NCBI GenBank assembly: GCA_963700285.1
Contig: CAVOXA010000010.1
Coordinates: 1,760,001-1,824,000, forward strand
Length of the DNA stretch: 64,000 bases
DNA from: an uncultured Chloroflexia bacterium
GTDB lineage: Bacteria > Chloroflexota > Anaerolineae > JAAYZQ01
Reading direction: 5' to 3'
Shown: piece by piece, positions 1 to 64,000 of the stretch
Position numbering within the stretch: the stretch's first letter is position 1
How the letters are laid out: the number at the start of each line of letters is the position of its first letter
Notes under the pieces: generated by a model
The model's database searches: none
Told to the model about the DNA's origin: nothing
Seen by the model: the letters and a program-made list of their open reading frames with translations, nothing else
Program-made: the position numbers and the translations under genes

Positions 1-545
1 AGGACATCCCGGTACAGATGTTCCTTTAGTACGCCCACGAAAGGCAGGTTGCGGTAGCCTTCGGCAAAGTCCAGCCCATAGCCCACCACAAACTTGTCAG
101 GGATCTCAAAGCCGACATAGTCCACGTCAATGGGCACCTGGCGGCGCTCTGGCTTGTCCAGCAGAGCGCAGACACGCAAGCTGGCGGGCTGGCGGGCTCT
201 GAGGTTCTCCATCAAGTAGAACAGTGTCTTGCCAGTGTCAACAATGTCCTCAACGACGAGCACGTGGCGCCCGGCGATGTCCGTCTCTAGATCCATTACC
301 AAGCGTACGGCGCCACTCTCGGTACTGTCGCCATAGCTAGAGATGCCAATAAAGTCAAGCAGGACTGGGACATCGATAGCCCGCATCAAGTCGGATAGGA
401 AGACAATGGCGCCTCGCAGCAATCCGACGAGTACGAGGTCTTGTTCTGCATAGTCGTTGGAGATTTGACGCCCCAATTCGCCGACCTTGGCTCGGATCTC
501 CGCTTCGGAGACCAAAACTTCGGCGATATCATTCTGCAAGTTCAT
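1..545 (-). CDS. hpt: Hypoxanthine phosphoribosyltransferase (3' end runs off window)
   Basis: Manual translation from ATG 545: MNLQNDIAEVLVSEAEIRAKV...VGLLRGAIVF...VLVVEDIVDTGKTL...FVVGYGLDFAEGYRNLP; PRPP-binding motif. Confidence 0.93.
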   Translation of the reverse strand, partial: MNLQNDIAEVLVSEAEIRAKVGELGRQISNDYAEQDLVLVGLLRGAIVFLSDLMRAIDVPVLLDFIGISSYGDSTESGAVRLVMDLETDIAGRHVLVVEDIVDTGKTLFYLMENLRARQPASLRVCALLDKPERRQVPIDVDYVGFEIPDKFVVGYGLDFAEGYRNLPFVGVLKEHLYRDV

Positions 546-701
546 ATCCACTCCCGTGCATAGCCATTCCCAAACAGGTCGGCCTGGGGAAAGTATATGC
601 CAAAAGATGGCGATTGTCAAACAAATGCATCAGGGGCTGCAGGTTGGCCTGGTTGGTCAGGCCCCTGTCCAGCCCCTGATGCATTCGTGGGGACATCTCT
701 G

Positions 702-1844
702 TCAGGGTGTGGGTGTTGCCAGCGGTATGACGGTGACCATCGGCTGCGGAGTTGTGACGCTGGGTGATAGAGGCGTCATGGTTGGGGCCAAGTCCGGTGC
801 GGGAGCCGCGCCAGGGAGCGGTTCCTGCGATTCGGCGAGCAGTTGACGCAGGCCACTCAGGAATGTGTCAAAACGCTGCGTGGCGCGGCGAACGGCCAGG
901 AGTTCCTCGCCGAATGCCTCCAATTGGTTCTCCATAGCACCGAGATGAATCTGAAGGCCGAGCATATCTTCACCTATCCCGTCGACGTCACTGCGCAAAA
1001 TAGTCAGGGCCATGTGTACGGAGGCCAACTCCTCTCCCATGCGCTCGCTCTCTGCGGACAGTGCAGCCAGTTCCGCCTGCGAGGCCGCGACCCCATCCTG
1101 CAGGATCTGGATGTCGGCTTGAGCTTTGCCCACATCGGCAGCTAGACCTAGTATCTCTTCCATCTGCCCCTGCAACTGCTCGATCTCTGAGCCCACACTG
1201 TTGAGTTCGGAACCGACGCTGTCGATCTCTGAACCGATGCCGCCAATTTCGTTGTCCAGGCGTACAGTCTCAGCCAAAAGCGCCCGCTCGCTGGCTCCTT
1301 GAAAGTCGAGGGTACCATTGACTCCCCACAGGACCAGAAGGGCCAGGAGCGCACCCAACAAAGTACTTGCGATGCCAACTGCTGCAAGCGGCAGGCAGCC
1401 TGCCCGGCCAGTCGATGATGAAGGAGAGTGAGGTTCTGGGAACTCGGGCTCATCTGCTTCCGTTTCGGTCTCGGGTACAATGGATTTAGGCTCGTCCGCC
1501 TCCTCTTCACTCGAAGGCTCTTCCTCAGTTTCTGGGATACTGGACTCGGACTCGTCGTCCTCCTCTTCCGCCTTTGCCTCTGGTATCACGGATTCGGGCT
1601 CGTTCGCCTCCACTTCAGGCGCGGGATTCCCTTCGGTCTCTGGGGCGCCGGATTCGGACTCGTCTGCCCCGTCATCCGCTTCGGCCTCTGGTGCCACGGA
1701 TTCGGCCTCGTATTCCTCCTCTTCAGCCACTGTACCTACTTTGGTCTCTTCCACCGCATCGAGCGCAGCGTCTTCTACCTCGTCCTCTGCCTTGGTGGCG
1801 GGCAGATCCTCCGCGTCTTCAACCAGTTCTTTGCGTTCACTCAC
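702..1844 (-). CDS. Hypothetical membrane-anchored protein (acidic N-terminus, one TM helix, coiled coil)
   Basis: 380-aa ORF with RBS; Glu-rich repeats, hydrophobic segment, heptad region. Confidence 0.7.
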   Translation of the reverse strand: MSERKELVEDAEDLPATKAEDEVEDAALDAVEETKVGTVAEEEEYEAESVAPEAEADDGADESESGAPETEGNPAPEVEANEPESVIPEAKAEEEDDESESSIPETEEEPSSEEEADEPKSIVPETETEADEPEFPEPHSPSSSTGRAGCLPLAAVGIASTLLGALLALLVLWGVNGTLDFQGASERALLAETVRLDNEIGGIGSEIDSVGSELNSVGSEIEQLQGQMEEILGLAADVGKAQADIQILQDGVAASQAELAALSAESERMGEELASVHMALTILRSDVDGIGEDMLGLQIHLGAMENQLEAFGEELLAVRRATQRFDTFLSGLRQLLAESQEPLPGAAPAPDLAPTMTPLSPSVTTPQPMVTVIPLATPTP

Positions 1845-1878
1845 CGTACCCCTCCTTGTACAACTCTGTTTCTTGGAT

Positions 1879-4677
1879 TCATTCTTGTGTCGCCCCTACC
1901 AAGGTTTCTAACACTTGCTTCAGGGCCTCCATCTCGCTACCGTAGCAGGTCCAATCACCAGTGAGCAGGCAATTCTGAGCGGCCTGATAACGGGCATCGG
2001 CCTCGAGGATCAGGTCAGAAACCTCTCCTTCGACTGCCGGTAGGGCGGGGCGCGGTTCGATGCCTTCCGCACCAGCAGGGGGTTCCGCGCCAACGGGTTG
2101 GTCTCCCGACATGACCTGTGCTAATGCCTCCGCCAGTGTCTCGGCCATGGCGGTCCGGTTGCCATAGGCCACGATTACCCGCTGTAACTCGGGAAGCTGG
2201 CTGGCTTCTGCTTGCAGGTATATTGGCTCGACGTACAAGATTGCCTGGTCCACGGGGATGACCAGAAGGTTGCCACGAAGGACTTGGCTGCCCCGTTGAT
2301 TCCACAGTGATAGTTGCTGGCTGATGGTGGGGTCCTGATCGATGCGTGATTCTATCTGCATCGGACCGTAGACCAGTCGCTGTTTGGGAAACTTGTAGAC
2401 GCTTAATTGACCATAGTTCGGGCTGTCGTTGCGGGCATAGAGCCAGGCGACCATGTTTTGCTTGCCGGATGGCGTAAAGGGCAACATCAATACAAACTCG
2501 GATTCAGCCTCTCCCGGCAAGCGCATGTTGACATAGTAGGGCTCGATGCGTACCCGTTCGCCAGTGACTACCTCTTCAGGCCAATTCCACAGGTCTTCTT
2601 GATTGTAAAAGACCTGTGGATCGGTCATGTGAAAGGTCTGGTACTTGGCTGCCTGGATGCGGAACTTTCCCTCCGGATAGCGCCAATGAGCCACCAGGGC
2701 TGGGTCCATCTCTTCCACGGGCTGGAAGAGGTCGGGAAAGATGGCGGCATAGGTCGCGGCCACCGGATCATGAGGATCAACTAGATAGTACGCCAGCGTG
2801 CCGTCGTAGGCATCCATGGCAACTTTGACCGAATTTCGGATGTAGTTGATGGGTCCATAGGATGTCCCAATGGGCTCAGAATAGGGGTAGCGCTCGCTGA
2901 CCGTGTAGGCGTCCAGGAGCCAGACAGGCCGTCCGTCCAAGATCACGGGGTAGGGATCAGGATCGTAGGCCAAGAAGGGGGCAACAGCCTCGACCCGCTC
3001 CGTGATGGCCCGCCGCCAGAGCAGGCGGCTTTCCCGTGTGATGGCGTCACTAAGAGCTACCTGATTGCTTCCCAGCCGCACAGCATAGGCCAGCCGCTTG
3101 AATAGTGAATCCAAGACAACGCCGCCCTCACCCTCGTAGGTAGCATAGACGTTTTGGTCGCCTGAAGGGTAGTCTAGCTCTTTTTCCTTTGTGTTGACGA
3201 CTACATAGTCGTTGGTCAATTCACCATAGTAGATCTCGGGCCGGGTGAGAGCCAGCTCGGGGTAGCTGGACTGGGGTGGGATGTCGCGAACCCACAGGTT
3301 GGGCAACCCCTCTTCTACGACCTCATTCACTGGGCTGAGGACCAGGCCCGAGCCGTGGGTGTAGACCAGGTGGCGGTTCACCCACGTTTGGGCATTTGAA
3401 GGCAGCTCGTCGGAGGCAATCTCGCGTACAGCCATGGTCACTTGGCGGTAGTCGTCGCCCAGTTGATAGCGATCGACATCCACATCGGAGAAGGCATAGT
3501 ACAGACGGATCTCCTGCAATTGGCCGTAGGTGCGCAGCAGTGGGCGGTAATCCCACAGGCGGATGTTTTTGAGGGTCGACGCGTTGGCCACCAGGTCAAG
3601 GGGCGGAGTCTCCTCGGCTACCTCAAAGCCAGCTTCCACTACGTCAGATAGGCCGAAACCCGCCCTGGTGAAAGCGATGGTATGGGCGATGTATTCGCGC
3701 TCGCGGGTTATCTCGTTGGGCACCACGGAGAACCGCTGGAGCAAGCTGGGATAGATGCTACCCCCCAGGAAGGCCACCAGCAGCCAGGCGCCGACCGCGA
3801 CATAGGGCAACCATCGCACCTTCACGAACATGCTGACTAGAAGAATCACGGCCCCCAGCAGGACGATGGCCGTGAGCAGGTGCATCACCGGCAATCGGGC
3901 GTGCACGTCGGTGTAGCCTGCCCCGTAGGCTGCCCCGGAGGTCGAGTAGAGAAGACGTGGGATCGAAAGCTGGTATCCCCAGGCAAACAGGAGCAGGGCA
4001 ACTGCTCCCAGTACCAGTAGGTGTCGCTCAGCGGCGGGAGGCAATTGCAGCCACGCTTGGCGCATGCCTTCCACCTGCACCCTGGCCACCACCTGCCCTG
4101 CCCAGTAGGTGGCAATGTAGATCAGAAATGCGCCGGCCAGGGCTATCAGTATCAGCCAAAGGAGCCAGCCCTGCAGGAACTGCAGCCACGGTAGGTCATA
4201 TACAAAGAAGCCTAGATCGCGTCCGAGGATCGGATCAGCCTGACCGAAAGGGACACCATTCAAGCTCATCAATGCTGTAAGCCACATGCTCCGCGCAGGT
4301 TGGGCAAATAGGAATCCAATGCCTGCCGCTGTCACAGCGAGGATCCCGCGGACGGCGCGACCACTGACGACACGGATCGTCGGCTCGGCAGTGATTTCGT
4401 GTTGCGTTTGCTGCTGGCGTAGCCAAGGGATTGTCAAATGCCCGCCGCCGACAAATCGCACAGCCAGCCACCAGTTGACGGCCAGTACCAAAGCGGCTAC
4501 AATCCAGGCTACGGCAAACAGTAACCACTCGAACCCAATCCGTGTCCATAGAACCGAGGCCAGGCCAAGCGTCTCAAACCAGACCAAGTCGGTGTACAGG
4601 TCTAGGCCAATGAAGAATAGGATAGCCAGTACGGCAAAAAGGATAAGGCCAAACGTACAACCTCTGTTCCTAAACAT
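1879..4677 (-). CDS. UPF0182 family membrane protein
   Basis: 932 aa; NIRLWDYRPLL, HLVYTHG, NYIRNSVK, VYGPMQIESRIDQDP motifs typical of UPF0182. Confidence 0.9.
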   Translation of the reverse strand: MFRNRGCTFGLILFAVLAILFFIGLDLYTDLVWFETLGLASVLWTRIGFEWLLFAVAWIVAALVLAVNWWLAVRFVGGGHLTIPWLRQQQTQHEITAEPTIRVVSGRAVRGILAVTAAGIGFLFAQPARSMWLTALMSLNGVPFGQADPILGRDLGFFVYDLPWLQFLQGWLLWLILIALAGAFLIYIATYWAGQVVARVQVEGMRQAWLQLPPAAERHLLVLGAVALLLFAWGYQLSIPRLLYSTSGAAYGAGYTDVHARLPVMHLLTAIVLLGAVILLVSMFVKVRWLPYVAVGAWLLVAFLGGSIYPSLLQRFSVVPNEITREREYIAHTIAFTRAGFGLSDVVEAGFEVAEETPPLDLVANASTLKNIRLWDYRPLLRTYGQLQEIRLYYAFSDVDVDRYQLGDDYRQVTMAVREIASDELPSNAQTWVNRHLVYTHGSGLVLSPVNEVVEEGLPNLWVRDIPPQSSYPELALTRPEIYYGELTNDYVVVNTKEKELDYPSGDQNVYATYEGEGGVVLDSLFKRLAYAVRLGSNQVALSDAITRESRLLWRRAITERVEAVAPFLAYDPDPYPVILDGRPVWLLDAYTVSERYPYSEPIGTSYGPINYIRNSVKVAMDAYDGTLAYYLVDPHDPVAATYAAIFPDLFQPVEEMDPALVAHWRYPEGKFRIQAAKYQTFHMTDPQVFYNQEDLWNWPEEVVTGERVRIEPYYVNMRLPGEAESEFVLMLPFTPSGKQNMVAWLYARNDSPNYGQLSVYKFPKQRLVYGPMQIESRIDQDPTISQQLSLWNQRGSQVLRGNLLVIPVDQAILYVEPIYLQAEASQLPELQRVIVAYGNRTAMAETLAEALAQVMSGDQPVGAEPPAGAEGIEPRPALPAVEGEVSDLILEADARYQAAQNCLLTGDWTCYGSEMEALKQVLETLVGATQE

Positions 4678-4842
4678 TCTCTTTGCTCTTGCGTGTTGGC
4701 TTCTGCATTTCCCGGCTGTAGCGCCAGATGAGCCGCTTCAGGGCACGTTCCATGCGTGGTGAGCGTGGCGCCCGCTCCCGGCAGGCGATCACCTGTCGTA
4801 CTGTCTCGGCCATTCGCTTCTGCTCCTCCAGTACCTGTTGCC

Positions 4843-5337
4843 TCATTTCACCGTCCTTGTCAGCCGTCCTACATCACTTGCTGCGTCCACGCTGAATCGC
4901 TGGAAACGCAGAGCTGGCACCTTCAGGTTCAGTTCGGCGATCTCTTTGTTGATGACGCCTATCTCTTGTTCAAAATCAGCGATCGCTCTTGCCCAATCAT
5001 CTTGCACCCGCGTCTGCTCTGCTTCCGCCCATTTGCCGGTTCGTCCAGCCAACTCATCCAAGCGTGCCCTGCGCCATTCCCAACGACGGGTCAGGGCCGC
5101 CCTTGCCCGTTCCAGCTTGCCGCGGATTGCCCTGTCCAGTTCGATCCAGTCGGGCGCATAGCCCGAGTCCTTCAAGATCTTGAAGGCCAACTCGCGATCC
5201 TGGGCATAGGGGTTTGCTGCCAGGTTAAGCGGCTTTCCTGCGCCAGGCAACTCGTCAAACTCACCGCGCCCCTGAGCTTCGCGGATCTGTTGGTCGATCC
5301 AGTGTTCCCAGTCTTCTTGGTCCCTTGGTTTCCTCAT
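4843..5337 (-). CDS. DUF1992 (DnaJ-homologue-associated) domain protein
   Basis: IDQQIREAQGRGEFDELPGAGKPL...KILKDSGYAPDWIEL motif. Confidence 0.85.
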   Translation of the reverse strand: MRKPRDQEDWEHWIDQQIREAQGRGEFDELPGAGKPLNLAANPYAQDRELAFKILKDSGYAPDWIELDRAIRGKLERARAALTRRWEWRRARLDELAGRTGKWAEAEQTRVQDDWARAIADFEQEIGVINKEIAELNLKVPALRFQRFSVDAASDVGRLTRTVK

Positions 5338-5393
5338 CTTGACATGCCATACCTATCACACTACAATGCCTTCATCTCGACAGGAAGAATTGC

Positions 5394-6092
5394 ATGATCC
5401 GCATCATTGTTGTTCGCCATGGCCAGACCGCCTGGAACGTGGGCGCCGGAGAAGAACGCTTCCGCGGACGCACCGACCTGCCTTTGGACGATACGGGCCA
5501 CGCTCAAGCCCTCGCCGTCGCAGGAAGACTCAGAAGCGAGGCCATCACAGCACTCTATGCCAGCCCACTCCTCCGCGCGCGGCAAACGTTTCAACCACTC
5601 GCCAATGATCTGGGCTTGCCAATCCAACCCCACCACGGGCTGATTGACGTCAACTATGGCCGATTCCAGGGCCTGACACACCCCGAAGCGGCTGCGGCCT
5701 ATCCCGAGCAGTATGCAAGATGGCAACGTACACCCGGTCAGGTTCATTTTCCCGGCGGCGAAAGCCTGAACGACGTTCAGACCCGCCTGCTGACCATGCT
5801 TGAAGAGTTGGCCGATCTCCATTCCGAGCAAACCATCGCCCTGTCCGGCCACCAAATCGTCAACAAGGTTCTGGCCTGTACGCTGCTCGATCTGGGCCTG
5901 GATCAAATCGGGCGCATCCAGCAGGATACTGGTGCTCTTGACATCTTTCAGCAGACAGGCGATGGCTGGCTTACGCTCTGTCTTAACGATGCCTGCCATT
6001 TGCGCGAACAAGCTGGTGCCAGTCTTGATAACCTGGGTAACATCCAGGCCACAACCCAAGGCGCCGGGGCTATGGGCTCACTACATAGGTGA
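5394..6092 (+). CDS. Histidine phosphatase (phosphoglycerate mutase) family protein
   Basis: VRHGQTAWN, SPLLRARQT, FPGGES motifs. Confidence 0.9.
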   Translation: MIRIIVVRHGQTAWNVGAGEERFRGRTDLPLDDTGHAQALAVAGRLRSEAITALYASPLLRARQTFQPLANDLGLPIQPHHGLIDVNYGRFQGLTHPEAAAAYPEQYARWQRTPGQVHFPGGESLNDVQTRLLTMLEELADLHSEQTIALSGHQIVNKVLACTLLDLGLDQIGRIQQDTGALDIFQQTGDGWLTLCLNDACHLREQAGASLDNLGNIQATTQGAGAMGSLHR

Positions 6093-6909
6093 ACATCGCC
6101 ACCCCTTCCGTATTCCTAAGCGTTGCAACTTCACCGGGCACCCAGACTGGGTCGAGCCGCCCCCAGAAGAGGCTCGTTATGGGATCGCCGTCCTGACCAA
6201 TCTTGGTATGTATCGACACCATCCCCCCGGGCCACAGCCGGTAGTTGGGAAAAACATAGGTGTTCCCATCGGGATTGGCCAGGGTCCAACCGGTCATATC
6301 GGCCAGTTGATCGCTGACATTTGAGATGTTTACCCTCTCCTGCTCGAGATCCCCAACCCCAAGGATTTCTGTAATCTCTACCCGCAATCCACCACCCGAG
6401 GGCGTGGATATGGGCGGCGAGGCCGCTACCTCTCCGGCTTCAGGGGTAGCAGTGCCTGTCAACTCGGCCGAAGGGGGTGCAAAGGGCAGGGGCGTATGGG
6501 TCACCGTGGGTACCGGTGTCCAGGTAGCTGTTGCCGGAGGCAAGCCACCCACGGGGATGGTCAACTCTACGCCTGCTACCAAAAAGTCGGGGTTCTGGAT
6601 CTGGTTGGCAGCAATGATGTCTCTTCCTGGTACCTCAAATATCAGGGCAAGACTGGAGATGGTATCCCCAGGCTGGACCACGTAGACGATCGGCGTAGCT
6701 GTAGGCGGAACGGCTGCCAGCACTTCTACGGTCATCTCAACCGGCTGTCCGGCATTGGCCGCCTCTTGCGATAATATCTCAGAAACCGGCTGTCCTCCTC
6801 TCGTCGTCAGTTTTTCGGGCAAGACCACCAGAAGTACCACACACAGGCTGATCAGGGTTGAGATCAGGGCGTTTACAACGATGATGAACACCGCCTGTTT
6901 TCGCGTCAT
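6070..6909 (-). CDS. Membrane-anchored LysM + lamin-tail-domain protein
   Basis: N-terminal TM; YVVQPGDTISSLA LysM; C-terminal DMTGWTL...LTD-like domain. Confidence 0.8.
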   Translation of the reverse strand: MTRKQAVFIIVVNALISTLISLCVVLLVVLPEKLTTRGGQPVSEILSQEAANAGQPVEMTVEVLAAVPPTATPIVYVVQPGDTISSLALIFEVPGRDIIAANQIQNPDFLVAGVELTIPVGGLPPATATWTPVPTVTHTPLPFAPPSAELTGTATPEAGEVAASPPISTPSGGGLRVEITEILGVGDLEQERVNISNVSDQLADMTGWTLANPDGNTYVFPNYRLWPGGMVSIHTKIGQDGDPITSLFWGRLDPVWVPGEVATLRNTEGVAMFTYVVSP

Positions 6910-6933
6910 AGCTCTGTGGTCTTGCCCTCGGCA

Positions 6934-7767
6934 CTACTTCCAGAAAACCCAAGCCAGTAGAGCGGCTGCCAGCCCACCCAGGATCGAAGAAAAAAGGTTC
7001 ACGATGTCGTTGTTCAGCCAAGCCCATCCGCGGATGAGCTGAGTATTCTGGCCGCAGCGGTGAACGGGAGATTCGGTCTCTTTGGTGCATTGGCTGCAAT
7101 AATAGATGCCCTGTACGGTAGCACCCAACAGACTATCGAATATCGAACCCACAAGCCCTCCGGCCAAAGCGAGCAGCGGAAACGAAGCTGCTTGCAAACT
7201 CCATCCGGTACCCTTTTGCAGGGACGCAATCTGTGTCAGAGCGGTCGCTACAGCACCGATGAGCAACGCACCTGCCACAGAGGCCCAGAGCCCCAAGCGG
7301 GTCACCCCTCCCGATGTGCCTGGAACTACCTCCTTGCCGGTAGTGACCAGCCGGGGAGGTACATGGCTGAGGACGCCGATTTCTGTTGCCCAGGTATCGG
7401 CATTCACCGTGGCCATGACTCCCAGATAAGCTGCAAAGAGAACCGGCTCGGGATAGCTGGCAAAGGCAACGGCTAGTGCTGCTCCGACCCCTCCATTGGC
7501 CAATGCCTGGCCCATATCCCGGCGACTGTCCTTGGCGAATGCGGCAGCAAAAGCCTCTTTGTCGGCCCGGCGATAACGCGACAACAAGCTCGAGGAGACA
7601 AAGAAGGTTATGAGTACAAGACCCCAGATCCAACCGCCAAAGCCAAATATGAGCGTGCCGACCAGAATCGCGCCAACCAGCCCGCTGGGAGTCAATGCCT
7701 TGCGCCAGTAGCCCAGCCCGCCTACCGCAGCGCTGAGGAACAGGCCAAGGACAAGTTGGTTAGTCAT
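6934..7767 (-). CDS. DUF92 (TMEM19-like) membrane protein
   Basis: QALANGG, NADTWATEIG, GTSGGVT, DSLLGATVQ motifs. Confidence 0.9.
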   Translation of the reverse strand: MTNQLVLGLFLSAAVGGLGYWRKALTPSGLVGAILVGTLIFGFGGWIWGLVLITFFVSSSLLSRYRRADKEAFAAAFAKDSRRDMGQALANGGVGAALAVAFASYPEPVLFAAYLGVMATVNADTWATEIGVLSHVPPRLVTTGKEVVPGTSGGVTRLGLWASVAGALLIGAVATALTQIASLQKGTGWSLQAASFPLLALAGGLVGSIFDSLLGATVQGIYYCSQCTKETESPVHRCGQNTQLIRGWAWLNNDIVNLFSSILGGLAAALLAWVFWK

Positions 7768-8738
7768 GGACCGATGCTAAAGACGGCAAGCCAGAAAAGC
7801 GCCTGGGCTGCAGCGGCTGCTCCCCACAGCAGATAGGAACCAGCGCGTTCGCGCCGATATAGTGCCAACCCTAGCACCGTGTTGGTGGCCAAGATGATCA
7901 GGCCGATGATGGGCAGCGTAAACAACTCCATTCGGGTACCGATGCGATCCACAAGACCCTGGTTATCAAAATGCAGGGGCAATTGGAGATCAAGGCTGGG
8001 GTAACGGGTGCCCAGGTAGCCAAACAGCGCCAGATTGATGATGGCCGCTATGCCGAGCAGAACCCATGCTGTATGATCGCTCCACAAGGGCCAGGTCAAC
8101 AAGCGACCACGATAGAGATCCCGGTTCAGCAGCCGGTTGGGCCCAAGCTCGCGGCGAGCTTCATAGGCTTGTACGAACCTCTCTAGATCTCGGGGAGAGA
8201 TACCATAGGCCTCACCGGGAGCCACCAGCAACAATTGGTCTCTCAGGGGCTGAGTGGCCAGGAAGCGCGTACGTCCGATGCCGGGTACCATTCCTACCCC
8301 CCGTTCATGACCTGGCCAGTGTATGCCTCGCCTGCGCACAATGGTGCCGCCAAAGTGGCGACCAGGTACGATGCGTCGAATATCTCGTATTGGGATGTAC
8401 TGCTGGGAGCCAAGCCAACGAACAACGAGACCATTCCTATCCAGGTGGTAGCGCAGGGTTAGACAGCCCACTGTTTCGAGAATCAGGAGAATCAACAGGG
8501 GCAAACTGAGGAGTACCGCCAGCAGCATGAGGAACGAAAGCAAGTTGATCTGCTGAGCACGGATGCTATCGTTGATCAGCCGGTCCAGAAGCCACACATC
8601 AAGGGCTACTACCAGGCCAATGAACAGCAAACCCAGAGGGACTCCCAAAGAGATCTTGGCGCGCCAGGTCAAGAGCCTGTCTCCTAGTCCAGGTCGGACC
8701 CTGGTGCGCACAAGGGTCCGCGGTATACTGGCGTGCAC
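7764..8738 (-). CDS. Membrane protein with bacterial PH-like and DUF1648-like regions
   Basis: Multiple TMs, LRYHLDRNGLVVRW, LPLHFDNQGLVDR; start uncertain. Confidence 0.6.
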   Translation of the reverse strand: MHASIPRTLVRTRVRPGLGDRLLTWRAKISLGVPLGLLFIGLVVALDVWLLDRLINDSIRAQQINLLSFLMLLAVLLSLPLLILLILETVGCLTLRYHLDRNGLVVRWLGSQQYIPIRDIRRIVPGRHFGGTIVRRRGIHWPGHERGVGMVPGIGRTRFLATQPLRDQLLLVAPGEAYGISPRDLERFVQAYEARRELGPNRLLNRDLYRGRLLTWPLWSDHTAWVLLGIAAIINLALFGYLGTRYPSLDLQLPLHFDNQGLVDRIGTRMELFTLPIIGLIILATNTVLGLALYRRERAGSYLLWGAAAAAQALFWLAVFSIGP

Positions 8739-9634
8739 CAGTGCCGGTACTTGGGGTTCCTGGCCTTGGCCGCGTCAAAGTAGATTTCTCGGAGTCGCGC
8801 GACTACAGGTCCCATTTCCCCGGTACCAACTGGCCGGTGTTCTACTTTAATGATGGCTGCGACTTGGACACCGGTGCCCGTCAGGAAGGCTTCGTCGCAG
8901 ATATAGACCTCACTGCGGTCGATTGATCGCTGCACTGTTTCCAGTCCCATTTCTTCCTGCGCCAATTCGATGATCGAGTCGCGCGTGATACCTTCCAAGA
9001 TATCCGAGTGGACGGGCGGGGTGACCAGGTGTCCATGGCGGACCATGAAAAAGTTCTCCGCACTGCCCTCAGAGATGTGGCCATGCTGATCCAGCACCAA
9101 TGCCTCATTGTAGCCGCCCAATACGGCTGCGCTCTTGATCAGGGCTGAGTTGATGTAGGCGCCAGTGATCTTGGCCCGAGCCGGAACCGCATTATCATCT
9201 ACGCGGCGCCAGGAGGAAATGCAGACGTGAGCACCTTCCTCTTCTTCCAGATAGCGGCCAAAGGGCGAAGCAAAAATGGCTAGTTCATCGGTCAGATTGT
9301 GGAGCCGCACGCCGATGATCTCGTCACCCTTGAAGGCCAGAGGCCGGATATAAGCGTCTTCTCGATACCCCTCCTGGCGCAGCAATTCCAGCGTGATCTG
9401 CCCCAGCTCTTCAGCAGAATACGGTAGATCAATATGCAAGATCCGGCAGGAACGGTGGAACCGCTCAAAATGCTCCTGCATGCGGAACACAAAGAGTTGC
9501 TCTTGTTCCTCGTTCCAGTAGGCACGGATGCCCTCAAAACAGCCAGTGCCATAGTTGAGCCCATGGGTCATGACGCTGACTTTGGCCTCGTTGATGGGAA
9601 CAATCTGCCCTTTGAAGAACGCGTACTGTACCAT
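8684..9634 (-). CDS. ilvE: Branched-chain amino acid aminotransferase
   Basis: HGLNYGTGCFEGIRAY, AKITGAY, EGSAENFF, ILEGITR, FLTGTG motifs; start taken at MVQYAFF. Confidence 0.92.
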   Translation of the reverse strand: MVQYAFFKGQIVPINEAKVSVMTHGLNYGTGCFEGIRAYWNEEQEQLFVFRMQEHFERFHRSCRILHIDLPYSAEELGQITLELLRQEGYREDAYIRPLAFKGDEIIGVRLHNLTDELAIFASPFGRYLEEEEGAHVCISSWRRVDDNAVPARAKITGAYINSALIKSAAVLGGYNEALVLDQHGHISEGSAENFFMVRHGHLVTPPVHSDILEGITRDSIIELAQEEMGLETVQRSIDRSEVYICDEAFLTGTGVQVAAIIKVEHRPVGTGEMGPVVARLREIYFDAAKARNPKYRHWCTPVYRGPLCAPGSDLD

Positions 9635-9822
9635 TGGGAACTCCTCGATAACCTTTTGTCTTCTCAACTGCGATTATACCCGCTTTCGTGCCCGTGTGCA
9701 ACTAGCCGCCGCAGCGGGCATTCGAAGCAAAACGAGAGACGCGTCCATCAACCCCGACGTTGATTAGTTGACCGAGATCGAAGATATGACATAGTAAGAG
9801 CATCTCATATAGGAGGTACTCC

Positions 9823-10520
9823 ATGATCTGTAGAGAGGAAGCTATAGGCGGCCCCGGTCAGTCCACCGAGACCGCCCCTTTCTGCCAGGCACAGGACGGA
9901 TGTCGGGACAGTCTGAACCGACTGATGGCCGCCCATGAGAATCTGGTTCATACCGTTGTGCGACGGCAAGCCCTAGGCATCTACCATTTGCCGATGCGCT
10001 GCAGGCCGGTCGCATGGGCTTATGGCGCGCCATTGTAGGCTACGATCCTCAGCGCGGGCTGGCCTTTTCACCTACGCCTGGAAACCCATTATGCATCGAG
10101 TTTGGCGTGAAGTCAAGTTGGCCGAGCGGGACTATGCGTGGCACGCAGAATGCTCCCTTCTGGACAGTGTCCGCCTCGGTACTGGAAAAGGACCTTCCAG
10201 AAAAGGTTTGGGAAACCGAGGACCTGCTCTGTGCCCTGTGAGACCTCGTCGCCCGGCTTCCCGAGCGGTTGCGCATCGCTATCGTGGCCCGCTACGGTTT
10301 GATGGGACAGGGCTGGACCTTTTGTCTGCGTATTGACGCTCTGCAGGGCGTCAGTCACGAACGGGCGCGCCAACTCCACCCGGAAGCTCTACTCTGAACA
10401 CGGCACCCGGCGCACTCGCAGCAGTTGCCTTCGCTTCTTGGGCGCCACACCTAGGCAGATTATGAGACGGTCGAGGAGGAGATCCAGCGTTGGCTGCAGT
10501 GGCGAGGAGGTCGTGATGGC
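9823..10520 (+). pseudogene. Degraded sigma-70-family sigma factor
   Basis: Across frames: AQDGCRDSLNRLMAAHENLVHTVVRR..ADALQAGRMGLWRAIVGYDPQRGLAF.TYAW (region 2); frameshifts and stops. Confidence 0.65.
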
Positions 10521-11217
10521 CACTAGCCCGAGTGCCAGTGCTGCCCGTGTGATGTGAAAAGCCACGATTTTGTCCAGGCCTGCAACTCTTCCAAGCTCCA
10601 CGATCGGCTTCCACTCCATTGGCCTCCACTGCCTGTTGGACTTGTGCACGCGGTCAGAAACCCTCTGACCTTGTCTCCACGTTCCTGCTTCACGGCTGGC
10701 AAATCTCACCAATAATTGGAATCGGGCCAAGACATTGAAGAACCTGACTGACCCACGTTACGAAGATTATCGGGAACGCTTCGGGTTCGAAAAGGAAGCC
10801 TGCCCCACCAAAGGTGGGCTGTGCCACTTCCTCATCGCCCTGGCAAGTCACTCTGATTCTGCAGGTGACACGGTCCGGATAGAGCTGGAAGGCGTGCCAG
10901 CCGTCCAAGTGGCAGTCCAGTATCCCAACCAACTCCTAGCCGGTGCTGTCCATTTGATCTGCGAAGCTAACCTGCTCAGCCTCGAAGCCTGGACGCAGGC
11001 ACTCATTTGTCCCGATGGCATGCTCCATGATGCTGCTTCGCGCCTGCCCCCCCGCGATGCAGAAGCGCGATTTGTCTACTACAGCGGTTCGAATCGGCCG
11101 CGCAATAGCCCCAATCGACCCCAGGACGAGTCCAAAACGAAAAAGAGGTGTGGGCGGAAGTGTCCGGGCTGCTTCTCACTGGCCCCCCGCCTGTTTTGCT
11201 TCATTTCTGGAGGCTGA
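10516..11217 (+). pseudogene. Degraded transposase-like gene following the sigma pseudogene
   Basis: Overlapping ATG with RBS; broken frame; inferred from resemblance to Chloroflexi transposases, catalytic residues not visible. Confidence 0.35.
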
Positions 11218-11261
11218 AAACGAGAACTCTGAGCCATCAACCCCACCCAAGGCACCTATCC

Positions 11262-13709
11262 TCACCTCTCACCACCCCTTCTACTTTGAATCCCCTTGGG
11301 TGTCGGGGATGTAGGACTCGTCGTGCCAACGGTCACCAGCCAGGCACCTGTATAGGCCAGGGCAGCGGCGCCCAGTACCCACGAGAAACCGGCCGAAAGG
11401 GCGATGATCGCCGCCAGGATCGAACCCAGCACCGACGCACAACCATTGACCGCCCAGGCCCAAGGGATCATGCCTGGAGAACGATCTCGGAGCCAAGCCA
11501 ACCCACCGGGGAAGGGAATGCCCATCAGAAAGCCGAGCGGCGCCAGGCACAGTACAGCAACCAGGAGGCGCACCTCCATAGGCGCCGTCAAGGCATTCTG
11601 GAACAGAACAGGCAATCCCAGGGGGTAGAACAGGATCAGGGCTGCCAGCGGGGGCAGCGTCCAGCGCGGCGACAGCCGCTGCGCGGCTAGGCTTCCTAAT
11701 CCAGAGAACAGCAACAAAGCGATCGCTACTGTCGTAAAGGCATAGATGGGTTGGCCCAGGAAGAGGATGAAACGCTGGATCAGGGGGATCTCGACAAAAA
11801 GAAATCCCAATCCCAGCAAGCCAAAGTAGATCAACACGCGGCCCTTTAGCCGTTTTGAGCCTGGCAGCCCCCCGGCCTCCAGCCTGGCCAAGGCCATAGG
11901 CACCAGGATCAGGACCACTGACGCCACCACAGACACTGCCAGCAGGGCGAGTAGTACCAAATAGCCGCTTCCACCCCACGGCTGCCAGGTCTTGCCAAGC
12001 TGTTGCAGAATGGCCCGGGTCTGGCTCCACCGGAAAAAGTGAAAGTAGAAGGGCCGATCGTCGGTCGCGGGCCGCACGTCATAGATATGAGCGGCATAGA
12101 GTACCTGGGGCTGGGCCAGCAACCGCTCGAAAGCACGATAGTAGACCGGTTCCTCCAACACATTGCGCTGGTTGGCCTCCACCTCCGTCAGACCGGGCAG
12201 CACCACCAGATCCAGGTCCTGCCGCTTGCTGAATTCGCGGATCTGATCCAGCTCAGCCTGCGAATACGCGCCGTTCTTGACCAGTATGAGCCCAACCTGC
12301 CAGCTCCGCAGCACAGCTATCCGATCTCCGGGGTCAGCCACCCCAGCGCGGCGCAGTGCTTCAACGGCCGTCGCCCCCGCCCGCAGCATCTCACTGGGCG
12401 GTACTTGCAGCCAGCGCTCGATGACCAGCAGCCCTCCCGGCCGCAGGCTGCCCACATAGTCCTCAAACGCCTCCACCGTCAGGTCATAGCGCTCGCCCAG
12501 GCTGTAGGCGCCCGAGGTGACCGGCCGGTAGGTGTCGCTGAGCGCCAGGTGGACCACGTCAAAGACTTGATCCTGGCGGCGCACATAATTCCGTCCATCC
12601 TCGGTCACTACCCGCACCCGGTCATCCTGGTACGCGCCGCCCGCAGCCTCTGCTACAAGTGGATTGCTCTCGACGGCCACCACCGATGCTGCTCCCTGCT
12701 GCAGCGCCGTCCACACATCCAGTCCCCCCTTGGGCTCCAGAACCAGCGCCCGCGCCCCAGGCCGCATCTGGTAGGGCAAAGCCACCGGCAGAAAGCCCGT
12801 GAAGTCCCGCAATCTGTCTGCGGCAGCCTCCCCTTCCGTGGACTTTAGCACTGGAGACAGGTCGTCGCCATCCACAAACAACCCATCCTGGGGCAGCATC
12901 TGGCCCAAATAGTTCAGACTGAGCCCCGGAGCCGAGCGGATGGCTGAACTGGCCACGAGGTCCACGCGCGAAAAGGCGTTCCACCGCTGCCAGCGTATCC
13001 GGCTGTCCGGGAAGCGGAGTACCTGGCTAAGGCCCTTGTAGGGAGAAAGGCGAAGCTGGAAGGGGGACGGAGGAAAGTCCGCTAGTACCAGCAAAAGGCT
13101 ACAGGCAGCAAGCAAGAGGAGGGGCATCACAATACGGGAGCCCGGGAACCGGTGACGTGCCCCCCCCAGCCGGAAAACCAAAGCAGCAAAGAGGCCGAGG
13201 GCAGCGATGGCCAGGACCGTGCCTTCGCCGAGCAATGGCAGGGCCAGCAGAGGGATCAGGCCGCCCAGGGCTGCGCCCAGCAGGTTGGCGGCATAGATGC
13301 GCGCAGCAGAGTTGGCGTGCGCGGTCAGCAACAGACCGGTGACCAAGCCGGCACAGAAAAACGGCACCGTCAGTGCCAGATAGTACAGGACCAGGTAGAG
13401 GACCTGGGCCCGCTCCCAGGCGATGCGGTAGGAATCAAAGGGCAGGTGATTCAGGCTGAGGGTTGCCCCAACCACGCTGGCCGAAAAGAGGGAAGCCAGG
13501 GTCGAGGCGCGGCCAGCAGTGGGCGACCTGCTCCAGCGTGGAACCAGGGTCAGAGCCGTGCCGCTGGCCCCATAGCCCAGCAAGGCCACACTGACCGCCA
13601 AAAACGCGAAATGGTACCATTGCGTGACGGAGAACAGCCGGGTCAGTGTAATCTCAAAAGCCAGCGCAGCAGCCGAAAGAAGCGCCAGACCCAGATATAG
13701 GGAACTCAT
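11262..13709 (-). CDS. Spermidine-synthase-like SAM-dependent enzyme fused to multi-TM domains
   Basis: FEITLTRLFSV..YHFAF, YAANLLGA, WNAFSRVD, EDGRNYV, PATDDRPF, WAWAVNG motifs. Confidence 0.85.
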   Translation of the reverse strand: MSSLYLGLALLSAAALAFEITLTRLFSVTQWYHFAFLAVSVALLGYGASGTALTLVPRWSRSPTAGRASTLASLFSASVVGATLSLNHLPFDSYRIAWERAQVLYLVLYYLALTVPFFCAGLVTGLLLTAHANSAARIYAANLLGAALGGLIPLLALPLLGEGTVLAIAALGLFAALVFRLGGARHRFPGSRIVMPLLLLAACSLLLVLADFPPSPFQLRLSPYKGLSQVLRFPDSRIRWQRWNAFSRVDLVASSAIRSAPGLSLNYLGQMLPQDGLFVDGDDLSPVLKSTEGEAAADRLRDFTGFLPVALPYQMRPGARALVLEPKGGLDVWTALQQGAASVVAVESNPLVAEAAGGAYQDDRVRVVTEDGRNYVRRQDQVFDVVHLALSDTYRPVTSGAYSLGERYDLTVEAFEDYVGSLRPGGLLVIERWLQVPPSEMLRAGATAVEALRRAGVADPGDRIAVLRSWQVGLILVKNGAYSQAELDQIREFSKRQDLDLVVLPGLTEVEANQRNVLEEPVYYRAFERLLAQPQVLYAAHIYDVRPATDDRPFYFHFFRWSQTRAILQQLGKTWQPWGGSGYLVLLALLAVSVVASVVLILVPMALARLEAGGLPGSKRLKGRVLIYFGLLGLGFLFVEIPLIQRFILFLGQPIYAFTTVAIALLLFSGLGSLAAQRLSPRWTLPPLAALILFYPLGLPVLFQNALTAPMEVRLLVAVLCLAPLGFLMGIPFPGGLAWLRDRSPGMIPWAWAVNGCASVLGSILAAIIALSAGFSWVLGAAALAYTGAWLVTVGTTSPTSPTPKGIQSRRGGER

Positions 13710-13745
13710 TCGGCCAGCACTCCTTCAAGGCGGTCTCAATGACCA

Positions 13746-13866
13746 GTCATTCTGAGGAGCGAGCACAGTTCGTGAGCGATGAAGAATCTTTCCTTACACT
13801 GGGCAGGCAGTTTCGATCATGGTCACCGAGATTCTTGGCCTCCGCTGCGCTTCGGCTCAGAATGAC
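13746..13866. repeat. REP/REPIN-like inverted pair
   Basis: GTCATTCTGAG...GAAGAATCT and AGATTCTT...CTCAGAATGAC inverted ends, intergenic. Confidence 0.7.
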
Positions 13867-13963
13867 GTGATTTCTCATGGCTTTCACGTGTATGTTTTGT
13901 CCTCGCCTGCGCAGTAGCGCGACGCCGCCGAGTCATCAGAGCCGCAGCGAGCCCTCCTCCTGC

Positions 13964-14812
13964 CTACCCTCTTCCAACGATCACATCATAGATCGCCTGC
14001 AGCTCCTCCTCCGAGTAAAAGTGTACCACCAACCGGCCCTTACCTTTGCGGTTCCGATACAGGTTCACTTTGGTACCCAGCATCTCTCGAAAATCCTCTT
14101 CCAGCGCCTGAGTTTCGGGAGATACAGGCTCCTTGTCCTTGGGCTGCGGCTCGGTCAGCAAGCGGCGTACCAGTTCCTCTGTCTGGCGGACACTGAGTGC
14201 CCTGTGGACCACGGCCTTGAGCCCCAGTACCTGCTCCTCTTCCGACGGCAGGGCGAGCAGCGCGCGGGCGTGTCCCTCGCTGATGGATCCATCAGCCAGC
14301 GCCTGCCGTACCTCGGGCGGCAGGCGCAACAAGCGCATGGTGTTGGTCACCGCCACCCGGCTTTTTCCCACGCGCTCGGCTACCTGCTCCTGCGTCAGGC
14401 CAAATTCATCCACCAACTGGCGGTAGGCTGTCGCCTCTTCCAGGGGATTCAGATCGGCCCGCTGGATGTTCTCCACCAGCGCTAATTCCAACGCCTCCTG
14501 GGGCGTGGCCTCTTTGACGATGACGGGCACCGTGGCCAGGCCAGCCATGCGCGCTGCCTGCCACCGCCGCTCCCCAGCGATGAGCTGATAGCGCTCCGGA
14601 CCCTGCTGCGTCACGATGAGAGGCTGGATAAGCCCGTGCTCCTTGACCGAAGCAGCCAGTTCTGCCAGCGCATTGGGATCGAAGGTGGTCCGAGGCTGCA
14701 TGGGGTTGGGCGTGATGGTCGCCACCGGTACCTGAGCCAGACCTCCAGCCGGCTCCTCAGCCTCCGGTATCAGAGCACCCAGTCCTTTGCCAAGTCCCCG
14801 CCGTGTGGTCAT
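13964..14812 (-). CDS. parB: Chromosome partitioning protein ParB/Spo0J
   Basis: GLGKGLGALI, NPMQPR, IAGERRWQA, ENIQRADLNPLEEA. Confidence 0.95.
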   Translation of the reverse strand: MTTRRGLGKGLGALIPEAEEPAGGLAQVPVATITPNPMQPRTTFDPNALAELAASVKEHGLIQPLIVTQQGPERYQLIAGERRWQAARMAGLATVPVIVKEATPQEALELALVENIQRADLNPLEEATAYRQLVDEFGLTQEQVAERVGKSRVAVTNTMRLLRLPPEVRQALADGSISEGHARALLALPSEEEQVLGLKAVVHRALSVRQTEELVRRLLTEPQPKDKEPVSPETQALEEDFREMLGTKVNLYRNRKGKGRLVVHFYSEEELQAIYDVIVGRG

Positions 14813-15585
14813 GATTCGTTCCTCTCCATCAGTTCGTAGGCCAGGGCGTGATAGGCCGCCGCGCCGGCCGTGGCTGGGGCGTAGCTCATGATCGTCTCGC
14901 CATAGCTGGGTGCCTCGCCAAGCCGCACCGTTCGAGGAACCACCGTTTCGAAAACGTGTGCTGGAAAGTAGCGGCGCACCTCCTCTACCACCTGCCGGGA
15001 GAGGTTGGTCCGGGCATCGAACATGGTCAGGACCACCCCGGCAATGGCCAATCGTGAATTGAGGCTATCGCGCACCATGTAGATAGTCTTGAGGAGATGC
15101 CCCAACCCTTCCAGCGCCAGGTACTCGCACTGGACGGGGATGATAACGCCATCTTGTACCGCCGTAAGGGCATTCACCGTCAGAAGGCCCAGGCTGGGCG
15201 GGCAGTCAATGAGCACATAGTCATAGCGGTCTATGACCGGCTCCAGGACGCGACCGAGGCGGTATTCCCGCTGATCCAGGGCTACCAGTTCCACTTCAGC
15301 GCCAGCCAGCTCCCGCGTCGATGGCAGCAGATCCAGGTGCACCTGGTTGGTCAACCGGATCGCCTGCTCGGCCGGCACGCCATCCAGTAGCACGTTGTAG
15401 ACCGACTGGGCCACCTGCTGCCGCTGGATGCCCAGATGGGAGGTCGCGTTGGCCTGGGGATCAAAGTCAACCAGCAGAACACGGCTGCCCGCGCCGGCCA
15501 GGTACGCGCCCAGATTCACTGCGGTCGTCGTTTTCCCAACGCCACCCTTTTGATTGGCCAAGGCATAGATTCTGGACATGATCAA
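14809..15585 (-). CDS. parA: Chromosome partitioning ATPase ParA/Soj
   Basis: NQKGGVGKTTT, DFDPQANAT, IDCPPSLGLLT, PVQCEYLALEG. Confidence 0.95.
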   Translation of the reverse strand: MIMSRIYALANQKGGVGKTTTAVNLGAYLAGAGSRVLLVDFDPQANATSHLGIQRQQVAQSVYNVLLDGVPAEQAIRLTNQVHLDLLPSTRELAGAEVELVALDQREYRLGRVLEPVIDRYDYVLIDCPPSLGLLTVNALTAVQDGVIIPVQCEYLALEGLGHLLKTIYMVRDSLNSRLAIAGVVLTMFDARTNLSRQVVEEVRRYFPAHVFETVVPRTVRLGEAPSYGETIMSYAPATAGAAAYHALAYELMERNES

Positions 15586-15805
15586 CGGACACAGACCCTA
15601 AGGGTCTTCTTCAGCGAGGGCATTGTTCACCTGAAAGCAGAGATGCGCCGGCCACCCAATCCCACAACCGTAATCAGACCCTTCGGGTCTGGGGGCAGCA
15701 AGCACGATTATTATAGCAGAGAAGGACCAAAAGCGGAAATATCTGCTCCGGCACGTTGCTGTTCAAGCCTGACTGCGGCAGGCTTGAACAGCAATACGAT
15801 TTGAT

Positions 15806-15834
15806 TTGACGGGCAAGGTTACTTCTGCTACAAT
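15806..15834 (+). promoter_or_regulatory. Sigma70-type promoter of tRNA-Glu
   Basis: TTGACG-17 nt-TACAAT, 11 nt before the tRNA. Confidence 0.75.
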
Positions 15835-15845
15835 AGTGCGGTCCT

Positions 15846-15918
15846 GCCCCCATCGTCTAGTGGCCTAGGACACCGCCCTTTCAAGGCGGCGACAGGGATT
15901 CGAATTCCCTTGGGGGCA
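15846..15918 (+). tRNA. tRNA-Glu (anticodon TTC), CCA not encoded
   Basis: Acceptor GCCCCCA/TGGGGGC, anticodon stem CCGCC/GGCGG with loop CTTTCAA, T arm AGGGA-TTCGAAT-TCCCT. Confidence 0.97.
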
Positions 15919-16007
15919 TACCTGTGATTTGTACCAGGGAGGAAACCTGTGAAAAACACCAGGGTTTCCTCTCAAGGTTTGGGGTCAAACGGATGGGTGT
16001 CAAGGTT

Positions 16008-16205
16008 ATGGGCATCAAAGAAATCGAAAAGGCCATCGTTCAACTGCCAGCCAAAGATCTGGACAAGCTGGCAGGCTGGCTCGAGGATTACCGTGCCCAG
16101 ATGTGGGACAAGCAGATCGAAGAAGATCTCGAAGCAGGACGCCTGTATGCCTTGCTTGCCGAGGTCGATGAGGAGTACGAGGCAGGGTTGAGCCAACCGC
16201 TGTGA
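16008..16205 (+). CDS. Putative antitoxin
   Basis: Small acidic ORF (WDKQIEEDLEAGRL) overlapping a downstream toxin by 4 nt. Confidence 0.7.
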   Translation: MGIKEIEKAIVQLPAKDLDKLAGWLEDYRAQMWDKQIEEDLEAGRLYALLAEVDEEYEAGLSQPL

Positions 16206-16465
16206 AGCACCTGACTCTACCCCGTTTCTGGAAGCACTACGGGCAACTGCCAAAAGAAGTACAAGAGCTAGCCGACAAGAGCTTTGAACTCCTCAAGGCC
16301 GATCCCTACCATCCCTCGCTGCATTTCAAGAAGATAGGTGGGGCAAAGCAGTTGTGGTCAGCGCGCGTTGGCGCCCACTACCGAGTTCTGGGTGTGCAGA
16401 AGCCAGAGGGCATCGTGTGGTTCTGGATCGGCACCCACGCCGACTACGATAGGATACTGTCGTGA
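16202..16465 (+). CDS. RelE/ParE-superfamily toxin
   Basis: DPYHPSLHFKK...WSARVGAHYR...WFWIGTHADYD. Confidence 0.8.
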   Translation: MKHLTLPRFWKHYGQLPKEVQELADKSFELLKADPYHPSLHFKKIGGAKQLWSARVGAHYRVLGVQKPEGIVWFWIGTHADYDRILS

Positions 16466-16540
16466 TGGTTCGAGTGCTCTCCAGCTTGTGTAATGCTCAA
16501 GCGGAAGGTCATCTCGACTTAGGTTCTCGACAAGCTCTCA

Positions 16541-16584
16541 GCCCCGCAAGGGTGGCGACATGGCGTGCGTTCGAGGTCCCTTGG
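16541..16584 (+). repeat. Site R1, left part (split by IS110; remainder 18219-18223)
   Basis: GCCCCGCAAGGGTGGCGACATGGCGTGCGTTCGAGGTCCCTTGG. Confidence 0.9.
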
Positions 16585-16744
16585 ACACGCTTTGTCAAGT
16601 CCCGCAGTGGCCGATGCGCAGGCGGAAACGACGCGGCGCTTTACGATAATTGCACCTCGCTTCAGATACCAATCTTCTCTGGTGAGCCTTTGACTTGCCA
16701 AGTCTTCGAACCCCTACAACGGATTCACGCGTACTTCTGCAGAG

Positions 16745-17959
16745 CTAGGATCTAGGCCGGCGACGCTGAGCACGTTGTTGTATGTGGTAGGACTCGTCGT
16801 AGGCCTTGCCGTCTTGCCACATCTTCCAGATGATGGCCAGCCACCGATTGGCCAGCCGACGGTAGGCATCGGAGTCAGAGCGACAGCGGGGACGGACATC
16901 GCGCCAGTAGGCCAAAGCCCAGCCCGACTGCCGCACGGAGGCCTTGGCGAACTGCTGGGCAATGCGCCGGAACTCACGGTCGCAGCCGCGACGGAAGATG
17001 ACGACCTTGCGCTTGCCACTCTTCTTGGTGACGGGGCAGGTACCGGCCAGGGCCTGAACGCCGGCCGGTGTGGGGAAGCGATCGCGGTGGTCACCGAACT
17101 TGGCCAGCAGCCCAGGAGCCAGGAGCTCGCCGGCACCAGGCAGGGAATCGAAGATGAAGGCATCGGGGTGTTGGGAGAAGAGCTGAGCCAGGGAAGAGAG
17201 GGCTTCCGTGCGACGGAGTACCTGAGGCAGGAGCAGTTCGGCCAAGATGCGGATCTGGTCACGATAGGCTGCCACCGCGATAGGGTTGGCTTCTGGGGCG
17301 GGATCCATCAAGTGAGCGTAACGTCGCGAGATGAGGTCCGCCCGGCCATAACGATGTTCTCGACAGAAAGCCTCAAAAGCAGCTCGAGTCAAGCCTTGGG
17401 CTTCCTGGGCTGTGGGATAGGCCATGAGGAAGTGGAGGTTGATCTGGGCGGTGAGTTTCCCGAATAGGCCCAGAGCTTGGGGATAGACGCGAAACAGGAC
17501 GGCCCGGAGTTGGTTGCTCTGGCGCTGGATGGAGCGGCGCAGGAGGTCGATGAGCCGCACTTGAGCCAAGATCTGTTGGGTCAGAGCAGAGTTGGGTTGC
17601 AGGCGGCGATGGCTGTCCAGGTCGGTGTGGAGGATGCTGGACAGGAGAGCGGCATCGGTGTCATCGGTATGGGCGTCGGTGCTCCGCTGGCGATTGCGGT
17701 AGCCTTTTGTGGCTTGGGGCGGGATCAGATAGACGAGGTAGCCACGGTCGAGTAGGAAATCGACGAGCAAGTTGTAGGCGGTCTCAATGGCGACCAGACA
17801 TTCGCTGGGCGGCACACCCAACTTGCGCCGCTCGTCGTCGAAGCGCTGGAAACCTTCCAGGGTGTGCTTGAATTCGACCTGGCTCACAATGGCGCCTTTG
17901 CTGTTGCGAATGCACAGGTTGTGATGCTGTTCACTCCAGTCAATCCCGAACTTGAACAT
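16745..17959 (-). CDS. IS110 transposase (DEDD recombinase)
   Basis: GIDWSEQHH, VAIET, TDDTDAALL, SLPGAG, CPVTKKSGK; GGAGG RBS before MFKF. Confidence 0.93.
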   Translation of the reverse strand: MFKFGIDWSEQHHNLCIRNSKGAIVSQVEFKHTLEGFQRFDDERRKLGVPPSECLVAIETAYNLLVDFLLDRGYLVYLIPPQATKGYRNRQRSTDAHTDDTDAALLSSILHTDLDSHRRLQPNSALTQQILAQVRLIDLLRRSIQRQSNQLRAVLFRVYPQALGLFGKLTAQINLHFLMAYPTAQEAQGLTRAAFEAFCREHRYGRADLISRRYAHLMDPAPEANPIAVAAYRDQIRILAELLLPQVLRRTEALSSLAQLFSQHPDAFIFDSLPGAGELLAPGLLAKFGDHRDRFPTPAGVQALAGTCPVTKKSGKRKVVIFRRGCDREFRRIAQQFAKASVRQSGWALAYWRDVRPRCRSDSDAYRRLANRWLAIIWKMWQDGKAYDESYHIQQRAQRRRPRS

Positions 17960-17994
17960 AGAACGCCTCCTTTGGGTTCTTGTGCCCATCGGAG

Positions 17995-18185
17995 TATGCG
18001 GACTACCGTGTTCCTATTATGGCGCTCGTAGCGCAGCACGCTTTCGACAGTGCCATCCGGCTAGCCCGGGGGGACCATCCAAGGGTGGCGCTCGCGGCGC
18101 TGGGGGCACGCGGTCCTCTGATCCCGGGCGAGTCTCCGATGGGGTCAGCCTGGCAAGTGGCTGCTCACCGCTTGTAGTCTACCCC
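17995..18185 (-). ncRNA. Predicted IS110 bridge RNA, copy 1 (boundaries approximate)
   Basis: Two internal loops with guides matching target (18079-85, 18102-08) and donor (18013-19, 18037-44). Confidence 0.8.
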
Positions 18186-18251
18186 ATCGGTTGACTCCAC
18201 ACAAGTATAGCTAATAGGGGGCATGTGTCGCCACTTGCCATAATGTGGGCG

Positions 18252-18297
18252 ATAGAGAGGGACCGCTTCAAGAGTGCCTGAAGCGGTCCCTCTCTAT
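18252..18297 (+). terminator. Long hairpin after R1
   Basis: ATAGAGAGGGACCGCTTCA / TGAAGCGGTCCCTCTCTAT. Confidence 0.7.
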
Positions 18298-18863
18298 TGT
18301 TGTAGAAAAACACAGAAATCGTCGGATTAGGGATACAAGAAAGCCGAGATGAACCCCAGATGAACAGGCAGGCGACCAGAGTCATCACTTTGCCAGACAA
18401 TCCGGCAGTCAGGCAGCTGAGCGAGATGGCGTGCCCCGAAGAGTGTCGAATCACCAGTTGCCAATGCAACCGCAATGTCAAACATGGGCCGAATGGGCTT
18501 GTTTCTTGACGTGTGAGCCTAATCAGCCAAGATACTTCAAATCCGAACCTTCGTGCCGTTGACCGGAGAGCCATGTACGAGGATCGATGGTTCCAGTAGT
18601 CCTACTACGAGGCGGACGGTCCAGGATTTGTTGGGGTGTGAGCGAAACTGATTCGAGATGGCGGAAGGGGCAGAAGCGCACCAACCCTCCCACCATCTCA
18701 TGAGGGGACCCCCTCTCAGTGCATCATGGCCGGCTTATTGTCGAAGGTTCCGCCAACTCCCCATCACGGCGGGATGGGGAGGTCGATGGCCCACTGCCAG
18801 TGCACCGGCCCGGCCACGGGTGTAGGGAATATGTCGTTAGGCTGCCCGTCGCAGTGTTGACAG

Positions 18864-19667
18864 CTACGGGGTAGCATCCCCGTACCCCAGGTCCCGAAGA
18901 AGGTCGGCAATGATGGCGTCACCCGTGGCATTGGTGTGTATGCCGTCTTCAAGGTAGCCTTCTGGATCTTGATTACCATCTGGACCATTGAACGCCGTAT
19001 AGACAGGCACCACGAGAGTACCATACTCGACTGCAACCTGGTGAACGATGGAGTTCACTCCTTCAACGCAGGTCTTCTTGTCCTCGAAGAAACCCAGTTC
19101 CTTCTGATGCTCGAACTGGAAGTGATAGTCCTCAAAGAGGTGGATGATCGTGTCGTTGGTTCCTCGCAGAGCCAGGATCTCGGCGACAATGGCGCCCAGG
19201 TCCCTGTCCATCGCCTCCAATAGGCGATCGCAGCTCAGACCTTTGCTGGTGTATGCGCTTTTAGCTCTCATGCCCCCAGTCCACACCGTTATGACCTCGG
19301 CCTCACGCACCAATGCCCGCAGCTTGTCGTCTTTTCGCAGATTGGCCAGCAGCGCATCGCTGTCCTGCCCACCCTCATGTTCGTAGTGCAGGTTGACTTT
19401 GATGTCGAGGTCATTCTCGATGTGGTCGGCATACATTCCTGGCCACTGACCCATCCCAGTCCTAGAGTCCCCAAACACGACGAGGTCCCATTCGGTGACC
19501 GATTCGGTGACAGTCACCATGGGCGTCACCGTTGGGGCAGGAACAGATGTAGCAGTAGGTGGGATCTGGGTGGGGATGGGAGTAGGTTGGCCAGTCCCGC
19601 ATGCGGCCAAAAGCACCGAGACGATTGTCAGGCCAATCAGTAGCGGAAACATCTTCTTGTAGTACAT
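18864..19667 (-). CDS. SGNH/GDSL hydrolase lipoprotein
   Basis: Lipobox LAAC, Pro/Thr linker, VVFGDS, DGIHTN. Confidence 0.85.
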   Translation of the reverse strand: MYYKKMFPLLIGLTIVSVLLAACGTGQPTPIPTQIPPTATSVPAPTVTPMVTVTESVTEWDLVVFGDSRTGMGQWPGMYADHIENDLDIKVNLHYEHEGGQDSDALLANLRKDDKLRALVREAEVITVWTGGMRAKSAYTSKGLSCDRLLEAMDRDLGAIVAEILALRGTNDTIIHLFEDYHFQFEHQKELGFFEDKKTCVEGVNSIVHQVAVEYGTLVVPVYTAFNGPDGNQDPEGYLEDGIHTNATGDAIIADLLRDLGYGDATP

Positions 19668-19912
19668 TTCACCCTCCTTGTCATTGTCGGTCTGTCTTTG
19701 TCATCCTCTCCCTCAGCTCCCGCGCCCGTCTGTCGTCGCAGAAACAGAAAGAGATCGTCCAGGTTGGCAAAGCCATGCCGCTCGCCGCTGCCCGGGCGGG
19801 CAAGAGACGCCCGCCAGCCAGCAGCCCCTTCGCCCCGCATCCGCCACAACCTCAGCAGATAGGCCAAGTAGTCGGTTTCCTGTTCTTCCGTGTCCTGTGG
19901 GCCTTCGGTCAT
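19637..19912 (-). CDS. Small hypothetical protein
   Basis: RBS; YLLRLWR..WRASL..GERHGFANLDDLFLFL; divergent from BTAD regulator. Confidence 0.6.
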   Translation of the reverse strand: MTEGPQDTEEQETDYLAYLLRLWRMRGEGAAGWRASLARPGSGERHGFANLDDLFLFLRRQTGAGAEGEDDKDRPTMTRRVKCTTRRCFRY

Positions 19913-19959
19913 CGCTACTGCCCTCTCTTCTGTGGTCAGTCTAACACGCGGGCGCTCGG

Positions 19960-19981
19960 AAAACGATCACAAAACGATCAC
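19960..19981. promoter_or_regulatory. Tandem 11-bp direct repeat, candidate SARP/BTAD operator
   Basis: AAAACGATCAC x2 between divergent genes. Confidence 0.5.
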
Positions 19982-20058
19982 AGACAGCCATGAGATGCCA
20001 GAGTTGAACCCCAGCCCGGTGTGGTGTATAATGGAACCGTTGGCAAGGAGGCTAGGAA

Positions 20059-23000
20059 TTGTCTCTTCTCTCGATCCAGTTATTCGGTACCGTTCGTGTG
20101 ACCCTCAAGGGTGAGCCAGTCACGCGCTTCGAATCGGACAAGGCGCGGGCACTGCTTACCTATCTGGCCGTCGAAGCGGACCGCGCCCACCAACGAGAGA
20201 AGCTGGCCGGTATGCTGTGGCCGGAGTCGACCGAACAGGTGGCCCGCGCCTATCTGCGGCGCCTGTTGGTCAACGTGCGCCAGGCTATCGGCGACTATGA
20301 GGCCGATCCCCCACCTCTACATATCACCCGGCAGACGATCCAGTTCAACGTGCTCAGCGACGCTTGGGTCGACGTCACAGCCTTCCTCAGGCTGGTGCAC
20401 ACCCGGGGACTGACAGACCAAGAGACCGTCCAGCAACTGGAGGACGCGGTCCAGCTCAACCGCGGGGGTTTCCTTGAGGGCTTTTCCCTGGCGGGCAGCC
20501 CGGCCTTCGAGGAGTGGGCGCTACTCAACCGGGAGCATCTCCATCGCCTGGTGATGGACGCCCTGCGCCGTCTGGCTGAGCGATACGAGAGGCAGGGGGA
20601 GTTTGGGCGAGCGTTGCCGCACGCCTGGCGGCAGGTGGAACTCGACCCCTGGCGGGAACAGGCGCACCTGCAGGTGATGCGGCTGCTGGCGCTTAACGGC
20701 CAGCGCGGGGCATCCCTGGCGCAGTATGAAGCCTGCCGCCGGCTACTACGAGACGAACTCGGCGTCCAGCCCTCTGCGGAGACGACCGAGCTCTACGAAG
20801 CCATCCGCAAAGGTGAGTTGATCGCGCGAACCATGGAGCAGCCAGACGACAGAGCATGGTCATCATTCAAGCCGCCTGCCCCGCTGTACAATCTGCCGTC
20901 GCAGGCTACACCCCTTTTTGGTCGGAAAACGGAGTTGGCCGCTCTGGAGGCTCTCCTGGCTGGCGCTGCGGTACGCCTGGTCACGATCACAGGTCCGGGT
21001 GGCATCGGCAAGACGCGGCTGGCGCTGGCAGCCGGTGCCCTCCTCTCCGAAGATCAGCGCGCCGCACGGGCCGGACAGCCTGCCCCCGGTTTCCCTCACG
21101 GCATTGTCTTTGTGCCGCTGGCCCCTTTGGCTCTGCCTGAAGATCTTGCCCCCGCGATCGCCCAGTCCCTTGGACTGACCCTGCAGAGAGGTCAGGACCA
21201 GCTCCTCGACTCCTTGCGTCATAGGCAGCTTCTCCTCATCCTGGACAGCTTTGAGCACCTCTTGACAGGCATTGACTTGCTGATTGACATCATGCGCGCT
21301 GCGCCCGGCGTCAAGCTCCTGGTTACATCCCGCGAGCAGCTTCAGTTGCAGGGCGAGCACCTGTTTCCGATCCAGGGTTTGACGTACCCAGGACAGGACC
21401 CCACGCCATCTGTCCTTGCAGACATGGATGTGGGCGCTTACGCGGCGGCCTACCCGGCCATCAAGCTGTTCGTCGAGACTGTGCACCGCGTCCAGCCAGG
21501 ATTCGAGTTCTGTCCAGACGATGCGGTCGTTGTGACGCGCATCTGCCGCCTCGTGGAGGGCATGCCTCTGGCGCTGGAATTGGCCGCGTCGTGGGCTAAT
21601 AGCCTCTCCCTGGGCGAGATCCTGGCCGAGGCGCGGCAAAGCTTGGACTTCTTGCAGGTGGAATGGCACGATGTTCCCGAGCGGCAGCGCAGCATGCGGG
21701 CCGTGTTTGAGGCCTCGTGGCAGCGGCTCAACGAGGCGGAGCAGGTTGTGTTCTGCCAACTTTCTGTGTTTCGGGGCGGCTTCACGCGGGAAGCCGCCGG
21801 GCAGGTGGTGATAGGGGCCGAAGCTAGCCCCCAGCGACTGGCGACGCTGGTCCGCAAGTCGTTTCTGCAGCACTATCCGGCTGAGTCGCGCTACCAGATC
21901 CGTGAACTGCTGCGCCAATACGGGGCCGAGAAGCTGGCACACGATCCAACTCTTGAGGAAGCGGTGCGTGACGAGCACAGCCGCTATTACTGCGACCTGT
22001 TGGGCCAGCAGGAGATGGGCATCAAGGCTGGAGTGCTGCACGAGATCATGCATGCAATTCAGGGCGACATTGAGAATGTACGTGCTGGCTGCATGTGGGC
22101 TGCTACTGAGGGGCCGCTACAGCGACTCGAGCAAGCAGTCAACCCCCTGGGCTGGTTCTACTACCGGGGATATGCCAGTTTCCAGCAGGGAGAGATCACC
22201 TTCGAGCGCCTTGGCGACGCGTTGGCCGCGGCCGAGACCAGGCCGCCGTCAGGCACACCCCCGCAGCGCACAATGGCCAGAATCCTGGCCTGGCGATCCC
22301 TTTTCCGTACGTATGCATATGACCTGCAGACTAGCGAGCGCCTGCTCGATGAGAGCCGGGCGCAGCTCGATGGCCTAGCTCTGGCTGATGAGGACACCGT
22401 GTTTGAGCGGGCCCTCATCTCCAACCAGTCTGGCTACAACTATCTTTATGCCGACCCCACAAAGGCCCGGCGGCTTTATGCCGAAGCCCTCAAACTCTAT
22501 CGACAGATTGGCCACAAGCTGGGCATGGCCGATGCTCTGTTGGCTGTGGGTCGCGCTGATGCCAGACTGGGTGCGCTGGAGGAGGCGCGAGAAGCCATGA
22601 CCCAGAGCGTCTCTCTATGCCGGGACATGGGCGACCTGGTGAGGGAAAGCGAGTCGGTGGCAGAACTGGGGGCTGTGGTAGCCCTAAGGCAATTCCGGTT
22701 TCAAGAGGCGGAAGACCTGATACGGCAGAGCCTGACTCTCGCGCCAGAGACAAACCGCCACGGCGCCGCCTATGGACTGGCAAGTCTCTGCGGTGTGCAA
22801 CTCCTCACCGGCCAGCTCGTTGAGGCTGAAACCACCGCAACCCAGGGCATCGCTCTCTGGGAGGATCTGGGCTTGCGGGTGTGGATTCTTAGAACTTCGT
22901 TTGTCCTCGCCCGGGCCTGCCTGCATGCTGGAGAGTATCGCGCGGCTCGCGACCAGGCAGAGGCTATGGTTTCGCTGGCCCGCGAAATCAGTTGGGTCCG

Positions 23001-23538
23001 GGGCGTCAGCTACGGGAAGATCGTGCTCGGCGAGGTGGCGCTGGCCAGATCCGCCTTTGCTCAATCATACCAGATCCTGCAAGAAAGCGGGACCGATCTG
23101 AAGCAGGCCTCCGCTGATCCGTGGGACGTAAACCCGTCAGCCTGGCTGGGCCTGGCAGCCCGGGGCCTTGAGCGGGAACCGGAGGCGTGGCGACATCTCA
23201 GCACCGCCCTGGAATGGGCAGGCCGCAATCACCAATTCTATGAACTGATGGTTGCCCTGGCGGGCATTGCGCTCCTGCTGGCCGACGAGGGAGAGGCCGA
23301 ACGAGCGATGGAGCTGTATGCCCTGGCGTCGCGCTATCCCTTCGTGGCGAATTCGCATTGGTTTGAGGACGTTGTCGGACGGCACATCGCAGCCGTCGCC
23401 GCCACCCTACACCCGCAAGCTGCGGCGGCTGCCCAGGAACGCGGCCGGGGCCGGGACCTGGTGGCCACAGTGGGGGAGCTCCTGGTCGAGTTGGGGCGGA
23501 ATGCATCTCCGCCACTTTGCGGCGAATCGCCGGCCTAG
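20059..23538 (+). CDS. AfsR/SARP-like regulator (wHTH-BTAD-ATPase-TPR)
   Basis: KARALLTYLA, REKLAGMLWPE, LDPWREQAH, GPGGIGKTRLA, GMPLALELAA, TPR-like C-terminus. Confidence 0.9.
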   Translation: MSLLSIQLFGTVRVTLKGEPVTRFESDKARALLTYLAVEADRAHQREKLAGMLWPESTEQVARAYLRRLLVNVRQAIGDYEADPPPLHITRQTIQFNVLSDAWVDVTAFLRLVHTRGLTDQETVQQLEDAVQLNRGGFLEGFSLAGSPAFEEWALLNREHLHRLVMDALRRLAERYERQGEFGRALPHAWRQVELDPWREQAHLQVMRLLALNGQRGASLAQYEACRRLLRDELGVQPSAETTELYEAIRKGELIARTMEQPDDRAWSSFKPPAPLYNLPSQATPLFGRKTELAALEALLAGAAVRLVTITGPGGIGKTRLALAAGALLSEDQRAARAGQPAPGFPHGIVFVPLAPLALPEDLAPAIAQSLGLTLQRGQDQLLDSLRHRQLLLILDSFEHLLTGIDLLIDIMRAAPGVKLLVTSREQLQLQGEHLFPIQGLTYPGQDPTPSVLADMDVGAYAAAYPAIKLFVETVHRVQPGFEFCPDDAVVVTRICRLVEGMPLALELAASWANSLSLGEILAEARQSLDFLQVEWHDVPERQRSMRAVFEASWQRLNEAEQVVFCQLSVFRGGFTREAAGQVVIGAEASPQRLATLVRKSFLQHYPAESRYQIRELLRQYGAEKLAHDPTLEEAVRDEHSRYYCDLLGQQEMGIKAGVLHEIMHAIQGDIENVRAGCMWAATEGPLQRLEQAVNPLGWFYYRGYASFQQGEITFERLGDALAAAETRPPSGTPPQRTMARILAWRSLFRTYAYDLQTSERLLDESRAQLDGLALADEDTVFERALISNQSGYNYLYADPTKARRLYAEALKLYRQIGHKLGMADALLAVGRADARLGALEEAREAMTQSVSLCRDMGDLVRESESVAELGAVVALRQFRFQEAEDLIRQSLTLAPETNRHGAAYGLASLCGVQLLTGQLVEAETTATQGIALWEDLGLRVWILRTSFVLARACLHAGEYRAARDQAEAMVSLAREISWVRGVSYGKIVLGEVALARSAFAQSYQILQESGTDLKQASADPWDVNPSAWLGLAARGLEREPEAWRHLSTALEWAGRNHQFYELMVALAGIALLLADEGEAERAMELYALASRYPFVANSHWFEDVVGRHIAAVAATLHPQAAAAAQERGRGRDLVATVGELLVELGRNASPPLCGESPA

Positions 23539-23671
23539 TGTTGGAGGATCGCTGGAGGGAGAGCCTGCACGAGACATCATGTGTCATCTGGCAGGTTCGC
23601 AGCCATCTCTTTGGTCGGTGCAGTCTGAACGTTCTCGTCAGCTGTGGTACATCTGGCTCAAGAGAGTTCAA

Positions 23672-23720
23672 GCCCCGCAAGGGTGGCGACATGGCGTGCG
23701 TTCGAGGTCCCTTGGGGGCA
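23672..23720 (+). repeat. Site R2 (intact, 49 bp)
   Basis: GCCCCGCAAGGGTGGCGACATGGCGTGCGTTCGAGGTCCCTTGGGGGCA. Confidence 0.92.
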
Positions 23721-23995
23721 TTTTGGTCGCCAGTTAGGACGACATAATAGGAGGAAGAGGTCGGACTCAGGACTTGGGTGCGACCTTTTTCGATCATGGT
23801 TAAGTTCGTCTGATGACGGCCGGAGCTATCCAATGCGCCGGGAGGAATAATGTTGCTTGTCTCGCCGAAGCCTAGTTGAGCATCACAATACGCGCTCATT
23901 ACTTGACCTAAAGAGGATTGTCATCTATACTAGCTCTTGAGGGCACTCGAGTAGGAATACGGACAGATTACCGTTATGCCAAGGAGACGACCCGC

Positions 23996-24628
23996 ATGAA
24001 TCAAATGCCATTCTGCCGCATCGGTGTCTTCTATGACGGTTCGTACTTTAACTATGCACAGAGATACTTCTATTTCCAGCGCAAGCTGGGCTGGCTGGGT
24101 TTCCGACCCTTCCACACTCTCATTGAGAGCTATGTCCGCGCCAAGGAGCAGGGCTACAGCAATTACCGAGTCGTCTATGCTTCTTGGTTTCAGGGGCTAT
24201 TTCCGAGTGGTGGTGCCACCGAGCAGCAACTGAGGTTTGACCGCAACCTAAACCACGATCTGCTGCATGCCGGCATTATGCCCATGTACTTGCCAGTCTC
24301 ACAATCAGGGCAAGCAGAAAAGGGGACTGATGTGGCCTTGGCAATTGACGCACTTCAAATCGGGCTGGAAGACAAGATTGATATAGCGGTGCTTGTCAGC
24401 GGTGATGGAGATCTTGTTCCACTGGTACGAGCGCTCATGAAACAGGGCATCAGAGTGATGGCAGCCTACTTCGATTATGAAGAGGGAGAACACAAAAGCT
24501 TCATCAATGAGCGCCTACTTTCTGTCTGCAACTACGATCTGAACGTCAACCAACTTGAGACCGACAAGGATTTCAAGGCAGTCTTCAAGGGTTTGTTCAG
24601 GAAGCCGGAAGCCGACATTGCGACTTGA
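23996..24628 (+). CDS. NYN domain (PIN-like) protein
   Basis: VFYDGSY, EKGTDVALA, LVSGDGDLVP. Confidence 0.88.
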   Translation: MNQMPFCRIGVFYDGSYFNYAQRYFYFQRKLGWLGFRPFHTLIESYVRAKEQGYSNYRVVYASWFQGLFPSGGATEQQLRFDRNLNHDLLHAGIMPMYLPVSQSGQAEKGTDVALAIDALQIGLEDKIDIAVLVSGDGDLVPLVRALMKQGIRVMAAYFDYEEGEHKSFINERLLSVCNYDLNVNQLETDKDFKAVFKGLFRKPEADIAT

Positions 24629-24933
24629 GGAGTGAACCAGCAGACATGTGGCATGTACTACCGCCCGCGGAATATCGGCTCACTGACCATGCTCGGTTCG
24701 AGATGGAACGCCGCGGGATCTCGGAGGCAGAGATTGCACGGGTCCTTTCTGCGCCAGGGCAGTCTGATCTGGTTCGACCAGGGAGGGTGGTCTACCAGTC
24801 GCAAATGGAGTTCGAGGAACCTGGAAGGATCTACCTACTACGCGTCTTTGTGGATATTGATCGGCAGCCAGCGGAGGTCGTCACAGCCTACCGCACGAGC
24901 AAGGTCGAGAAGTACTGGAAGAGTGAACCATGA
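24625..24933 (+). CDS. DUF4258 protein, putative RelE-like toxin
   Basis: LTDHARFEMERRGIS...VVTAY; start uncertain. Confidence 0.75.
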   Translation: MRSEPADMWHVLPPAEYRLTDHARFEMERRGISEAEIARVLSAPGQSDLVRPGRVVYQSQMEFEEPGRIYLLRVFVDIDRQPAEVVTAYRTSKVEKYWKSEP

Positions 24934-25136
24934 GAGTACGATATGACAGCGAGACAGACACCCTGACTGTCATCTTTGCCGATTCGCCTGTGGCCGAGAG
25001 TGACGAGGACAAGCCTGGCACCATTCTGGACTACGATGTGTCGGGCAATCTGGTATCCATAGAGATTCTCGATGCATCACGGAGGGTGGGGCTGCCCACG
25101 CAAATCGAGTATCAAGTGATGCCAGTTGGTGCGTAG
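24930..25136 (+). CDS. DUF2283 protein, putative antitoxin
   Basis: MRVRYDSETDTL...ILDYDVSGNLVSIEILDAS; ATGA overlap. Confidence 0.85.
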   Translation: MRVRYDSETDTLTVIFADSPVAESDEDKPGTILDYDVSGNLVSIEILDASRRVGLPTQIEYQVMPVGA

Positions 25137-25257
25137 CCAAAGGCCATCATAGGCGCGGCGAAGGGATCATCCTGCTGTCTTGGGGCGTCGACCACTGACC
25201 GGCATGGCGCTGCTCAGGTAGATGAGCACCTTGGGTTGGTTTTCCCACAAGCTCTCA

Positions 25258-25301
25258 GTCCCGCAAGGGTGGCGACATGGTGTGCGTTCGAGGTCCCTTG
25301 G
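25258..25301 (+). repeat. Site R3, left part (split by IS110; remainder 26937-26941)
   Basis: GTCCCGCAAGGGTGGCGACATGGTGTGCGTTCGAGGTCCCTTGG. Confidence 0.9.
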
Positions 25302-25461
25302 ACACGCTTTGTCAAGTCCCGCTGTATCCGATGCGCAGGCGCAAACGACGCGGCGATTTACGATAATTGCACCGCGCTTCTGGTACCAACCTTTCCTGGT
25401 GAGCCTTTGACTTGCCAAGTCTTCGAACCCCTACAACGGATTCAGGTACACTTCTGTAGAG

Positions 25462-26676
25462 TTAGGATCTAGGCCGGCGACGCTGAGCACGTTGTTGGAT
25501 GTGGTAAGACTCGTCGTAGGCCTTGCGGTCTTGCCACATCTTCCAGATGATGGCCAGCCAACGATTGGCTAGCCGGCGGTAGGCATCTGAGTCAGAGCGA
25601 CAGCGGGGACGGGCATCGCGCCAGTAAGCCAGTGCCCAGCCCGACTGCCGCACTGAGGCCTTGGCGAACTGCTGGGTAATGCGCCGGAATTCGCGATCGC
25701 AGCCGCGCCGGAAGATGACGACCTTCCGTTTGCCGCTCTGCTTGGTGACGGGGCAGGTGCCGGCCAGGGCCTGAACGCTGGCCGGAGTAGGAAAGCGATC
25801 CCGGTGATCGCCGAACTTAGCCAGGAGCCCTGGTGCCAGCAGCTCCCCTGCACCAGGCAGAGAATCAAAGATGAACGAGTCGGGGTGTTGTGAGAAGAGC
25901 TGGGCCAAGGATGAGCGGGCTTCCGTGCGACGGAGTACCTGGGGCAGGAGCAGTTCCGCCAAGATGCGAACCTGGTCACGATAGGCTGCCACCGCGATGG
26001 GGTTGGCTTCTGGGGCGGGTTCCATCAAGTGAGCATAACGTCGCGAGATGAGATTCGCCCGGCCATACCGATGTTCTCGACAGAAAGCCTCAAAAGCAGC
26101 TCGAGTCAGGCCTTGGGCTTCCTGGGCCGTAGGATAGGCCATGAGGAAGTGGAGGTTGATCTGGGCCGTGAGTTTCCCGAATAGGCCCAGAGCTTGGGGA
26201 TAGATGCGGAACAGGACGGCCCGTAGTTGGTTGGTCTGCCGCTGGATGGAGCGGCGGAGGAGGTCGATGAGCCGCACTTGAGCCAAGATCTGTTGGGTCA
26301 GGGCAGAGTTGGGTTGCAGACGGCGATGGCTATCCAGGTCGGTGTGGAGGATACTGGACAGGAGAGCGGCATCGGTATCATCGGTATGGGCGTCGGTGCT
26401 CCGCTGGCGATTGCGGTAGCCTTTCGTGGCTTGGGGTGGGATGAGATAGACGGGGTAGCCGCGGTCGAGTAAGAAATCGACCAGCAAGTTGTAGGCGGTC
26501 TCGATGGCGACCAAACACTCGCTGGGAGGCACACCCAACTTGCGCCGTTCGTCGTCGAAGCGCTGGAAACCTTCCAGGGTGTGTTTGAATTCGACCTGGC
26601 TCACGATGGCACCTTTGTCATTGCGAATGCACAGGTTATGATGCTGTTCACTCCAGTCAATCCCGAACTTGAACAT
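25462..26676 (-). CDS. IS110 transposase (DEDD recombinase)
   Basis: Near-identical to copy 1 protein. Confidence 0.93.
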   Translation of the reverse strand: MFKFGIDWSEQHHNLCIRNDKGAIVSQVEFKHTLEGFQRFDDERRKLGVPPSECLVAIETAYNLLVDFLLDRGYPVYLIPPQATKGYRNRQRSTDAHTDDTDAALLSSILHTDLDSHRRLQPNSALTQQILAQVRLIDLLRRSIQRQTNQLRAVLFRIYPQALGLFGKLTAQINLHFLMAYPTAQEAQGLTRAAFEAFCREHRYGRANLISRRYAHLMEPAPEANPIAVAAYRDQVRILAELLLPQVLRRTEARSSLAQLFSQHPDSFIFDSLPGAGELLAPGLLAKFGDHRDRFPTPASVQALAGTCPVTKQSGKRKVVIFRRGCDREFRRITQQFAKASVRQSGWALAYWRDARPRCRSDSDAYRRLANRWLAIIWKMWQDRKAYDESYHIQQRAQRRRPRS

Positions 26677-26712
26677 TGAACGCCTCCTTCGGGTTCTTTG
26701 TGCCCATCGGAG

Positions 26713-26903
26713 CATGCGGACCACCGTGTTCCTATTATGGCGCTCGTAGCGCAGCACGCTTTCGACAGTGCCGTCCGGCTAGCCCGGGGGGACCATCCAA
26801 GGGTGGCGCTCGCGGCGCTGGGGGCACGCGGTCCTCTGATCCCGGGCGAGTCTCCGATGGGGTCAGCCTGGCAAGTGGCTGCTCACCGCTTCCAGTCTAC
26901 CCC
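26713..26903 (-). ncRNA. Predicted IS110 bridge RNA, copy 2 (boundaries approximate)
   Basis: Guides at 26731-37, 26755-62, 26797-803, 26820-26 identical to copy 1. Confidence 0.8.
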
Positions 26904-26975
26904 ATCGGTTGACTCCATACAAGTATAGCTAATAGGGGGCATAGCGAGTTATCGATAAATCGATCTCAGTAGCAG

Positions 26976-27004
26976 AGGACCGGCTCAGATGGCCGGTCCT
27001 TTTG
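26976..27004 (+). terminator. Intrinsic terminator after R3
   Basis: AGGACCGGC/GCCGGTCCT followed by TTTT. Confidence 0.75.
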
Positions 27005-27124
27005 TTCCCAAGGCCCGCAACACCGCTGCCCGATCTGGACAAATCTTGGTTTCTAGGCGATAATGTGTGCATATGGTTCAGGATTTTTGTGTTTTTTGCA
27101 CACATGAGGAACACCTCTGAAGAG

Positions 27125-27706
27125 ATGCCAGACCATAATGCACTATACCAAACTGCCGAGCAGCAGGCAGGGTACTTTACTGCGGCACAGGCCAGGAAGG
27201 CCGGCTTCAGTTCGTCGTTGCTTTCCTACCACCTGGATACCGGTCGCTTTGCCCGGGTGAGGCCACGCGTTTACCGTCTTGTCCAGTTCCCGGCTTCGCC
27301 CCACGAGGATCTGTACGTGGCCTGGCTGCAAGCCGGCCCCGACGCCGTCATCTCCCACGACAGCGCCCTGGCGCTGTATGATCTTTCGGATCTCCTTCCC
27401 GATCAGATCCACATCACGGTGCCACGGACGGCCTCACGACGGCGACAGGGGCTCCGGCTGCACACCAAGCACCTGGCTCAGGAGGAGGTGACCCGCTACG
27501 AAGGGCTGCCCGTCACCACTGTGCTGCGGACGCTGGTCGATGTTGCTGGCGCCGGTTTGGCCGACGAACAGGTTCAGCAGGCCATCCGGGAGGCCCTACG
27601 CCGCGGGCTGGTGACTCGAGAGAGCCTGCTCCGGCTAGCTGCCTGTCGCAGGATCCGGCTCGGACGACTCATCGAGGAGACACTGCACAAAGGGGAGCAT
27701 CGATGA
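27125..27706 (+). CDS. Type IV TA antitoxin, AbiEi family
   Basis: AEQQAGYFTAAQA, ISHDSALALY, PVTTVLRTLVD. Confidence 0.88.
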   Translation: MPDHNALYQTAEQQAGYFTAAQARKAGFSSSLLSYHLDTGRFARVRPRVYRLVQFPASPHEDLYVAWLQAGPDAVISHDSALALYDLSDLLPDQIHITVPRTASRRRQGLRLHTKHLAQEEVTRYEGLPVTTVLRTLVDVAGAGLADEQVQQAIREALRRGLVTRESLLRLAACRRIRLGRLIEETLHKGEHR

Positions 27707-28590
27707 ACTACGACAGTGGTGCAAGCTTTCGCCGAGCCCTGGAGGATCGACTGCGCTCTCAGAGCCTGCAAACCGGAGCGCCCCTGGTCCGGCTACGCAA
27801 GATGGTCGCCTTTGACCGTTTCCTGGTGCGGCTCGTACAGGACCAGCCCAATGCCTGGGTGCTCAAAGGTGGGCTGGCCCTGCAACTGCGACTTGGAGAG
27901 AGGGCTCGGACGACGAAAGACATCGATGTGCTTCTGCTTACTCCTCATGAGGATGTTCATCAGTCATTGGTCCGCGCCGCCCTGTTGGATCTGGGAGATT
28001 GGTTCCAGTTCCAGGTGGAACGGTCCCCGGCTGAGGTGCCTGCCGAACCGGTCGGCGGAGTGCGCTTTCAGGTGCAGGGCCTGCTCGACAGGCGGCGCTT
28101 CGAGACCTTTCACATAGACGTCGGGTGGGGGGATCGACTGCTTGATACGGTGGAAACCCTGGTCACGCCGGCACTGCTGGCCTTTGCTAACATCCCACCA
28201 ACCGAGGTCCCCAGTTATCCATTGCCGCAGCAGATTGCTGAAAAAGTCCATGCCTACACGCGGCCGCGTGCCACTGGCGAAGGTAGCCGAGTGAAAGACA
28301 TGGTCGACATCCTGTTGATCGCCGAGCTCAGACCAATGCACGGACAGGCTTTGGCCCAGGCACTCCAGGCAACGTTCGACACACGCACAACCCACGCGTT
28401 GCCCTTGCACCTGCCCAATCCGCCATCCACCTGGGCTGCACCCTTTCGCAGGCTCGCCGAGGAAACCGGCCTGGGTTATCAAACGCTCACTGGTGCCAGT
28501 GAAGCTGCCCGGCGTTTCCTCGATCCTGTCCTACGAGGCGAAACATTCGGGCTATGGGATCCAATGACGTGGTCCTGGCAGCCACTGTGA
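27703..28590 (+). CDS. Type IV TA toxin, AbiEii nucleotidyltransferase
   Basis: WVLKGGLAL, RTTKDID, IAEKVHA, SRVKDMVD. Confidence 0.9.
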   Translation: MNYDSGASFRRALEDRLRSQSLQTGAPLVRLRKMVAFDRFLVRLVQDQPNAWVLKGGLALQLRLGERARTTKDIDVLLLTPHEDVHQSLVRAALLDLGDWFQFQVERSPAEVPAEPVGGVRFQVQGLLDRRRFETFHIDVGWGDRLLDTVETLVTPALLAFANIPPTEVPSYPLPQQIAEKVHAYTRPRATGEGSRVKDMVDILLIAELRPMHGQALAQALQATFDTRTTHALPLHLPNPPSTWAAPFRRLAEETGLGYQTLTGASEAARRFLDPVLRGETFGLWDPMTWSWQPL

Positions 28591-28610
28591 TTGACGAGCG
28601 CGATGCGATA

Positions 28611-30029
28611 GAGTATCCCTTTCGGTGGAAATTCACCGAGCGCGTTGGGCAACGTGGAATTCGTGGGTCTCCTGTGCGAGCATGGCATTGATGCCGGTCT
28701 CCGAATGATAGGCATTGGCCGCGCGCGTTCGGCAGCGGAGTCTACGATTGAAGCGTTCCAGGCGACTGGTTGCGCGCAGATGCTTGCGTTCCCAGTTGGG
28801 GAATTCTTGCTCCAGGGCAAAGTAGGTGACGGTCAAGCGGAAGTCGCGACGCAAAGTTGCGATCGCCTGAGGTTGTGTGTCGCGGTGGGTGCGAACGACT
28901 TTGAGATAGCGGCGCAGCATGGTTTGGTAGCGCCGGGCCTCCCATATCTGCCGAAAGTCTTGAAAGACCTTCTTGCGATGTCGTCGGCGCTGCTTGTCAG
29001 AGAGGTTCTCTGGTGTGCAGATCGCCTTGTAGATGTTGCGGAGCTTGTGGAAAAGGCACCGTTGCTGCTCAGCGTCAAACCAGACGGTTTGTAAGGCAGA
29101 ACAGAGTCCCTTGCCACCATCGTGGATGATGAGTTCCAAGCCGTTCTGACCACAGATGCCTTGGGCTTCCAATATCTCGAGGAATTTGACCCACTCTTCA
29201 GCGCTTTCACCTTCGCCGAGCCGCCAGAGAAGGATCTCGCAGCGGTCGCTGTCAGGCCAGACACCCATGGCGATCATGATGGGGCACTTGAATCGCCCCT
29301 TGACCGGTCGTCTGCGGCCTTTGCGGTCACGACGTACCTCGCCGTTGGCGCGGAGGAGGGTCACCCAGATGGCATCCACCTGCAAGATGGGCGGCACGTC
29401 CTCCACCTCGCGGTTGGGATCGAGGTTCTGGAGCTGATGCAGACGATTGTTCAGCGTTCGCAGGGCTAGCGGGCCGATGCGCATCTGTTCCAGCTCCCTG
29501 CGCATCTGTCGCAGGCTGATGGCCAAGGCGCCCCATCGTTGAATCTGGATATCCACATCATCCCAGAGCCGTTGATAGGGGCACAACAAGCCATCGAAGT
29601 CGATGTGAACACTTCCTCCGCATGCACACCGGACACGAGGCAGGTAGATGGCCAAGGGACCCCACCCTGTGAGCAAGTGCCGTTGCCGAAACCCATTGCG
29701 ACTGAAGCGATGGCTGGCTTTCGACCCGCAGCGACAACACTTACCTTCTCGACGCAGGCGTCTTGGCACTTTTTTCCGTCGTCGGTGGTAGGGGCGGCCA
29801 ACAACATGGCAAACAATGGCTACGAGTAGCTCTATGAATCGAAGCTCCATGGTCTGCTGGAGAGTCCCTTCTGCTTCCAGTATTGATTCCTTGAGCAAGT
29901 CTCGGGCGTTGACAAGAGTACAACTTTCGGGTATCTTAACCATGGAGCGGCCTCCTCGTAGCTTGGTTTCAGCAACCTTGGCTTACATGGAGTCCGCTCC
30001 AATGCCAATTTCCACCGAGTTGTATACAC
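28611..30029 (-). mobile_element. IS256-like insertion sequence
   Basis: Imperfect 23-bp TIRs GAGTATCCCTTTCGGTGGAAATT / GTGTATACAACTCGGTGGAAATT; no clear TSD. Confidence 0.7.
28633..29943 (-). CDS. DDE transposase, IS256/mutator-like
   Basis: QVDAIW, IIHDGGKGL, QRCLFHKLRN, TSRLERFNRRLR. Confidence 0.85.
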   Translation of the reverse strand: MVKIPESCTLVNARDLLKESILEAEGTLQQTMELRFIELLVAIVCHVVGRPYHRRRKKVPRRLRREGKCCRCGSKASHRFSRNGFRQRHLLTGWGPLAIYLPRVRCACGGSVHIDFDGLLCPYQRLWDDVDIQIQRWGALAISLRQMRRELEQMRIGPLALRTLNNRLHQLQNLDPNREVEDVPPILQVDAIWVTLLRANGEVRRDRKGRRRPVKGRFKCPIMIAMGVWPDSDRCEILLWRLGEGESAEEWVKFLEILEAQGICGQNGLELIIHDGGKGLCSALQTVWFDAEQQRCLFHKLRNIYKAICTPENLSDKQRRRHRKKVFQDFRQIWEARRYQTMLRRYLKVVRTHRDTQPQAIATLRRDFRLTVTYFALEQEFPNWERKHLRATSRLERFNRRLRCRTRAANAYHSETGINAMLAQETHEFHVAQRAR

Positions 30030-30140
30030 TACCCTCACGCTAACGTGTTTGCTCTCACTGCGAATCTGTGCTATACTGTGGCCGATATCAAGAATCGCGC
30101 CTCCAAGAAAAGATTCCGTGACAGGTTTTTGGTAAGTATC

Positions 30141-30167
30141 CCCTTGGGGGCACACATGTCGCCACTT
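30141..30167 (+). repeat. Site R4: core plus inverted right arm, no left arm
   Basis: CCCTTGGGGGCA-CA-CATGTCGCCACTT. Confidence 0.75.
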
Positions 30168-30184
30168 TATGTAACTATGGCAAC

Positions 30185-30225
30185 CAAGAGGGATCGATTC
30201 CAGTACCAGGAATCGATCCCTCTTG
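30185..30225 (+). terminator. Long hairpin after R4
   Basis: CAAGAGGGATCGATTCC / GGAATCGATCCCTCTTG. Confidence 0.7.
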
Positions 30226-30505
30226 TGACTTGAGACCCAAGGCGCAGTCATTGACCAACATAGAAAATGACCTATATCAGCGGAAAACAGCTATTCTGAT
30301 CCCCAGACATTCAGCAGAATACGTTGCTGTCTTCGACTCGTCAACCTAGCCAACGGCAAGGCGGTTTGGCGACACTGTGTGCCACGAAGAAGACTCGAAT
30401 CAATCATGTCGCCATCGCAGCCGCAACCTCGAGCAGAGGCCGAATGGGCCGGTATCTTGATGGATGAGCATGTTTGGCCAGGACAGCTCTCCTTGCTGCT
30501 CCGCA

Positions 30506-30551
30506 ACCCTGCAGTGCTGGCGCCATGGCGTGCGTTCGAGATCCCTGGGCA
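30506..30551 (+). repeat. Site R5 (degenerate)
   Basis: ACCCTGCAGTGCTGGCGCCATGGCGTGCGTTCGAGATCCCTGGGCA. Confidence 0.7.
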
Positions 30552-30782
30552 CCTGGTACCTATACCAGGGTGGAGACTTGGACTTCTTACAGGGGGTAAG
30601 ACTGCGAGAACAAACAGGGCAGAGGCATGGACATTTCACAGAAGGTAGATCTGTGAGAACTGCCAGAGCATCTCGTCAATCGCCATAGATCCCCTGGCAG
30701 TTGGTACCTTGCCTTGCTGGACCTCCAGCAAGGCAAGGTCTATTCTCGCTATTGATGCCTCTGGGCCCCTCACCCAGATTGA

Positions 30783-31976
30783 CTAGCCTCCAGATACACC
30801 CAGCAGATGCCGGGCAAGGGCGTGGTACGCCGGTAACGATGTGGGATCGTTGGCCGCATTGCCGGCCACCGGATGCGACGCAAACCGCACAATGACCATT
30901 TCGGCCTTGGGGTCGATGTATAGGGCCTGGCCGTGCACACCCCGTGCGCCGAACGCGCCGTGCTCGTTGTGCGTGACCCACCACATGTTGCGGTAACTCC
31001 ATCCTTCCAGCAGGCTGTAACCGGCCTTGGCGAAGGCGTCCCGGTCACCGCCGCGCTGGATGTCGTCGACGGCGGCCGAGGGCACGATCTGCTGCCCATT
31101 GAACGTGCCACCACTGCGGATCATTTCGCCAAAACGCGCCAGGTCGCGCAGGCCCGTGTTTAGACCGCCGCCGGCAAAGGGCGTGCCGATGGAGTCGACG
31201 CTAAAGTATGCGTCCTGCTCGGCGCCGAGTCGGCGCCAGATGCGTTCGGACAGCAACTGGGCGGCCGAGCGCCCTGTAACGCGTGCGATCACCCAGCCCA
31301 GGGCGTCGGTGTTTGCCGTCTTATAGCCAAAGGCTTCGCCGTGGTTGCCCTGCTTTTTGACCGTCTGCAGAAACTCGTAGTAACTGCGTGGCCCAGTATA
31401 GTCCTTTGGCTTGGGCAGCGGGTTGCCCGCGTGCGCATGGGCCCACACTTCCGCGTTGGGGTTGGAGTAGTCCTCGCTGAACTTGATCGCCGTGGTCATA
31501 TCGAGCACCTGGCGCACGGTAGCATCACCAAAGCCAGAGCCGGCCAGTTCGGGCACGTATTCGCTGACAGGCGCCTCGGCGTCGATCTTGCCTTCAGCGA
31601 CCAACATGGCCCCCAGTGTGCCGACGAACGACTTGGTCACCGACATCGCACCGTGCTGGCCATCTTCCTTGAGCACGCCAAAGTAGCACTCATAGACGAT
31701 GCGCCCTTTGTGCAGCACCACGATCCCGTCGGTGTAGTTGGCCGTCAGCGACTGGGCCCAGGTCATTGGCTGCGTGGCGCCGAGGGGGGTGAACTGTAGG
31801 GCGTCAATGTCGGCTCGCAGTTCTCGATCGAGTGGGATGGGCGCCTCCAGCCCCCGTGAGACGTTGACCGTGGGCATCAACTGGCGAAAGTTCGAGACGC
31901 TCCAACGCATGGCGGGGAATCGGAAGTAGCTGCCATCGTCAAAACGCAGCGTGCGATCGGCAGGCGGTGGGGTGCG
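30783..31976 (-). pseudogene. N-terminally truncated class C beta-lactamase-family serine hydrolase (NylB-like)
   Basis: SVTKS (SxxK), FGYKTANT, ARGVHGQ; family-like sequence starts abruptly at PPPADRTLRF. Confidence 0.75.
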
Positions 31977-32186
31977 GTGACCCTGCTGGTCCTCGCCTGT
32001 GGCGGGATTGCGGGCTATGGCGCGAGCGCCGTCGAACACCCCCGCTACTTCTACATACTCGCCTTTGCAGCCATCACTGTGTTTACGCTGTACGTCATTC
32101 TCGACGTGGAATACCTGCGCCATGGCTTTGTCCGTCTCGATCAAGTGAATCAATCGCTGGCCAATCTGGCAGACATGATGAAATGA
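31977..32186 (+). pseudogene. C-terminal fragment of a DUF4239-like membrane protein
   Basis: LYVILDVEYLRHGFVRLD resembles the DUF4239 C-terminus; no N-terminus. Confidence 0.5.
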
Positions 32187-34745
32187 GGAACCGTCACAGG
32201 TTGGGGACATGTCCCGCCTCCTGTGTCATTGCCCTCTCAAGGCTGTGTCCTCGGCAGAGCCAGTTCATGGGCATGTTGCCGAGATCGTACCCGGCTAACT
32301 GTAGCGGGCTTTTGCCACGAACCCTGGGCTGAGCATCGTCAGAAAAGGGGGTGAAACGGTAGATCTTTTCGAACACGCCGAGGTACACCCTGGCCGTCTC
32401 GATGGACTCAAAGCCACAGAAGTTCTGGTAGTGCTGGTCAAAGCGTCGGATCACCATCTCGGTGGCATTGTTCGTCGCTGGGATCAAGTCGTTCTCGACG
32501 GAGTTCACCAGGAATGGCCAGTGTTGTTCCAAGAACTCGAACACCCACTCGAGGGCAGGCTCGGTGTGAGTCACCATTTCACGCCTAGCCAACAAGGCTT
32601 GGTAGCGAGTCTCAGCCATTCGTTTCGTCTGCACCTGGAAGACCTTCACGATGTCGGTGCGCACGTTCTCCGCTTCTGGATGCTGTTGGGCATAGTCGCG
32701 CCCCAACGTATCGCGCAGGTAGCGGCTGATCTCCTGTTCGGCGTGAAACAGGCACTCGTGGTGCTGGGCTTTGGGAAACACCTGCCCAATGACCGGGCCG
32801 TAGTCGCGGCGCAGGTCGGTCACGATCACCTTTGGGCGGTAGCCTTTGGTGCGCAAAGCCAGCAAGAAAAGGTGGGCGCTCTCGCGCGTGTTGTGCGGAT
32901 AGATGGCGATGTGCAACAAGTCGTAGGTGTGCACGTCCACGGCCAGGTAGACGTACATCCAGCGTCGCCTCTTGCCTTCCGGCTTGTCGTTTTTCGGCAC
33001 CAGAACGTACTTTTCGTCCACGCCGACGATGCCACTGGATCGGACCAGGCCGAAGATGGCGGCCATCGGCAGCAGTTCGTAGCCCCAGGCACTGACCCAA
33101 CGATAGACTGTCATCTCGCTCACTTGCAAGGCTTGACCGACACGGCGGTAGGTACTGTAGCTCCAGCTGTAGGCCTGGATGGCCATGAGATGCACATCCA
33201 ACCGGTGGCGGGAGTAGGGCACCAAGCTCGGTGGTAAGTGGGTAAAGGTCTGGTGCATGCACTCAGGATTGCGACAGTAGTAGCGGTAGACGGGCACCTC
33301 TTGTAAGTTCCCCTCGGCGTCGTGGTACTTTTTCATCCGCGGCGTGCGGCTCTTGCGCGCAATGTGGGTAGAATGGCAGGACGGACACCGGATCGTGTCA
33401 TCTTCCATCATCGCCCACTGCCTGAAGATCACCTGCTCCACTTTCAAGAGCCAGGGCAGGGGTTTCAGAGGCAGTGGGGCCTCGACCCCGAGCTCGTGAG
33501 CCAGTGCCTGCACATCGGCCAGTGCAACCTGCTCTTCGGGGGGCACAGATTGGCCTGTTTCCAGGCACATCTGTAGCTGCTGGACCAGGCGAAGCAGTTC
33601 TTGCACCACCCACTCCTCACGCAGGCGAAAGGACTCCTTGGTCCAGTGGAAATGCTTGTGCAACTCGGGGCGCAGGACGGACCAACCGTTCTGCTCGATG
33701 GCCTGACGGACTTGACGGTGACTGAGCGCCACGTGTTGGCGCTGCAAATGATCATACACTTGATCCTGGCTCCAATGTGGAAAGGTGGCACACACCGTAG
33801 CCACACGGCGGACCAACTCGGGTGTCAAAATCTCCGGAGTAAACTGGCTGAAAAGCTCAGGCCACGCGCCGCGATGCCAATAGCCCTCAATCCGGCTGAT
33901 GTTCGGATGCGGCACCCCAAACCATTCCGCAGCCTGGACCTGGCGCACGAAAGGCGTGCGCCCATCCCGTGTTCGCCGACTGCCACGTGGCTGGTCCGGC
34001 ACATCCAGCAGCCTCAAAAACAGCATCAACATCCGTGCTCGAAAAGGATGATCGCCTGATACCTGGATCGTGAAGTGGCCGCACAGGGTAGCCTGGTAGC
34101 TACCGTCGTCGTCGCGCTTCACCTCAACCCACGGTCCCTCTCGGCCATAGTACTGGCAGCCAACCCCAAACAGGATAGGTGTGCGGAGCACACAAGAGCT
34201 GTCTCCCCCTTGCCTGCCTTGTTTCAGCACCAACGCCACGGACAGCACGATCATCACCCGTTGTCCTTGCCACAATAGCCCATGCCCGGCTCGCCAGAGC
34301 GCCTGATGGTGTAGTTCCGGCCAGAACGTGGCCATGAGCTGCCACAACCACAATGCCCACGGCCAGCACATGATCCCAATCGGCCATCGCTTTCCGCCCA
34401 GGGTCCACAACGTAGCAAGCAGAAGGCTGCGCATGAAGGGCTGAGACCAGCTCTGGAGCCCATAGCGCCACACACGCCCCACGCGATCGCGGAGAGAACA
34501 ACAAGCGCGCCGCGCTCTTCGCCCCGAAGCTGCCGTGAACAGGCTCGGCATGACAGGTGGACAGGCAACCCAGCCAGCTTGGCTTTCCACAGGTCGGCCG
34601 ACCAAGGCCAGAATCAAGAAGCTGAGAAGTGCTAACGCGTGCCAGGATTGTTGCTTGAAGGGGCATTTCGTGGTATGCTGTCTGTGGGCCATTTCGCGAA
34701 CCTCGGTGCTTTGTTCTCTAGCAAGTACAGTGTACCATAGGTTCC
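32187..34745 (-). mobile_element. Insertion sequence with a large transposase; family unassigned
   Basis: 6-bp inverted ends GGAACC/GGTTCC bracket the ORF; the right end is confirmed by two remnants elsewhere. Confidence 0.65.
32194..34692 (-). CDS. Large DDE transposase with Zn ribbon and long N-terminal extension
   Basis: CPSC..CRNPEC, GVDEKY, IVTDLRRDY, ECLFH, TNNATE. Confidence 0.8.
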   Translation of the reverse strand: MAHRQHTTKCPFKQQSWHALALLSFLILALVGRPVESQAGWVACPPVMPSLFTAASGRRARRACCSLRDRVGRVWRYGLQSWSQPFMRSLLLATLWTLGGKRWPIGIMCWPWALWLWQLMATFWPELHHQALWRAGHGLLWQGQRVMIVLSVALVLKQGRQGGDSSCVLRTPILFGVGCQYYGREGPWVEVKRDDDGSYQATLCGHFTIQVSGDHPFRARMLMLFLRLLDVPDQPRGSRRTRDGRTPFVRQVQAAEWFGVPHPNISRIEGYWHRGAWPELFSQFTPEILTPELVRRVATVCATFPHWSQDQVYDHLQRQHVALSHRQVRQAIEQNGWSVLRPELHKHFHWTKESFRLREEWVVQELLRLVQQLQMCLETGQSVPPEEQVALADVQALAHELGVEAPLPLKPLPWLLKVEQVIFRQWAMMEDDTIRCPSCHSTHIARKSRTPRMKKYHDAEGNLQEVPVYRYYCRNPECMHQTFTHLPPSLVPYSRHRLDVHLMAIQAYSWSYSTYRRVGQALQVSEMTVYRWVSAWGYELLPMAAIFGLVRSSGIVGVDEKYVLVPKNDKPEGKRRRWMYVYLAVDVHTYDLLHIAIYPHNTRESAHLFLLALRTKGYRPKVIVTDLRRDYGPVIGQVFPKAQHHECLFHAEQEISRYLRDTLGRDYAQQHPEAENVRTDIVKVFQVQTKRMAETRYQALLARREMVTHTEPALEWVFEFLEQHWPFLVNSVENDLIPATNNATEMVIRRFDQHYQNFCGFESIETARVYLGVFEKIYRFTPFSDDAQPRVRGKSPLQLAGYDLGNMPMNWLCRGHSLERAMTQEAGHVPNL

Positions 34746-34865
34746 GGTTTGGCCCACGTTCATTGTGGGCAAGGACAATGCCAGTTCAGCAACCCTAGCA
34801 CTAGCTAATCAGCACGTTTCATACAGTTTATACTCGGTTTCACATCCCCAGCCTGAGACGCTCAC

Positions 34866-34948
34866 ATGGGACACCATTTTGTCCCGATGGGACACGAAAT
34901 GGGACACCAATCTGCCAAGATGGGACACAAAGGGACACCAACGGACAC
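34866..34948 (+). repeat. Cluster of six GGACAC direct repeats
   Basis: Starts at 34869, 34890, 34902, 34923, 34933, 34943. Confidence 0.75.
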
Positions 34949-35112
34949 CAAAATGATGTCCATTGGTGTTATGGTCAGAGGCCAGTAGAGGGGTCTCTAG
35001 ACGGTTTTTGGGCGCTGAGCGGCCGAAAAACCGGGTCAAGGTCGCAAAAACGGACCCGGAGCCATTTTGCGATTCTCGCTGGTTGTGGTATACTCCTTCC
35101 TACAAGTTTTCA

Positions 35113-35161
35113 GTCCTGCAAGGGTGGCGACATGGTGTGCGTTCGAGGTCCCTTGGGGGCA
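35113..35161 (+). repeat. Site R6 (intact, 49 bp)
   Basis: GTCCTGCAAGGGTGGCGACATGGTGTGCGTTCGAGGTCCCTTGGGGGCA. Confidence 0.92.
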
Positions 35162-35284
35162 TACCTGTGATAAATAACAGGGTGAGAACCTGGGAGATCT
35201 GACAGGAGACAACCCTGCAAGAGGTCCCAGATAGGCCGACCCAGTTGATCGAGGACCGGCTTGCCGTCTGAAGGGTACGGAGGC

Positions 35285-35494
35285 ATGGCAAAGGAAGTAC
35301 TATTCTTGGTCGAAGATGCGGACGAAGGCGGATATACTGCTCGTGCCTTGGGCCACTCTATCTTCACCGAAGCTGATTCATGGGACGAACTGAAGGTAGC
35401 CGTTCGAGACGCCGTGCAGTGCCACTTCGATGAGGGGGAGCAGCCGGACCTGATCCGCCTGCATGCCGTCCGCGAAGAAGTTGTGCCGGCATGA
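35285..35494 (+). CDS. HicB-like antitoxin
   Basis: VEDADEGGYTARALGHSIFTEADSWDELK; ATGA overlap with HicA. Confidence 0.78.
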   Translation: MAKEVLFLVEDADEGGYTARALGHSIFTEADSWDELKVAVRDAVQCHFDEGEQPDLIRLHAVREEVVPA

Positions 35495-35736
35495 GGCTGC
35501 CGCGAGATCTCAGCGGCGACCAACTGGCGGTCCTACTCAGGCGCTACGGCTACGAGGAAACGCGCCAGACAGGCAGTCACATGCGTCTGACCACAACGCA
35601 GGAGGGTGAGCATCACGTTACGATTCCGCGTCACAGTTCACTGCGGGTCGGCACATTGAGTGCCATCCTCAGCGATGTGGCTGAGCATCTGGGCATCCCG
35701 AAACCTACGCTGGTGGAGACGTTGTTCAGCAAGTAA
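35491..35736 (+). CDS. HicA family toxin
   Basis: RQTGSHMRL..HVTIPRH..LRVGTLSAIL. Confidence 0.9.
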   Translation: MRLPRDLSGDQLAVLLRRYGYEETRQTGSHMRLTTTQEGEHHVTIPRHSSLRVGTLSAILSDVAEHLGIPKPTLVETLFSK

Positions 35737-35760
35737 GTGCGTGCCTAGCGCCATAGTGTA

Positions 35761-35809
35761 GCCCAGCAAGGGTGGCGACATGGTGTGCGCTCGAGGTCCC
35801 TTGGGGGCA
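35761..35809 (+). repeat. Site R7 (intact, 49 bp, most distal)
   Basis: GCCCAGCAAGGGTGGCGACATGGTGTGCGCTCGAGGTCCCTTGGGGGCA. Confidence 0.92.
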
Positions 35810-35830
35810 CTAATCAAAAACCTATCGCGC

Positions 35831-35863
35831 GGGGGAACGTCCAAGTGAGCGTTCCCCCTTCTT
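35831..35863 (+). terminator. Intrinsic terminator after R7
   Basis: GGGGGAACG/CGTTCCCCC followed by TTCTT. Confidence 0.75.
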
Positions 35864-36452
35864 GTGTGCCAGGCATGTCGTGTATCTAGAAGGTGCAAGT
35901 CCTCTGCGGGCCGTGATGACCGGAACCGCTAGCCGAAGCAAGGGTGTCCGCCGCGAGGCGGAATCTGAAGGAAGCGGCCTGCCGGAAGGCAGGGAGGCAA
36001 AACTCGGACCCGACGAACAGAAACCGGATAGAAGGCCCGCACGGCGGGGTAACCCAGCAATGGATGGGGAGGCCCGATAGTCATCCGGAACGCTGCGGGG
36101 GTAAATCCGGCGGGGACCGAGGGAAAGAGACACGACTTACCCTGGGAGATCTCTGCATCTGTCTGGACGAACCAGACTACGGCGACGGCAACGGCGCAGG
36201 AGGGGTGCAGAGAAGTCAGCAGAGGCCATAGTAGTCCGCGAGAGCGGACGAAGGGCCGAATCTTCTACGGCAAGGAGCAGACGGAGAGACTCGATGGATG
36301 TGGAGCAACAGCAAGGCACGTGGAGCCAGCTAAGCCTCTTTGAGGTAGAGGAGGGCAGCGTGCGCCCCGGCGCGAGCGGCGAAGGCGGAACCGGAACTGC
36401 TGCGTTCGAGGAGTGGCAAGCATCCACGGCGTTGAACCGGGAGCGAGCCTTG
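35864..36452 (+). mobile_element. 5' part of a group IIC intron, truncated early in the IEP ORF
   Basis: 5' GTGTG; GCAAGGGTGTCCG..GGAATCTGAAGGAAGC, GGGAAAG..CTTACCCTGGGAG, AGAAGTCAGCAGAGGCCATAGTA; no RT domain or D5/D6. Confidence 0.8.
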
Positions 36453-37148
36453 AACGTAAAGAAGAAATGGTACATTCCGACCGTGGGTGCCGAGTTCGTG
36501 TGGCGAATGGAAGATGTCCTTGACGTGTACGCAGCACCCATTGATCCGAAACGGCCACGGGTTTGCTTTGACGAACATCTGGTTCAACTGATTATTGAGA
36601 AACGACAGCCGCTGCCAGCAAAGCCTGGCCGCCCAGAACGGTACGATTACGAATACCAGCGCAATGGTACGCGCAATCTCTATGATTTTCATGCCTTGGC
36701 TTGGTCAGCGTCATGTCAGAGTTACAGAACAGCGAACCAAAGTTGACTTTGCTCATTGCATGAAATACTTGGCCGATGACCTTTTGCCTGAAGCTGAAAA
36801 GATCGTGGTCGTTCAGGATAACTTGAATACCCATAGCCCTGTCTCTCTCTACGAGACTTTCGAACTGGCAGAGGCGAAACGCATTCTTGATCGATTGCAG
36901 TTTCATTTCACACCCAAGCATGGTAGCTGGCTGAACATGGCCGAGATCGAGATCGGAGTCTTGTGTGAGCAGTGTTTGGACGACCGCATTCCTGATGATG
37001 AAACGTTGGGCCGTGAGATTGCAGCCTGGGAAAAAGCTCGCAATGAACAAGGCGCGACTGTCAATTGGCAATTTACATCCATCGATGCTCGCAACAAGCT
37101 CAGACGCCTCTACCCGATTATATCAGAATCACTTTGAAAAGATACTAG
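36453..37148 (+). pseudogene. 3' part of IS630-family transposase, frameshifted
   Basis: FVWRMEDVLDVY, VCFDE, YDYEYQRNGT, VQDNLNTH, HFTPKHGSWLNMAEIE. Confidence 0.85.
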
Positions 37149-37228
37149 TGTCAGCCTGATCCCTGTCGGGGTTTGTGCATGGTGATCGCCTGAAGGTACT
37201 CGGTTCTCAAGCCAGAAGGAGACGTGTC

Positions 37229-38251
37229 ATGGTAAGCAATCCTGTCCATCCGGCAGACGAAAATGACGAGCAGGTACCTTCGGAGGACCTGGCTGCTCGC
37301 CGCCGTGGTCTGCTGGCCCGCCTGGCCATTGAGCGCGCTGGCTTGCTGGCGCAGATCCTGGGGCTGAACGACAAGGCCCTCACTGAGGCGCCAGCCCTTG
37401 GTAGCTGGACCATCAAGGACATCCTGACCCACATTGCCGCCTGGGATCGCTGGCAACACCAGGCCATGAGGGCTTTGGTGGAGGGCCAGCTCCCGGATCT
37501 GTCGGCTGCGGAAGACTATCATGCTGCCAATGATGCCTTTGTTGCTCAATGGCAGGATCAGTGCTTGGCCGATGTCCTGGCTGAACTAAAGGCCGCCCGG
37601 GAAGACTGGGTTGCCTGGCTGGCAGCTCTGCCTGAGGGCGAGTTCTTCCAGCGCCGTTCCCATGATGGCAACGACTGGTCCTTCGACGGCCCTCAGATCC
37701 AGGTGATGTGGCAGCACGACTCCGAGCACGCCGAGGAGATCTCGACCTGGAGCGTGGCCGGCGCGTGGAACGGGAGAACCGGCCCCAAAGCGGTCCTGCT
37801 GTCCGCGCTAGATGCCGCCCGCCAGGAACTATTGGCCTGTGCTGACCTGGTACCCATCGCTGAGCGGAATTCGCGTCCTGTGTGTGGTGTATGGACGCTC
37901 AAGGATGTACTTGGCCACATCGTTGACTGGGAGCAGGTCGGCGCACAGGGATTGCGCGACATGGCGGGCGGAACAGCACCTCAAGTCAAAGTGATCGACG
38001 ATATTGAAGCCTGGAATCAGATCCATGCTGGCCTACGCCGCGATCAACCGTGGGAGATGGTGTGGGCGGACCTGCATGCTGTCCGCCAGGCGCTTCTGGA
38101 GGTCCTGAGCCGCATGGATCAGGGCGCATTGGAGTGCTCATACCCTTTCCCGTGGGGACCTCGGGGTACTGCATACCAGTGGCTGACGGTCTTTGTAGGA
38201 CATGATCAAGAGCACGCGCAAGACCTGTGGCCCGGTGCGCCGGGGCAGTAG
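37229..38251 (+). CDS. Tandem DinB/DUF1706-like domain protein
   Basis: Two copies of WT(I/L)KD(I/V)L.HI..W and H..EH. Confidence 0.8.
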   Translation: MVSNPVHPADENDEQVPSEDLAARRRGLLARLAIERAGLLAQILGLNDKALTEAPALGSWTIKDILTHIAAWDRWQHQAMRALVEGQLPDLSAAEDYHAANDAFVAQWQDQCLADVLAELKAAREDWVAWLAALPEGEFFQRRSHDGNDWSFDGPQIQVMWQHDSEHAEEISTWSVAGAWNGRTGPKAVLLSALDAARQELLACADLVPIAERNSRPVCGVWTLKDVLGHIVDWEQVGAQGLRDMAGGTAPQVKVIDDIEAWNQIHAGLRRDQPWEMVWADLHAVRQALLEVLSRMDQGALECSYPFPWGPRGTAYQWLTVFVGHDQEHAQDLWPGAPGQ

Positions 38252-38283
38252 TCTGGCAACAGGGCAAGCACGAGTGATCCCAA

Positions 38284-38314
38284 AGCCCCGATCGACTGTG
38301 GCCGATCGGGGCTT
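38284..38314. terminator. Bidirectional terminator-like hairpin
   Basis: AGCCCCGATCG / CGATCGGGGCT between convergent genes. Confidence 0.65.
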
Positions 38315-38364
38315 CTGAGTGTTCTCATCAGATTGCGCCACCCAAGCAGTGGAGCAGCACGGCT

Positions 38365-38556
38365 CTATCCCCCAGATACCACAGCGATGAGCTTGATGAT
38401 ATCGCCATTTTTGGTCAAGGTGGCATCGTTGATCAGTTTCCCATCTCTGAGAGCCAAGACGGACTCGGGGTTGATCCCCGCCTTCTCGACGATGTGCCGT
38501 ATCGTGCTGCCGGCAGTGGCCTGCCAGGTTTTGTCGCGATAGATGACCGTGACCAT
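38365..38556 (-). CDS. MoaD/ThiS family sulfur carrier
   Basis: 63 aa ending in VSGG. Confidence 0.85.
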   Translation of the reverse strand: MVTVIYRDKTWQATAGSTIRHIVEKAGINPESVLALRDGKLINDATLTKNGDIIKLIAVVSGG

Positions 38557-38628
38557 GATCTGCCTACCTATTTGCCGGGACACTGGCTGGCGATGCTAGG
38601 ATCGATGCCCTTGTTGCCGTAGGCCTTG

Positions 38629-40228
38629 TCAAAGTGGTTGCCAAAGTCGCACGGCCAGCTTCTGCGCCCGGAGGTCAAAGGCTTCCTTGTCCTCCCAGGT
38701 GTTGCGCGGGTTCAGGATCTCGCTGGGTACGCCGGGGCAGGTTCGCGGCACCAGGATGTGGAACAGCGGATCCTCGTCGTACTCGACGTCCTCCAGCTCT
38801 CCGCTGAGCGCGCAGTGGACGATGGCCCGGGTGATGTCGATGTCCATGCGCGCGCCGACGCCAAAGGGACCGCCGCTCCAGCCGGTGTTGACCAGGTAGA
38901 CCTGCGAGCCATGCTTCTTCATCCGCTCACCCAGCATCGAGGCGTAGACGTCGGGGTTGCGGGGCATAAACGGCTCGCCGAAGAAGCGGGAGAAGGTGCT
39001 GACCGGATCGACGATGCCGGTCTCGGTGCCGGCCAGCTTGCTGGTGTAGCCCATCAGGAACCAGAGCATGGCCTGTTCCGGCGTCAGCTTGGCCACCGGC
39101 GGCAGCACGCCGTTGGCGTCGGCAGTCAGGAACAGGATCGTCTTGGGATGGTCGCCCACGGGCGGGGTCTTGATGTTGCGACAGAAAGCTCAGGGGATAG
39201 GAGGCCCGCGAGTTGGGCGTGTAGCGCTCGTCGTCCACGTCAAAGTCGCCCCAGGGGTACATCATGCAGTTTTCGACGATGGCCCCATGTTCCAGGTAGG
39301 GTGCCTCGTGGAAGACGGCATGCCAGATCTCGGGCTCTTTGTCCTCGCGGAGGTTGATCAGCTTGGCGTAGCAGCCGTTCTCAAAGTTGGCGATGCCGTT
39401 GTCGCTCCAGCCGTGCTCGTCGTCGCCCAGCAGCGCCCGGCGCGGATCGGCCGACAGGGTCGTCTTGCCCGTGCCCGAAAGCCCCAGCAGCAGGGCAATG
39501 TCGCCGTCAGGCCCCTCGTTGGCCGAGCAGTGCAGGGGCAGGATGCCCTCGCCTGGCAGCACATAGTTCATCACGGTGAACATCAGCTTCTTGACGCTGC
39601 CGGCATAGGCCGAGCCAAAGACGACGCCCAGCCGCCGGTCAAAGTCCATGGCCACGGCCATGTCGGAGGTCCGGCCATCGGGCAGCTTGCGCAGCCGGCC
39701 CTCGTACCGGTCGCGATCCAGCTTGTCGTAGGGCACGACGACCAGGGTGAAGCCCCGGTCGGCAAAGACGCTTCGCTCGATGTCGGCGGGCACCGGCCGG
39801 AACATGTTGTCGGTGAACAGCGCCGTCAGCGCCCAATCGCTGACCATCTTGACCGGCAGGGCGTAGGACGGAATCGGCCACCAGCACCCGGTCGGTGACG
39901 TACAGCCGCTTCTTGGCGGAGAGCACCTGGAGCGCATCCTCCATGAGCATGTCAAAGGTCTCGGGCTCCATGGGGATGTTGTTGGGCGAGTCCCAGTCGA
40001 TGTTCGCCCTCGCTCTCCGGGCGGCGGACGATGTAGGTGTCTTTGGGGCTGCGTCCGGTGGACTCGGGCGGCGTCCAGGTGGCCAGCGCGCCATTGGCGC
40101 TGACGATGGCTTCCCGGTTCTTGACGGCTTCCTCGATCATGACACTCCTGGCGGATTGTCCAGGACATCGGGGTGCTTCTGCAACAAGCTGAGCTATTCT
40201 TCTCTTGAATTCCACGTCTAACCTCCAT
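38629..40228 (-). CDS. pckA: Phosphoenolpyruvate carboxykinase (ATP), frameshifted in this sequence
   Basis: STGRSPKD, YAGSVKK, LHCSAN, GLSGTGKTTLSADP, GDDEHGW, FENGCYAK, YLVNTGW over several frames. Confidence 0.9.
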
Positions 40229-40273
40229 TGGTTTCAGTGAGCGACTTGGGTCTGGGTTGCTGCTCCCGCAGGC

Positions 40274-41700
40274 ATGCTTCTACCAGGAAAAGAGTTCGTT
40301 GCCCGCCGGGTACGCCGCCGGGTACCACCTTGCCCGGATTCAGGATGTTCTTGGGATCCAGCGCCTGCTTTGATGCCGGCCATCACGTCGATGGACAGCG
40401 GCCCGATGTCCTGCTCCAGAAAGGCCAGCTTGAGATTGCCCACGCCATGCTCACCCGACAGGGTGCCGCCCAGCCGCACCGAGACGTCAAAGATGTCAGC
40501 CGCGGCCTTTTTCATCTTTTCCACCTGTGCCGGGTCGCGCTTGTCAAAGAGGATGTTGGGATGCAGGTTGCCATCGCCGGCGTGGCCAAAGATGGCGATG
40601 GGGATGTCGTGCTTGCGCGAGATCTCTTTGATGGCCGCCACCGCATCGGGGATGGCGCTGCGCGGCACCGAGATGTCCTCACCCAGCTTGTTGGGCGCCC
40701 GCCGGGCCAGCGAGGGGCTGATGGAGCGCCGCGCCGACCAGAGGGCGGCCCGCTCCTGCTTCGGTGCGGGCCACCTCCACGTCGCGGGCGCCGGTCGCCC
40801 GGCAGATGTCGGCAATGGCCTCGATCTCTTTGAGCACCGACTCCTCGTCCATGCCATCCGCTTCGATGATGAGCATGGCCTCCACGTCCAGCGGCAGGCC
40901 CAGGTGCATGGCCTCCTCGATGGTGGCGATGGTCGTTTCGTCCATCAGCTCGATGGTCGCCGGCATGATGCCGGCGCTGAGGATGTTGTTGACGCACCGG
41001 CTGGCATCGGCCAGCTTGGGAAAGATGGCCTTGGCGGTGCGGGCCACCTTGGGCAGGGGGATCAGCTTCAGGATCAGTTCGGTGATGACGCCCAGCGTCC
41101 CCTCCGAGCCGACAAAGAGCTGGGTCAGGTTGTAGCCGGTCACATTCTTGATGGCCTTGCCGCCGGTCTTGAGCACGCGCCCATCGGCCAGGACCACCGT
41201 CATGCCCATCACATAGTCGCTGGTGACGCCGTACTTGAGGCAGCGAGGCCCGCCGGCGTTGCAGGCCGCATTGCCGCCCAGCGTGCTCTGCTTGATGCTG
41301 CTGGGATCGGGCGGGTAGAACAGCCCCTTCTTGGCCACCGTGTCGGCCAGGTCCTGGGTAATCACGCCTGCCTGGGCCGTAGCGATAAAGTTCACCTCGT
41401 CGATCTCGAGGATGCGATTCAGGCGGCAGGTATCCAGGACCATGCCGCCGATCCAGGGGGATCGAGGCCGCCGCCAGGCCGGAGGCCATGCCCCGCGGCA
41501 CCACCGGGATCTCTTCGCGCCAGGCGACCTTCATCACCTCGCTGACCTGCTCCGTCGAATCGGGGCGGACCACGATATCGGGCCGCTGCTCGGCAAAGGT
41601 GCCATCGTAGGAATAGGCCACCAGATCTTCGGGCTCAGTCAGCACGTGCTTCTTGCCGACGATGGTTTGCAGTTCTTTTAGGATCTGTTTTGTCGATCAT
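40274..41700 (-). CDS. GlcD-like FAD-linked 2-hydroxyacid dehydrogenase, frameshifted (end approximate)
   Basis: YPPDPSS..STLGGN..NAGG..KYGVT, GSEGTLG, GHAGDGNLH, SGEHGVG. Confidence 0.88.
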
Positions 41701-41709
41701 GAGTCCTCG

Positions 41710-43015
41710 TTAATCCTTCTTCGCATTCCGATACGCCTGGGCCAGCAACTGGCTGGGATGGACCACCTTGGCCTCCAGGCCCCGCCGCTTGACGCCCAGG
41801 GTCAACTGCATCTGGCAGCCGGGGCAGCCGCTGGCGACGATCTCGGCCTCGGTCGCGGCCACGTTGTCCATCTTGCGTCTCCAGCACGCCCACCGAGGTG
41901 TGATAGTGGGTGATGAGCTGCGTGCCGGCCGAGCCACAGCAGGTGTCGGCCCCCTCCATCTCGACCAGCTCGACGCCCGCGGCCCGGAGCATCTCGCGGG
42001 GCTGCTCGCGGACGCCCTGGGCCCGGCACAGGTGGCAGGGATCGTGGTAGGTCACGCGGGCATCCACCTTGCCCTCGGGCGGGCGGATGCCGATCTCGGC
42101 CAGGAACTCGCTGATGTCGCGCACCTTGGCGGCGAATTCCTTGGCCCGCTCGGCATAGTCGGGATCGTCGGCCAGCCAGTGGGGATACTCTTTCAGCGAC
42201 GAGCCGCAGGTGGCACAGTCGGTGACGATGGCATCCACATTGAGCCCCAGCAGCAGGTCGATGTTGTGCCGGGCCATCTCCCGCGCCTTCGTCCTTGAAG
42301 CCATAGCCGACCATGGGCATGCCACAGCACTTGACCTTGGCAGGGGATGACCACGTCGCAGCCGTTTTCGGCCAGCACCTCGACCGTGGCCTTGCAGCCC
42401 TCGGCCATCATCACCCCCTGGACGCAGCCCAGGAAAGTAGGCCACGTGCGCCCGCCGCTCTCCCTTGGCCAGAACCACGTCGGGCAGTTGGTGGCGCGTG
42501 CCGCGCAGCGGCAGATTGTTGGGCAGCATCCGCTCCATGTCGCGCAGTTGCGAGGGCAGGATGCTGGTCACGCCGACGGCATTCACCACCTTGCGCAGGC
42601 CGCTGCGCTCGTAGAGCGCCACCGGCTTGGTGAGCAGCTCCAGCAAGCCGGTGCGGGGAAAGATGCCGCGGAAGAGGATCGGCTTGAGCGGCGGCGTCGG
42701 CGTGGCCTGGTGGATGGCATAGCGGGCCTCCAGGCACAGGTCGGCCGGCTTGATGCCCACCGGGCAGATGTCGTTGCAGGCCAGGCAGTCCAGGCAGCGG
42801 TACATGTGGTCCTTAAAGTTCGGGTCAGGTCCAGCTCGCCTTCGATGGCCTTGGCCACCAGGGCCACCCGCCCCCGGGGCGACTCGGTCTCGCGCAGGCT
42901 GTCCTTGTAGGTGGGGCACACCGACAGGCACAGCCCGCAGCGGATGCAATAGTTTACGTCTTCTTGGGTTGGGCCTTCAAACCCATCCCAGGCGGATTTC
43001 GGTGTCTTCTTCCAT
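41710..43015 (-). CDS. GlcF-like Fe-S/CCG subunit, frameshifted (start approximate)
   Basis: CIRCGLCLSVCP, CLDCLACNDICP, YHDPCHL, CCGSAG. Confidence 0.88.
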
Positions 43016-43033
43016 ATCTTCTGTCTCATCTTT

Positions 43034-44367
43034 CTAGGCTGCAATGATCACTTGCGATCCCGGCCATCGTGACCCTATGTCCTGCACAATCGGCAGCGTC
43101 AGCAGGGCATGGGGCACGACCAGCACGTCCAGGTCGTCGCCCAGCTTCTCGCTCGGCCATGGCAAAGGCGGCCTCCATCGTCGGCGCGGCCAGGAACTTG
43201 GCCGAGCGGATCAGCGTCCGGGTCCTCGGCGCCGACGATGATCACATCGTTCTGCTCCAGGACCTTGGCCATGACAAAGGCCCGCTGCTGGCCCGGCGGG
43301 TAGCCGTTCTGCCGGGCGTCATCCAGGATGAACTGCACATCGGGGGCGTCCTGCATCGCCTTCAGGAAACGCTGCTCGCCCACGCCATCGCCTGCGCCCT
43401 CGTCGCACGGCGCCGGGACGATGAAAACGCCGCCCGGCTTGACCACCGGCGTCGGCCCAAAAAAGAGATAGCTGGCCGCCCGGCTGGCCTGGTAGAGGTT
43501 GGCATCCTTGGGATAGCCCACCCCGGCCACGGCCACGTCGTACTGCTGCGGCACCGGCACCTCGTAGAGCGTCTTGGCAAAGGCGACCAATTCCTTGAAG
43601 GTCGCCTCCGGCTCGCCGGCCCGGACGTAGACCACCCGCTTCTGGTCGTCCTGCACGACGTTGACGATGAAGCGCAGGCCGGCCCGCCGCGCCGCCTCGG
43701 TGACCGCCTCGTGGAAGGGGTTGCCCTCGATGCGGCCCAGGCGCGTGCCGGGATGGTCGATCATCTGCGGGCCGTGGGTGTAGGCGATCATCGCCTCGCC
43801 TGCCGCGCCGACGGCCAGCGTCTTGCGCCCGCCCGAGTAGCCGGCGTATTGGTGCGGCTCGACGATGCCGGTGGCGATGAGCAGGTCAGCCTCGTAGGCC
43901 ACCCTGTGGACCGACAGCGGGATGCCGCTCTCGGTCGTGCCCAGGTCCACCAGCGCGTCGGGGTTCAGCGGCTCGTTGTCGATGACCCGGTAGCGGTCGA
44001 CCACCGCCTGGCCCAGCTTGGCGACCTTTTCCTCGGGCGTGCTGGGCCGGTGCAGGCCGATGCCGCACAGCAGGGTGATGTCCTCGTCGCGGACGCCGGC
44101 GGCTTCCAGCTCGGCCAGGATGGGCGGCACCAGCAGATGGTCGGGGCTGGCGCGGGTGATGTCGGTAAAGACGATGCATACCGTGTCGCCCGGCCCGGCC
44201 AGCTCGCGCAGCGGCGGCGAGTTGGTGGGATTCGCCACCGCTTGCGCCACTGCCGCCGGCACATCCTCGATGGGCGGCGCGGTCTTGGATTCGATGACGG
44301 TGCCCCGCCAGCCAGGGGGCAGGTCGAAGGTCAGTTCTCCCTGTGTCAAATGGGACTGTATGTACAT
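43034..44367 (-). CDS. LarA-family Ni-pincer racemase/epimerase, frameshifted near 3' end
   Basis: TDITR, GIGLHR, EPHQYAGYSGGRK, DANLYQA. Confidence 0.88.
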
Positions 44368-44543
44368 ACTCCACTTCTCTCTCACAAACACACAACGCCC
44401 TGGCTTGACAGGGCGTCACTAGCAACACCGTCACGCAAGCCGCCGTTGGCCTGGAAACTTTGTGCTATCGATTCACATTATACCACAGCCTCAAACTGCT
44501 CACAAGAACCACGGGCTCCAAGGCTTGAGAACCTTCAAGGTCG

Positions 44544-44985
44544 TCATTCTCCCGCTTGAACCCTGCCCCGCGCCCTGCTTGTTCTCACTCTCGCTTCCGT
44601 TTTTCCTGCAGTCGCTTTTCCCGCGAGGCTGCCGTGGGGCGTGTTGGCTTTGCGGCGTTTGCGCCGCTTCAGCGCCTGTTGCATCAGGGCCTGGAAGCGC
44701 TCGACGACCTCTTCGCGGTTGCGCCACTGGCTCCGCTCCGACTGGGAGATCAGGTGCAGCACGCCGGCCGAGTCCACGTAGCCAGCCAGCCGCTTCAGCA
44801 CCCGCGCCCGCTGCTCGATCGCTCAGGCTGGGCGAGTTGGCAACGTCAAAAAGCAGTTCCACCCGCGTGGACGACTTTCTGGACGTGCTGACCGCCCGGC
44901 CCGCTGCTCCGCGAGAAGCGAAAGCGCAGCTCGTCCTGGGGGATGCTCACCTCGTCGTTGATCTGCAGGACTCGTCGTTCATCAT
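44544..44985 (-). CDS. arfB: ArfB-like ribosome rescue peptidyl-tRNA hydrolase, frameshifted
   Basis: F..SR..GPGGQHVQKV..RVEL, SQSERSQWRNREE, basic tail. Confidence 0.75.
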
Positions 44986-45093
44986 GCCGACGAGGCCGCC
45001 AAGCGCATCAGGACCGGCAAGATCGATCTGGCAGTCAACTCATATGCCTCGCGTGCTTCGGCGGTCCCGCGCCCATACCTGCCTCTGGCAGCG

Positions 45094-45986
45094 CTACCCG
45101 CTAGACCAGCTGGCCGGGCTCCTGGCGCGTGGCTTCCACTCGGTCGGGTTGCCCCAGTCGGCGGCTTTCCAGGGCATGTTCTCCGGCTGGACCAGCGGCA
45201 GCATCTCGCGGAAGAAGGCCAGCCGCTCCGGGCCGGTCATGGGCGTAAAGCTCTCGGCCACGGCCAGGTCGGCCTCCAGTTCGGCCATCGTCGAGCAGCC
45301 GGCAATGACCGTCGTCAGCGGCAGGGCCAGGGCGTAGCGCAGGGCGCGGTCGGCCACGTGGGCCAGCTTCTTGTAGCCAAAGATCTTCATGCCGATCACG
45401 CCCACGCCCTTCTGCGCCGCCACCGGCAGAAACTCTTCGGCAAAGCTGTAGATAAAGTGATCCAGCACCGAGACCGCCACCAGCGCCGTGTCAAAGGGAA
45501 AGCGGCGCAGGGCTTCGATCTGCACCTGGGGATCGGTGTGGCCGCTGATGCTGATGAAGCGCACCAAGCCCTCCTCGCGGGCCTGGATCATCGCTTCCAG
45601 GGCGCCGCCCTTGCCCGTCATCTGGTCCAGCCGGTCAAAGCCCCAGACGTTGTGCAGCCGCCACTCGTTCACGTGGTCGGTCTGCAGCCGCGTCAGGCTC
45701 TCTTCGAGCTGGCGGCGGGCGCCGTCGCGGGTGGTGTCCCACGTCTTGGTGGCGATCCACATCTCATCGCGGCGGTGCTTGGCCACCATGCCCACCCGCT
45801 CCTCCGATTGGCCCTGGGAGTAGACCCAGGCCGTGTCAAAATAGCGGATGCCCCGGTCCAGCGCCGTGTTGAGGATTTCGATCGGCCTGGTCCTCGGTGC
45901 AGCCCTCTTCGTCCACGACGCGCTGGGCGCCAAAGCTCAGGATGGGGAACGACTCGCCGGTTTTGCCCAAAGGGTCGTGTTTCCAT
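45094..45986 (-). CDS. Aldo/keto reductase, frameshifted
   Basis: GIRYFDTAWVY, WIATK, EESLTRLQTD. Confidence 0.85.
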
Positions 45987-46142
45987 GCCATCACCCTCCC
46001 TCATAGAATGATCATCAATGCACTATCCACATGTCCAGATCGCTCGGCTTCTCCCGAGACCTGACTTCCGTCGTTGAGTATAACACAGCCAGCAGAGTGC
46101 GTCAAAACCAGGTCCCGCGCTTAGGTTGGTTCCAAGAACTCG

Positions 46143-47542
46143 CTACTGAAATTGAGGGAGGTAATCCGCATACTCGGCCAGATACGCGTCGAGGATCGCC
46201 CGGGCAGTGTCCACGTCGTTGATGCAGGGATCCAGCAGAAGCGCCTGGAGTGCCGTCTGCCGGTCGCCGGTGGCGGCAGCGTCCACGGCCAGGCCGGCCA
46301 CGGCGATCTCGCGACGGCACAGTTCGGCGACGGCTTCGGGCAGGGGGCCGATGTTCAGACCACGAATGCCCCAGCCGCCCACCAGCGCCGGTACTTCGAC
46401 AATGGCCCCATCGGGCAGGTTGGCGATGTGCCCCTGGTTGGGAATGTTGACAGCCGATCGGTAGATCTCATTCCCTCCCGTCAGCCCCTCGATGATCTCT
46501 ACCGCCCCTTCGCTCTCCACATTCTTCAGAGCGTCTACAGGCGCTTCGCCTGCAGCCATGGCGGCAATGGATAGCCACTGCTCATCGCGCTCATCGCTTG
46601 GCCCGCTCCCAGTCGTAGAGGTGAAGGTGATACTTTTCCCAGGGCCGGGTCTGTGGATCGTGGCACCAGGGCAGGTACTCGGCCAGGTGGCTGTCGCCGG
46701 GCACGGGACACAGGCCGGTGGCCTGGAAAACAGCGCGGGTGAGCGGCTCAAAACCGGCGGGCAGTGCCATCAATGCCTGGCGGAAGGCAGGGTACAGGTC
46801 CTCTCCACTGCGCCGGTCCGCAAGATCCAAGATCCAGGTAAAGTGGTTGAGTCCGGCCGCCTTGATGTCGACCAGTGGTTTCACCTGGTCGGCCACATAG
46901 CCCGCCTTGGGCCAGATGTCGGGGTGGGCGTTGCTGCTTGACGCCGGGCGGCACGTCAATGCCCAGGCGATCGGCCAGCGCCACGCCGACCATCATGTAG
47001 GCGATGTTGATCTGGTGGCACAGGCCCACGGTCTTGATGCCGGCTGTAGCGACTCACGGCCAGGCACAGGCGCGGCAAAGGGTTGGTGAAAGTTGATGAG
47101 CCAGGCATCGGGGCACAGGCGCTCCATGTCGCGGGCGATGGCCAGCATCTCAGGCACCTGGCGCAGCGTGTGGGCCAGGCCGCCGGGGCCGCCGTTTTCG
47201 CCGTAGGGCTGGCGCACGCCAAACTGGAGCGGAATCTCCCAGTCGCGCTGCCAGAGGCCCTCGCGGGGGCCGGCCTCGATGGAGACGATGACAAAATCGG
47301 CGCCGGGCAGGACCTGTTCGCGCTGCTGTCGAGCTTTCGATGGTCAGGCCGGCGTCCCATTCGCGGTTCAGGCGACGGGCCAGCGCGTCGATCAGGGCCA
47401 GCCCCTCGGCGTTGAGGTCCACCAGGGCCAGGGTGCCGCCCCGCAGCCGGGGACTGCGCACCAGCGTGGCCAGCGTCCCCAGGCCAAAGATGGCGCTCCC
47501 CGCGCCGATGATGACAATGCGAGTTGGCTTGCTTGGTTCCAT
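46143..47542 (-). CDS. Glycoside hydrolase family 4 (alpha-galactosidase-like), frameshifted
   Basis: IIGAGSAIF, GENGGPGG, CPDAWLINFTNP, GLCH, GLNHF, AVNIPNQG..NLP..AIVEVP. Confidence 0.88.
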
Positions 47543-47820
47543 AGACGATTCCTCTCCGCAAGCATGTTGTTACAGGCGCCCATTGTAGCCCCGAGCACCC
47601 AAGAAGTCAACCAACCCCAATGGCCTGTCGCAATGAAGAACACGGGAAGGTGGAACGTCGCCGAGGGGTGGCCGGGGGGTGACCAGCTGGCGAAACAGGC
47701 TGCCCTTCTCCATCAACTGGGCAATCTGTACTGGGGTATTCTTTATTGCTGGTGGGGGGCAGGCTACGACTGCGTGGGTCCTGACCGTCAGCAACAGGTG
47801 CCGTGAAGTGGCTTACCGAA

Positions 47821-47856
47821 AAGCGTGGCAGTGCACCGCGGTACACTGCCACGCTT
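47821..47856 (-). terminator. Hairpin downstream of the LeuD-like gene
   Basis: AAGCGTGGCAGTG / CACTGCCACGCTT. Confidence 0.65.
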
Positions 47857-47875
47857 GGGGTACGATCACCGATGT

Positions 47876-48412
47876 CTAGGCCTGGTCCAGCATCTTGCCA
47901 TAGGCGAACAGGTCGCCGGCCTGGTAGATGTCCATCTGAACTTTGGACAGAGGCTCGGCCTGGAGGACCTGCTGGCCCTTCAGCACCATCTCACCTGTCT
48001 CATAGTCGATCTCGACCTCGTCGCCGTTCTTGAACTGGCCATAGATCTGGCTCAGATCCGGCAGGACGACGATGGGAAAGCCGCTGTTGATGGCGTTGCG
48101 CTTGTAGATGGCGCCATAGCTCTCGGCGACGATGGCGCCAACGCCCAGCGCCCGGAAACAGTCGACCGCCTGCTGGCGACTGGAGCCGGCCCCAAAGTTC
48201 ACGCCGGCCATGACAATATCGCCCGGCCGCGCCTTCTGAGAAAAATCCTCCCAGCCCTTGAGGTTGTCCAGGGCGTACTGGCCCATCTCATCGACGTCGG
48301 TGATGTGCAGGTAGCGGTTGTGGAAGATCATGTCCGTGTCGACATCGTCGTACAGCTCGCCGGAAGGGGTGGTGAGCACCCAAAGACGGCCCTTGACTTC
48401 TGTATCTTTCAT
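47876..48412 (-). CDS. LeuD/HacB-type aconitase-family small subunit
   Basis: DDVDTDMI, NFGAGSSRQQA, IYKRNAINSG. Confidence 0.9.
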   Translation of the reverse strand: MKDTEVKGRLWVLTTPSGELYDDVDTDMIFHNRYLHITDVDEMGQYALDNLKGWEDFSQKARPGDIVMAGVNFGAGSSRQQAVDCFRALGVGAIVAESYGAIYKRNAINSGFPIVVLPDLSQIYGQFKNGDEVEIDYETGEMVLKGQQVLQAEPLSKVQMDIYQAGDLFAYGKMLDQA

Positions 48413-48421
48413 CTGCTCCTC

Positions 48422-49669
48422 CTACCCCTCCGGTACCGTGATCTCGCCGGTGAGGGCGGCCCAGGCCGCCACCGCCGGGCTGGCCAGGTAGTTGTCGCCC
48501 GGCCCCTGCTTGCCGGCAAAGTTGCGGTTGCTTGTCGAGACCTGCACCTGGCCCTGGCCCACCATGCCGATGTGGCCGGAGGCGCAGCCGCCACAGCCGG
48601 GATTGCTCACCACAAAGCCAGCATCAAAGAGGGTCTGCAGCACACCCTCTTGCAGCATCTGGCCATACACCTCGCGGGTTGCCGGCACGGCGGAAGCCAC
48701 CATGCCTGGCGCGATATGCTTGCCCCTGACAATCGCTGCGACGGCGGCAAAATCCTCGTAGCGGCCGTTGGTACACGAGCCGACAAAGATCGAATCGACC
48801 CTGGTTCCGGCCACCTCGCTCACGGGCTTGACGTTGTCTGGCTTGGGCGGGCAGGCGATGAGTGGCTCCAGGCCGGTGATGTCAATCTCGATCTCCTGGG
48901 TGTACTCGGCATCAGGGTCGGCATAGGTGGCCGCCACGTCGTCCCGGCCGGTCCGCTCCCGGCAGTATGCCAGCACCTCCTCGGAGGGCGGGATCAGGCC
49001 GATGATGCCGCCCATTTCAGTCATCATGCTGGCCAGGGTGATGCGGCCTGGCAGGTCCAATGCCTCGATCGCCGGACCACAAAACTCCACGGCCTGGCCC
49101 AGTGCCCCGCTGGCGCCCAACCGCCCCAGGCAAGCCAGGGTCAGCTCTTTGGCAGTGCAGGGCGCCTTGAGTTCGCCCTTGACCATCACCTTCATGCTGT
49201 ACGGCACCTCGAACCAGGTCTTGCCCGCCTTGTAGGCGAAGGCGATGTCCTGGTCGCCCATTCCCTGCCCAAAGGCGCCGATGGCCCCCAGGATGTTCAG
49301 ATGGCTGTCGGTGCCCACAAAGGTAGCCCCCGGCCAGGTCAGGCCGTACTCCAGCGCCACGTGGGAGCCGATGCCCATGTCCACGTCAAAGACACGCACA
49401 CCCTGTTCCTTGGCCCAGTCGCGGCAGATCTGCTGGTTCACGGCATAAGGGATGTTGTTGGCCGGCGTCACCAGGTCAAAGGTAAAAAAGGTCTTGCTCA
49501 CGTCATCTACCGGTGCGTCGCCATAGTTGGCCCGGTAGTTCTTGACCACGTTGGCCCCACCAAAATCCCGTGCGGTGCGCGCGTCCAGTCCCATCCAGAC
49601 GATCTTGCCTGCCTCGACCTCTTCATCCGAATGAGCTTGGATGATCTTTTCAATGATTGTTTTCCCCAT
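48422..49669 (-). CDS. LeuC/HacA-type aconitase-family large subunit
   Basis: VGTDSH, FVGSCTNGR, PGCGGC, STSNRNFAGKQG. Confidence 0.92.
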   Translation of the reverse strand: MGKTIIEKIIQAHSDEEVEAGKIVWMGLDARTARDFGGANVVKNYRANYGDAPVDDVSKTFFTFDLVTPANNIPYAVNQQICRDWAKEQGVRVFDVDMGIGSHVALEYGLTWPGATFVGTDSHLNILGAIGAFGQGMGDQDIAFAYKAGKTWFEVPYSMKVMVKGELKAPCTAKELTLACLGRLGASGALGQAVEFCGPAIEALDLPGRITLASMMTEMGGIIGLIPPSEEVLAYCRERTGRDDVAATYADPDAEYTQEIEIDITGLEPLIACPPKPDNVKPVSEVAGTRVDSIFVGSCTNGRYEDFAAVAAIVRGKHIAPGMVASAVPATREVYGQMLQEGVLQTLFDAGFVVSNPGCGGCASGHIGMVGQGQVQVSTSNRNFAGKQGPGDNYLASPAVAAWAALTGEITVPEG

Positions 49670-49684
49670 AGTTGAACCTCCGGA

Positions 49685-50474
49685 CTAGTCCCCAGTCTCC
49701 AACTCCCGATCCTCCGGCCCATCATATTCGTAGGCCGAGGGCTCGATGCGGCGCATGGGGCGTTCGCGTGTCTTCTCCTCGTAGACCTGGGCGGTGAGGC
49801 CCACCGTGCGGCTGATGGCGAAAAAGCCATTGCCCAACTCGGGCGGGAAGCCCAGCTCGCACATGACAGCGGCAATACCGCCATCCACGTTCATCGGCAG
49901 GTCGCGGCCCAGGCTCTCGTACATGGCCTGGCGCAGGGCGTGGGCCATCTCGATGTACTCACCGGCCACACCGGTCTCTTCAGCCAAAGCGAAAAGGCGC
50001 CTTGTGCGCGGGTCGTCGGTATGCACCCGGTGGCCGTATCCAGGCACGCGGATCTTTTTGGCGCGGAATTCGACCATCTTTTCCCGGGCAGCGGTCAGGG
50101 CATCCAGATCTTGCTCCTGCTTGTAGGCCACCAGCTCATTCAGCACCTTCATGCAGCCCTCGATGGCGCCGCCATGGTGCTGGTTGATGGTCATGATGCC
50201 GCCGGCAATGGCCGTGGTCAGGGGCGCGCCGCCAGATGCAATCGTCCGCGCGGCCAGGGCGCTGGGCGGCGTGACCCCGTGATCCACGGACGAGACCATG
50301 ATGGCATCCATCAGCTTGCCAACCTCAGGGCTGGGCAGCTCGCCCTTGAGGATCAGGTAGACCATCTCGCCAAACGAGATGCGGCCCATCAAGCTCGTCG
50401 ATGCGGTAGCCGCGGACGACTACCTTGTTCGGTTCGATCTTGGTGATTGCGGTTTTCCAGGTTTGTTCGGCCAT
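49685..50474 (-). CDS. Citryl-CoA lyase (citrate-synthase fold), one frameshift
   Basis: WKTAIT..VRGY, DHGVTPPS, HGGAIE, PGYGHRVH..DPR, NVDG. Confidence 0.85.
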
Positions 50475-50584
50475 TGTGCCTCCAGTGTGAAAGGTCAAGC
50501 GTGCTGCATGATTCGTATTGCGTGATGCGAGCTGCAAACTGCAGCCCGCGTCCAAAGCTGCAGTTGGCATGCGGCGCCTGGGCC

Positions 50585-51490
50585 CTACAGTCCCAGTCTG
50601 GCCAGGACCTCTTTTGTCGCTGCCGGCAGGTCGCCAAAGGCGTCCACGACCGTGGCGCCGACGGAGCGCAGGCGGTCGACCTTGCCCTCGTGGGTGCCGC
50701 GCCCGCCCTCGATGATCGCCCCGGCGTGGCTAAAGCGGGTACCGCTCTTGGCTGCCTTGCCGCCGATGTAGGCCACGACCGGCTTGGTCACCTCGCCCGA
50801 TTCGATGAGATCGGCCACCCGTTCCTCCTGGCTGCCGCCGATCTCGCCGAACATGACGATGGCCTTGGTCTCAGGATCTTGCTGGAAGAGCTTGATCACC
50901 TCCGGGTGGGGCAGGCCCACGACGGCGTCGCCGCCCACGTGGACCAGCGTCGTGGCGCCGATGCCCGCCTGGGCCAGGTAGTAGGCCGTGCTGGAGGTCA
51001 TGCCGCCGCTGCGCGAGGTGACGCCCACCGGACCCGGGAAGAACCAGGATCGGGCCGAGGCCGCCCGCCCGCCGATCATGCCCAACACGGCCTTGTCCGG
51101 GCTCAGCACCCCCAGGCTGTTGGGGCCGACGAAGTGGGCGCCCGCCTCTTTGGCTGCATTGGCAATGGCCAGCACATCCCAGATGGGAACCCTGTCGGGG
51201 ATGATGACCAGCAGTTTGACCCCGGCAGCGATGGACTCCAGCGCCGCCGATTTGACGATGGGCGCCGGGATAAAGAGGACCGAGACGTCCAGCGGCCCAG
51301 CCTGTTCCCATGCTTCCTGGACGGTATCGAATACCTGTACCCCTTCGACCTCCTGCCCGCCCTTGCCCGGGGTGACGCCGGCCACGACCTGGGTGCCGTA
51401 TTCGCGCATGAGTTTGGTGCGCTCCATTCCTTCGCGCCCGGTGATGCCTTGAACGAGAACTCGTTTGCTTTGATCGATCAATATGGACAT
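50585..51490 (-). CDS. SucD-like CoA ligase alpha subunit (possible citryl-CoA synthetase small subunit)
   Basis: [39 protein letters not shown]. Confidence 0.88.
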
Positions 51491-51560
51491 GCTCTATTCC
51501 TCGCTTGTGATTGCTGCCTGTCATACTGCACGGCAGGTCGGGACAAATGGCCAACTTGTC

Positions 51561-52133
51561 CTACTGGGAGCCTGGTTTACACTCTCCACGGAAAAAGGCC
51601 CACTCCTCACATTCCGAGCCGTCAGGAAAGATACAGTAGCCTGCCTGGCCTGCCGCTTCGTCCCGGATCTCCAGCTCGTAGCCCTCGTCCGTACAGAATA
51701 CGGAGGCCGGATTGGGCATGCCGATAGGCGATTCGAAGGTGGTGTCTTTGGAGCCGCTCTCTGGCGCACACTCGCCATGGAAGAAGGCCCACTCCTCACA
51801 TTCGGAACCGTCAGGAAAGATGCAGTAGCCCACCTGGCCGGCGGCTTCGTCCCGTATCTCCAACTTGAAGCCCTGGTCTGTACAGAACACCGAGGCCGGG
51901 TTGGCCATGTCGGGCGGCGAATCAAAGGTCGTATCCGCTGGCGCCTCGGTGGAGCTGGCTCCGTCAGAGTCGGCTGTGCTGGCGCCTCGGTGGCGGACGC
52001 CTCAGTAGGAGGCACCTGGTAGTTACCATCGTTGGTGGCACACTCGTCGGCTCGGGGACCGGCTCTGCGCCGCAGCGGCTACGAGCAGCAGAACCCCAAC
52101 CAGGACGATGAGTCCAATGCGCGTCATACTCAT
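51561..52133 (-). CDS. DUF333 tandem-domain lipoprotein, frameshifted
   Basis: Two M(A/P)NPASVFC..GYCIFPDGSECEEWAFF.GEC repeats; signal peptide. Confidence 0.8.
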
Positions 52134-53683
52134 GACACCGCCAGGTGTTCGTCCATGCCCGGGATGGGCAGCTCGATCTGGCCGCCGCCCGCCCCCTTGA
52201 ATCGGCAGTCCACCTCGCAGGCCAGGCACTCCACGCAACGGCCTTTCTTGGCCTCTTCACGGGTGATATTCAGCTCCGGCAGTCCCTCGTCGTTCAGCGA
52301 CAGGATCTGGCGGGCACATTCCTGGACGCAGACCTTGCTCTCGCAGGTCGCGCAGATGCTGTGGTCGTAGGTGATGGTTCCACCGGTGACCGTCTCAAAC
52401 TGGTAGAGACGCGGCTCGCCTATCCGCTCCGGGTACCGGCCGCTGCTTGGGCGTCACCAACTGGCCCTCGCGGATCAGCGCATCCAGGCGCTGGGCGCAG
52501 AAGTCGGGCGAGTCGTCCTTCCTGTAGCCCTCAACCGGCGCGGGCACCCAACCGTTGAGCCACTCCAGGATCTCGACAGCCTTGTCCTCGCTGTTGCCGC
52601 CCAGGCGGATCACCACCGGTACGTCGATCTGTTCTTCCAGAAAGGCCTTGACAAAGCCCCGCGCCGAGTGGAACTGTTCCTGGCTGGCCACGCCCGAGCC
52701 CGAACCAAAGTAACCGTCGACTGGGTCCGGAGGCCAGGACGATGCGGGCGGCGCGGTAGACTTTGCTGGCCGGTGGGTTGCCGCTGGTATCCACAAAGGT
52801 GGCCAGCTGGTAGCCCTGGCGCAGCACGGCATCCATGCTCATCATCGAGCCACCTCCGCCGGCGCCGTGAAAGCCGACATAGCCGTCGCCCTTCTCAAAG
52901 CCCTCGGCCATCTGGATAAAGTAGAAGGTGCCGCGATAGTCGTTGGCCTCGACGTCGTAGGCGATCTTTTCCAGAGCGGTGGGCGGGCGGTCGTATTCGC
53001 GGGCGATGCCGATGCCCAGGTCCTTGTGGCGGAAGACGCCATAGTCATCCACCGTGATGCGGCAGTCGGCGGCCATCAGGCTGCCGTCGGTCAGTTGCAC
53101 CAGGGGGTTGATCTCGGCCGCGCGGGCGTCGTACTCTTGTGCCACCTGGAAGAGGTTCATCAGCACGCCGCCCAGTCTGCAGTTGCAGCTTGCCGCCGAT
53201 GCCGGTCCGGCGCACCAGGTCCCGCGCCTGGAAATCCAGCAGCCCGGTGCCGACGTCGACGTGCATCCGCGCCACCCGGTCGGGGTGCTCCACGGCGATC
53301 TCTTCGATGCCGGTGCCCCCCACGCTGGAAAAGATGATCAGCGGCTGCTGGGCGGCGTCATCGATGATGACCCCGGCGTAGAACTCGCGGGCGATCTCGA
53401 CCCGCTGCTCGACCAGCACCTCCTGCACGACAAAGTTCTTGACCTTCATGCCCAGCATGTGCCGGGCTGCTTCCTCGGCCTGGGCCGGGTTGCTGGCCTT
53501 TTTGATGCCCCCCAGCCCGGCGCGGCCCGTGACCCAGGCCTGGGCCTTGACCATGACCTCGCCGCCGAGTTCCTCAGCGATCTGGCAGGCTTCCTCCGGG
53601 GTGCGGGCTACGCCCCCCTTGGGAATCGGGATCTTGAACTGCTTGAGCAGTTCCTTGCCTTGGTACTCGTGTAATCGTGCCAT
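52130..53683 (-). CDS. SucC-like ATP-grasp CoA ligase beta subunit with C-terminal ferredoxin-like domain, frameshifted
   Basis: RLHEYQGKELL, VKAQ..GRA..GG, EINPL, GAGGGGSM, RLGGN; C-terminal C..C....C...C and CVECLACEVDC. Confidence 0.85.
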
Positions 53684-53816
53684 GTTTCCCTCCAACTTGC
53701 CGGATTGCTACGCAATTGGATACGAGGCTTGATTGTCAGGCATTCACTAGTCGTAGCTGTCATGACTGTTCGTCAAACGCAATGCGTCGGCCGTCAAACA
53801 TCAGTCGTCCGTGTCC

Positions 53817-54452
53817 TCATGCATCGTCCACTGCTGGCAATTCCCGCTGGACCTGGGCGAGAAAGCGTCCATGAAGGCGACGCGGTCCTGGGCCATCTGG
53901 CGGGCTGTGTCGGTGTTAAGACAGTCGAGCCAGCTTCTCTGGGCCGAGAATCTGGTCGGAGCAGGTTGCCAGCGACCAAGGGTCGCCGTTCACCTCAAAG
54001 GGTGCGGCGGGGTCGTAGGGCGGCAGGTGGCTCTTGCTCATAAAGGCGCGCATGATGCCGATGGCGCCCAGGCCGTCCAGCATGTCGGCGTCGCGCAGGA
54101 CGCGGAGCAGGGGCGTGTCGGCGCGCTGGCTGTTGTGCCAGCGGATGGCGTGCAGCACGGCCTCGCGCTCGTCGCCGGTCAGGGGCAGGCCGGCCAGCAG
54201 CGGTTCGGCCAGGATTGCTGACCTGGCCCCGTGCTCATCCTCCGGTCCGGGCTGGGTGCGGCCGACGTCGTGGAGCAGGGCTGCCAGCTCGGCCAGCAAG
54301 GGATCCACGCCCTCGGCCGGGGCCAGGATGCGGATGTGATGGCGGACGCGGTCCGTGTGGAGCCAGCCGTGGGCGATGCCACCGCCTGCCTCCAGTTTTT
54401 CGCGCACCCAGGTTTGGACCGCCGTCAAAACGGTCTCTTGCACTGTTGTCAT
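53817..54452 (-). CDS. HD-domain phosphohydrolase, frameshifted
   Basis: HGWLH..RV, LLHDVGR, IRWH, DADMLDGLGAIG. Confidence 0.8.
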
Positions 54453-54487
54453 TACTCCGGACCCTGCGCTGTGTGCTGAAACGGCAT

Positions 54488-54586
54488 AGACCTGACAGGT
54501 TTTCTCCAGATCTGGCAGCTGCCGCACCCGGGACAACTCTCTTGAGCCATCCTGTCTTGGGTGTTGGGCAAAAACCTGTCAGGTCT
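54488..54586. repeat. REPIN-like inverted pair of short palindromes
   Basis: AGACCTGACAGGTTTT ... AAAACCTGTCAGGTCT. Confidence 0.7.
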
Positions 54587-54588
54587 TG

Positions 54589-55694
54589 TCACGATAAACC
54601 ATACTCGACGTTCAGGTCGGCACTGATCTGCTTCAGGCTGGCCTCGACCTTGGCCTCCAGCGGGATGCCATGCTCGGCGCGGCGGTCGGCCTCTTCGAAT
54701 TCTTTCTCGCCGTGGACATAGATGCGTTCCGCGCCCTCGGCCAGGTTGCCGCCCTTCAGTTCGCGGATCATGGCGTCCATGTCGGCCTTGAAGTCATCCG
54801 CTGCCCGGAAGGCATCGATGCGCCAGGCGCCGAAAGAAGTGGCCCAGGTCGGCAGGCAGTGCTTTGCCAGCGCCGTCCTTGGGATAGACTGAGGTCAGGA
54901 AGGCGGCGCCGGGCAGAACCGCCGAGAGGATCTCGACCATAAGGCCCATGCCGTAGCCCTTGTAGCCGCTGAACTCCTCGCCGGCGCCGCCCAGGGGCAG
55001 CAGGCCGCCGCCGGCGCGCCGGACAAAGTTGTCCAGGACCTGGCCCGCGTCTGGCCGTCGGCACCCCACGCTCGTCGGTGGCCCAGCCCAGGGGCATGGC
55101 TTTCTCCTGCCGGTGATAGACCTCCAGCTTGCCCCGGGGGACCGTGCTGGTGGCCATGTCCATGACGAAGGGGCGTTCTTCGCCGGCCGGCACGGCCAGG
55201 GCGATGGGGTTGGTGCCGTACATGGCATCGCGGCCAAAGGTGGGCACCACCAGGACAGCGGCGTTGGTGGTCGAGATGCCGATCATGTCCTCTTCCAGGG
55301 CCATCATGGCATAGTAGCCGGCGATGCCATAGTGGTTGCTGTTGCGCACGGTGGCAAACCCGCAGCCATACTCCCGGGCCTTTTCGATGACCATGGTCAT
55401 GGCCCGGTGGCTGACCGGCTGTCCCAGTCCCGCGCCGGCATCCAGGGTGACGGTGGTCGGCGTTTCGACGACGACCTTTTCTTCGGGCTGGGCGACCATA
55501 ACGCCGTCGCGCAGGCCATTCACATAGCGGGCCAGCCGGGCCACACCGTGCGAGTCGATGCCCCGCAGGTTGGCCTGGATCAGGACGTCGGCGGTGATCC
55601 GGGCATCCTCCGGGGACACACCCATCTTTTCAAAGACCCGGACGCAGTATGCCTGCAGCGCCTCCGGATGAACGATGCTGCTTATGTCTGCCAT
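54589..55694 (-). CDS. Ldh_2-family (malate/L-lactate-type) oxidoreductase, frameshifted
   Basis: GIDSHGV, NSNHYG, GTNPIA, DMATS, PLGG...YKGYG. Confidence 0.9.
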
Positions 55695-55997
55695 CGTGAC
55701 TCTTTGCCTCCCTTGCTAACCTACACGGAGCTTGCCGGACGGGTCAGGCGCCGGCAGCGGAAAAGCAAAAGGGGGTCGCCAGGGAGGCGGCTGTCGCTTC
55801 CCTGTTTCCCCCGTTCGGTTCATGCGTCGCTCTTGGGCTTCGTTGCCATGGGCGTGCTCTCGCTGGGCGAGCAGTCTCCCGCCGGTTGAGGCCAGCTGGA
55901 ATGCTCCTCCATCTTTCTCCTGCTCGTGGCGTCGCGGGGGCTATTATAGCATGGCCTGAGGCAGGTTGACAACTTTTGGCTGGGTAGTGGTAGGGGA

Positions 55998-56903
55998 TTA
56001 GTTTGATTCAGCAGGCAGCTCTCCGCCTTCGCCCTCCAGCACACGCTTGAGGGCGGCGATGGCTACCTCCAGCATGGAGCTGTCGGGCTCGCGGGTGGTC
56101 AGGCTCTGCAGGGCCAGGTTGGGCTTGGCGACGACCCGAATGACAGGGTTGGTGCGGTGGCGGTTGGTGAACTTTATCCATTCATAGGCGATGCCGGCCA
56201 CGACGGGGATAAGCACGATGCGCGATAGGATGCGCAGGGGCAAGGGCGGGCGACCCAGCAGGGAAAAGACAAGGATGGAGATGACCATGACCGACAGCAG
56301 GAAGGCGGTACCGCAGCGGTAGTGGGAGGTGGAGTATCGGGCCACGCTGTCAGGCGTCAGGTGGGCGCCGTCCTCGTAGGCGTTGATGGTCTTGTGCTCG
56401 GCGCCGTGATAGCCAAAGACGCGGCTGATATCGGCCACGCGGCCGATAAGCCAGATATAGACGATAAAGATGATCATGCGGATGGCGCCCTCGATGATGT
56501 TGCTGGCAAAGGAGGATGCAATAAAACGGTCGATGAGGCCCACCAGCAGGAGGGGGACCACGAAAAAGAGACCGATGCCCAAGGCAAAGGACACGGCCAC
56601 CGTGCCCCAGGCGACGGGGCCGCTGAATTCGACCTCTTCGTCTTCGCCCAGGGCCACTTCGGCCGAAAACATCAGGGTGCGAATGCCGAGGACCAGGACG
56701 TCCCACAGGCTGGTGAGGGCGCGCAGAAATGGAATCTTGCTGATGGAGCCGGTATAGATGTGGGGGTTCAGGTCCTCGGTGTGGATGATGACCTCGCCGT
56801 CGGGCTGGCGCACGGCCACAGCCATGGAACTGGCGCCGCGCATCATGACGCCTTCCATGACGGCCTGGCCGCCGTAGCTGAAATCACTCTTTTTTTCTGT
56901 CAA
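55998..56903 (-). CDS. DUF1385 membrane protein
   Basis: YGGQAVMEGVMMR, YHGAEHK, RCGTAF, LTTREP. Confidence 0.92.
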   Translation of the reverse strand: MTEKKSDFSYGGQAVMEGVMMRGASSMAVAVRQPDGEVIIHTEDLNPHIYTGSISKIPFLRALTSLWDVLVLGIRTLMFSAEVALGEDEEVEFSGPVAWGTVAVSFALGIGLFFVVPLLLVGLIDRFIASSFASNIIEGAIRMIIFIVYIWLIGRVADISRVFGYHGAEHKTINAYEDGAHLTPDSVARYSTSHYRCGTAFLLSVMVISILVFSLLGRPPLPLRILSRIVLIPVVAGIAYEWIKFTNRHRTNPVIRVVAKPNLALQSLTTREPDSSMLEVAIAALKRVLEGEGGELPAESN

Positions 56904-57294
56904 TGTGGCTGCTCATTTCTATTTTTGGTATCAACGACCCGTCAAACCGGTCTAGGCCATAGGGCCCCAGACACTGGACCTCGGCCAGGCAGCGGGCTGC
57001 TATGGCCAGCAGGTGGTCGACATCGACGCCCATGCAGGCCGGGGCAAAGGGCTCCAGGTAGCCGGCGCCCCGTACCAGCAGCGTGCAGACGGGGCGGTAG
57101 CGAGCTCTTTTGAGGTGGTGGAAGGCGACGCCGATCTGGAGGATGCCCTGGTAGAGGCGGCGGATGGGACGCGGTTCGGCCATCCACAGGTCTTCCAGCG
57201 TCTCGTGGCACTCGAAAAAGAGGCCCTGGTTGAATTGCTCGAAGGCGACGGCCAGCTCCGGTGGCGGCTGCTCGCGGCAAGCATCGGCTGACAT
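56884..57294 (-). CDS. DUF309 protein
   Basis: FNQGLFFECHETLEDLW..YQGILQ. Confidence 0.85.
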   Translation of the reverse strand: MSADACREQPPPELAVAFEQFNQGLFFECHETLEDLWMAEPRPIRRLYQGILQIGVAFHHLKRARYRPVCTLLVRGAGYLEPFAPACMGVDVDHLLAIAARCLAEVQCLGPYGLDRFDGSLIPKIEMSSHIDRKKE

Positions 57295-57587
57295 GCGGCA
57301 ATTATACTCGGAAATGGGAGGTTGGGCAAGCGGGGATAGGCTGAGGGGACAGTGGCAGGTGGGCGGTTGCGGCTCCCGGTGACTCATGCAGCAAATCGGG
57401 TCTCCCTCGTCGTTGGTTGTTGCTGGGCCACAGCCTGACACACCGGCCGTCGATGCGTGGACTGTAGTCCACGTAGCGTGGATGATGGGCAAAAAAGGCG
57501 CGCGAACGGCTTGATAAAAAAACCTGCCAGGCAAGCCTGACAGGTACACTTGTCACCAGACAGATAAGTGGTGGTGACCTCACTTTG

Positions 57588-57872
57588 TCATAGCGTGCCC
57601 TGGTCGACTTCCTCCAGCCAACTGACCTCCGGTTCTCCAATCACCCCGGCGGCTTCCATCGCGTGGCGCAGGTCTGGGCTGGCGAAATAGGCGTGGGCGT
57701 TGTCCAGGCTGTCCCACTCAAAGAGCATAGTCAAGTTGTTGGGGTCGCCGGCCGGATGAAAGATCTGCCACGTCTTTTCACCACCAGCTCGCCGTATGCT
57801 AATTGCGCTGTCGAACCCGTTTTTCCAGGCAGCATAGTCTTTGACTTTGTGACGGGCAAGTATGTATGCCAT
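57588..57872 (-). CDS. Small cyclase/ABM-like protein
   Basis: HKVKDYAAWK.GFD..FASPDLRHAMEAAGV. Confidence 0.75.
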   Translation of the reverse strand: MAYILARHKVKDYAAWKNGFDSAISIRRAGGEKTWQIFHPAGDPNNLTMLFEWDSLDNAHAYFASPDLRHAMEAAGVIGEPEVSWLEEVDQGTL

Positions 57873-58054
57873 CGCCAAGTTCTCCCTTCGTGCTGATGTT
57901 TACGGGTATTAGGATACACCCATCCTTATCATTTGTCAAGTTAATGTTCCATAAAAATCATATAAATTAGAACTTGACTGCCTAGTGATGGTCGGAAGAG
58001 CGGCTGAGCATTGAATCTGGTCACGGGCGACTGACCCACGCGATGTAGGGCTCA

Positions 58055-58163
58055 GCCGGGTATGACTTGAGCCGGATGCCCATAACCTGGCTCTGTCAGG
58101 GGTATAGCCTCGAATGGCCCGGGAGGTCGGAGGCAGACGATGTCCCCAACCTGTGACGGTTCC
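58055..58163 (+). mobile_element. Right-end remnant of the IS at 32187-34745
   Basis: AGYDLSRMPITWLCQGYSLE..DVPNL* + CGGTTCC matches the transposase C-terminus AGYDLGNMPMNWLCRGHSLE..HVPNL*. Confidence 0.85.
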
Positions 58164-58262
58164 ACCTGGCAATTTCGTCATACATAAAATTCTGTGGTAT
58201 AATCAAGGCAGGTTGCCGCAGCCAGGCGCACAGGCGGAGATTGACCCGGGAGGAGGGTAACC

Positions 58263-60155
58263 ATGTCTGGCAAGGTAGCATGGCTCGTCGTTCTGGCCGT
58301 GATTGCGTTGCTGCTGTCAGCCGCGGGTCATCCTGGGCACGCTGCTGTCCCGGTGCTGCCGGCAGACTCCGCGAGACCCAGCCCGGTTCGCCTATCGCCC
58401 GCCTGGACGCCAAAAATGAGCCCTCCCGAGCCGGTTACGGGCACCGGCCACGACGCCAGATGGCCCGACGTGGCCTACAACTCCACCTACAACCAGTACC
58501 TGGTCGTCTGGAAGGGGGGCAAGAGCATCTGGGGCCGGCGGGTGGACGGCCGCGGCAAGCCATGGGGAAACGTATTCGAAATCGCCAGCGGTCCTACCTC
58601 CGGCGACGGGCGCCCTCGGGTAGCCTTTGACACCCAGCGCAACCGCTACCTGGTAATCTGGGGCCGCGCCGATGGGCTGGCCTACCAGATGTACGGGCGT
58701 TTTGTTCCTTGGGACGGCCCCGACCCGGCGCTCGTCCCCTTTGCCATCGACCCTTCCAAGCCGGCGAGTACGCAGGTCTATGCCCTGGCCTATGGTTCCT
58801 CGCCAGACGAGTTCTTGGTCGTGTGGGTGAACAGAGATGCGGGCTCAACCCGGGATATGGTTGCCGGACGCCGGGTCAAAGCCGGCGGCGGCTTTCCCAT
58901 GGGCACTTTCGTGATCGCTGCCGGCAGCCTGGACAACCGGGGCAATCCCGACGTGGCCTACAACGCCCAGCGCAACCAATACCTGGTCGTCTACGACGAC
59001 TACCCCAAGGTAAACGAAAACATCTACGGCAAGCGGCTGTCGGCGACAGGTATCCCGATAGCCGGGGGCGAGTTTGCCATCGCTGACTGGCCTGGCGACG
59101 AAATCGACCCCGCCGTCGCCAGCTGCCCCGCCACGGACCAATACCTGGTCGCCTGGCACGGAATCCCAACGCCGGGGGATGGGGTCTGGGCTCGCTTCGT
59201 TTCCGGGCTTGGCGGGCTGGGCAGCATGGTAACCCTCGACGAATTCCCATGGTGGAGTTATCATTATCCCCTGGACCTGGCCTGCGGCGTGACAGAACTG
59301 GAAATGGAAGATCCACGCTACCTGGTCACCTGGAGCACAAGCTTCGACCTGGACGGGACCAGCTACGCCCGGGAGATACTGACCACCGGGTCGCAGAGCG
59401 ACGAGGTCCAGATTGACAGATGGACCGGGGCTATCGCCGTCGCAGGAGGCGCCATCAACCATCTGGTCGCTTGGGAAACCAGCGGGAGTGACTATGATGG
59501 CTATACAGATATCTACGCCCGCATCGTCGGCAATACCATACCCAAGGCATCCTTCACCGTCACCCCGGGAGACGCGCCTAGCACCACCGTCTTTGCCTTT
59601 GACGCTTCGGCCAGCAACGATGCCACCGACCCTCCGAGCCAACTCCAGGTACGCTGGGACTGGGGCGACGGCGACCACACCACCTGGAGCCGCGACCGGA
59701 CCGCCACCCACAAATTCCCCCTGGACCCTGGCTACATCCTGAACCTCTACAGGGTGGAGCTGGAGGTGACCGATGGGACCGGGCCCACTACGACAGACAC
59801 GACCTCCACAGTCGTACTGGTCCGCAATGCCCCGCCCACCGCCGCCTTCACCGTCCAACCCGCCACGGGCAACACGCTTACGACCTTCCACTTCGACGCC
59901 TCGGGCAGCGCCGACCCCGAGGGCGGCGCGCTGGAGGTACGCTGGGATTGGAACAACGACGGCGCCTACGACACTGCCTGGAGCGCGACCAAGATAGCAT
60001 CACATGCCTTTGGCCAGACCGGCATTCATATCATCCGTGCCCAGGTACGGGATCCCGTCCAACTGACCGGCGTAACGACCCGCAACGTGTACGTCAGCGA
60101 AGGGGGCGCCCCGTCGCGGGCCTACCTGCCCCTCATCTCCCGCAAACAACCCTAG
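58263..60155 (+). CDS. Secreted repeat protein with two PKD domains
   Basis: Signal peptide, PDVAYN...YLVVW repeats, FDAS.S.D..WDW PKD motifs, C-terminal YLPLISR. Confidence 0.85.
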   Translation: MSGKVAWLVVLAVIALLLSAAGHPGHAAVPVLPADSARPSPVRLSPAWTPKMSPPEPVTGTGHDARWPDVAYNSTYNQYLVVWKGGKSIWGRRVDGRGKPWGNVFEIASGPTSGDGRPRVAFDTQRNRYLVIWGRADGLAYQMYGRFVPWDGPDPALVPFAIDPSKPASTQVYALAYGSSPDEFLVVWVNRDAGSTRDMVAGRRVKAGGGFPMGTFVIAAGSLDNRGNPDVAYNAQRNQYLVVYDDYPKVNENIYGKRLSATGIPIAGGEFAIADWPGDEIDPAVASCPATDQYLVAWHGIPTPGDGVWARFVSGLGGLGSMVTLDEFPWWSYHYPLDLACGVTELEMEDPRYLVTWSTSFDLDGTSYAREILTTGSQSDEVQIDRWTGAIAVAGGAINHLVAWETSGSDYDGYTDIYARIVGNTIPKASFTVTPGDAPSTTVFAFDASASNDATDPPSQLQVRWDWGDGDHTTWSRDRTATHKFPLDPGYILNLYRVELEVTDGTGPTTTDTTSTVVLVRNAPPTAAFTVQPATGNTLTTFHFDASGSADPEGGALEVRWDWNNDGAYDTAWSATKIASHAFGQTGIHIIRAQVRDPVQLTGVTTRNVYVSEGGAPSRAYLPLISRKQP

Positions 60156-60407
60156 CTGCCAGCCCAACCAAGGCATGACACCCTACTTTTGTGCAAGAAT
60201 CGGGTGTCAGGTCTGGACGTACACAGCATCGAATTAGGAATCAAACCAATCTTGCCGGCCCCTTGGTCACAGCCATTCGTTCCTTTCTCAATTCGTTGTA
60301 GTCTCCAAAGACCTGTGATATAATCCGGACACAGAGCCAGTAGAACCTACCGGGATCACAAACCCCAATGCCGTCGATCGTCATCATAGCTGTCTAAAAG
60401 AGGACCC

Positions 60408-61208
60408 ATGGCCCCAACAGAACCGATTCGCGATCCAGAAAATGCCGAACATAGATCCCTACAACCCTACTTCCCCCAAGCGCAAGACCGTGTCCTCGAC
60501 ATCGGCTGCGGCGACGGCAGGCTGACCTGGCTCCTTGCCCGCACCGCCGCCCTCGCAGCCGGCATCGACATCGACCTGGACGAACTCCGAAAAGCGCCAG
60601 GCGCGCGCCTCGATGCAGTCTCCGCCGCAGTCTGCTTTCCAGCGGCATCCAGCGAAGCCATGCCCTTTGCCAGCCGCTCCTTCGACCTGGCCACCTTCAC
60701 TTGGTCCCTCTGATGAGTTCCCCCTGAGGGCATGGTCCATGCCCTGGCAGAGACCTGGCGTGTGCTCAAACCCGGAGGCAGGTTGATCGACCTCCGCCCC
60801 TATTCCTCAGGCTGGCCCCTCGAGGTCTTCACCCTGGACACACAGATCCTCGCCGGCCCCCTCGACGATTCTATCGGTATAGCCTTGGACATCGCCTCTA
60901 ACAACGCCATCCTGGAGGCCCTCCAAAACGGCTGGTTCCAGGCAGAAACCAAGACTACCTTCGAATACACCTACTACTGGCACACAGTCGACGACATGCA
61001 CGACTACCTACAAGAAAACTGGCAAAAGTCAGCGACCGTCCCCGAGCCCATCCTCTCCAAAGCCCGTCGCCTCGTCCAGTCTACCACCGAACCCACCCAG
61101 ATCCGCATCCGCAGGAGCATGACCCTAGCCAGCTACAGAAGCCCAGCGACCGCCACTAGCCGCCCGTATCCAGCCCCCGACCACATCCCCAGAAAGTCCT
61201 TCAGCTGA
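60408..61208 (+). CDS. Class I SAM-dependent methyltransferase with in-frame TGA-TGA (putative Sec-Sec)
   Basis: VLDIGCGDG ... FTWSL**VPPEGMVHALAETWRVLKPGG, all in one frame; SECIS-like hairpin downstream. Confidence 0.78.
60724..60750 (+). promoter_or_regulatory. Candidate bacterial SECIS element
   Basis: AGGGCATG-GTC-CATGCCCT perfect stem starting 10 nt after the second TGA. Confidence 0.65.
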
Positions 61209-61354
61209 GATGTCGGTGGGGGGTTGTGGGCGGCCCAATTATATGATCCATAGAGGTCTCTTTGGGGACAGATTGAGTGATCCCCTGCCGGTAGGCCAGA
61301 GTCTTCTGGCCTGAAGAGGCTCTATCCTGATCATTTAATGTGGCCGGTAGCAAC

Positions 61355-61517
61355 CCCTTCTCCCGCGATGCCAGGCCGGAGATTCGAGGCAAGTGCCCTC
61401 TACAACTGGCTGGGTACGACCTAAGCTGCATGCCGATGACCTGGTTGTGTCGGGGATTCAGCCTGGAACGGCCGATGAAACTGGACGGCGCAGATGTCCC
61501 CAGCCTGTGACGGTTCC
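61355..61517 (+). mobile_element. Second right-end remnant of the IS at 32187-34745
   Basis: PFSRDARPEIRGKCPLQLAGYDLSCMPMTWLCRGFSLE..DVPSL* + CGGTTCC. Confidence 0.87.
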
Positions 61518-61698
61518 TCCTGTACATTATCATTTTTGCGCAACCTATGGTATAATGAGGTTGCGGCTTGCAGTATCAGTGGAGATGGCTGCCATCCTAG
61601 GTGGCTGCATGTGATGGAAAAGGGGGTGATCCATACAGAACGAAGCGGGATAGCTGGCATAGGAACTGGCGGAAGACTCTATTTGAGAAAGGAGGCGC

Positions 61699-62427
61699 TT
61701 GATGGATGGAATTGTCGGTTCCCTTCGGCTGGGATGGAATGCATTGCTCTTCAAAGAAGACGCCTATGAAGAGATGGCTGCATCCACCAGCCCGGTCGTC
61801 AAGGGACTCATCTTTATCGTCGTCGTAGGCGTGATAATCGCCATATGTGGCCTTGTCGGTACTGGCCTCGAGTGGGCCAGTATTCCGGATATGGGCGAGA
61901 TCCAGGACACGGTCTTTTTCTACATGAAACAAATGCCCTGGTGGGACATGCTTGCCCAGGAAGATCCCATGGCCCTGGCGCGATTCGAGGAGTGGTACCA
62001 ACGTGGCTGGGATATCTTTCCCCAGCTGTTCGGTGCCCCGAACATGGGTTCCGCGGCGCTTGGGATCATCACCGTCCCACTGGCTTTGCTCTTCCGCTGG
62101 TTGATCTATGGCCTGCTAGCCTATCTGTTCGCCCGCTGGCTGGGTGGATCCGGCAGCCTGAGCAAGACGTTGGGTGTACTGGCCCTGGCGGTCGCGCCCC
62201 AGGTGCTAAACGTGTTGACGATCATACCATTTTTGCAGGTGGGTAGTATTGTCGCTGTGTGGGGCGTCCTGTGCGCCTATTACGGCCTAAAGACTGCCCA
62301 CAACCTATCGTGGACGCGGGCCGCATGGGCTACGCTGCTGCCCTTCCTCCTGGTCGTGGTCGTATTGATCCTGATGGGATGCTTCGGTTCGGCCATTCTA
62401 GGTATGGCGCTAGGAGGTCAGTCATGA
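61699..62427 (+). CDS. Yip1-family membrane protein
   Basis: Five-TM pattern, LFARWLGGSG..LALAVAP. Confidence 0.75.
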   Translation: MMDGIVGSLRLGWNALLFKEDAYEEMAASTSPVVKGLIFIVVVGVIIAICGLVGTGLEWASIPDMGEIQDTVFFYMKQMPWWDMLAQEDPMALARFEEWYQRGWDIFPQLFGAPNMGSAALGIITVPLALLFRWLIYGLLAYLFARWLGGSGSLSKTLGVLALAVAPQVLNVLTIIPFLQVGSIVAVWGVLCAYYGLKTAHNLSWTRAAWATLLPFLLVVVVLILMGCFGSAILGMALGGQS

Positions 62428-63161
62428 GTGCGATGCTGAATACCCTGCTCCGGACGGTCATTTTGGACGACTCGGCCTACCAAGAGTGGCGCGAGCGTCC
62501 TAATCTCTTTCTGAGGGGCATTGTCCTGATCTCCATCGTCATACTCGTGGCCGGGCTCATCGTGTTTGCCGTGAACCTGGTGAATCTGGTTAGGGCACCA
62601 GATCTGGACCGGATAGAGGGGCAGATCCGGCAAGGATTCGAGATGTCGTCCCGGTTCAACCCTGCCATGCAGAATCTTCCGCCCGAAGTGCAGCAGATGA
62701 TGGACAGCATGATCGAAGTGATTGTCCCCATGGTCTCTGACCTCAGTCAGATCGAAGCCCCCTTGCCTCGAGGTATCAGTGGCCTATTCCAGGCGACAGG
62801 CGCGTATCTGAGCCGGGTCCTGGCCGCGCTGGGGGGGTGGTTGTTCTACGGCGTCCTGGTCCTGATCGCAGCCAACCTGCTAGGCGGATCGGCCAAGCTA
62901 CCGCACTTTCTGGGGATGGTGTCGTTGTATATCATCCCCGGGTTGCTGGCTGTGTTGCGCCCCGTCCCCTGTCTGGGTGGACTGCTGGCGCTGGTAGGTA
63001 CCATCTGGAGCATCGTGGTCTATATCAAGGCCGTGTCGGTTGCCACCGATCTGGACGCCGGCAGATCCATCCTGGCAGTGTTGGCGCCCTTCATCGTCAT
63101 GTTCCTGCTGGGCATTCTGCTGTCCGTCATGGGAGTCGCCTGGTTGGCAATCGTTCTCTAG
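62424..63161 (+). CDS. Yip1-family membrane protein (paralog)
   Basis: ATGA overlap with RBS GGAGG; IAANLLGG..IPGLL..WSIVVYIKAV. Confidence 0.75.
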   Translation: MSAMLNTLLRTVILDDSAYQEWRERPNLFLRGIVLISIVILVAGLIVFAVNLVNLVRAPDLDRIEGQIRQGFEMSSRFNPAMQNLPPEVQQMMDSMIEVIVPMVSDLSQIEAPLPRGISGLFQATGAYLSRVLAALGGWLFYGVLVLIAANLLGGSAKLPHFLGMVSLYIIPGLLAVLRPVPCLGGLLALVGTIWSIVVYIKAVSVATDLDAGRSILAVLAPFIVMFLLGILLSVMGVAWLAIVL

Positions 63162-63193
63162 GACCCTCCATTGGTCCAGCGGAAACCTTCTGG

Positions 63194-63243
63194 CGAGTCC
63201 GTGCCCTACCCGAAAGCGGTAAGGCGCGGACTCGTTTCTTTTC
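63194..63243 (+). terminator. Intrinsic terminator
   Basis: CGAGTCCGTGCC / GGCGCGGACTCG followed by a T tract. Confidence 0.75.
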
Positions 63244-63281
63244 CCGAACCTGTGGTGTTTCTGCTCCAGCCTGTACTAGAT

Positions 63282-63310
63282 TTGACAAATAAGAACATTT
63301 GTGCTAAACT
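63282..63310 (+). promoter_or_regulatory. recA promoter with LexA (GAAC-N4-GTTC type) box in the spacer
   Basis: TTGACA-17 nt-TAAACT; AGAACATTTGTGCT at 63292-63305. Confidence 0.75.
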
Positions 63311-63346
63311 GGATGACAGAGAACAGGATCAGAGGAGGTAGGCACA

Positions 63347-64000
63347 GTGGTTGAGGACAGAAGACTTAAGGCCTTGGAGACGACATTGACCAGCATCCAG
63401 AAGCGATATGGCGAAGGCGCGATCATGCGGCTGGGGCAAGCCACACACCTGCAAATAGAGACCATCCCCACCGGATCCCTGGCACTGGACCTGGCCTTGG
63501 GTGTGGGTGGCGTCCCGCGGGGCCGCGTCACCGAGATCTATGGTCCTGAAGGTTCGGGCAAGACTACGGTCTGCCAGCACATTGTGGCGGAAGCGCAGCG
63601 TATGGGGGGCGTGGCGGCATTCATCGACATGGAACATGCGCTGGACCCACTGTATGCGGCCAAGTGCGGTGTGGATGTGGATGAGCTGTACATCTCGCAG
63701 CCAGACACAGGCGAGCAAGCCCTGGAGATAGCGGAAGCTCTGGTACGAAGCGGGGCCGTGGACGTCATAATCGTGGACTCGGTTGCAGCCCTGGTACCTC
63801 GAGCCGAGATCGAAGGGGACATGGGGGACAGCCACCCCGGGTTGCAAGCACGGTTGATGAGCCAGGCGCTGCGAAAGCTGAGTGGGGCGATCAAGGCCAG
63901 CAATACGGCAATGGTGTTCACCAACCAGCTTCGGCACAAGATTGGCGTGATGTTTGGCAGTCCGGAGACGACGTCGGGCGGGATGGCGCTCAAGTTCTAT
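63347..64000 (+). CDS. recA: Recombinase RecA (3' end runs off window)
   Basis: Manual translation: [64 protein letters not shown]. Confidence 0.97.

Follow-up and report, generated by a model that had tools for sequence, protein, structure and literature searches.

Organization of the Locus

The window, by which we mean the whole stretch of 64,000 nucleotides analyzed here, carries a tRNA-Glu(UUC) gene and an array of gene cassettes (15846-35809), in which the tRNA is followed by six repeat cores and one degenerate core. Two of the repeat sites are filled by copies of an IS110 element. The host assembly measures 7.05 Mb and is 89% complete. The features are as follows, with positions in the window:

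15846-15918, plus strand: tRNA-Glu(UUC), intact; its 3' end (15907-15918) is the guide-matched sequence
16552-16584, plus strand: repeat site S1, left arm and core, filled by copy 1; right arm at 18219-18234
16583-16584, minus strand: CC core, right junction of copy 1
16585-18216, minus strand: IS110 element copy 1, 1632 bp, forming with one CC core a unit of 1634 bp
16745-17959, minus strand: DEDD/Ser bridge recombinase, 404 aa, intact (PF01548 and PF02371 in Pfam; NF033542 above cut-off)
18217-18218, minus strand: CC core, left junction of copy 1
23683-23720, plus strand: repeat site S2, empty
25269-25301, plus strand: repeat site S3, left arm and core, filled by copy 2
25302-26934, minus strand: IS110 element copy 2, with cores at 25300-25301 and 26935-26936
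30141-30152, plus strand: core of repeat site S4, empty, with a different left arm
35124-35161, plus strand: repeat site S5, empty
35772-35809, plus strand: repeat site S6, the last of the array, empty

The two copies share 93% nucleotide and 96% amino acid identity and have identical guides; neither shows damage to its reading frame, guides or promoter boxes. Each lies in the context TGCCC-CC-element-CC-AAGGG, with the same CC core duplicated, in agreement with the claim of an earlier note on this DNA that both are inserted at an identical core. That note had placed copy 1 at 16583-18223; an element does lie there, but the element proper spans 16585-18216, and position 18223 takes in target flank. 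These are the only close copies in the assembly, which has five more distant IS110-type matches elsewhere.

The boundaries of copy 1 are fixed by natural empty sites in contigs of the public runs X4, X6, and X17, in which 16582 is joined to 18217, 1634 bp are skipped (with two ambiguous letters) and one CC core is retained. The short core at both junctions and the scarless empty site are both features of the IS110 group, as is the longer non-coding left end (257 nt vs 160 nt for the right end). L001, the nearest relative with a name (87%), comes from an Anaerolineae contig, which makes that class a likely one for the host. Viral contigs gave no match for the transposase, the integrase discussed below, the repeat site or the right-end junction motif. 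In the relative L161, a 1730-bp contig consists of one 1639-bp unit with a 91-nt terminal repeat spanning joined right and left ends, and is either a circle or a tandem copy. Among the joints listed for eight runs, as assembled contigs, there was neither an end-to-end joint of the clade described below nor a joint from the tRNA to the right end of the element; the RNA runs were covered as assembled contigs from relatives.

The Recombinase

Five residues of the recombinase, D7, E59, D99, D102, and S314, are invariant in 16 of 16 homologs and align to the catalytic positions of IS621 named in PMC11208158. The protein is remote from those with solved structures: its single sequence gave no phmmer match among them, whereas a profile of 16 sequences finds IS621 and ISCro4 (E about 1e-12), whose solved chains have 328 and 341 residues vs 404 here. 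On the defining features that can be tested in its sequence the element is an IS110-group bridge recombinase, with expression and activity predicted.

Predicted Bridge RNA, Guides and Promoter

The left end is predicted to encode a two-loop non-coding RNA, with four guides that match target and donor. The predicted parts, all on the minus strand, are:

17999-18197, ends approximate: bridge RNA (consensus fold of 16 homologs, pair counts)
18190-18136: 5' hairpin
18129-18064: target module
18060-17999: donor module
18102-18110: left target guide (LTG), CGUGCCCCC, including the CC core (covariation)
18079-18085: right target guide (RTG), CCCUUGG, 7 nt (covariation)
18077-18078: target-loop handshake, AU
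18035-18044: left donor guide (LDG), with AAAGCGUG at 18044-18037; eight matches, then a mismatch and a wobble
18013-18019: right donor guide (RDG), UAAUAGG, 7 nt
18011-18012: donor-loop handshake, AA
18204-18209: -10 box TATACT, in the left end
16593-16598: -35 box TTGACA, in the right end

The guide motifs quoted in the earlier note were all located on the minus strand, and its reading of a bridge RNA with a CC core, its assignment of the guides and the targeting of cassette sites are borne out by covariation, a conserved fold and the natural empty sites. The consensus fold of 16 left ends has a 5' hairpin and two modules, each with an internal loop in which both guide strands are unpaired; target and donor loops carry the same inner hairpin, of 4 bp in the consensus fold. 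Compensatory changes occur in 18 of 42 pairs, a count matched by none of 500 shuffles, the structure having been derived from the alignment on which it was counted. Folding of single sequences is weak (z -1.75 and -2.56) and does not open the loops cleanly, and the Rfam matches were the tRNA and a single chance one below threshold. The match of the donor loop to the ends of the element, also claimed earlier, holds for the eight LDG positions that pair with donor positions -1 to 6, but these are followed by a P7 mismatch and a P8 wobble, so that the core is not cleanly covered by the LDG. When the ends are joined through CC, the two boxes form a TTGACA-17-TATACT promoter, a layout shared by 28 of 29 elements having both ends.

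The handshake bases of IS621 are described in PMC13626964 as forming one pair before strand exchange and three after. By the rule given there and in PMC11208158, the target-loop AU would pair with donor P7/P6 after exchange, and all 12 types have AU or AC in this position, which then fits donor GT. In 10 of the 12 types the donor loop has AA, which departs from the IS621 rule: it faces donor T7, with which it can pair before exchange, and in this clade has no pairing with target CC after exchange. In IS621, recombination is strongly reduced when a donor-loop A stands opposite donor T7 (PMC11208158); either insertion may be damped in this clade or the register may differ.

Two relatives have altered left ends. 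In L026 the donor-binding module is deleted and the target module kept, and L162 has an identical one-base deletion in the right end and the left donor guide.

Guides Covary with Flanking Sequences

Covariation of guides with flanks in homologous IS110 elements, which had been proposed as a check of the bridge-RNA reading, was scored on 53 homologous loci and the two copies in the window (45 table rows; 10 loci dropped by the hit filter), each of the 13 guide types per side being represented once and the core left out of the count; partial loci contribute one side only. The check was passed on both sides. Left guides match their own flanks at 65 of 88 positions (shuffled mean 28.2, maximum 50) and right guides at 57 of 65 (shuffled mean 20.8, maximum 43); the observed match was reached on neither side in 20,000 shuffles. 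Poor matches in this set are those of L047 (1/7 under fixed register) and of L026 on the right (2/5). A held-out set of eight further loci, six of them scorable, gave left and right matches (of 7 and 5) of 7/5, 4/4, 1/1, 7/2, 7/5, and 6/4, that is, at least six of seven on the left in four loci and at least four of five on the right in four loci. The held-out exceptions are the left match of L157 (4/7), the right match of L163 (2/5), and L159, whose guides match its own site at 1/7 and 1/5. The flanks of L159 resemble the targets of L046 and L039, which suggests that it moved in trans, possibly by the RNA of another element.

About 3.3 perfect 12-mers are expected by chance in the host genome; it is the covariation of guides and flanks among homologs that lifts the match of guide to target above chance. 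Close sisters switch guide and flank together, as do L015 and L022 at one RTG base. The donor guides are more conserved, yet they vary with the ends, with exact matches in four of five LDG types and three of five RDG types; donor covariation is weaker than that of the target since donor types are few.

The guide of the window is kept in a clade of 14 of the 36 full-length proteins (support 100/99), whose members are 79-100% identical and have this guide wherever the loop is sequenced. In loci of at least 79% identity, left flanks end in TGCCC in 13 of 14 cases, the remaining one having an extra C, and right flanks start with AAGGG in 17 of 18, the remaining one reaching the end of its contig after 4 nt. 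Distinct flank sequences in the clade number 14 on the left and 13 on the right, and insertion is always at the same base. No homolog was seen to keep its guides in unrelated targets, which the earlier note had named as grounds for giving up its reading; sisters at 76-78% identity have both different guides and different targets. That the guide is kept over about 20% protein divergence, while sisters are often retargeted, is as expected for a renewable safe haven.

The Cassette Array

Two of seven sites in the array are filled, counting the tRNA as a site, and one more perfect 12-mer lies in another contig. The earlier suggestion that the spare copies are the ones occupied is correct in that two are filled and the tRNA is intact, but most repeat sites are empty, including the three with the best wobble-free guide matches. 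The repeats are imperfectly palindromic, with a GTGGCGACA box 16 nt from the center (11 nt in the tRNA) and an inverted box at variable spacing. The cassettes range from 0.65 to about 5.5 kb (the smallest is 650 bp) and often hold toxin-antitoxin pairs; their genes include ParE-like, DUF4258/DUF2283, AbiE, and HicA-type pairs, and genes for an NYN protein, a lipase, a regulator and a serine hydrolase. Of 22 genomes from the host family, 10 have the common left arm, as against 0 of 38 from other families, and in several relatives a cassette arm lies directly after the tRNA.

No recombinase lies inside the array. The assembly, at 89% completeness, contains no large or small serine recombinase, and no integron integrase IntI at cut-off was found in it or beside the array. 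Its tyrosine recombinase matches number seven, and the three strong ones score far below the IntI cut-off. Candidates for the array recombinase were rejected in turn: one match is XerD, another, before rpoC, is a conserved gene with no array motifs close by, and the distribution of a third does not track the repeat sites. The IS110 element itself is ruled out as builder of the array by empty sites without donor sequence. In G015, a tyrosine integrase (L121:4473-5351) lies directly after tRNA-Glu(UUC), as also in L128 (G016), and a 52% relative sits after tRNA-Glu(CUC). The G015 integrase has no match in G000 at E 1e-25 and is therefore a candidate only for an array recombinase acting in trans. 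Since the cassette recombinase was not found, it is from their anatomy that we infer the repeats to be recombination sites.

Several further observations concern the array and its surroundings. Two repeat cores stand head-to-head in a near-perfect palindrome at L082:8520-8600, a junction that suggests that repeat sites can join in inverted orientation. Transposase genes of the IS256-like, IS66-like, and IS630-like types are found within the array or next to it (28633-29943, 32194-34692, and 36595-37137), and a lone degenerate repeat arm with a core lies distant from it on the minus strand (G000:C10:787126). The cassette beside copy 1 starts with a strong hairpin (18251-18298); other cassettes open likewise, and these hairpins are possibly insulating terminators. 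A XerC-like gene before rpoC (L103:3589-4536; G000:C10:1211588-1212532) has matches in 18 of 22 family genomes. Its G000 copy is without the usual Arg and His residues of the motif, and the adjoining rpoC is split across several frames, likely by assembly errors.

A Model of Targeting and Its Alternatives

The 14-mer at the 3' end of tRNA-Glu(UUC) is identical to the pre-insertion target of copy 2. The assembly was found to have one tRNA-Glu(UUC) gene and one tRNA-Glu(CUC) gene, and insertion into the former would cut its acceptor pairs from 7/7 to 4/7, as the earlier note had anticipated in saying that the acceptor stem would be broken. No tRNA is a flank in the loci of the clade or in their rebuilt empty sites. 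Statistically this sparing is weak: for 0 of 17 flanks in the tRNA, p is about 0.07 when the tRNA counts as one of seven sites and 0.008 when it counts as one of four, and the loci are related. The tRNA pattern search is blind to an interrupted tRNA and was left out of this evidence.

We consider it highly probable that the bridge RNA guides the recombinase to the 14-bp sequence of the tRNA-Glu(UUC) 3' end, and that the element occupies the repeated copies of this sequence between cassettes and not the tRNA. The element would leave as a circle joined via one CC core, as the joined ends in a relative suggest, and the joint would form the TTGACA-17-TATACT promoter, which may drive both the RNA and the recombinase. 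The donor loop would then pair with the joint and, judging from covariation, the target loop with (N)(R)TGCCC-CC-AAGGG; by homology to IS621, composite DEDD and Ser sites would swap strands at CC. Insertion would split the repeat site, so that cassette recombination there would be blocked until excision. The tRNA is an equally good sequence match, and it is likely spared through the lethality of insertion: cells in which it is hit are likely lost, because the acceptor stem would be broken.

Alternatively, guide pairing may be real and the sparing of the tRNA due not to lethality but to a second filter, for example a DNA hairpin or a cassette-site protein, as in ISPpu10. Gating by a stem-loop has precedent (10.64898/2026.03.19.712850), and the rebuilt S1 site folds as one long hairpin (-17.6 kcal/mol), the most stable of eight sites. 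However, S3 is filled although it is without the right-hand box and the S1 hairpin and folds differently, and among filled sites in relatives the left arms are of several unrelated kinds and the box is missing from many right arms; we think a second filter unlikely. In another proposal, the copies descend from a few old insertions and have been carried along passively by the cassettes, and guide-directed transposition into these sites has ceased. The 7% divergence of the two copies, a handshake that looks unfavorable and the lack of a clade end-to-end joint among the joints listed for eight runs all point in its direction. We give it a distinctly lower probability than a second filter, given that the 14 left and 13 right distinct flanks meet the element at the same base every time, that both copies retain intact frames, guides and promoter boxes, and that empty versions of the site exist.

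That the matches of loops to flanks arise by chance, or that the protein alone selects the site, is the least probable account by far and is already refuted by covariation. The guides are short and GC-rich, about three such 12-mers are expected per genome, and the homolog L159 mismatches its own flanks; but none of the 20,000 permutations reached the observed match on either side, and guide and flank change jointly in close sisters (L015, L022).

Relation to Known Systems

The element shares with IS621 and ISCro4 (IS622) a DEDD and Ser recombinase and a 2-bp core (PMC11208160, PMC11208158, 10.1101/2025.05.14.653916), and also a long left end, a 5' hairpin and two internal loops each with an inner hairpin (PMC11208160), the order LTG/RTG/LDG/RDG, a promoter across the joint and an AU target-loop handshake. 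It differs from IS621 in its core (CC vs CT), in a natural RTG of which all 7 nt are matched, vs four paired in wild-type IS621, in an LDG that reaches two bases left of P1, in the donor handshake AA, and in its target, a repeat of a tRNA 3' end rather than REP. Five motifs of the element are absent from six of seven supplements of PMC11208160, in their readable parts, and the full-text literature, covered as titles and openings of abstracts, gave no description of an IS110 element aimed at tRNA ends. The bridge-RNA mechanism has been known since 2024 and is unchanged by this element; the kind of target is the unusual part.

The targeting of recombination sites is itself known from IS1111 elements at attC, such as ISKpn4 (PMC11187229). 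That group, too, consists of RNA-guided elements of the IS110 superfamily specialized on the recombination sites of gene-cassette arrays, whereas the sites here are tRNA-end repeats and not attC. In the IS1111 group the RNA lies in the right end, downstream of the gene, and there are sub-terminal inverted repeats (PMC11187229); the element described here has its guide loops upstream and no RNA of that placement. It would be the IS110-group counterpart of IS1111 at attC: its RNA guide fixes it on the 3' end of an essential tRNA gene, while it resides in spare copies of that sequence. ISPpu10 is likewise an IS110 element with a bridge RNA, multi-copy intergenic sites and IS-cargo-IS layouts, but its targets are REP and require a stem-loop, a need that is not evident here (10.64898/2026.03.19.712850).

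The array resembles the ssrA/tRNA island arrays of Dehalococcoides, also Chloroflexota islands between repeats of the 3' end of an essential RNA gene, of which strain VS has 11 ssrA repeats (PMC2764846). In those arrays a recombinase cluster adjoins ssrA (PMC2764846), whereas there is none in the array here, which also differs in having cassettes down to 650 bp and conserved inverted boxes around the repeat. The locus points to a tRNA-Glu cassette array whose recombinase was not found in the assembly (89% complete). A bolder reading, which we regard as doubtful, is that the tRNA-Glu repeat array is an undescribed cassette system of the whole family, and that the IS110 clade, with its CC core and a handshake unlike that of IS621, is its dedicated parasite and part-time shuffler. 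If this were true, two copies in the same orientation could excise with the intervening cassettes as a circle of roughly 10 kb and reinsert at any empty repeat; an array of cassettes lacking its own recombinase would then be reshuffled by an RNA-guided one.

With this element the bridge recombinases gain a distant and compact clade whose natural core is CC and whose 7-nt right guide is matched in full. The homologs provide about a dozen natural retargetings, which should be useful for the mining of orthologues and for testing the generality of the IS621 handshake rule.

Follow-up and report, generated by a model that had tools for sequence, protein, structure and literature searches.

The window, by which we mean the whole 64,000-nucleotide stretch analysed here, holds a single tRNA gene, tRNA-Glu(TTC), with parA and parB immediately upstream on the opposite strand. 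Behind this tRNA gene, all on the + strand between positions 16541 and 35809, lie five near-identical copies of a short site, a sixth that is degenerate and a junction of a different type, numbered R1 to R7 so as to fit the statements of the original prediction. These joints cut 20 kb into units of 671, 7131, 1586, 4846, 402, 4607 and 648 bp, IS elements included.

15846 to 15918, + strand: tRNA-Glu(TTC), called by ARAGORN and Rfam, the 3′ half forming the host (B-type) arm and the core
15888 to 15894, + strand: tRNA-Glu motif GGCGACA, with an 11-nt spacer; the central TC is at 15906 to 15907
15924 to 16465, + strand: cassette 1, a small ORF and a ParE-like toxin
16541 to 16584, + strand: left part of R1, a site divided by IS110; the remainder is at 18217 to 18233, and the empty form is known from contigs
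16585 to 18216, − strand: IS110 copy 1, in the R1 core with GG duplication; transposase ORF 16745 to 17989, matched in Pfam and over cut-off in NCBIfam
18864 to 23538, both strands: cassette 2, a GDSL-like ORF (−), a small ORF (−) and a 1159-aa BTAD/AAA/TPR regulator (+)
23672 to 23720, + strand: R2, the 49-mer
23918 to 25136, + strand: cassette 3, an NYN-domain protein, DUF4258 and DUF2283
25258 to 25301, + strand: left part of R3, divided by IS110 copy 2 (25302 to 26934); the remainder is at 26935 to 26941
27002 to 29943, both strands: cassette 4, an AbiEi/AbiEii pair (+), then an IS256-family transposase (−)
30118 to 30164, + strand: R4, with the core at 30140 common to the other sites and a different left arm (type E)
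30506 to 30554, + strand: R5, a degenerate copy
30783 to 34692, − strand: cassette 6, a PF00144 (beta-lactamase-family) ORF and a DDE transposase
35113 to 35161, + strand: R6, with a putative −10-like hexamer at 35089 to 35094
35261 to 35736, + strand: cassette 7, a 77-aa ORF and HicA
35761 to 35809, + strand: R7, whose right arm runs on to 35863
35864 to 36460, + strand: 5′ part of a group II intron (Rfam), beginning 5 nt after a hairpin in the R7 right arm

The first 20 nt of the 49-mer match five times in the window, against 0.02 expected. The copies are limited to this one 20-kb array and to a single orientation; across the 7.05-Mb genome there are six full-length matches (at most 14 mismatches), all in the array, with no full-length match outside it and just weak matches elsewhere (C10:787107/790288 and C1:1501124). 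Identity as a REP or REPIN was rejected, the copies being confined to the array and not dispersed over the chromosome; the 30 ORFs scanned in the window, among which a RAYT gene would be expected next to such repeats, include no Y1 transposase. Outside this genome, the 28-nt site pattern is present in 10 of the 22 genomes scanned from its family and in none of 178 drawn from the class's other families. An exact-pattern scan of genome contigs returned 12 loci, 11 labelled Anaerolineae and one on a 2.6-kb contig in an Anderseniella bin, which is probably misbinned.

Several further features were observed alongside. At L051:10100-13300 (G000:C10:787-790 kb) two ORFs, labelled by eye as membrane glycosyltransferase-like and methyltransferase-like, lie between degenerate core-like sequences spaced 3.2 kb from each other, possibly a stray cassette. 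The blocks flanking the array (window 11296 to 15924 and 37152 to 57363) are swapped in order in the same-genus G001:C12, through rearrangement or an assembly difference, and a PEP carboxykinase gene at window 38629 to 40228 seems split over two frames, by a frameshift or a sequencing error.

R2 and its right arm can be divided as follows.

23672 to 23683, + strand: outer arm, proposed as the hairpin's 5′ strand; found in this arm type only, and resembling the tRNA anticodon arm
23684 to 23691, + strand: left motif TGGCGACA, at the attP-type distance of 16 nt from the centre and predicted to bind a zinc-ribbon domain
23692 to 23707, + strand: 16-nt spacer; its inner 11 nt agree with the reverse-complemented right inner arm in 7/11 positions (tRNA 3/11)
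23708 to 23709, + strand: predicted crossover dinucleotide TC, the dyad centre in a dyad scan
23710 to 23720, + strand: right inner arm, identical to the tRNA's last 11 nt
23721 to 23830, − strand: decayed 3′ tail of a recombinase gene, from alignment to recombinase 3′ ends (0/300 shuffles as high)
23725 to 23732, + strand: right (mirrored) motif, 15 nt from the centre; in intact recombinase-linked arms it lies 1 nt farther

Inside the right-arm tail of R2 is a terminator-like hairpin (+ strand, about 23755 to 23790), whose role as a terminator was judged by eye. The original prediction had pointed to a spacer 5 nt longer than that of the tRNA in the site interior, and to a mirrored copy of the motif just past the core at R1, R2 and R4; both are seen, the R1 copy lying beyond the IS110. 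When we searched 401 genomes of the class for GGCGAC, a gap of 8 to 26 and the 13-nt core, a pattern that allows 19 spacings, 34 matches in 18 genomes were recovered: 18 with gap 12 (the tRNA spacing), 15 with gap 17 and one with gap 11. Two spacing classes 5 nt apart hold 33 of the 34, and a reversed control pattern had no match in any of the 401 genomes. The longer-spacing arms vary in sequence between lineages. Genomes in this count, as in the others given here, are kin and not independent.

The inner dyad score peaks at TC in R2 and R6 (7/11 each) and in R7 (8/11), the tRNA scoring 3/11 there, the arms of two relatives form a perfect 11-bp dyad about it (11/11), and the central TC is present in 69 of 81 rows. 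Right arms linked to a recombinase gene carry the mirrored motif at exactly 16 nt in 14 of 16 cases, the other two having no clear motif, in rows that are not independent and to which a reading-frame constraint may contribute. Among the 65 unlinked rows, three are opposite-strand readings of those same dyads, 48 of the remaining 62 are without the motif, and 14 have it at 13 nt (4), 14 nt (1), 15 nt (4), 16 nt (3) or 17 nt (2). According to Rutherford and colleagues (PMC3783163, in excerpt), the zinc-ribbon domain of serine integrases reads a 9-bp motif at positions 16 to 24 of attP and 11 to 19 of attB, and our motif together with its next base falls at exactly those positions if the centre is 0, as the 25-bp half-site there implies. 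The longer spacer and the inverted arm are the informative features of the site, because both match this attB/attP shift of the zinc-ribbon motif (PMC3783163, in excerpt).

An inverted pair of GGCGAC-type motifs about 32 nt apart, without the tRNA core, lies some 200 bp inside a common right-arm type; such second pairs are found at window 30365 to 30415 and about 18425 to 18465, and also in L039, L047 and L064. Upstream of R6, at window 34866 to 34950, are about six copies of an iteron-like repeat of 7 to 8 nt, and the 250 to 300 bp ahead of R6 is conserved before sites in several relatives, possibly as an origin or regulator-binding region at element ends.

A family-wide search identified a recombinase gene that adjoins tRNA-Glu in a relative, G017, where it occupies L098:8743-10317. 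Its 524-aa product has Resolvase and Recombinase domains over cut-off (Pfam) and a weak zinc-ribbon match, its best PDB matches are the TP901-1 and SPbeta integrases, and its last codons run antisense through the tRNA 3′ half. Of 31 metagenome loci, 15 fall short of the C-terminus and 16 reach it, one of these stopping at a contig end; the core stands at the gene end in all 15 informative loci, 11 at tRNA-Glu (ten full tRNA-Glu calls and one cut tRNA) and four at inner joints (two of long spacing and two R4-type with a shortened core). More distant homologues end at tRNA-Glu in 2 of 10 cases, and the remainder at other tRNAs or none. At L040 a C-terminal piece of the recombinase terminates in a type-A site, and this one locus, cut by a contig end, is the direct link between the type-A arm and the enzyme. 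Within the array, alignment of recombinase 3′ ends to the right arms of R1, R2 and R4 gave scores that in each case 0 of 300 shuffles reached; the other five right arms do not align in this way, shuffles scoring as high in 15/300 (tRNA), 6/300 (R3), 105/300 (R5), 195/300 (R6) and 40/300 (R7).

No intact cognate recombinase gene was found in this genome (89% complete), in which tblastn returned tRNA overlap only and no Resolvase domain was seen. A search of viral contigs turned up neither the recombinase nor the site pattern, and a whole autonomous element with both ends was not recovered, the far end not being found within the flanking sequence covered at L098, L164, L165, L168 and L185. Neighbours of the recombinase gene are an HTH gene in G017 and primase and HU-like genes in L168; the segment L168:2064-7912, with a 627-aa unassigned ORF and primase-like, HU-like and recombinase genes ahead of tRNA-Glu, is likely an autonomous element. 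L073, L074 and L189 have an extra tRNA-Glu(TTC) with an atypical upstream region, one of them with the element-type two bases before the centre, and these copies are possibly carried by elements as spare landing sites.

A second group of recombinases, in G021, in G012 and as a truncated copy on contig C15 of this genome, likewise ends at the core; one second-family gene lies at L091:1194-3002. At the C15 joint the motif lies 15 nt to the left and 20 nt to the right of a TT position, a second-family 3′ tail matches the R7 right arm at a score of 102, where 1000 shuffles reached 48 at most, and left arms of the R4 type have greater symmetry about TT than about TC. Judged from these few loci, the array would mix arms of two families, whose predicted cuts would lie 4 bp apart in the common sequence. 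R4 itself combines a right arm that is a tail of the first family with a type E left arm, more symmetric about TT, that is likely from the second. The second-family motif was not seen in the right arms of G021 and G012. Some type-A arms in L042 and L043 are joined to right arms symmetric about TT, and given these joins and a second family that appears TT-centred, TC is the preferred crossover and is not proven. The truncated second-family recombinase of this genome stops, at L136:10560-10630 (G000:C15), in a host-arm copy that is degenerate and not part of a tRNA, likely as an off-target insertion. Some right arms (L042:6367, L042:7154, L043:788, L045:67, L037:9193 and L029:1925) reverse-complement the tRNA's own left arm about TT and could be host-type arms for the second recombinase family.

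Our best explanation, to which we give a probability of about 0.82, is that the site is the joint between cassettes stacked behind tRNA-Glu and likely an attP-type double-stranded site of a large serine recombinase, predicted to cut the central TC and to read two mirrored GGCGAC motifs via its zinc-ribbon domains. We infer serine rather than tyrosine chemistry at these sites, and large serine recombinases act on double-stranded DNA (PMC3783163, in excerpt). A circular element (left arm, TC, right arm) would recombine with the tRNA 3′ end at TC, and its insertion would restore the tRNA and the terminator-like hairpin while pushing older cassettes outward, each inner joint then being formed by the left arm of a newer element and the right arm of an older one. 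The cassettes here would have lost the recombinase gene and would be mobile only when an autonomous element supplies the enzyme, and such recombinase-less units would persist with help from their toxin-antitoxin cargo. Since there is seemingly no intact enzyme in the genome, the array would stay inactive until such an enzyme is brought in.

Standard serine-integrase rules disfavour a new attP recombining with an existing attL junction (PMC3783163, in excerpt), and stacking therefore needs either relaxed directionality or decayed right arms. The shifted or lost right motifs in passenger cassettes may be one answer; another may be an enzyme without strict directionality, by analogy with the Tn4451 recombinase, for which that property is described (PMC5704250, in excerpt). 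A point against the att-site model is that the outer 12 nt are well conserved, which it does not explain. A reading of the repeats as transposon ends, with the mirrored motifs as terminal repeats, was rejected: the motifs of adjacent units have the tRNA-like core between them, and the spacing fits att geometry.

The cassettes are 0.4 to 7 kb long and rich in toxin-antitoxin genes. Cassette 1 recurs between two type-A sites in L021 (98% identical) and L024 (86%), and cassette 7 in L024 (92% identical) and L029 (88%); for both, homology ends at the sites, and the two, which are first and last here, are adjacent in G017. Synteny with the same-genus G001 breaks off at the tRNA end, and the tRNA 3′ flank varies among genomes, drawing on right-arm types found after inner sites. 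Sequencing runs, which are contigs of mixed sediment communities, hold other arm combinations and an IS-free R1, joins that are weak support because the contigs come from mixed organisms. Some joints in these contigs, of depth 3 to 4, connect a left arm back to where cassette 1 begins; they fit a circle and another array order alike.

The cassettes could instead be inert scars, internally deleted remnants of larger autonomous elements whose small units never move as such, and right arms that are decayed gene tails with shifted or lost motifs, a genome without an intact enzyme, and IS and intron insertions throughout the array are all consistent with this. We nonetheless think it improbable: the same cassettes of 650 to 680 bp recur, with both boundaries at sites, in several genera and in varied neighbourhoods, the left arms remain highly conserved, and the sediment contigs, mixed organisms as they are, combine arms in other ways.

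Mobile double-stranded joints, as we prefer to see them, have also to be set against the fold that drew attention to R2, described in the original prediction as a tRNA-like hairpin with one extrahelical G. R2 does fold as claimed, with G6 bulged, but its stability is no better than that of shuffled sequences (top strand, z −1.18, 25/200; bottom strand, z −1.73, 10/200). The C>T changes reported for R3 and R6 are present; R7, which the prediction had left out, carries C5>A, by which the base pair adjoining the bulge is lost. In the 18 homologous copies whose core is intact, and whose hairpin 3′ strand therefore cannot vary, pair 5-44 is C-G in one, T-G in 11 and A-G in 6, and the single-bulge stem is perfect in one; R2 is a rare form, because C-G is found in just that 1 of 18. 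Of the 41 copies, 39 retain the bulged G, and the left arm too is largely conserved. Homologues show no covariation, the outcome that the original prediction had itself named as speaking against it: over 30 of the 41 copies (26 distinct; the 11 omitted have cores that are IS-split, truncated or strongly decayed) the score was 0.119 against 0.116 shuffled, with 181 of 500 shuffles as high, and the observed values were reached by 273/500 shuffles for cells with two-sided change and by 43/500 for pairs with two-sided change, the most favourable measure. The left arm is complementary to the core in 7 of 7 type-A arms, whereas among 13 other arms 11 have no complement and two have weak three-error matches. 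The outer 20 nt align to the tRNA anticodon arm and variable loop with 16 of 21 columns identical, so most of the complementarity pre-existed in the tRNA sequence, and the hairpin is likely a by-product of the descent of the type-A arm from the tRNA 3′ half.

The same stem could have a role as RNA, the serine-recombinase site holding a second job in which an outward promoter yields an RNA stem mimicking a tRNA (acceptor plus T-stem), which would then be processed or act as a regulator of the following cassette or of the antisense recombinase gene. A −10-like hexamer lies at most 30 nt upstream of 17 of the 41 copies, at −24 or −23 in 16 of those, stem variants are mostly C>T and would be tolerated on the top strand as G-U, and hairpins follow several sites. 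C>T changes are common anyway, however, A-G mismatches are frequent, covariation is lacking, and the hexamer is missing from R1, R2, R3 and R7; Rfam, as the original prediction had expected, gave no match on any copy (window 15500 to 37500, E ≤ 1). We regard such a role as unlikely, and it would supplement the serine-recombinase att-site explanation, not replace it.

The original prediction went further and proposed a new attC-like site, acting as a folded single strand that is marked by the extrahelical G and recombined by an integron-like tyrosine recombinase, which we now consider very unlikely. The R2 stem can form, 87% of cells pair across the 26 distinct copies, G6 is retained, and the contents and orientation of the cassettes are integron-like, but covariation equal to that of shuffled controls, the A-G beside the bulge in a third of the intact copies (6/18) and the left arms that use the same core with no complement to it all argue the other way. 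So does the search for an enzyme: no integron integrase IntI scored over cut-off in this 89% complete genome (best 69 bits versus 265), and PF00589 matches in this genome and five site-bearing relatives include none on a site-bearing contig or near the array, the nearest being a below-cut-off match 9 kb upstream of the G017 tRNA. A tyrosine recombinase or integron integrase beside the array was thus rejected, none being found there. The RYYYAAC/GTTRRRY boxes are missing, as had been stated, from all five copies examined (60 nt upstream to about 60 nt downstream). What survives of the prediction is a recombination site, kin to the tRNA 3′ half, that is neither attC nor a member of an Rfam family; what falls is a new type of folded single-strand site. 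The site is real and was misread as a single-strand hairpin, and it appears to be a variant of known serine-recombinase att stacks whose activity is predicted from sequence.

Class C group II introns start 5 nt after a hairpin. The intron behind R7 is present as a single copy here, with at least six related copies in G001, and at window 35864 to 37137 its 5′ part is cut by an IS630-like remnant. Both genomic copies of the IS110 element, which codes for a DEDD transposase, are inserted in the core with GG duplication, and copy 1 has the following parts in its non-coding end.

17990 to 18216, − strand: non-coding end, predicted bridge RNA, its layout compared with PMC11208160 (in excerpt)
18102 to 18108 and 18079 to 18085, − strand: predicted target guides
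18037 to 18044 and 18013 to 18019, − strand: predicted donor guides

The non-coding end of copy 2, with its predicted guides, is at window 26708 to 26934 on the − strand. The predicted guides have 7-nt matches to the left and right target and 7- to 8-nt matches to the donor ends, and their order and orientation, predicted from the DNA, are as published for bridge RNAs (PMC11208160, in excerpt). They match the att core and hence the tRNA-Glu 3′ end; the 12-mer target has six further genomic occurrences, the tRNA included. The right target guide lies in an 11-nt stretch to which the outer arm and motif of the site also correspond. That the repeat is itself an IS110 product (its target or end), or a REP-like dispersed repeat, is scarcely credible: although both genomic IS110 copies sit in a site and their predicted guides match its core, the IS recognises about 12 bp of a conserved site of 49 to 64 bp and splits it, empty sites are the majority, genomes and contigs without the IS carry sites, and copies confined to one 20-kb array and one orientation, with weak matches only elsewhere in 7 Mb, do not fit a dispersed repeat.

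For the serine-recombinase att site that we favour, the closest published system is the stack of Dehalococcoides ssrA islands with DsiB. In the excerpted account (PMC3146451) these islands follow a stable-RNA gene in tandem, with repeats of the 3′ end of that gene between them; DsiB is a large serine integrase whose gene overlaps attL, and 15 islands are without an integration module. Both systems are from Chloroflexota, with tandem units behind a stable-RNA gene, some of them integrase-less, and in both the gene for a large serine recombinase lies on the reverse strand and overlaps the attachment site with its 3′ end. They differ in target, which is tRNA-Glu(TTC) here and tmRNA (ssrA) there, and in the units, which here span 0.4 to 7 kb and carry for the most part toxin-antitoxin or single genes. 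The six-gene dsi module, as far as that account describes it, was not seen beside the recombinase here (neighbours in G017 and L168), and DsiB is likened by description.

Cassette chromosomes of the SCC/SCCmec and ECC kind, with CcrAB or CcrC, also combine a large serine recombinase with att sites of about 50 bp that have dyad symmetry, and multiple att repeats in composite islands at a gene 3′ end (PMC6222049, in excerpt). Unlike them, with their rlmH target, the present system targets a tRNA with a single recombinase gene, and the recombinases here score 52 to 86 bits against Ccr models with cut-offs of 700 to 900. Attachment sites of phage serine integrases of the A118/LI type share the central dinucleotide, the pseudo-palindromic arms and an outer motif shifted by 5 bp from host to element arms (PMC3783163, in excerpt); a phage, however, integrates once and locks, whereas here joints are stacked, and the inner joints resemble attP hybrids whose right motifs are often shortened or missing.

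IME/CIME accretion (PMC5704250) and tycheposons (bioRxiv 2020.12.28.424599), both known to us in excerpt, are alike in that repeated integration at a tRNA pushes decayed, integrase-less elements outward with partial tRNA copies between them, but they mostly use tyrosine recombinases (910 of 937 elements in the tycheposon study). Site-specific serine IMEs are described as disrupting their target genes (PMC5704250, in excerpt), whereas the recombinase here would restore a tRNA. The array works like an integron in having small co-oriented cassettes with toxin-antitoxin cargo, and its sites host parasitic insertions, an IS110-family element and a group II intron, of a kind also known from attC sites. 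It differs in having no attC boxes, no IntI and no structural covariation. We found no published account of the Anaerolineae tRNA-Glu system, only analogues, in a search outside which most subscription journals lay.

Put together, these features allow a broader reading, possible but tentative, in which the array would be a serine-recombinase integron. A pool of sub-kilobase cassettes common to Anaerolineae genera would be loaded in trans at tRNA-Glu by two families cutting 4 bp apart; passengers would shift or shed the right zinc-ribbon motif, and the tRNA joint, never a locked attL, would be re-entered repeatedly as in a ratchet. The type-A arm would be the host tRNA arm with a 5-bp insertion, and IS110 would have retargeted its bridge RNA onto the core.

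The chemistry is not new, and tandem stacking by a serine integrase has already been published for Dehalococcoides. The locus does supply a tRNA-targeting recombinase with predicted att sites, together with an IS110 element with a predicted guide-target pair. Its host, element and passenger arms, the last with a right motif at 13 to 17 nt or none, form a natural base-by-base series, which bears on how a one-way serine integrase builds tandem stacks.

Follow-up and report, generated by a model that had tools for sequence, protein, structure and literature searches.

Tandem UGA codons followed by a single SECIS-type hairpin in a bacterial class I methyltransferase gene: a family with predicted adjacent selenocysteines

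In a stretch of 64,000 nucleotides from an uncultured Chloroflexia bacterium (contig CAVOXA010000010.1; hereafter the window, to which all plain positions refer), the forward strand carries at 60408-61208 a gene for a class I SAM-dependent methyltransferase, which is 266 amino acids long if two in-frame UGA codons are read as selenocysteine (Sec), an assignment that draws on the open reading frames, Pfam, an AlphaFold model and fold comparison. Its stop codon is also a TGA (61206-61208). The SAM-binding motif I, LDIGCGDG, occupies residues 30-37 of the translation (60495-60518, + strand) and is kept in the family alignments. The two in-frame UGA codons stand side by side at 60711-60716 (+ strand), with FTWSL before them and VPPEGMVHAL after them, and the states of the homologues together with an alignment to the methyltransferase RebM predict Sec102-Sec103 at this place, in a loop after strand beta-4. 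A hairpin of the bacterial SECIS type, with an 8-bp stem and a GUC loop, follows at 60727-60745 (+ strand) within the codons for (E)GMVHAL and is identified by its conservation and by the bSECIS criteria. In the list of open reading frames, the piece from 60732 to 61208 (+ strand) appears as a protein of 158 amino acids, which gene callers annotate separately and whose ATG lies inside the hairpin stem.

The original prediction held that open reading frames of 101 and 158 amino acids share one frame, parted by TGA TGA, and that the two halves make up a single class I methyltransferase. Both points are borne out: the frame runs on through 60711-60716, and the Pfam Methyltransf_11 match, which covers residues 30-127 with an E-value of 1.8e-15, takes in the UGA-UGA site, PF08241 and PF13649 (Methyltransf_11/25) both lying above cut-off as a single domain across it. 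The evidence presented here comprises the frame, the hairpin and its covariation, the Sec machinery, the fold and the alternation of UU, UC, CU and CC forms, where U stands for TGA and C for a Cys codon. On this evidence we put at roughly 0.88 the probability that 60408-61208 is one gene of 266 codons in which both UGA would be decoded as Sec by way of a single hairpin, the pair lying in a predicted active-site loop. The recoding of UGA-UGA as Sec, as a claim by itself, is judged from sequence comparison to be highly probable.

The stem of eight base pairs with a GGUC apex is present just as had been claimed. Its arms (60727-60734 and 60738-60745) enclose a loop of three nucleotides, GUC, or GGUC with the closing G included; the folding energy is -16.6 kcal/mol, and the loop begins 21 nt past the first UGA (UGA1) and 18 nt past the second (UGA2). 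The bSECIS criteria, as given in the available text of PMC13188914, are a loop of 3-9 nt with G first, a stem of 4-16 bp, a spacing of 16-37 nt and a minimum free energy of -7.5 or below, and the four values just given fall within these ranges for both codons. Counted from the U of UGA, the first G of the loop lies at +24 for UGA1 and at +21 for UGA2. In the same genome, hairpins with a GGUC loop stand downstream of the Sec codons of two FdhA and two HdrA, with their first G at +22 and +31, and the spacing of UGA2 is one base under the shortest example seen in the genome.

By itself, the hairpin does not exceed what chance would give. Its folding energy as a single hairpin gave z-scores of -0.54, -0.61 and +0.63, and a stem at this offset, by a pattern derived from this very site, follows 82 of the 196,014 TGA triplets genome-wide. 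TGATGA followed by the stem was found once (the present site) among the 4,634 TGATGA of the genome, where about two were expected, which is again within chance. A scan of the locus for promoters and terminators gave nothing above shuffled sequences. The case therefore rests on comparison with homologues.

A search of 151 relatives with the single protein gave seven matches, each with two TGA; a profile search found the family in 23 of the 401 genomes sampled from the class and in 27 of the 401 sampled from the phylum, two samples that overlap. In 48 loci from 44 genomes the site reads TGA-TGA (36), TGA-TGY (11) or TGT-TGA (1); neither CC nor TAA or TAG was found at the site in these 48 loci, as placed by HMM alignment. 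In a metagenome scan that started from CC proteins, at least 521 relatives were confirmed among the 597 stretches listed; 80 of these were kept and 78 were parsed, L117 and L132 being dropped for a mismatch to the motif pattern. The 78 metagenome loci divide into 34 UU, 34 CU, 5 UC and 5 CC, proportions that depend on the query and on a site pattern that admitted only Cys or a stop. Over all 126 homologous loci the codon pair is TGA or Cys only (UU 70, CU 35, UC 16, CC 5). Homologues with Cys or TGA at both positions are what the original prediction had called for, with residues other than Cys and no hairpin named as the adverse outcome.

These counts bear directly on two trivial explanations, a sequencing error and a genome-wide reassignment of UGA. 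The same TGA-TGA recurs in 70 loci from separate assemblies, which speaks against error even though the present assembly does have indel errors; as to reassignment, one database homologue (P0131) has WW at the site, as if its UGA-UGA had been translated with a code in which UGA is Trp, but this gene's own stop codon is TGA, and a tRNA-Sec with the anticodon UCA is encoded in the genome. Both explanations are effectively refuted by TGA-TGA in the genome and metagenome loci, and we accord them next to no probability.

The way in which the family appears in protein databases can be read from the best 150 matches in a 50%-identity library, which comprise 43 site-spanning proteins, 101 C-terminal fragments and 6 N-terminal fragments. 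The site is CC in 34 of the 43, AC in two, HE in two and WW, YC, CY, GW and WN in one each; CC is thus absent from nine. An MVHA-like start is seen in 87 of the 101 C-terminal fragments among these best matches, and all six N-terminal fragments end exactly at WSL or WSF, from which it follows that gene callers split the genes of this family at the UGA. The family, for which at least 521 metagenome loci were found, is mis-annotated as a pair of hypothetical proteins.

A tree of 142 sequences was computed with FastTree and rooted at the midpoint, with the site masked and the residues encoded by the hairpin kept. The U and C states are interleaved on it, with at least 17 and at least 19 changes at the two positions and at least 28 changes of form, nine of them between any form with U and CC. 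As all four states are interleaved, gains and losses recur. Two copies of the family per genome were seen in G388 (contig C16), G185 (contig C7), G629 and G700; the copies in G388 and G185 lie about 5 kb or less apart, and those of G629 are one UU and one UC. In an orthologue of 82% identity (L009:4001-4739, genome G001) the frame shifts near residue 77, ahead of an intact TGA-TGA and hairpin, which is either an assembly error or the sign of a decaying copy.

It is the behaviour of the hairpin across these loci that lifts it above chance. At least six of the eight stem pairs, together with G[GU] at +25, are kept at the same offset in all 121 TGA-bearing loci, as against three or four of the eight pairs in each of the five CC loci, a control that comes entirely from one clade and in which the hairpin is kept in none. 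It is because the hairpin is present in 121 of 121 TGA loci and in 0 of 5 CC loci that we regard it as beyond chance. In the 48 genome loci, 91% of the stem cells are paired, compared with 21-60% in control windows slid along the same loci, and six of the eight pairs have changes on both sides. Such two-sided changes occur in 19 cells against 3.4 in shuffles, none of the 500 shuffles reaching as high, although kinship among the loci inflates these counts.

Silent positions in the stem also follow the pairing. The His codon after the ATG is CAT in 107 of 107 cases, whereas elsewhere in the same genes CAT accounts for 260 of 645; AGC is partnered by GCT in 9 of 9 and GGC by GCC in 98 of 99. The sole GTC in a stem pairs with CAC, and in G715 and L091 a compensatory change in the stem converts Ala to Thr. 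The MVHA peptide is missing in four full-length CC proteins. G-U wobble pairs are tolerated in the stem, as is expected of an RNA element. Conservation in the homologues with covariation was thus found, on a point where its failure was to count against the reading, and by this comparative evidence the hairpin behaves as a SECIS.

The same observations weigh on the possibility that UGA-UGA is a true double stop in a split gene or pseudogene, the halves being made separately with re-initiation at the ATG at 60732 and the repeat serving as an operator or translational-coupling element. A GAGGG stretch does directly precede that ATG, and public databases keep the halves as separate proteins. The break nevertheless falls within the Rossmann core, the two codons swap with Cys codons only and never with TAA or TAG (48 genome loci), the spacer is constant at five codons and in frame, the ATG is buried in a stem that tolerates wobbles as RNA would, and that stem has disappeared from the Cys-Cys loci; we consider a double stop very improbable.

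On the accepted view, Sec insertion in bacteria requires the hairpin to lie at a fixed distance from its UGA. The offset of the hairpin is identical in UC, CU and UU genes, and therefore the longer spacing (UGA1) and the shorter spacing (UGA2) each occur alone, 16 and 35 times, respectively. The position shared by UC and CU genes makes a single SECIS for both codons the most likely arrangement in the UU genes. SelB on the hairpin would deliver Sec-tRNA to UGA1; once the ribosome had advanced by one codon, the hairpin would load a new SelB-Sec-tRNA complex, which would serve UGA2. It is unlikely, in our estimation, that only one UGA is Sec, with the other misread as Cys or Trp, or that most ribosomes stop and the products are truncated or mixed. 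In general, an in-frame SECIS is tied to its position and two insertions in a row would be expected to be inefficient, and the UC and CU forms are common enough (51 of 126 loci) that one Sec may suffice; but UU outnumbers every other form (70 of 126) and persists in several lineages, and each spacing is found alone in the CU and UC genes. If a single hairpin does serve both codons, one fixed element acts for codon 1 alone, for codon 2 alone or for both, which makes the spacing rule and the reloading of SelB directly testable and the family a template for engineering Sec-Sec pairs. The series CC, CU, UC and UU on one enzyme likewise offers a clean test of the contribution of selenium at each position.

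The presence of selA, selB, selC and selD, on which the original prediction was to stand or fall, was confirmed in the genome: selA (579 bits), selB (288 bits), selD (196 bits) and the tRNA-Sec gene selC (67.5 bits, anticodon UCA) all lie above cut-off, and selD has an in-frame TGA of its own. Frameshifts split selB (C10:2126954-2128870) and selD (C9:56688-57628) in the assembly. As other genes of the window look broken too and selB has no stop inside the match in five of the five relatives checked, these frameshifts are probably long-read indel errors. Two window genes that likewise change frame are those at 52531-53695 and 54768-55694, which we take to be a succinyl-CoA-ligase-type subunit and an Ldh_2-type dehydrogenase. 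Co-occurrence with selA barely discriminates, because the background already stands at 77-87%: the gene is found in 41 of 43 carriers of the family, in 219 of 251 genomes of the class and in 155 of 201 of the phylum. Other likely selenoproteins of the genome are two FdhA, two HdrA (with GGUC-loop hairpins) and SelD, and the VAGU site of an HdrA-linked VhuD/MvhD-like protein is also likely to hold Sec; the sites are C1:1379335, C1:67778, C7:68239, C10:849625, C22:53843 and C9:56688.

Neither this protein nor any of five other members of the family reaches the cut-off of an NCBIfam model. The suggestion in the original prediction that a double-U methyltransferase family may already be catalogued was right in that MduS (NF045649) exists, but the present protein does not belong to it: it scores 33.6 bits against a cut-off of 380, with the match confined to the generic Rossmann part. 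MduS has no match above cut-off anywhere in the genome, and three other members of the present family score 36.7-40.4 bits or nothing at E 1e-7. A class I methyltransferase domain and two Sec are common to both families, whereas the MduS model has 338 positions against 266 amino acids here and its Sec motif, in the available text of PMC13188914, is CxxU as opposed to WSLUU. Selenoproteins of the ArsM type share with this protein a class I methyltransferase domain with Sec and, possibly, metalloid chemistry; membership was rejected on scores of 25.3/263, 32.3/575, 34.5/510 and 40.2/460 (bits/cut-off) with the models compared (NF008823, NF041536, NF041537 and NF047649). The ArsM-type motif is given as UxxG in the same available text (PMC13188914), and no UxxG or CxxG stands before strand beta-1 in this protein, for which the ArsM-like protein P0038 was used as a proxy; P0038 has YCGVG before beta-1, outside the aligned region, and it is Asn-Leu that aligns with the UU. 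AhpD, DUF2284 and UXPK domains were likewise absent from this protein. Two database proteins labelled 'arsenite methyltransferase' (P0092 and P0104) are no guide, since neither has an NCBIfam match at E 1e-25, and the site of P0092 reads FHW.

With SelB/bSECIS genes of the FdhA/fdhF type the gene has in common an in-frame UGA, a G[GU]-apex hairpin with its loop 16-37 nt downstream of the codon, the presence of SelA, SelB, SelC and SelD and Cys homologues without the hairpin; the difference is that here two adjacent UGA share one hairpin. Eukaryotic SECIS elements, unlike the bacterial in-frame hairpin, are not tied to codon position. Consecutive Sec-Sec was reported as a first case, in the available text, for the algal PDI_e (GUGUU; PMC7539508), which resembles the present protein in its predicted adjacent Sec-Sec but is a eukaryotic thioredoxin-fold protein and not a bacterial methyltransferase. 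Neither the UU motif nor such a family appears in the table of 119 prokaryotic families in the available part of PMC13188914, and the word 'methyltransferase' does not occur in the main text of the deep-Sep report as available (PMC12013277). The literature searched, in its available parts, gave no example of adjacent, consecutive or tandem UGA or Sec in bacteria, and an earlier listing in supplements is possible. The methyltransferase family is apparently uncatalogued, and the present gene very probably encodes a Sec-Sec selenoprotein within the known SelB recoding system.

An AlphaFold2 model, built from an alignment of 17 rows with Cys in place of Sec, has a pLDDT of 87.9 and a pTM of 0.84 and sets residues 102-103 in the loop after beta-4. 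The fold is that of a class I methyltransferase, Rossmann-like with seven strands (Z up to 19.2 over 203 residues, with an rmsd of 5.9). The nearest structures are the small-molecule methyltransferases TleD, YcgJ, BH2331 and LahSb, at Z 18-19, and none stands out; Foldseek, VIA-align and the ESM Atlas returned generic class I methyltransferases only. RebM, AtmM and TleD are the best matches by sequence and fold among solved structures and share an SL-xx-M motif after beta-4, WSLUU aligning with ESLHH of RebM (His140-His141 in chain numbering) and AtmM and with ESLCH of TleD. The His pair of RebM is presumably its catalytic base. The identity to these enzymes is nonetheless only about 20%, they have His-His or Cys-His where the present family has Sec/Cys-Sec/Cys, and their substrates are not transferable. 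We predict that the Sec-Sec pair lies in the active-site loop, where it would bind and activate the methyl acceptor.

The occurrence of a vicinal Cys/Sec pair at the place of the RebM His pair suggests that a thiophilic acceptor may be bound at two points; the vicinal selenol/thiol pair would hold a metal(loid) (As, Sb, Te or Hg, for example) or an S/Se species beside the methyl group of SAM. As the class of substrate our leading guess, weakly inferred and put forward tentatively, is a chalcogen or a thiophilic metal(loid); nine of the 43 site-spanning library proteins lack CC and no arsenic or mercury operon context is conserved among the loci, both of which tell against it. Alternatively, Sec-Sec may be made but act in catalysis on an organic small molecule (O-, N- or S-methylation), whether as an acid/base or as a covalent methyl relay, or else serve as a vicinal-diselenide redox switch gating the active site, and not as a metalloid clamp. 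Taken together, these roles fall a little short of an even chance in our assessment: the Sec-Sec positions are those of the His pair of RebM and AtmM, the nearest structures are small-molecule enzymes and no metal-resistance neighbourhood is conserved, but no single structure stands out and in most members both positions are Cys/Sec over a divergence to about 30% identity, which suits a two-point site for a soft ligand. A wider and rather doubtful proposal would be that this is a widespread uncatalogued family in which SelB is brought in twice by one SECIS within the coding region to decode the adjacent UGA codons, and a vicinal di-selenol site methylates toxic metal(loid) or selenium species by a route unrelated to ArsM, with all four forms, CC, CU, UC and UU, on the same scaffold and hairpin.

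Clustering of the neighbourhoods of the 126 loci gave no shared operon, the largest real clusters being of 8-9 loci and bound to a lineage. In one lineage only, the methyltransferase adjoins yqeB (TIGR03309, 316 bits, above cut-off), which encodes a selenium-dependent molybdenum cofactor protein of the selenium-dependent molybdenum hydroxylase system. The eight loci concerned are L021-L025, L030, L137 and L140 (for example L024:2263-3147 and L023:2229-3044), and in five of them the methyltransferase is downstream of an XdhC-like gene. At the present locus, the upstream gene (58263-60155) encodes a protein of 630 amino acids that has a hydrophobic stretch at its N-terminus, PKD domains and, at the C-terminus, the tail YLPLI; the same gene is also upstream of the methyltransferase in the relative L009, with no sign of a functional link. 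Downstream, two consecutive genes for Yip1-domain membrane proteins occupy 61699-63161 and are followed, from 63347 onwards, by a gene that we take to be recA.
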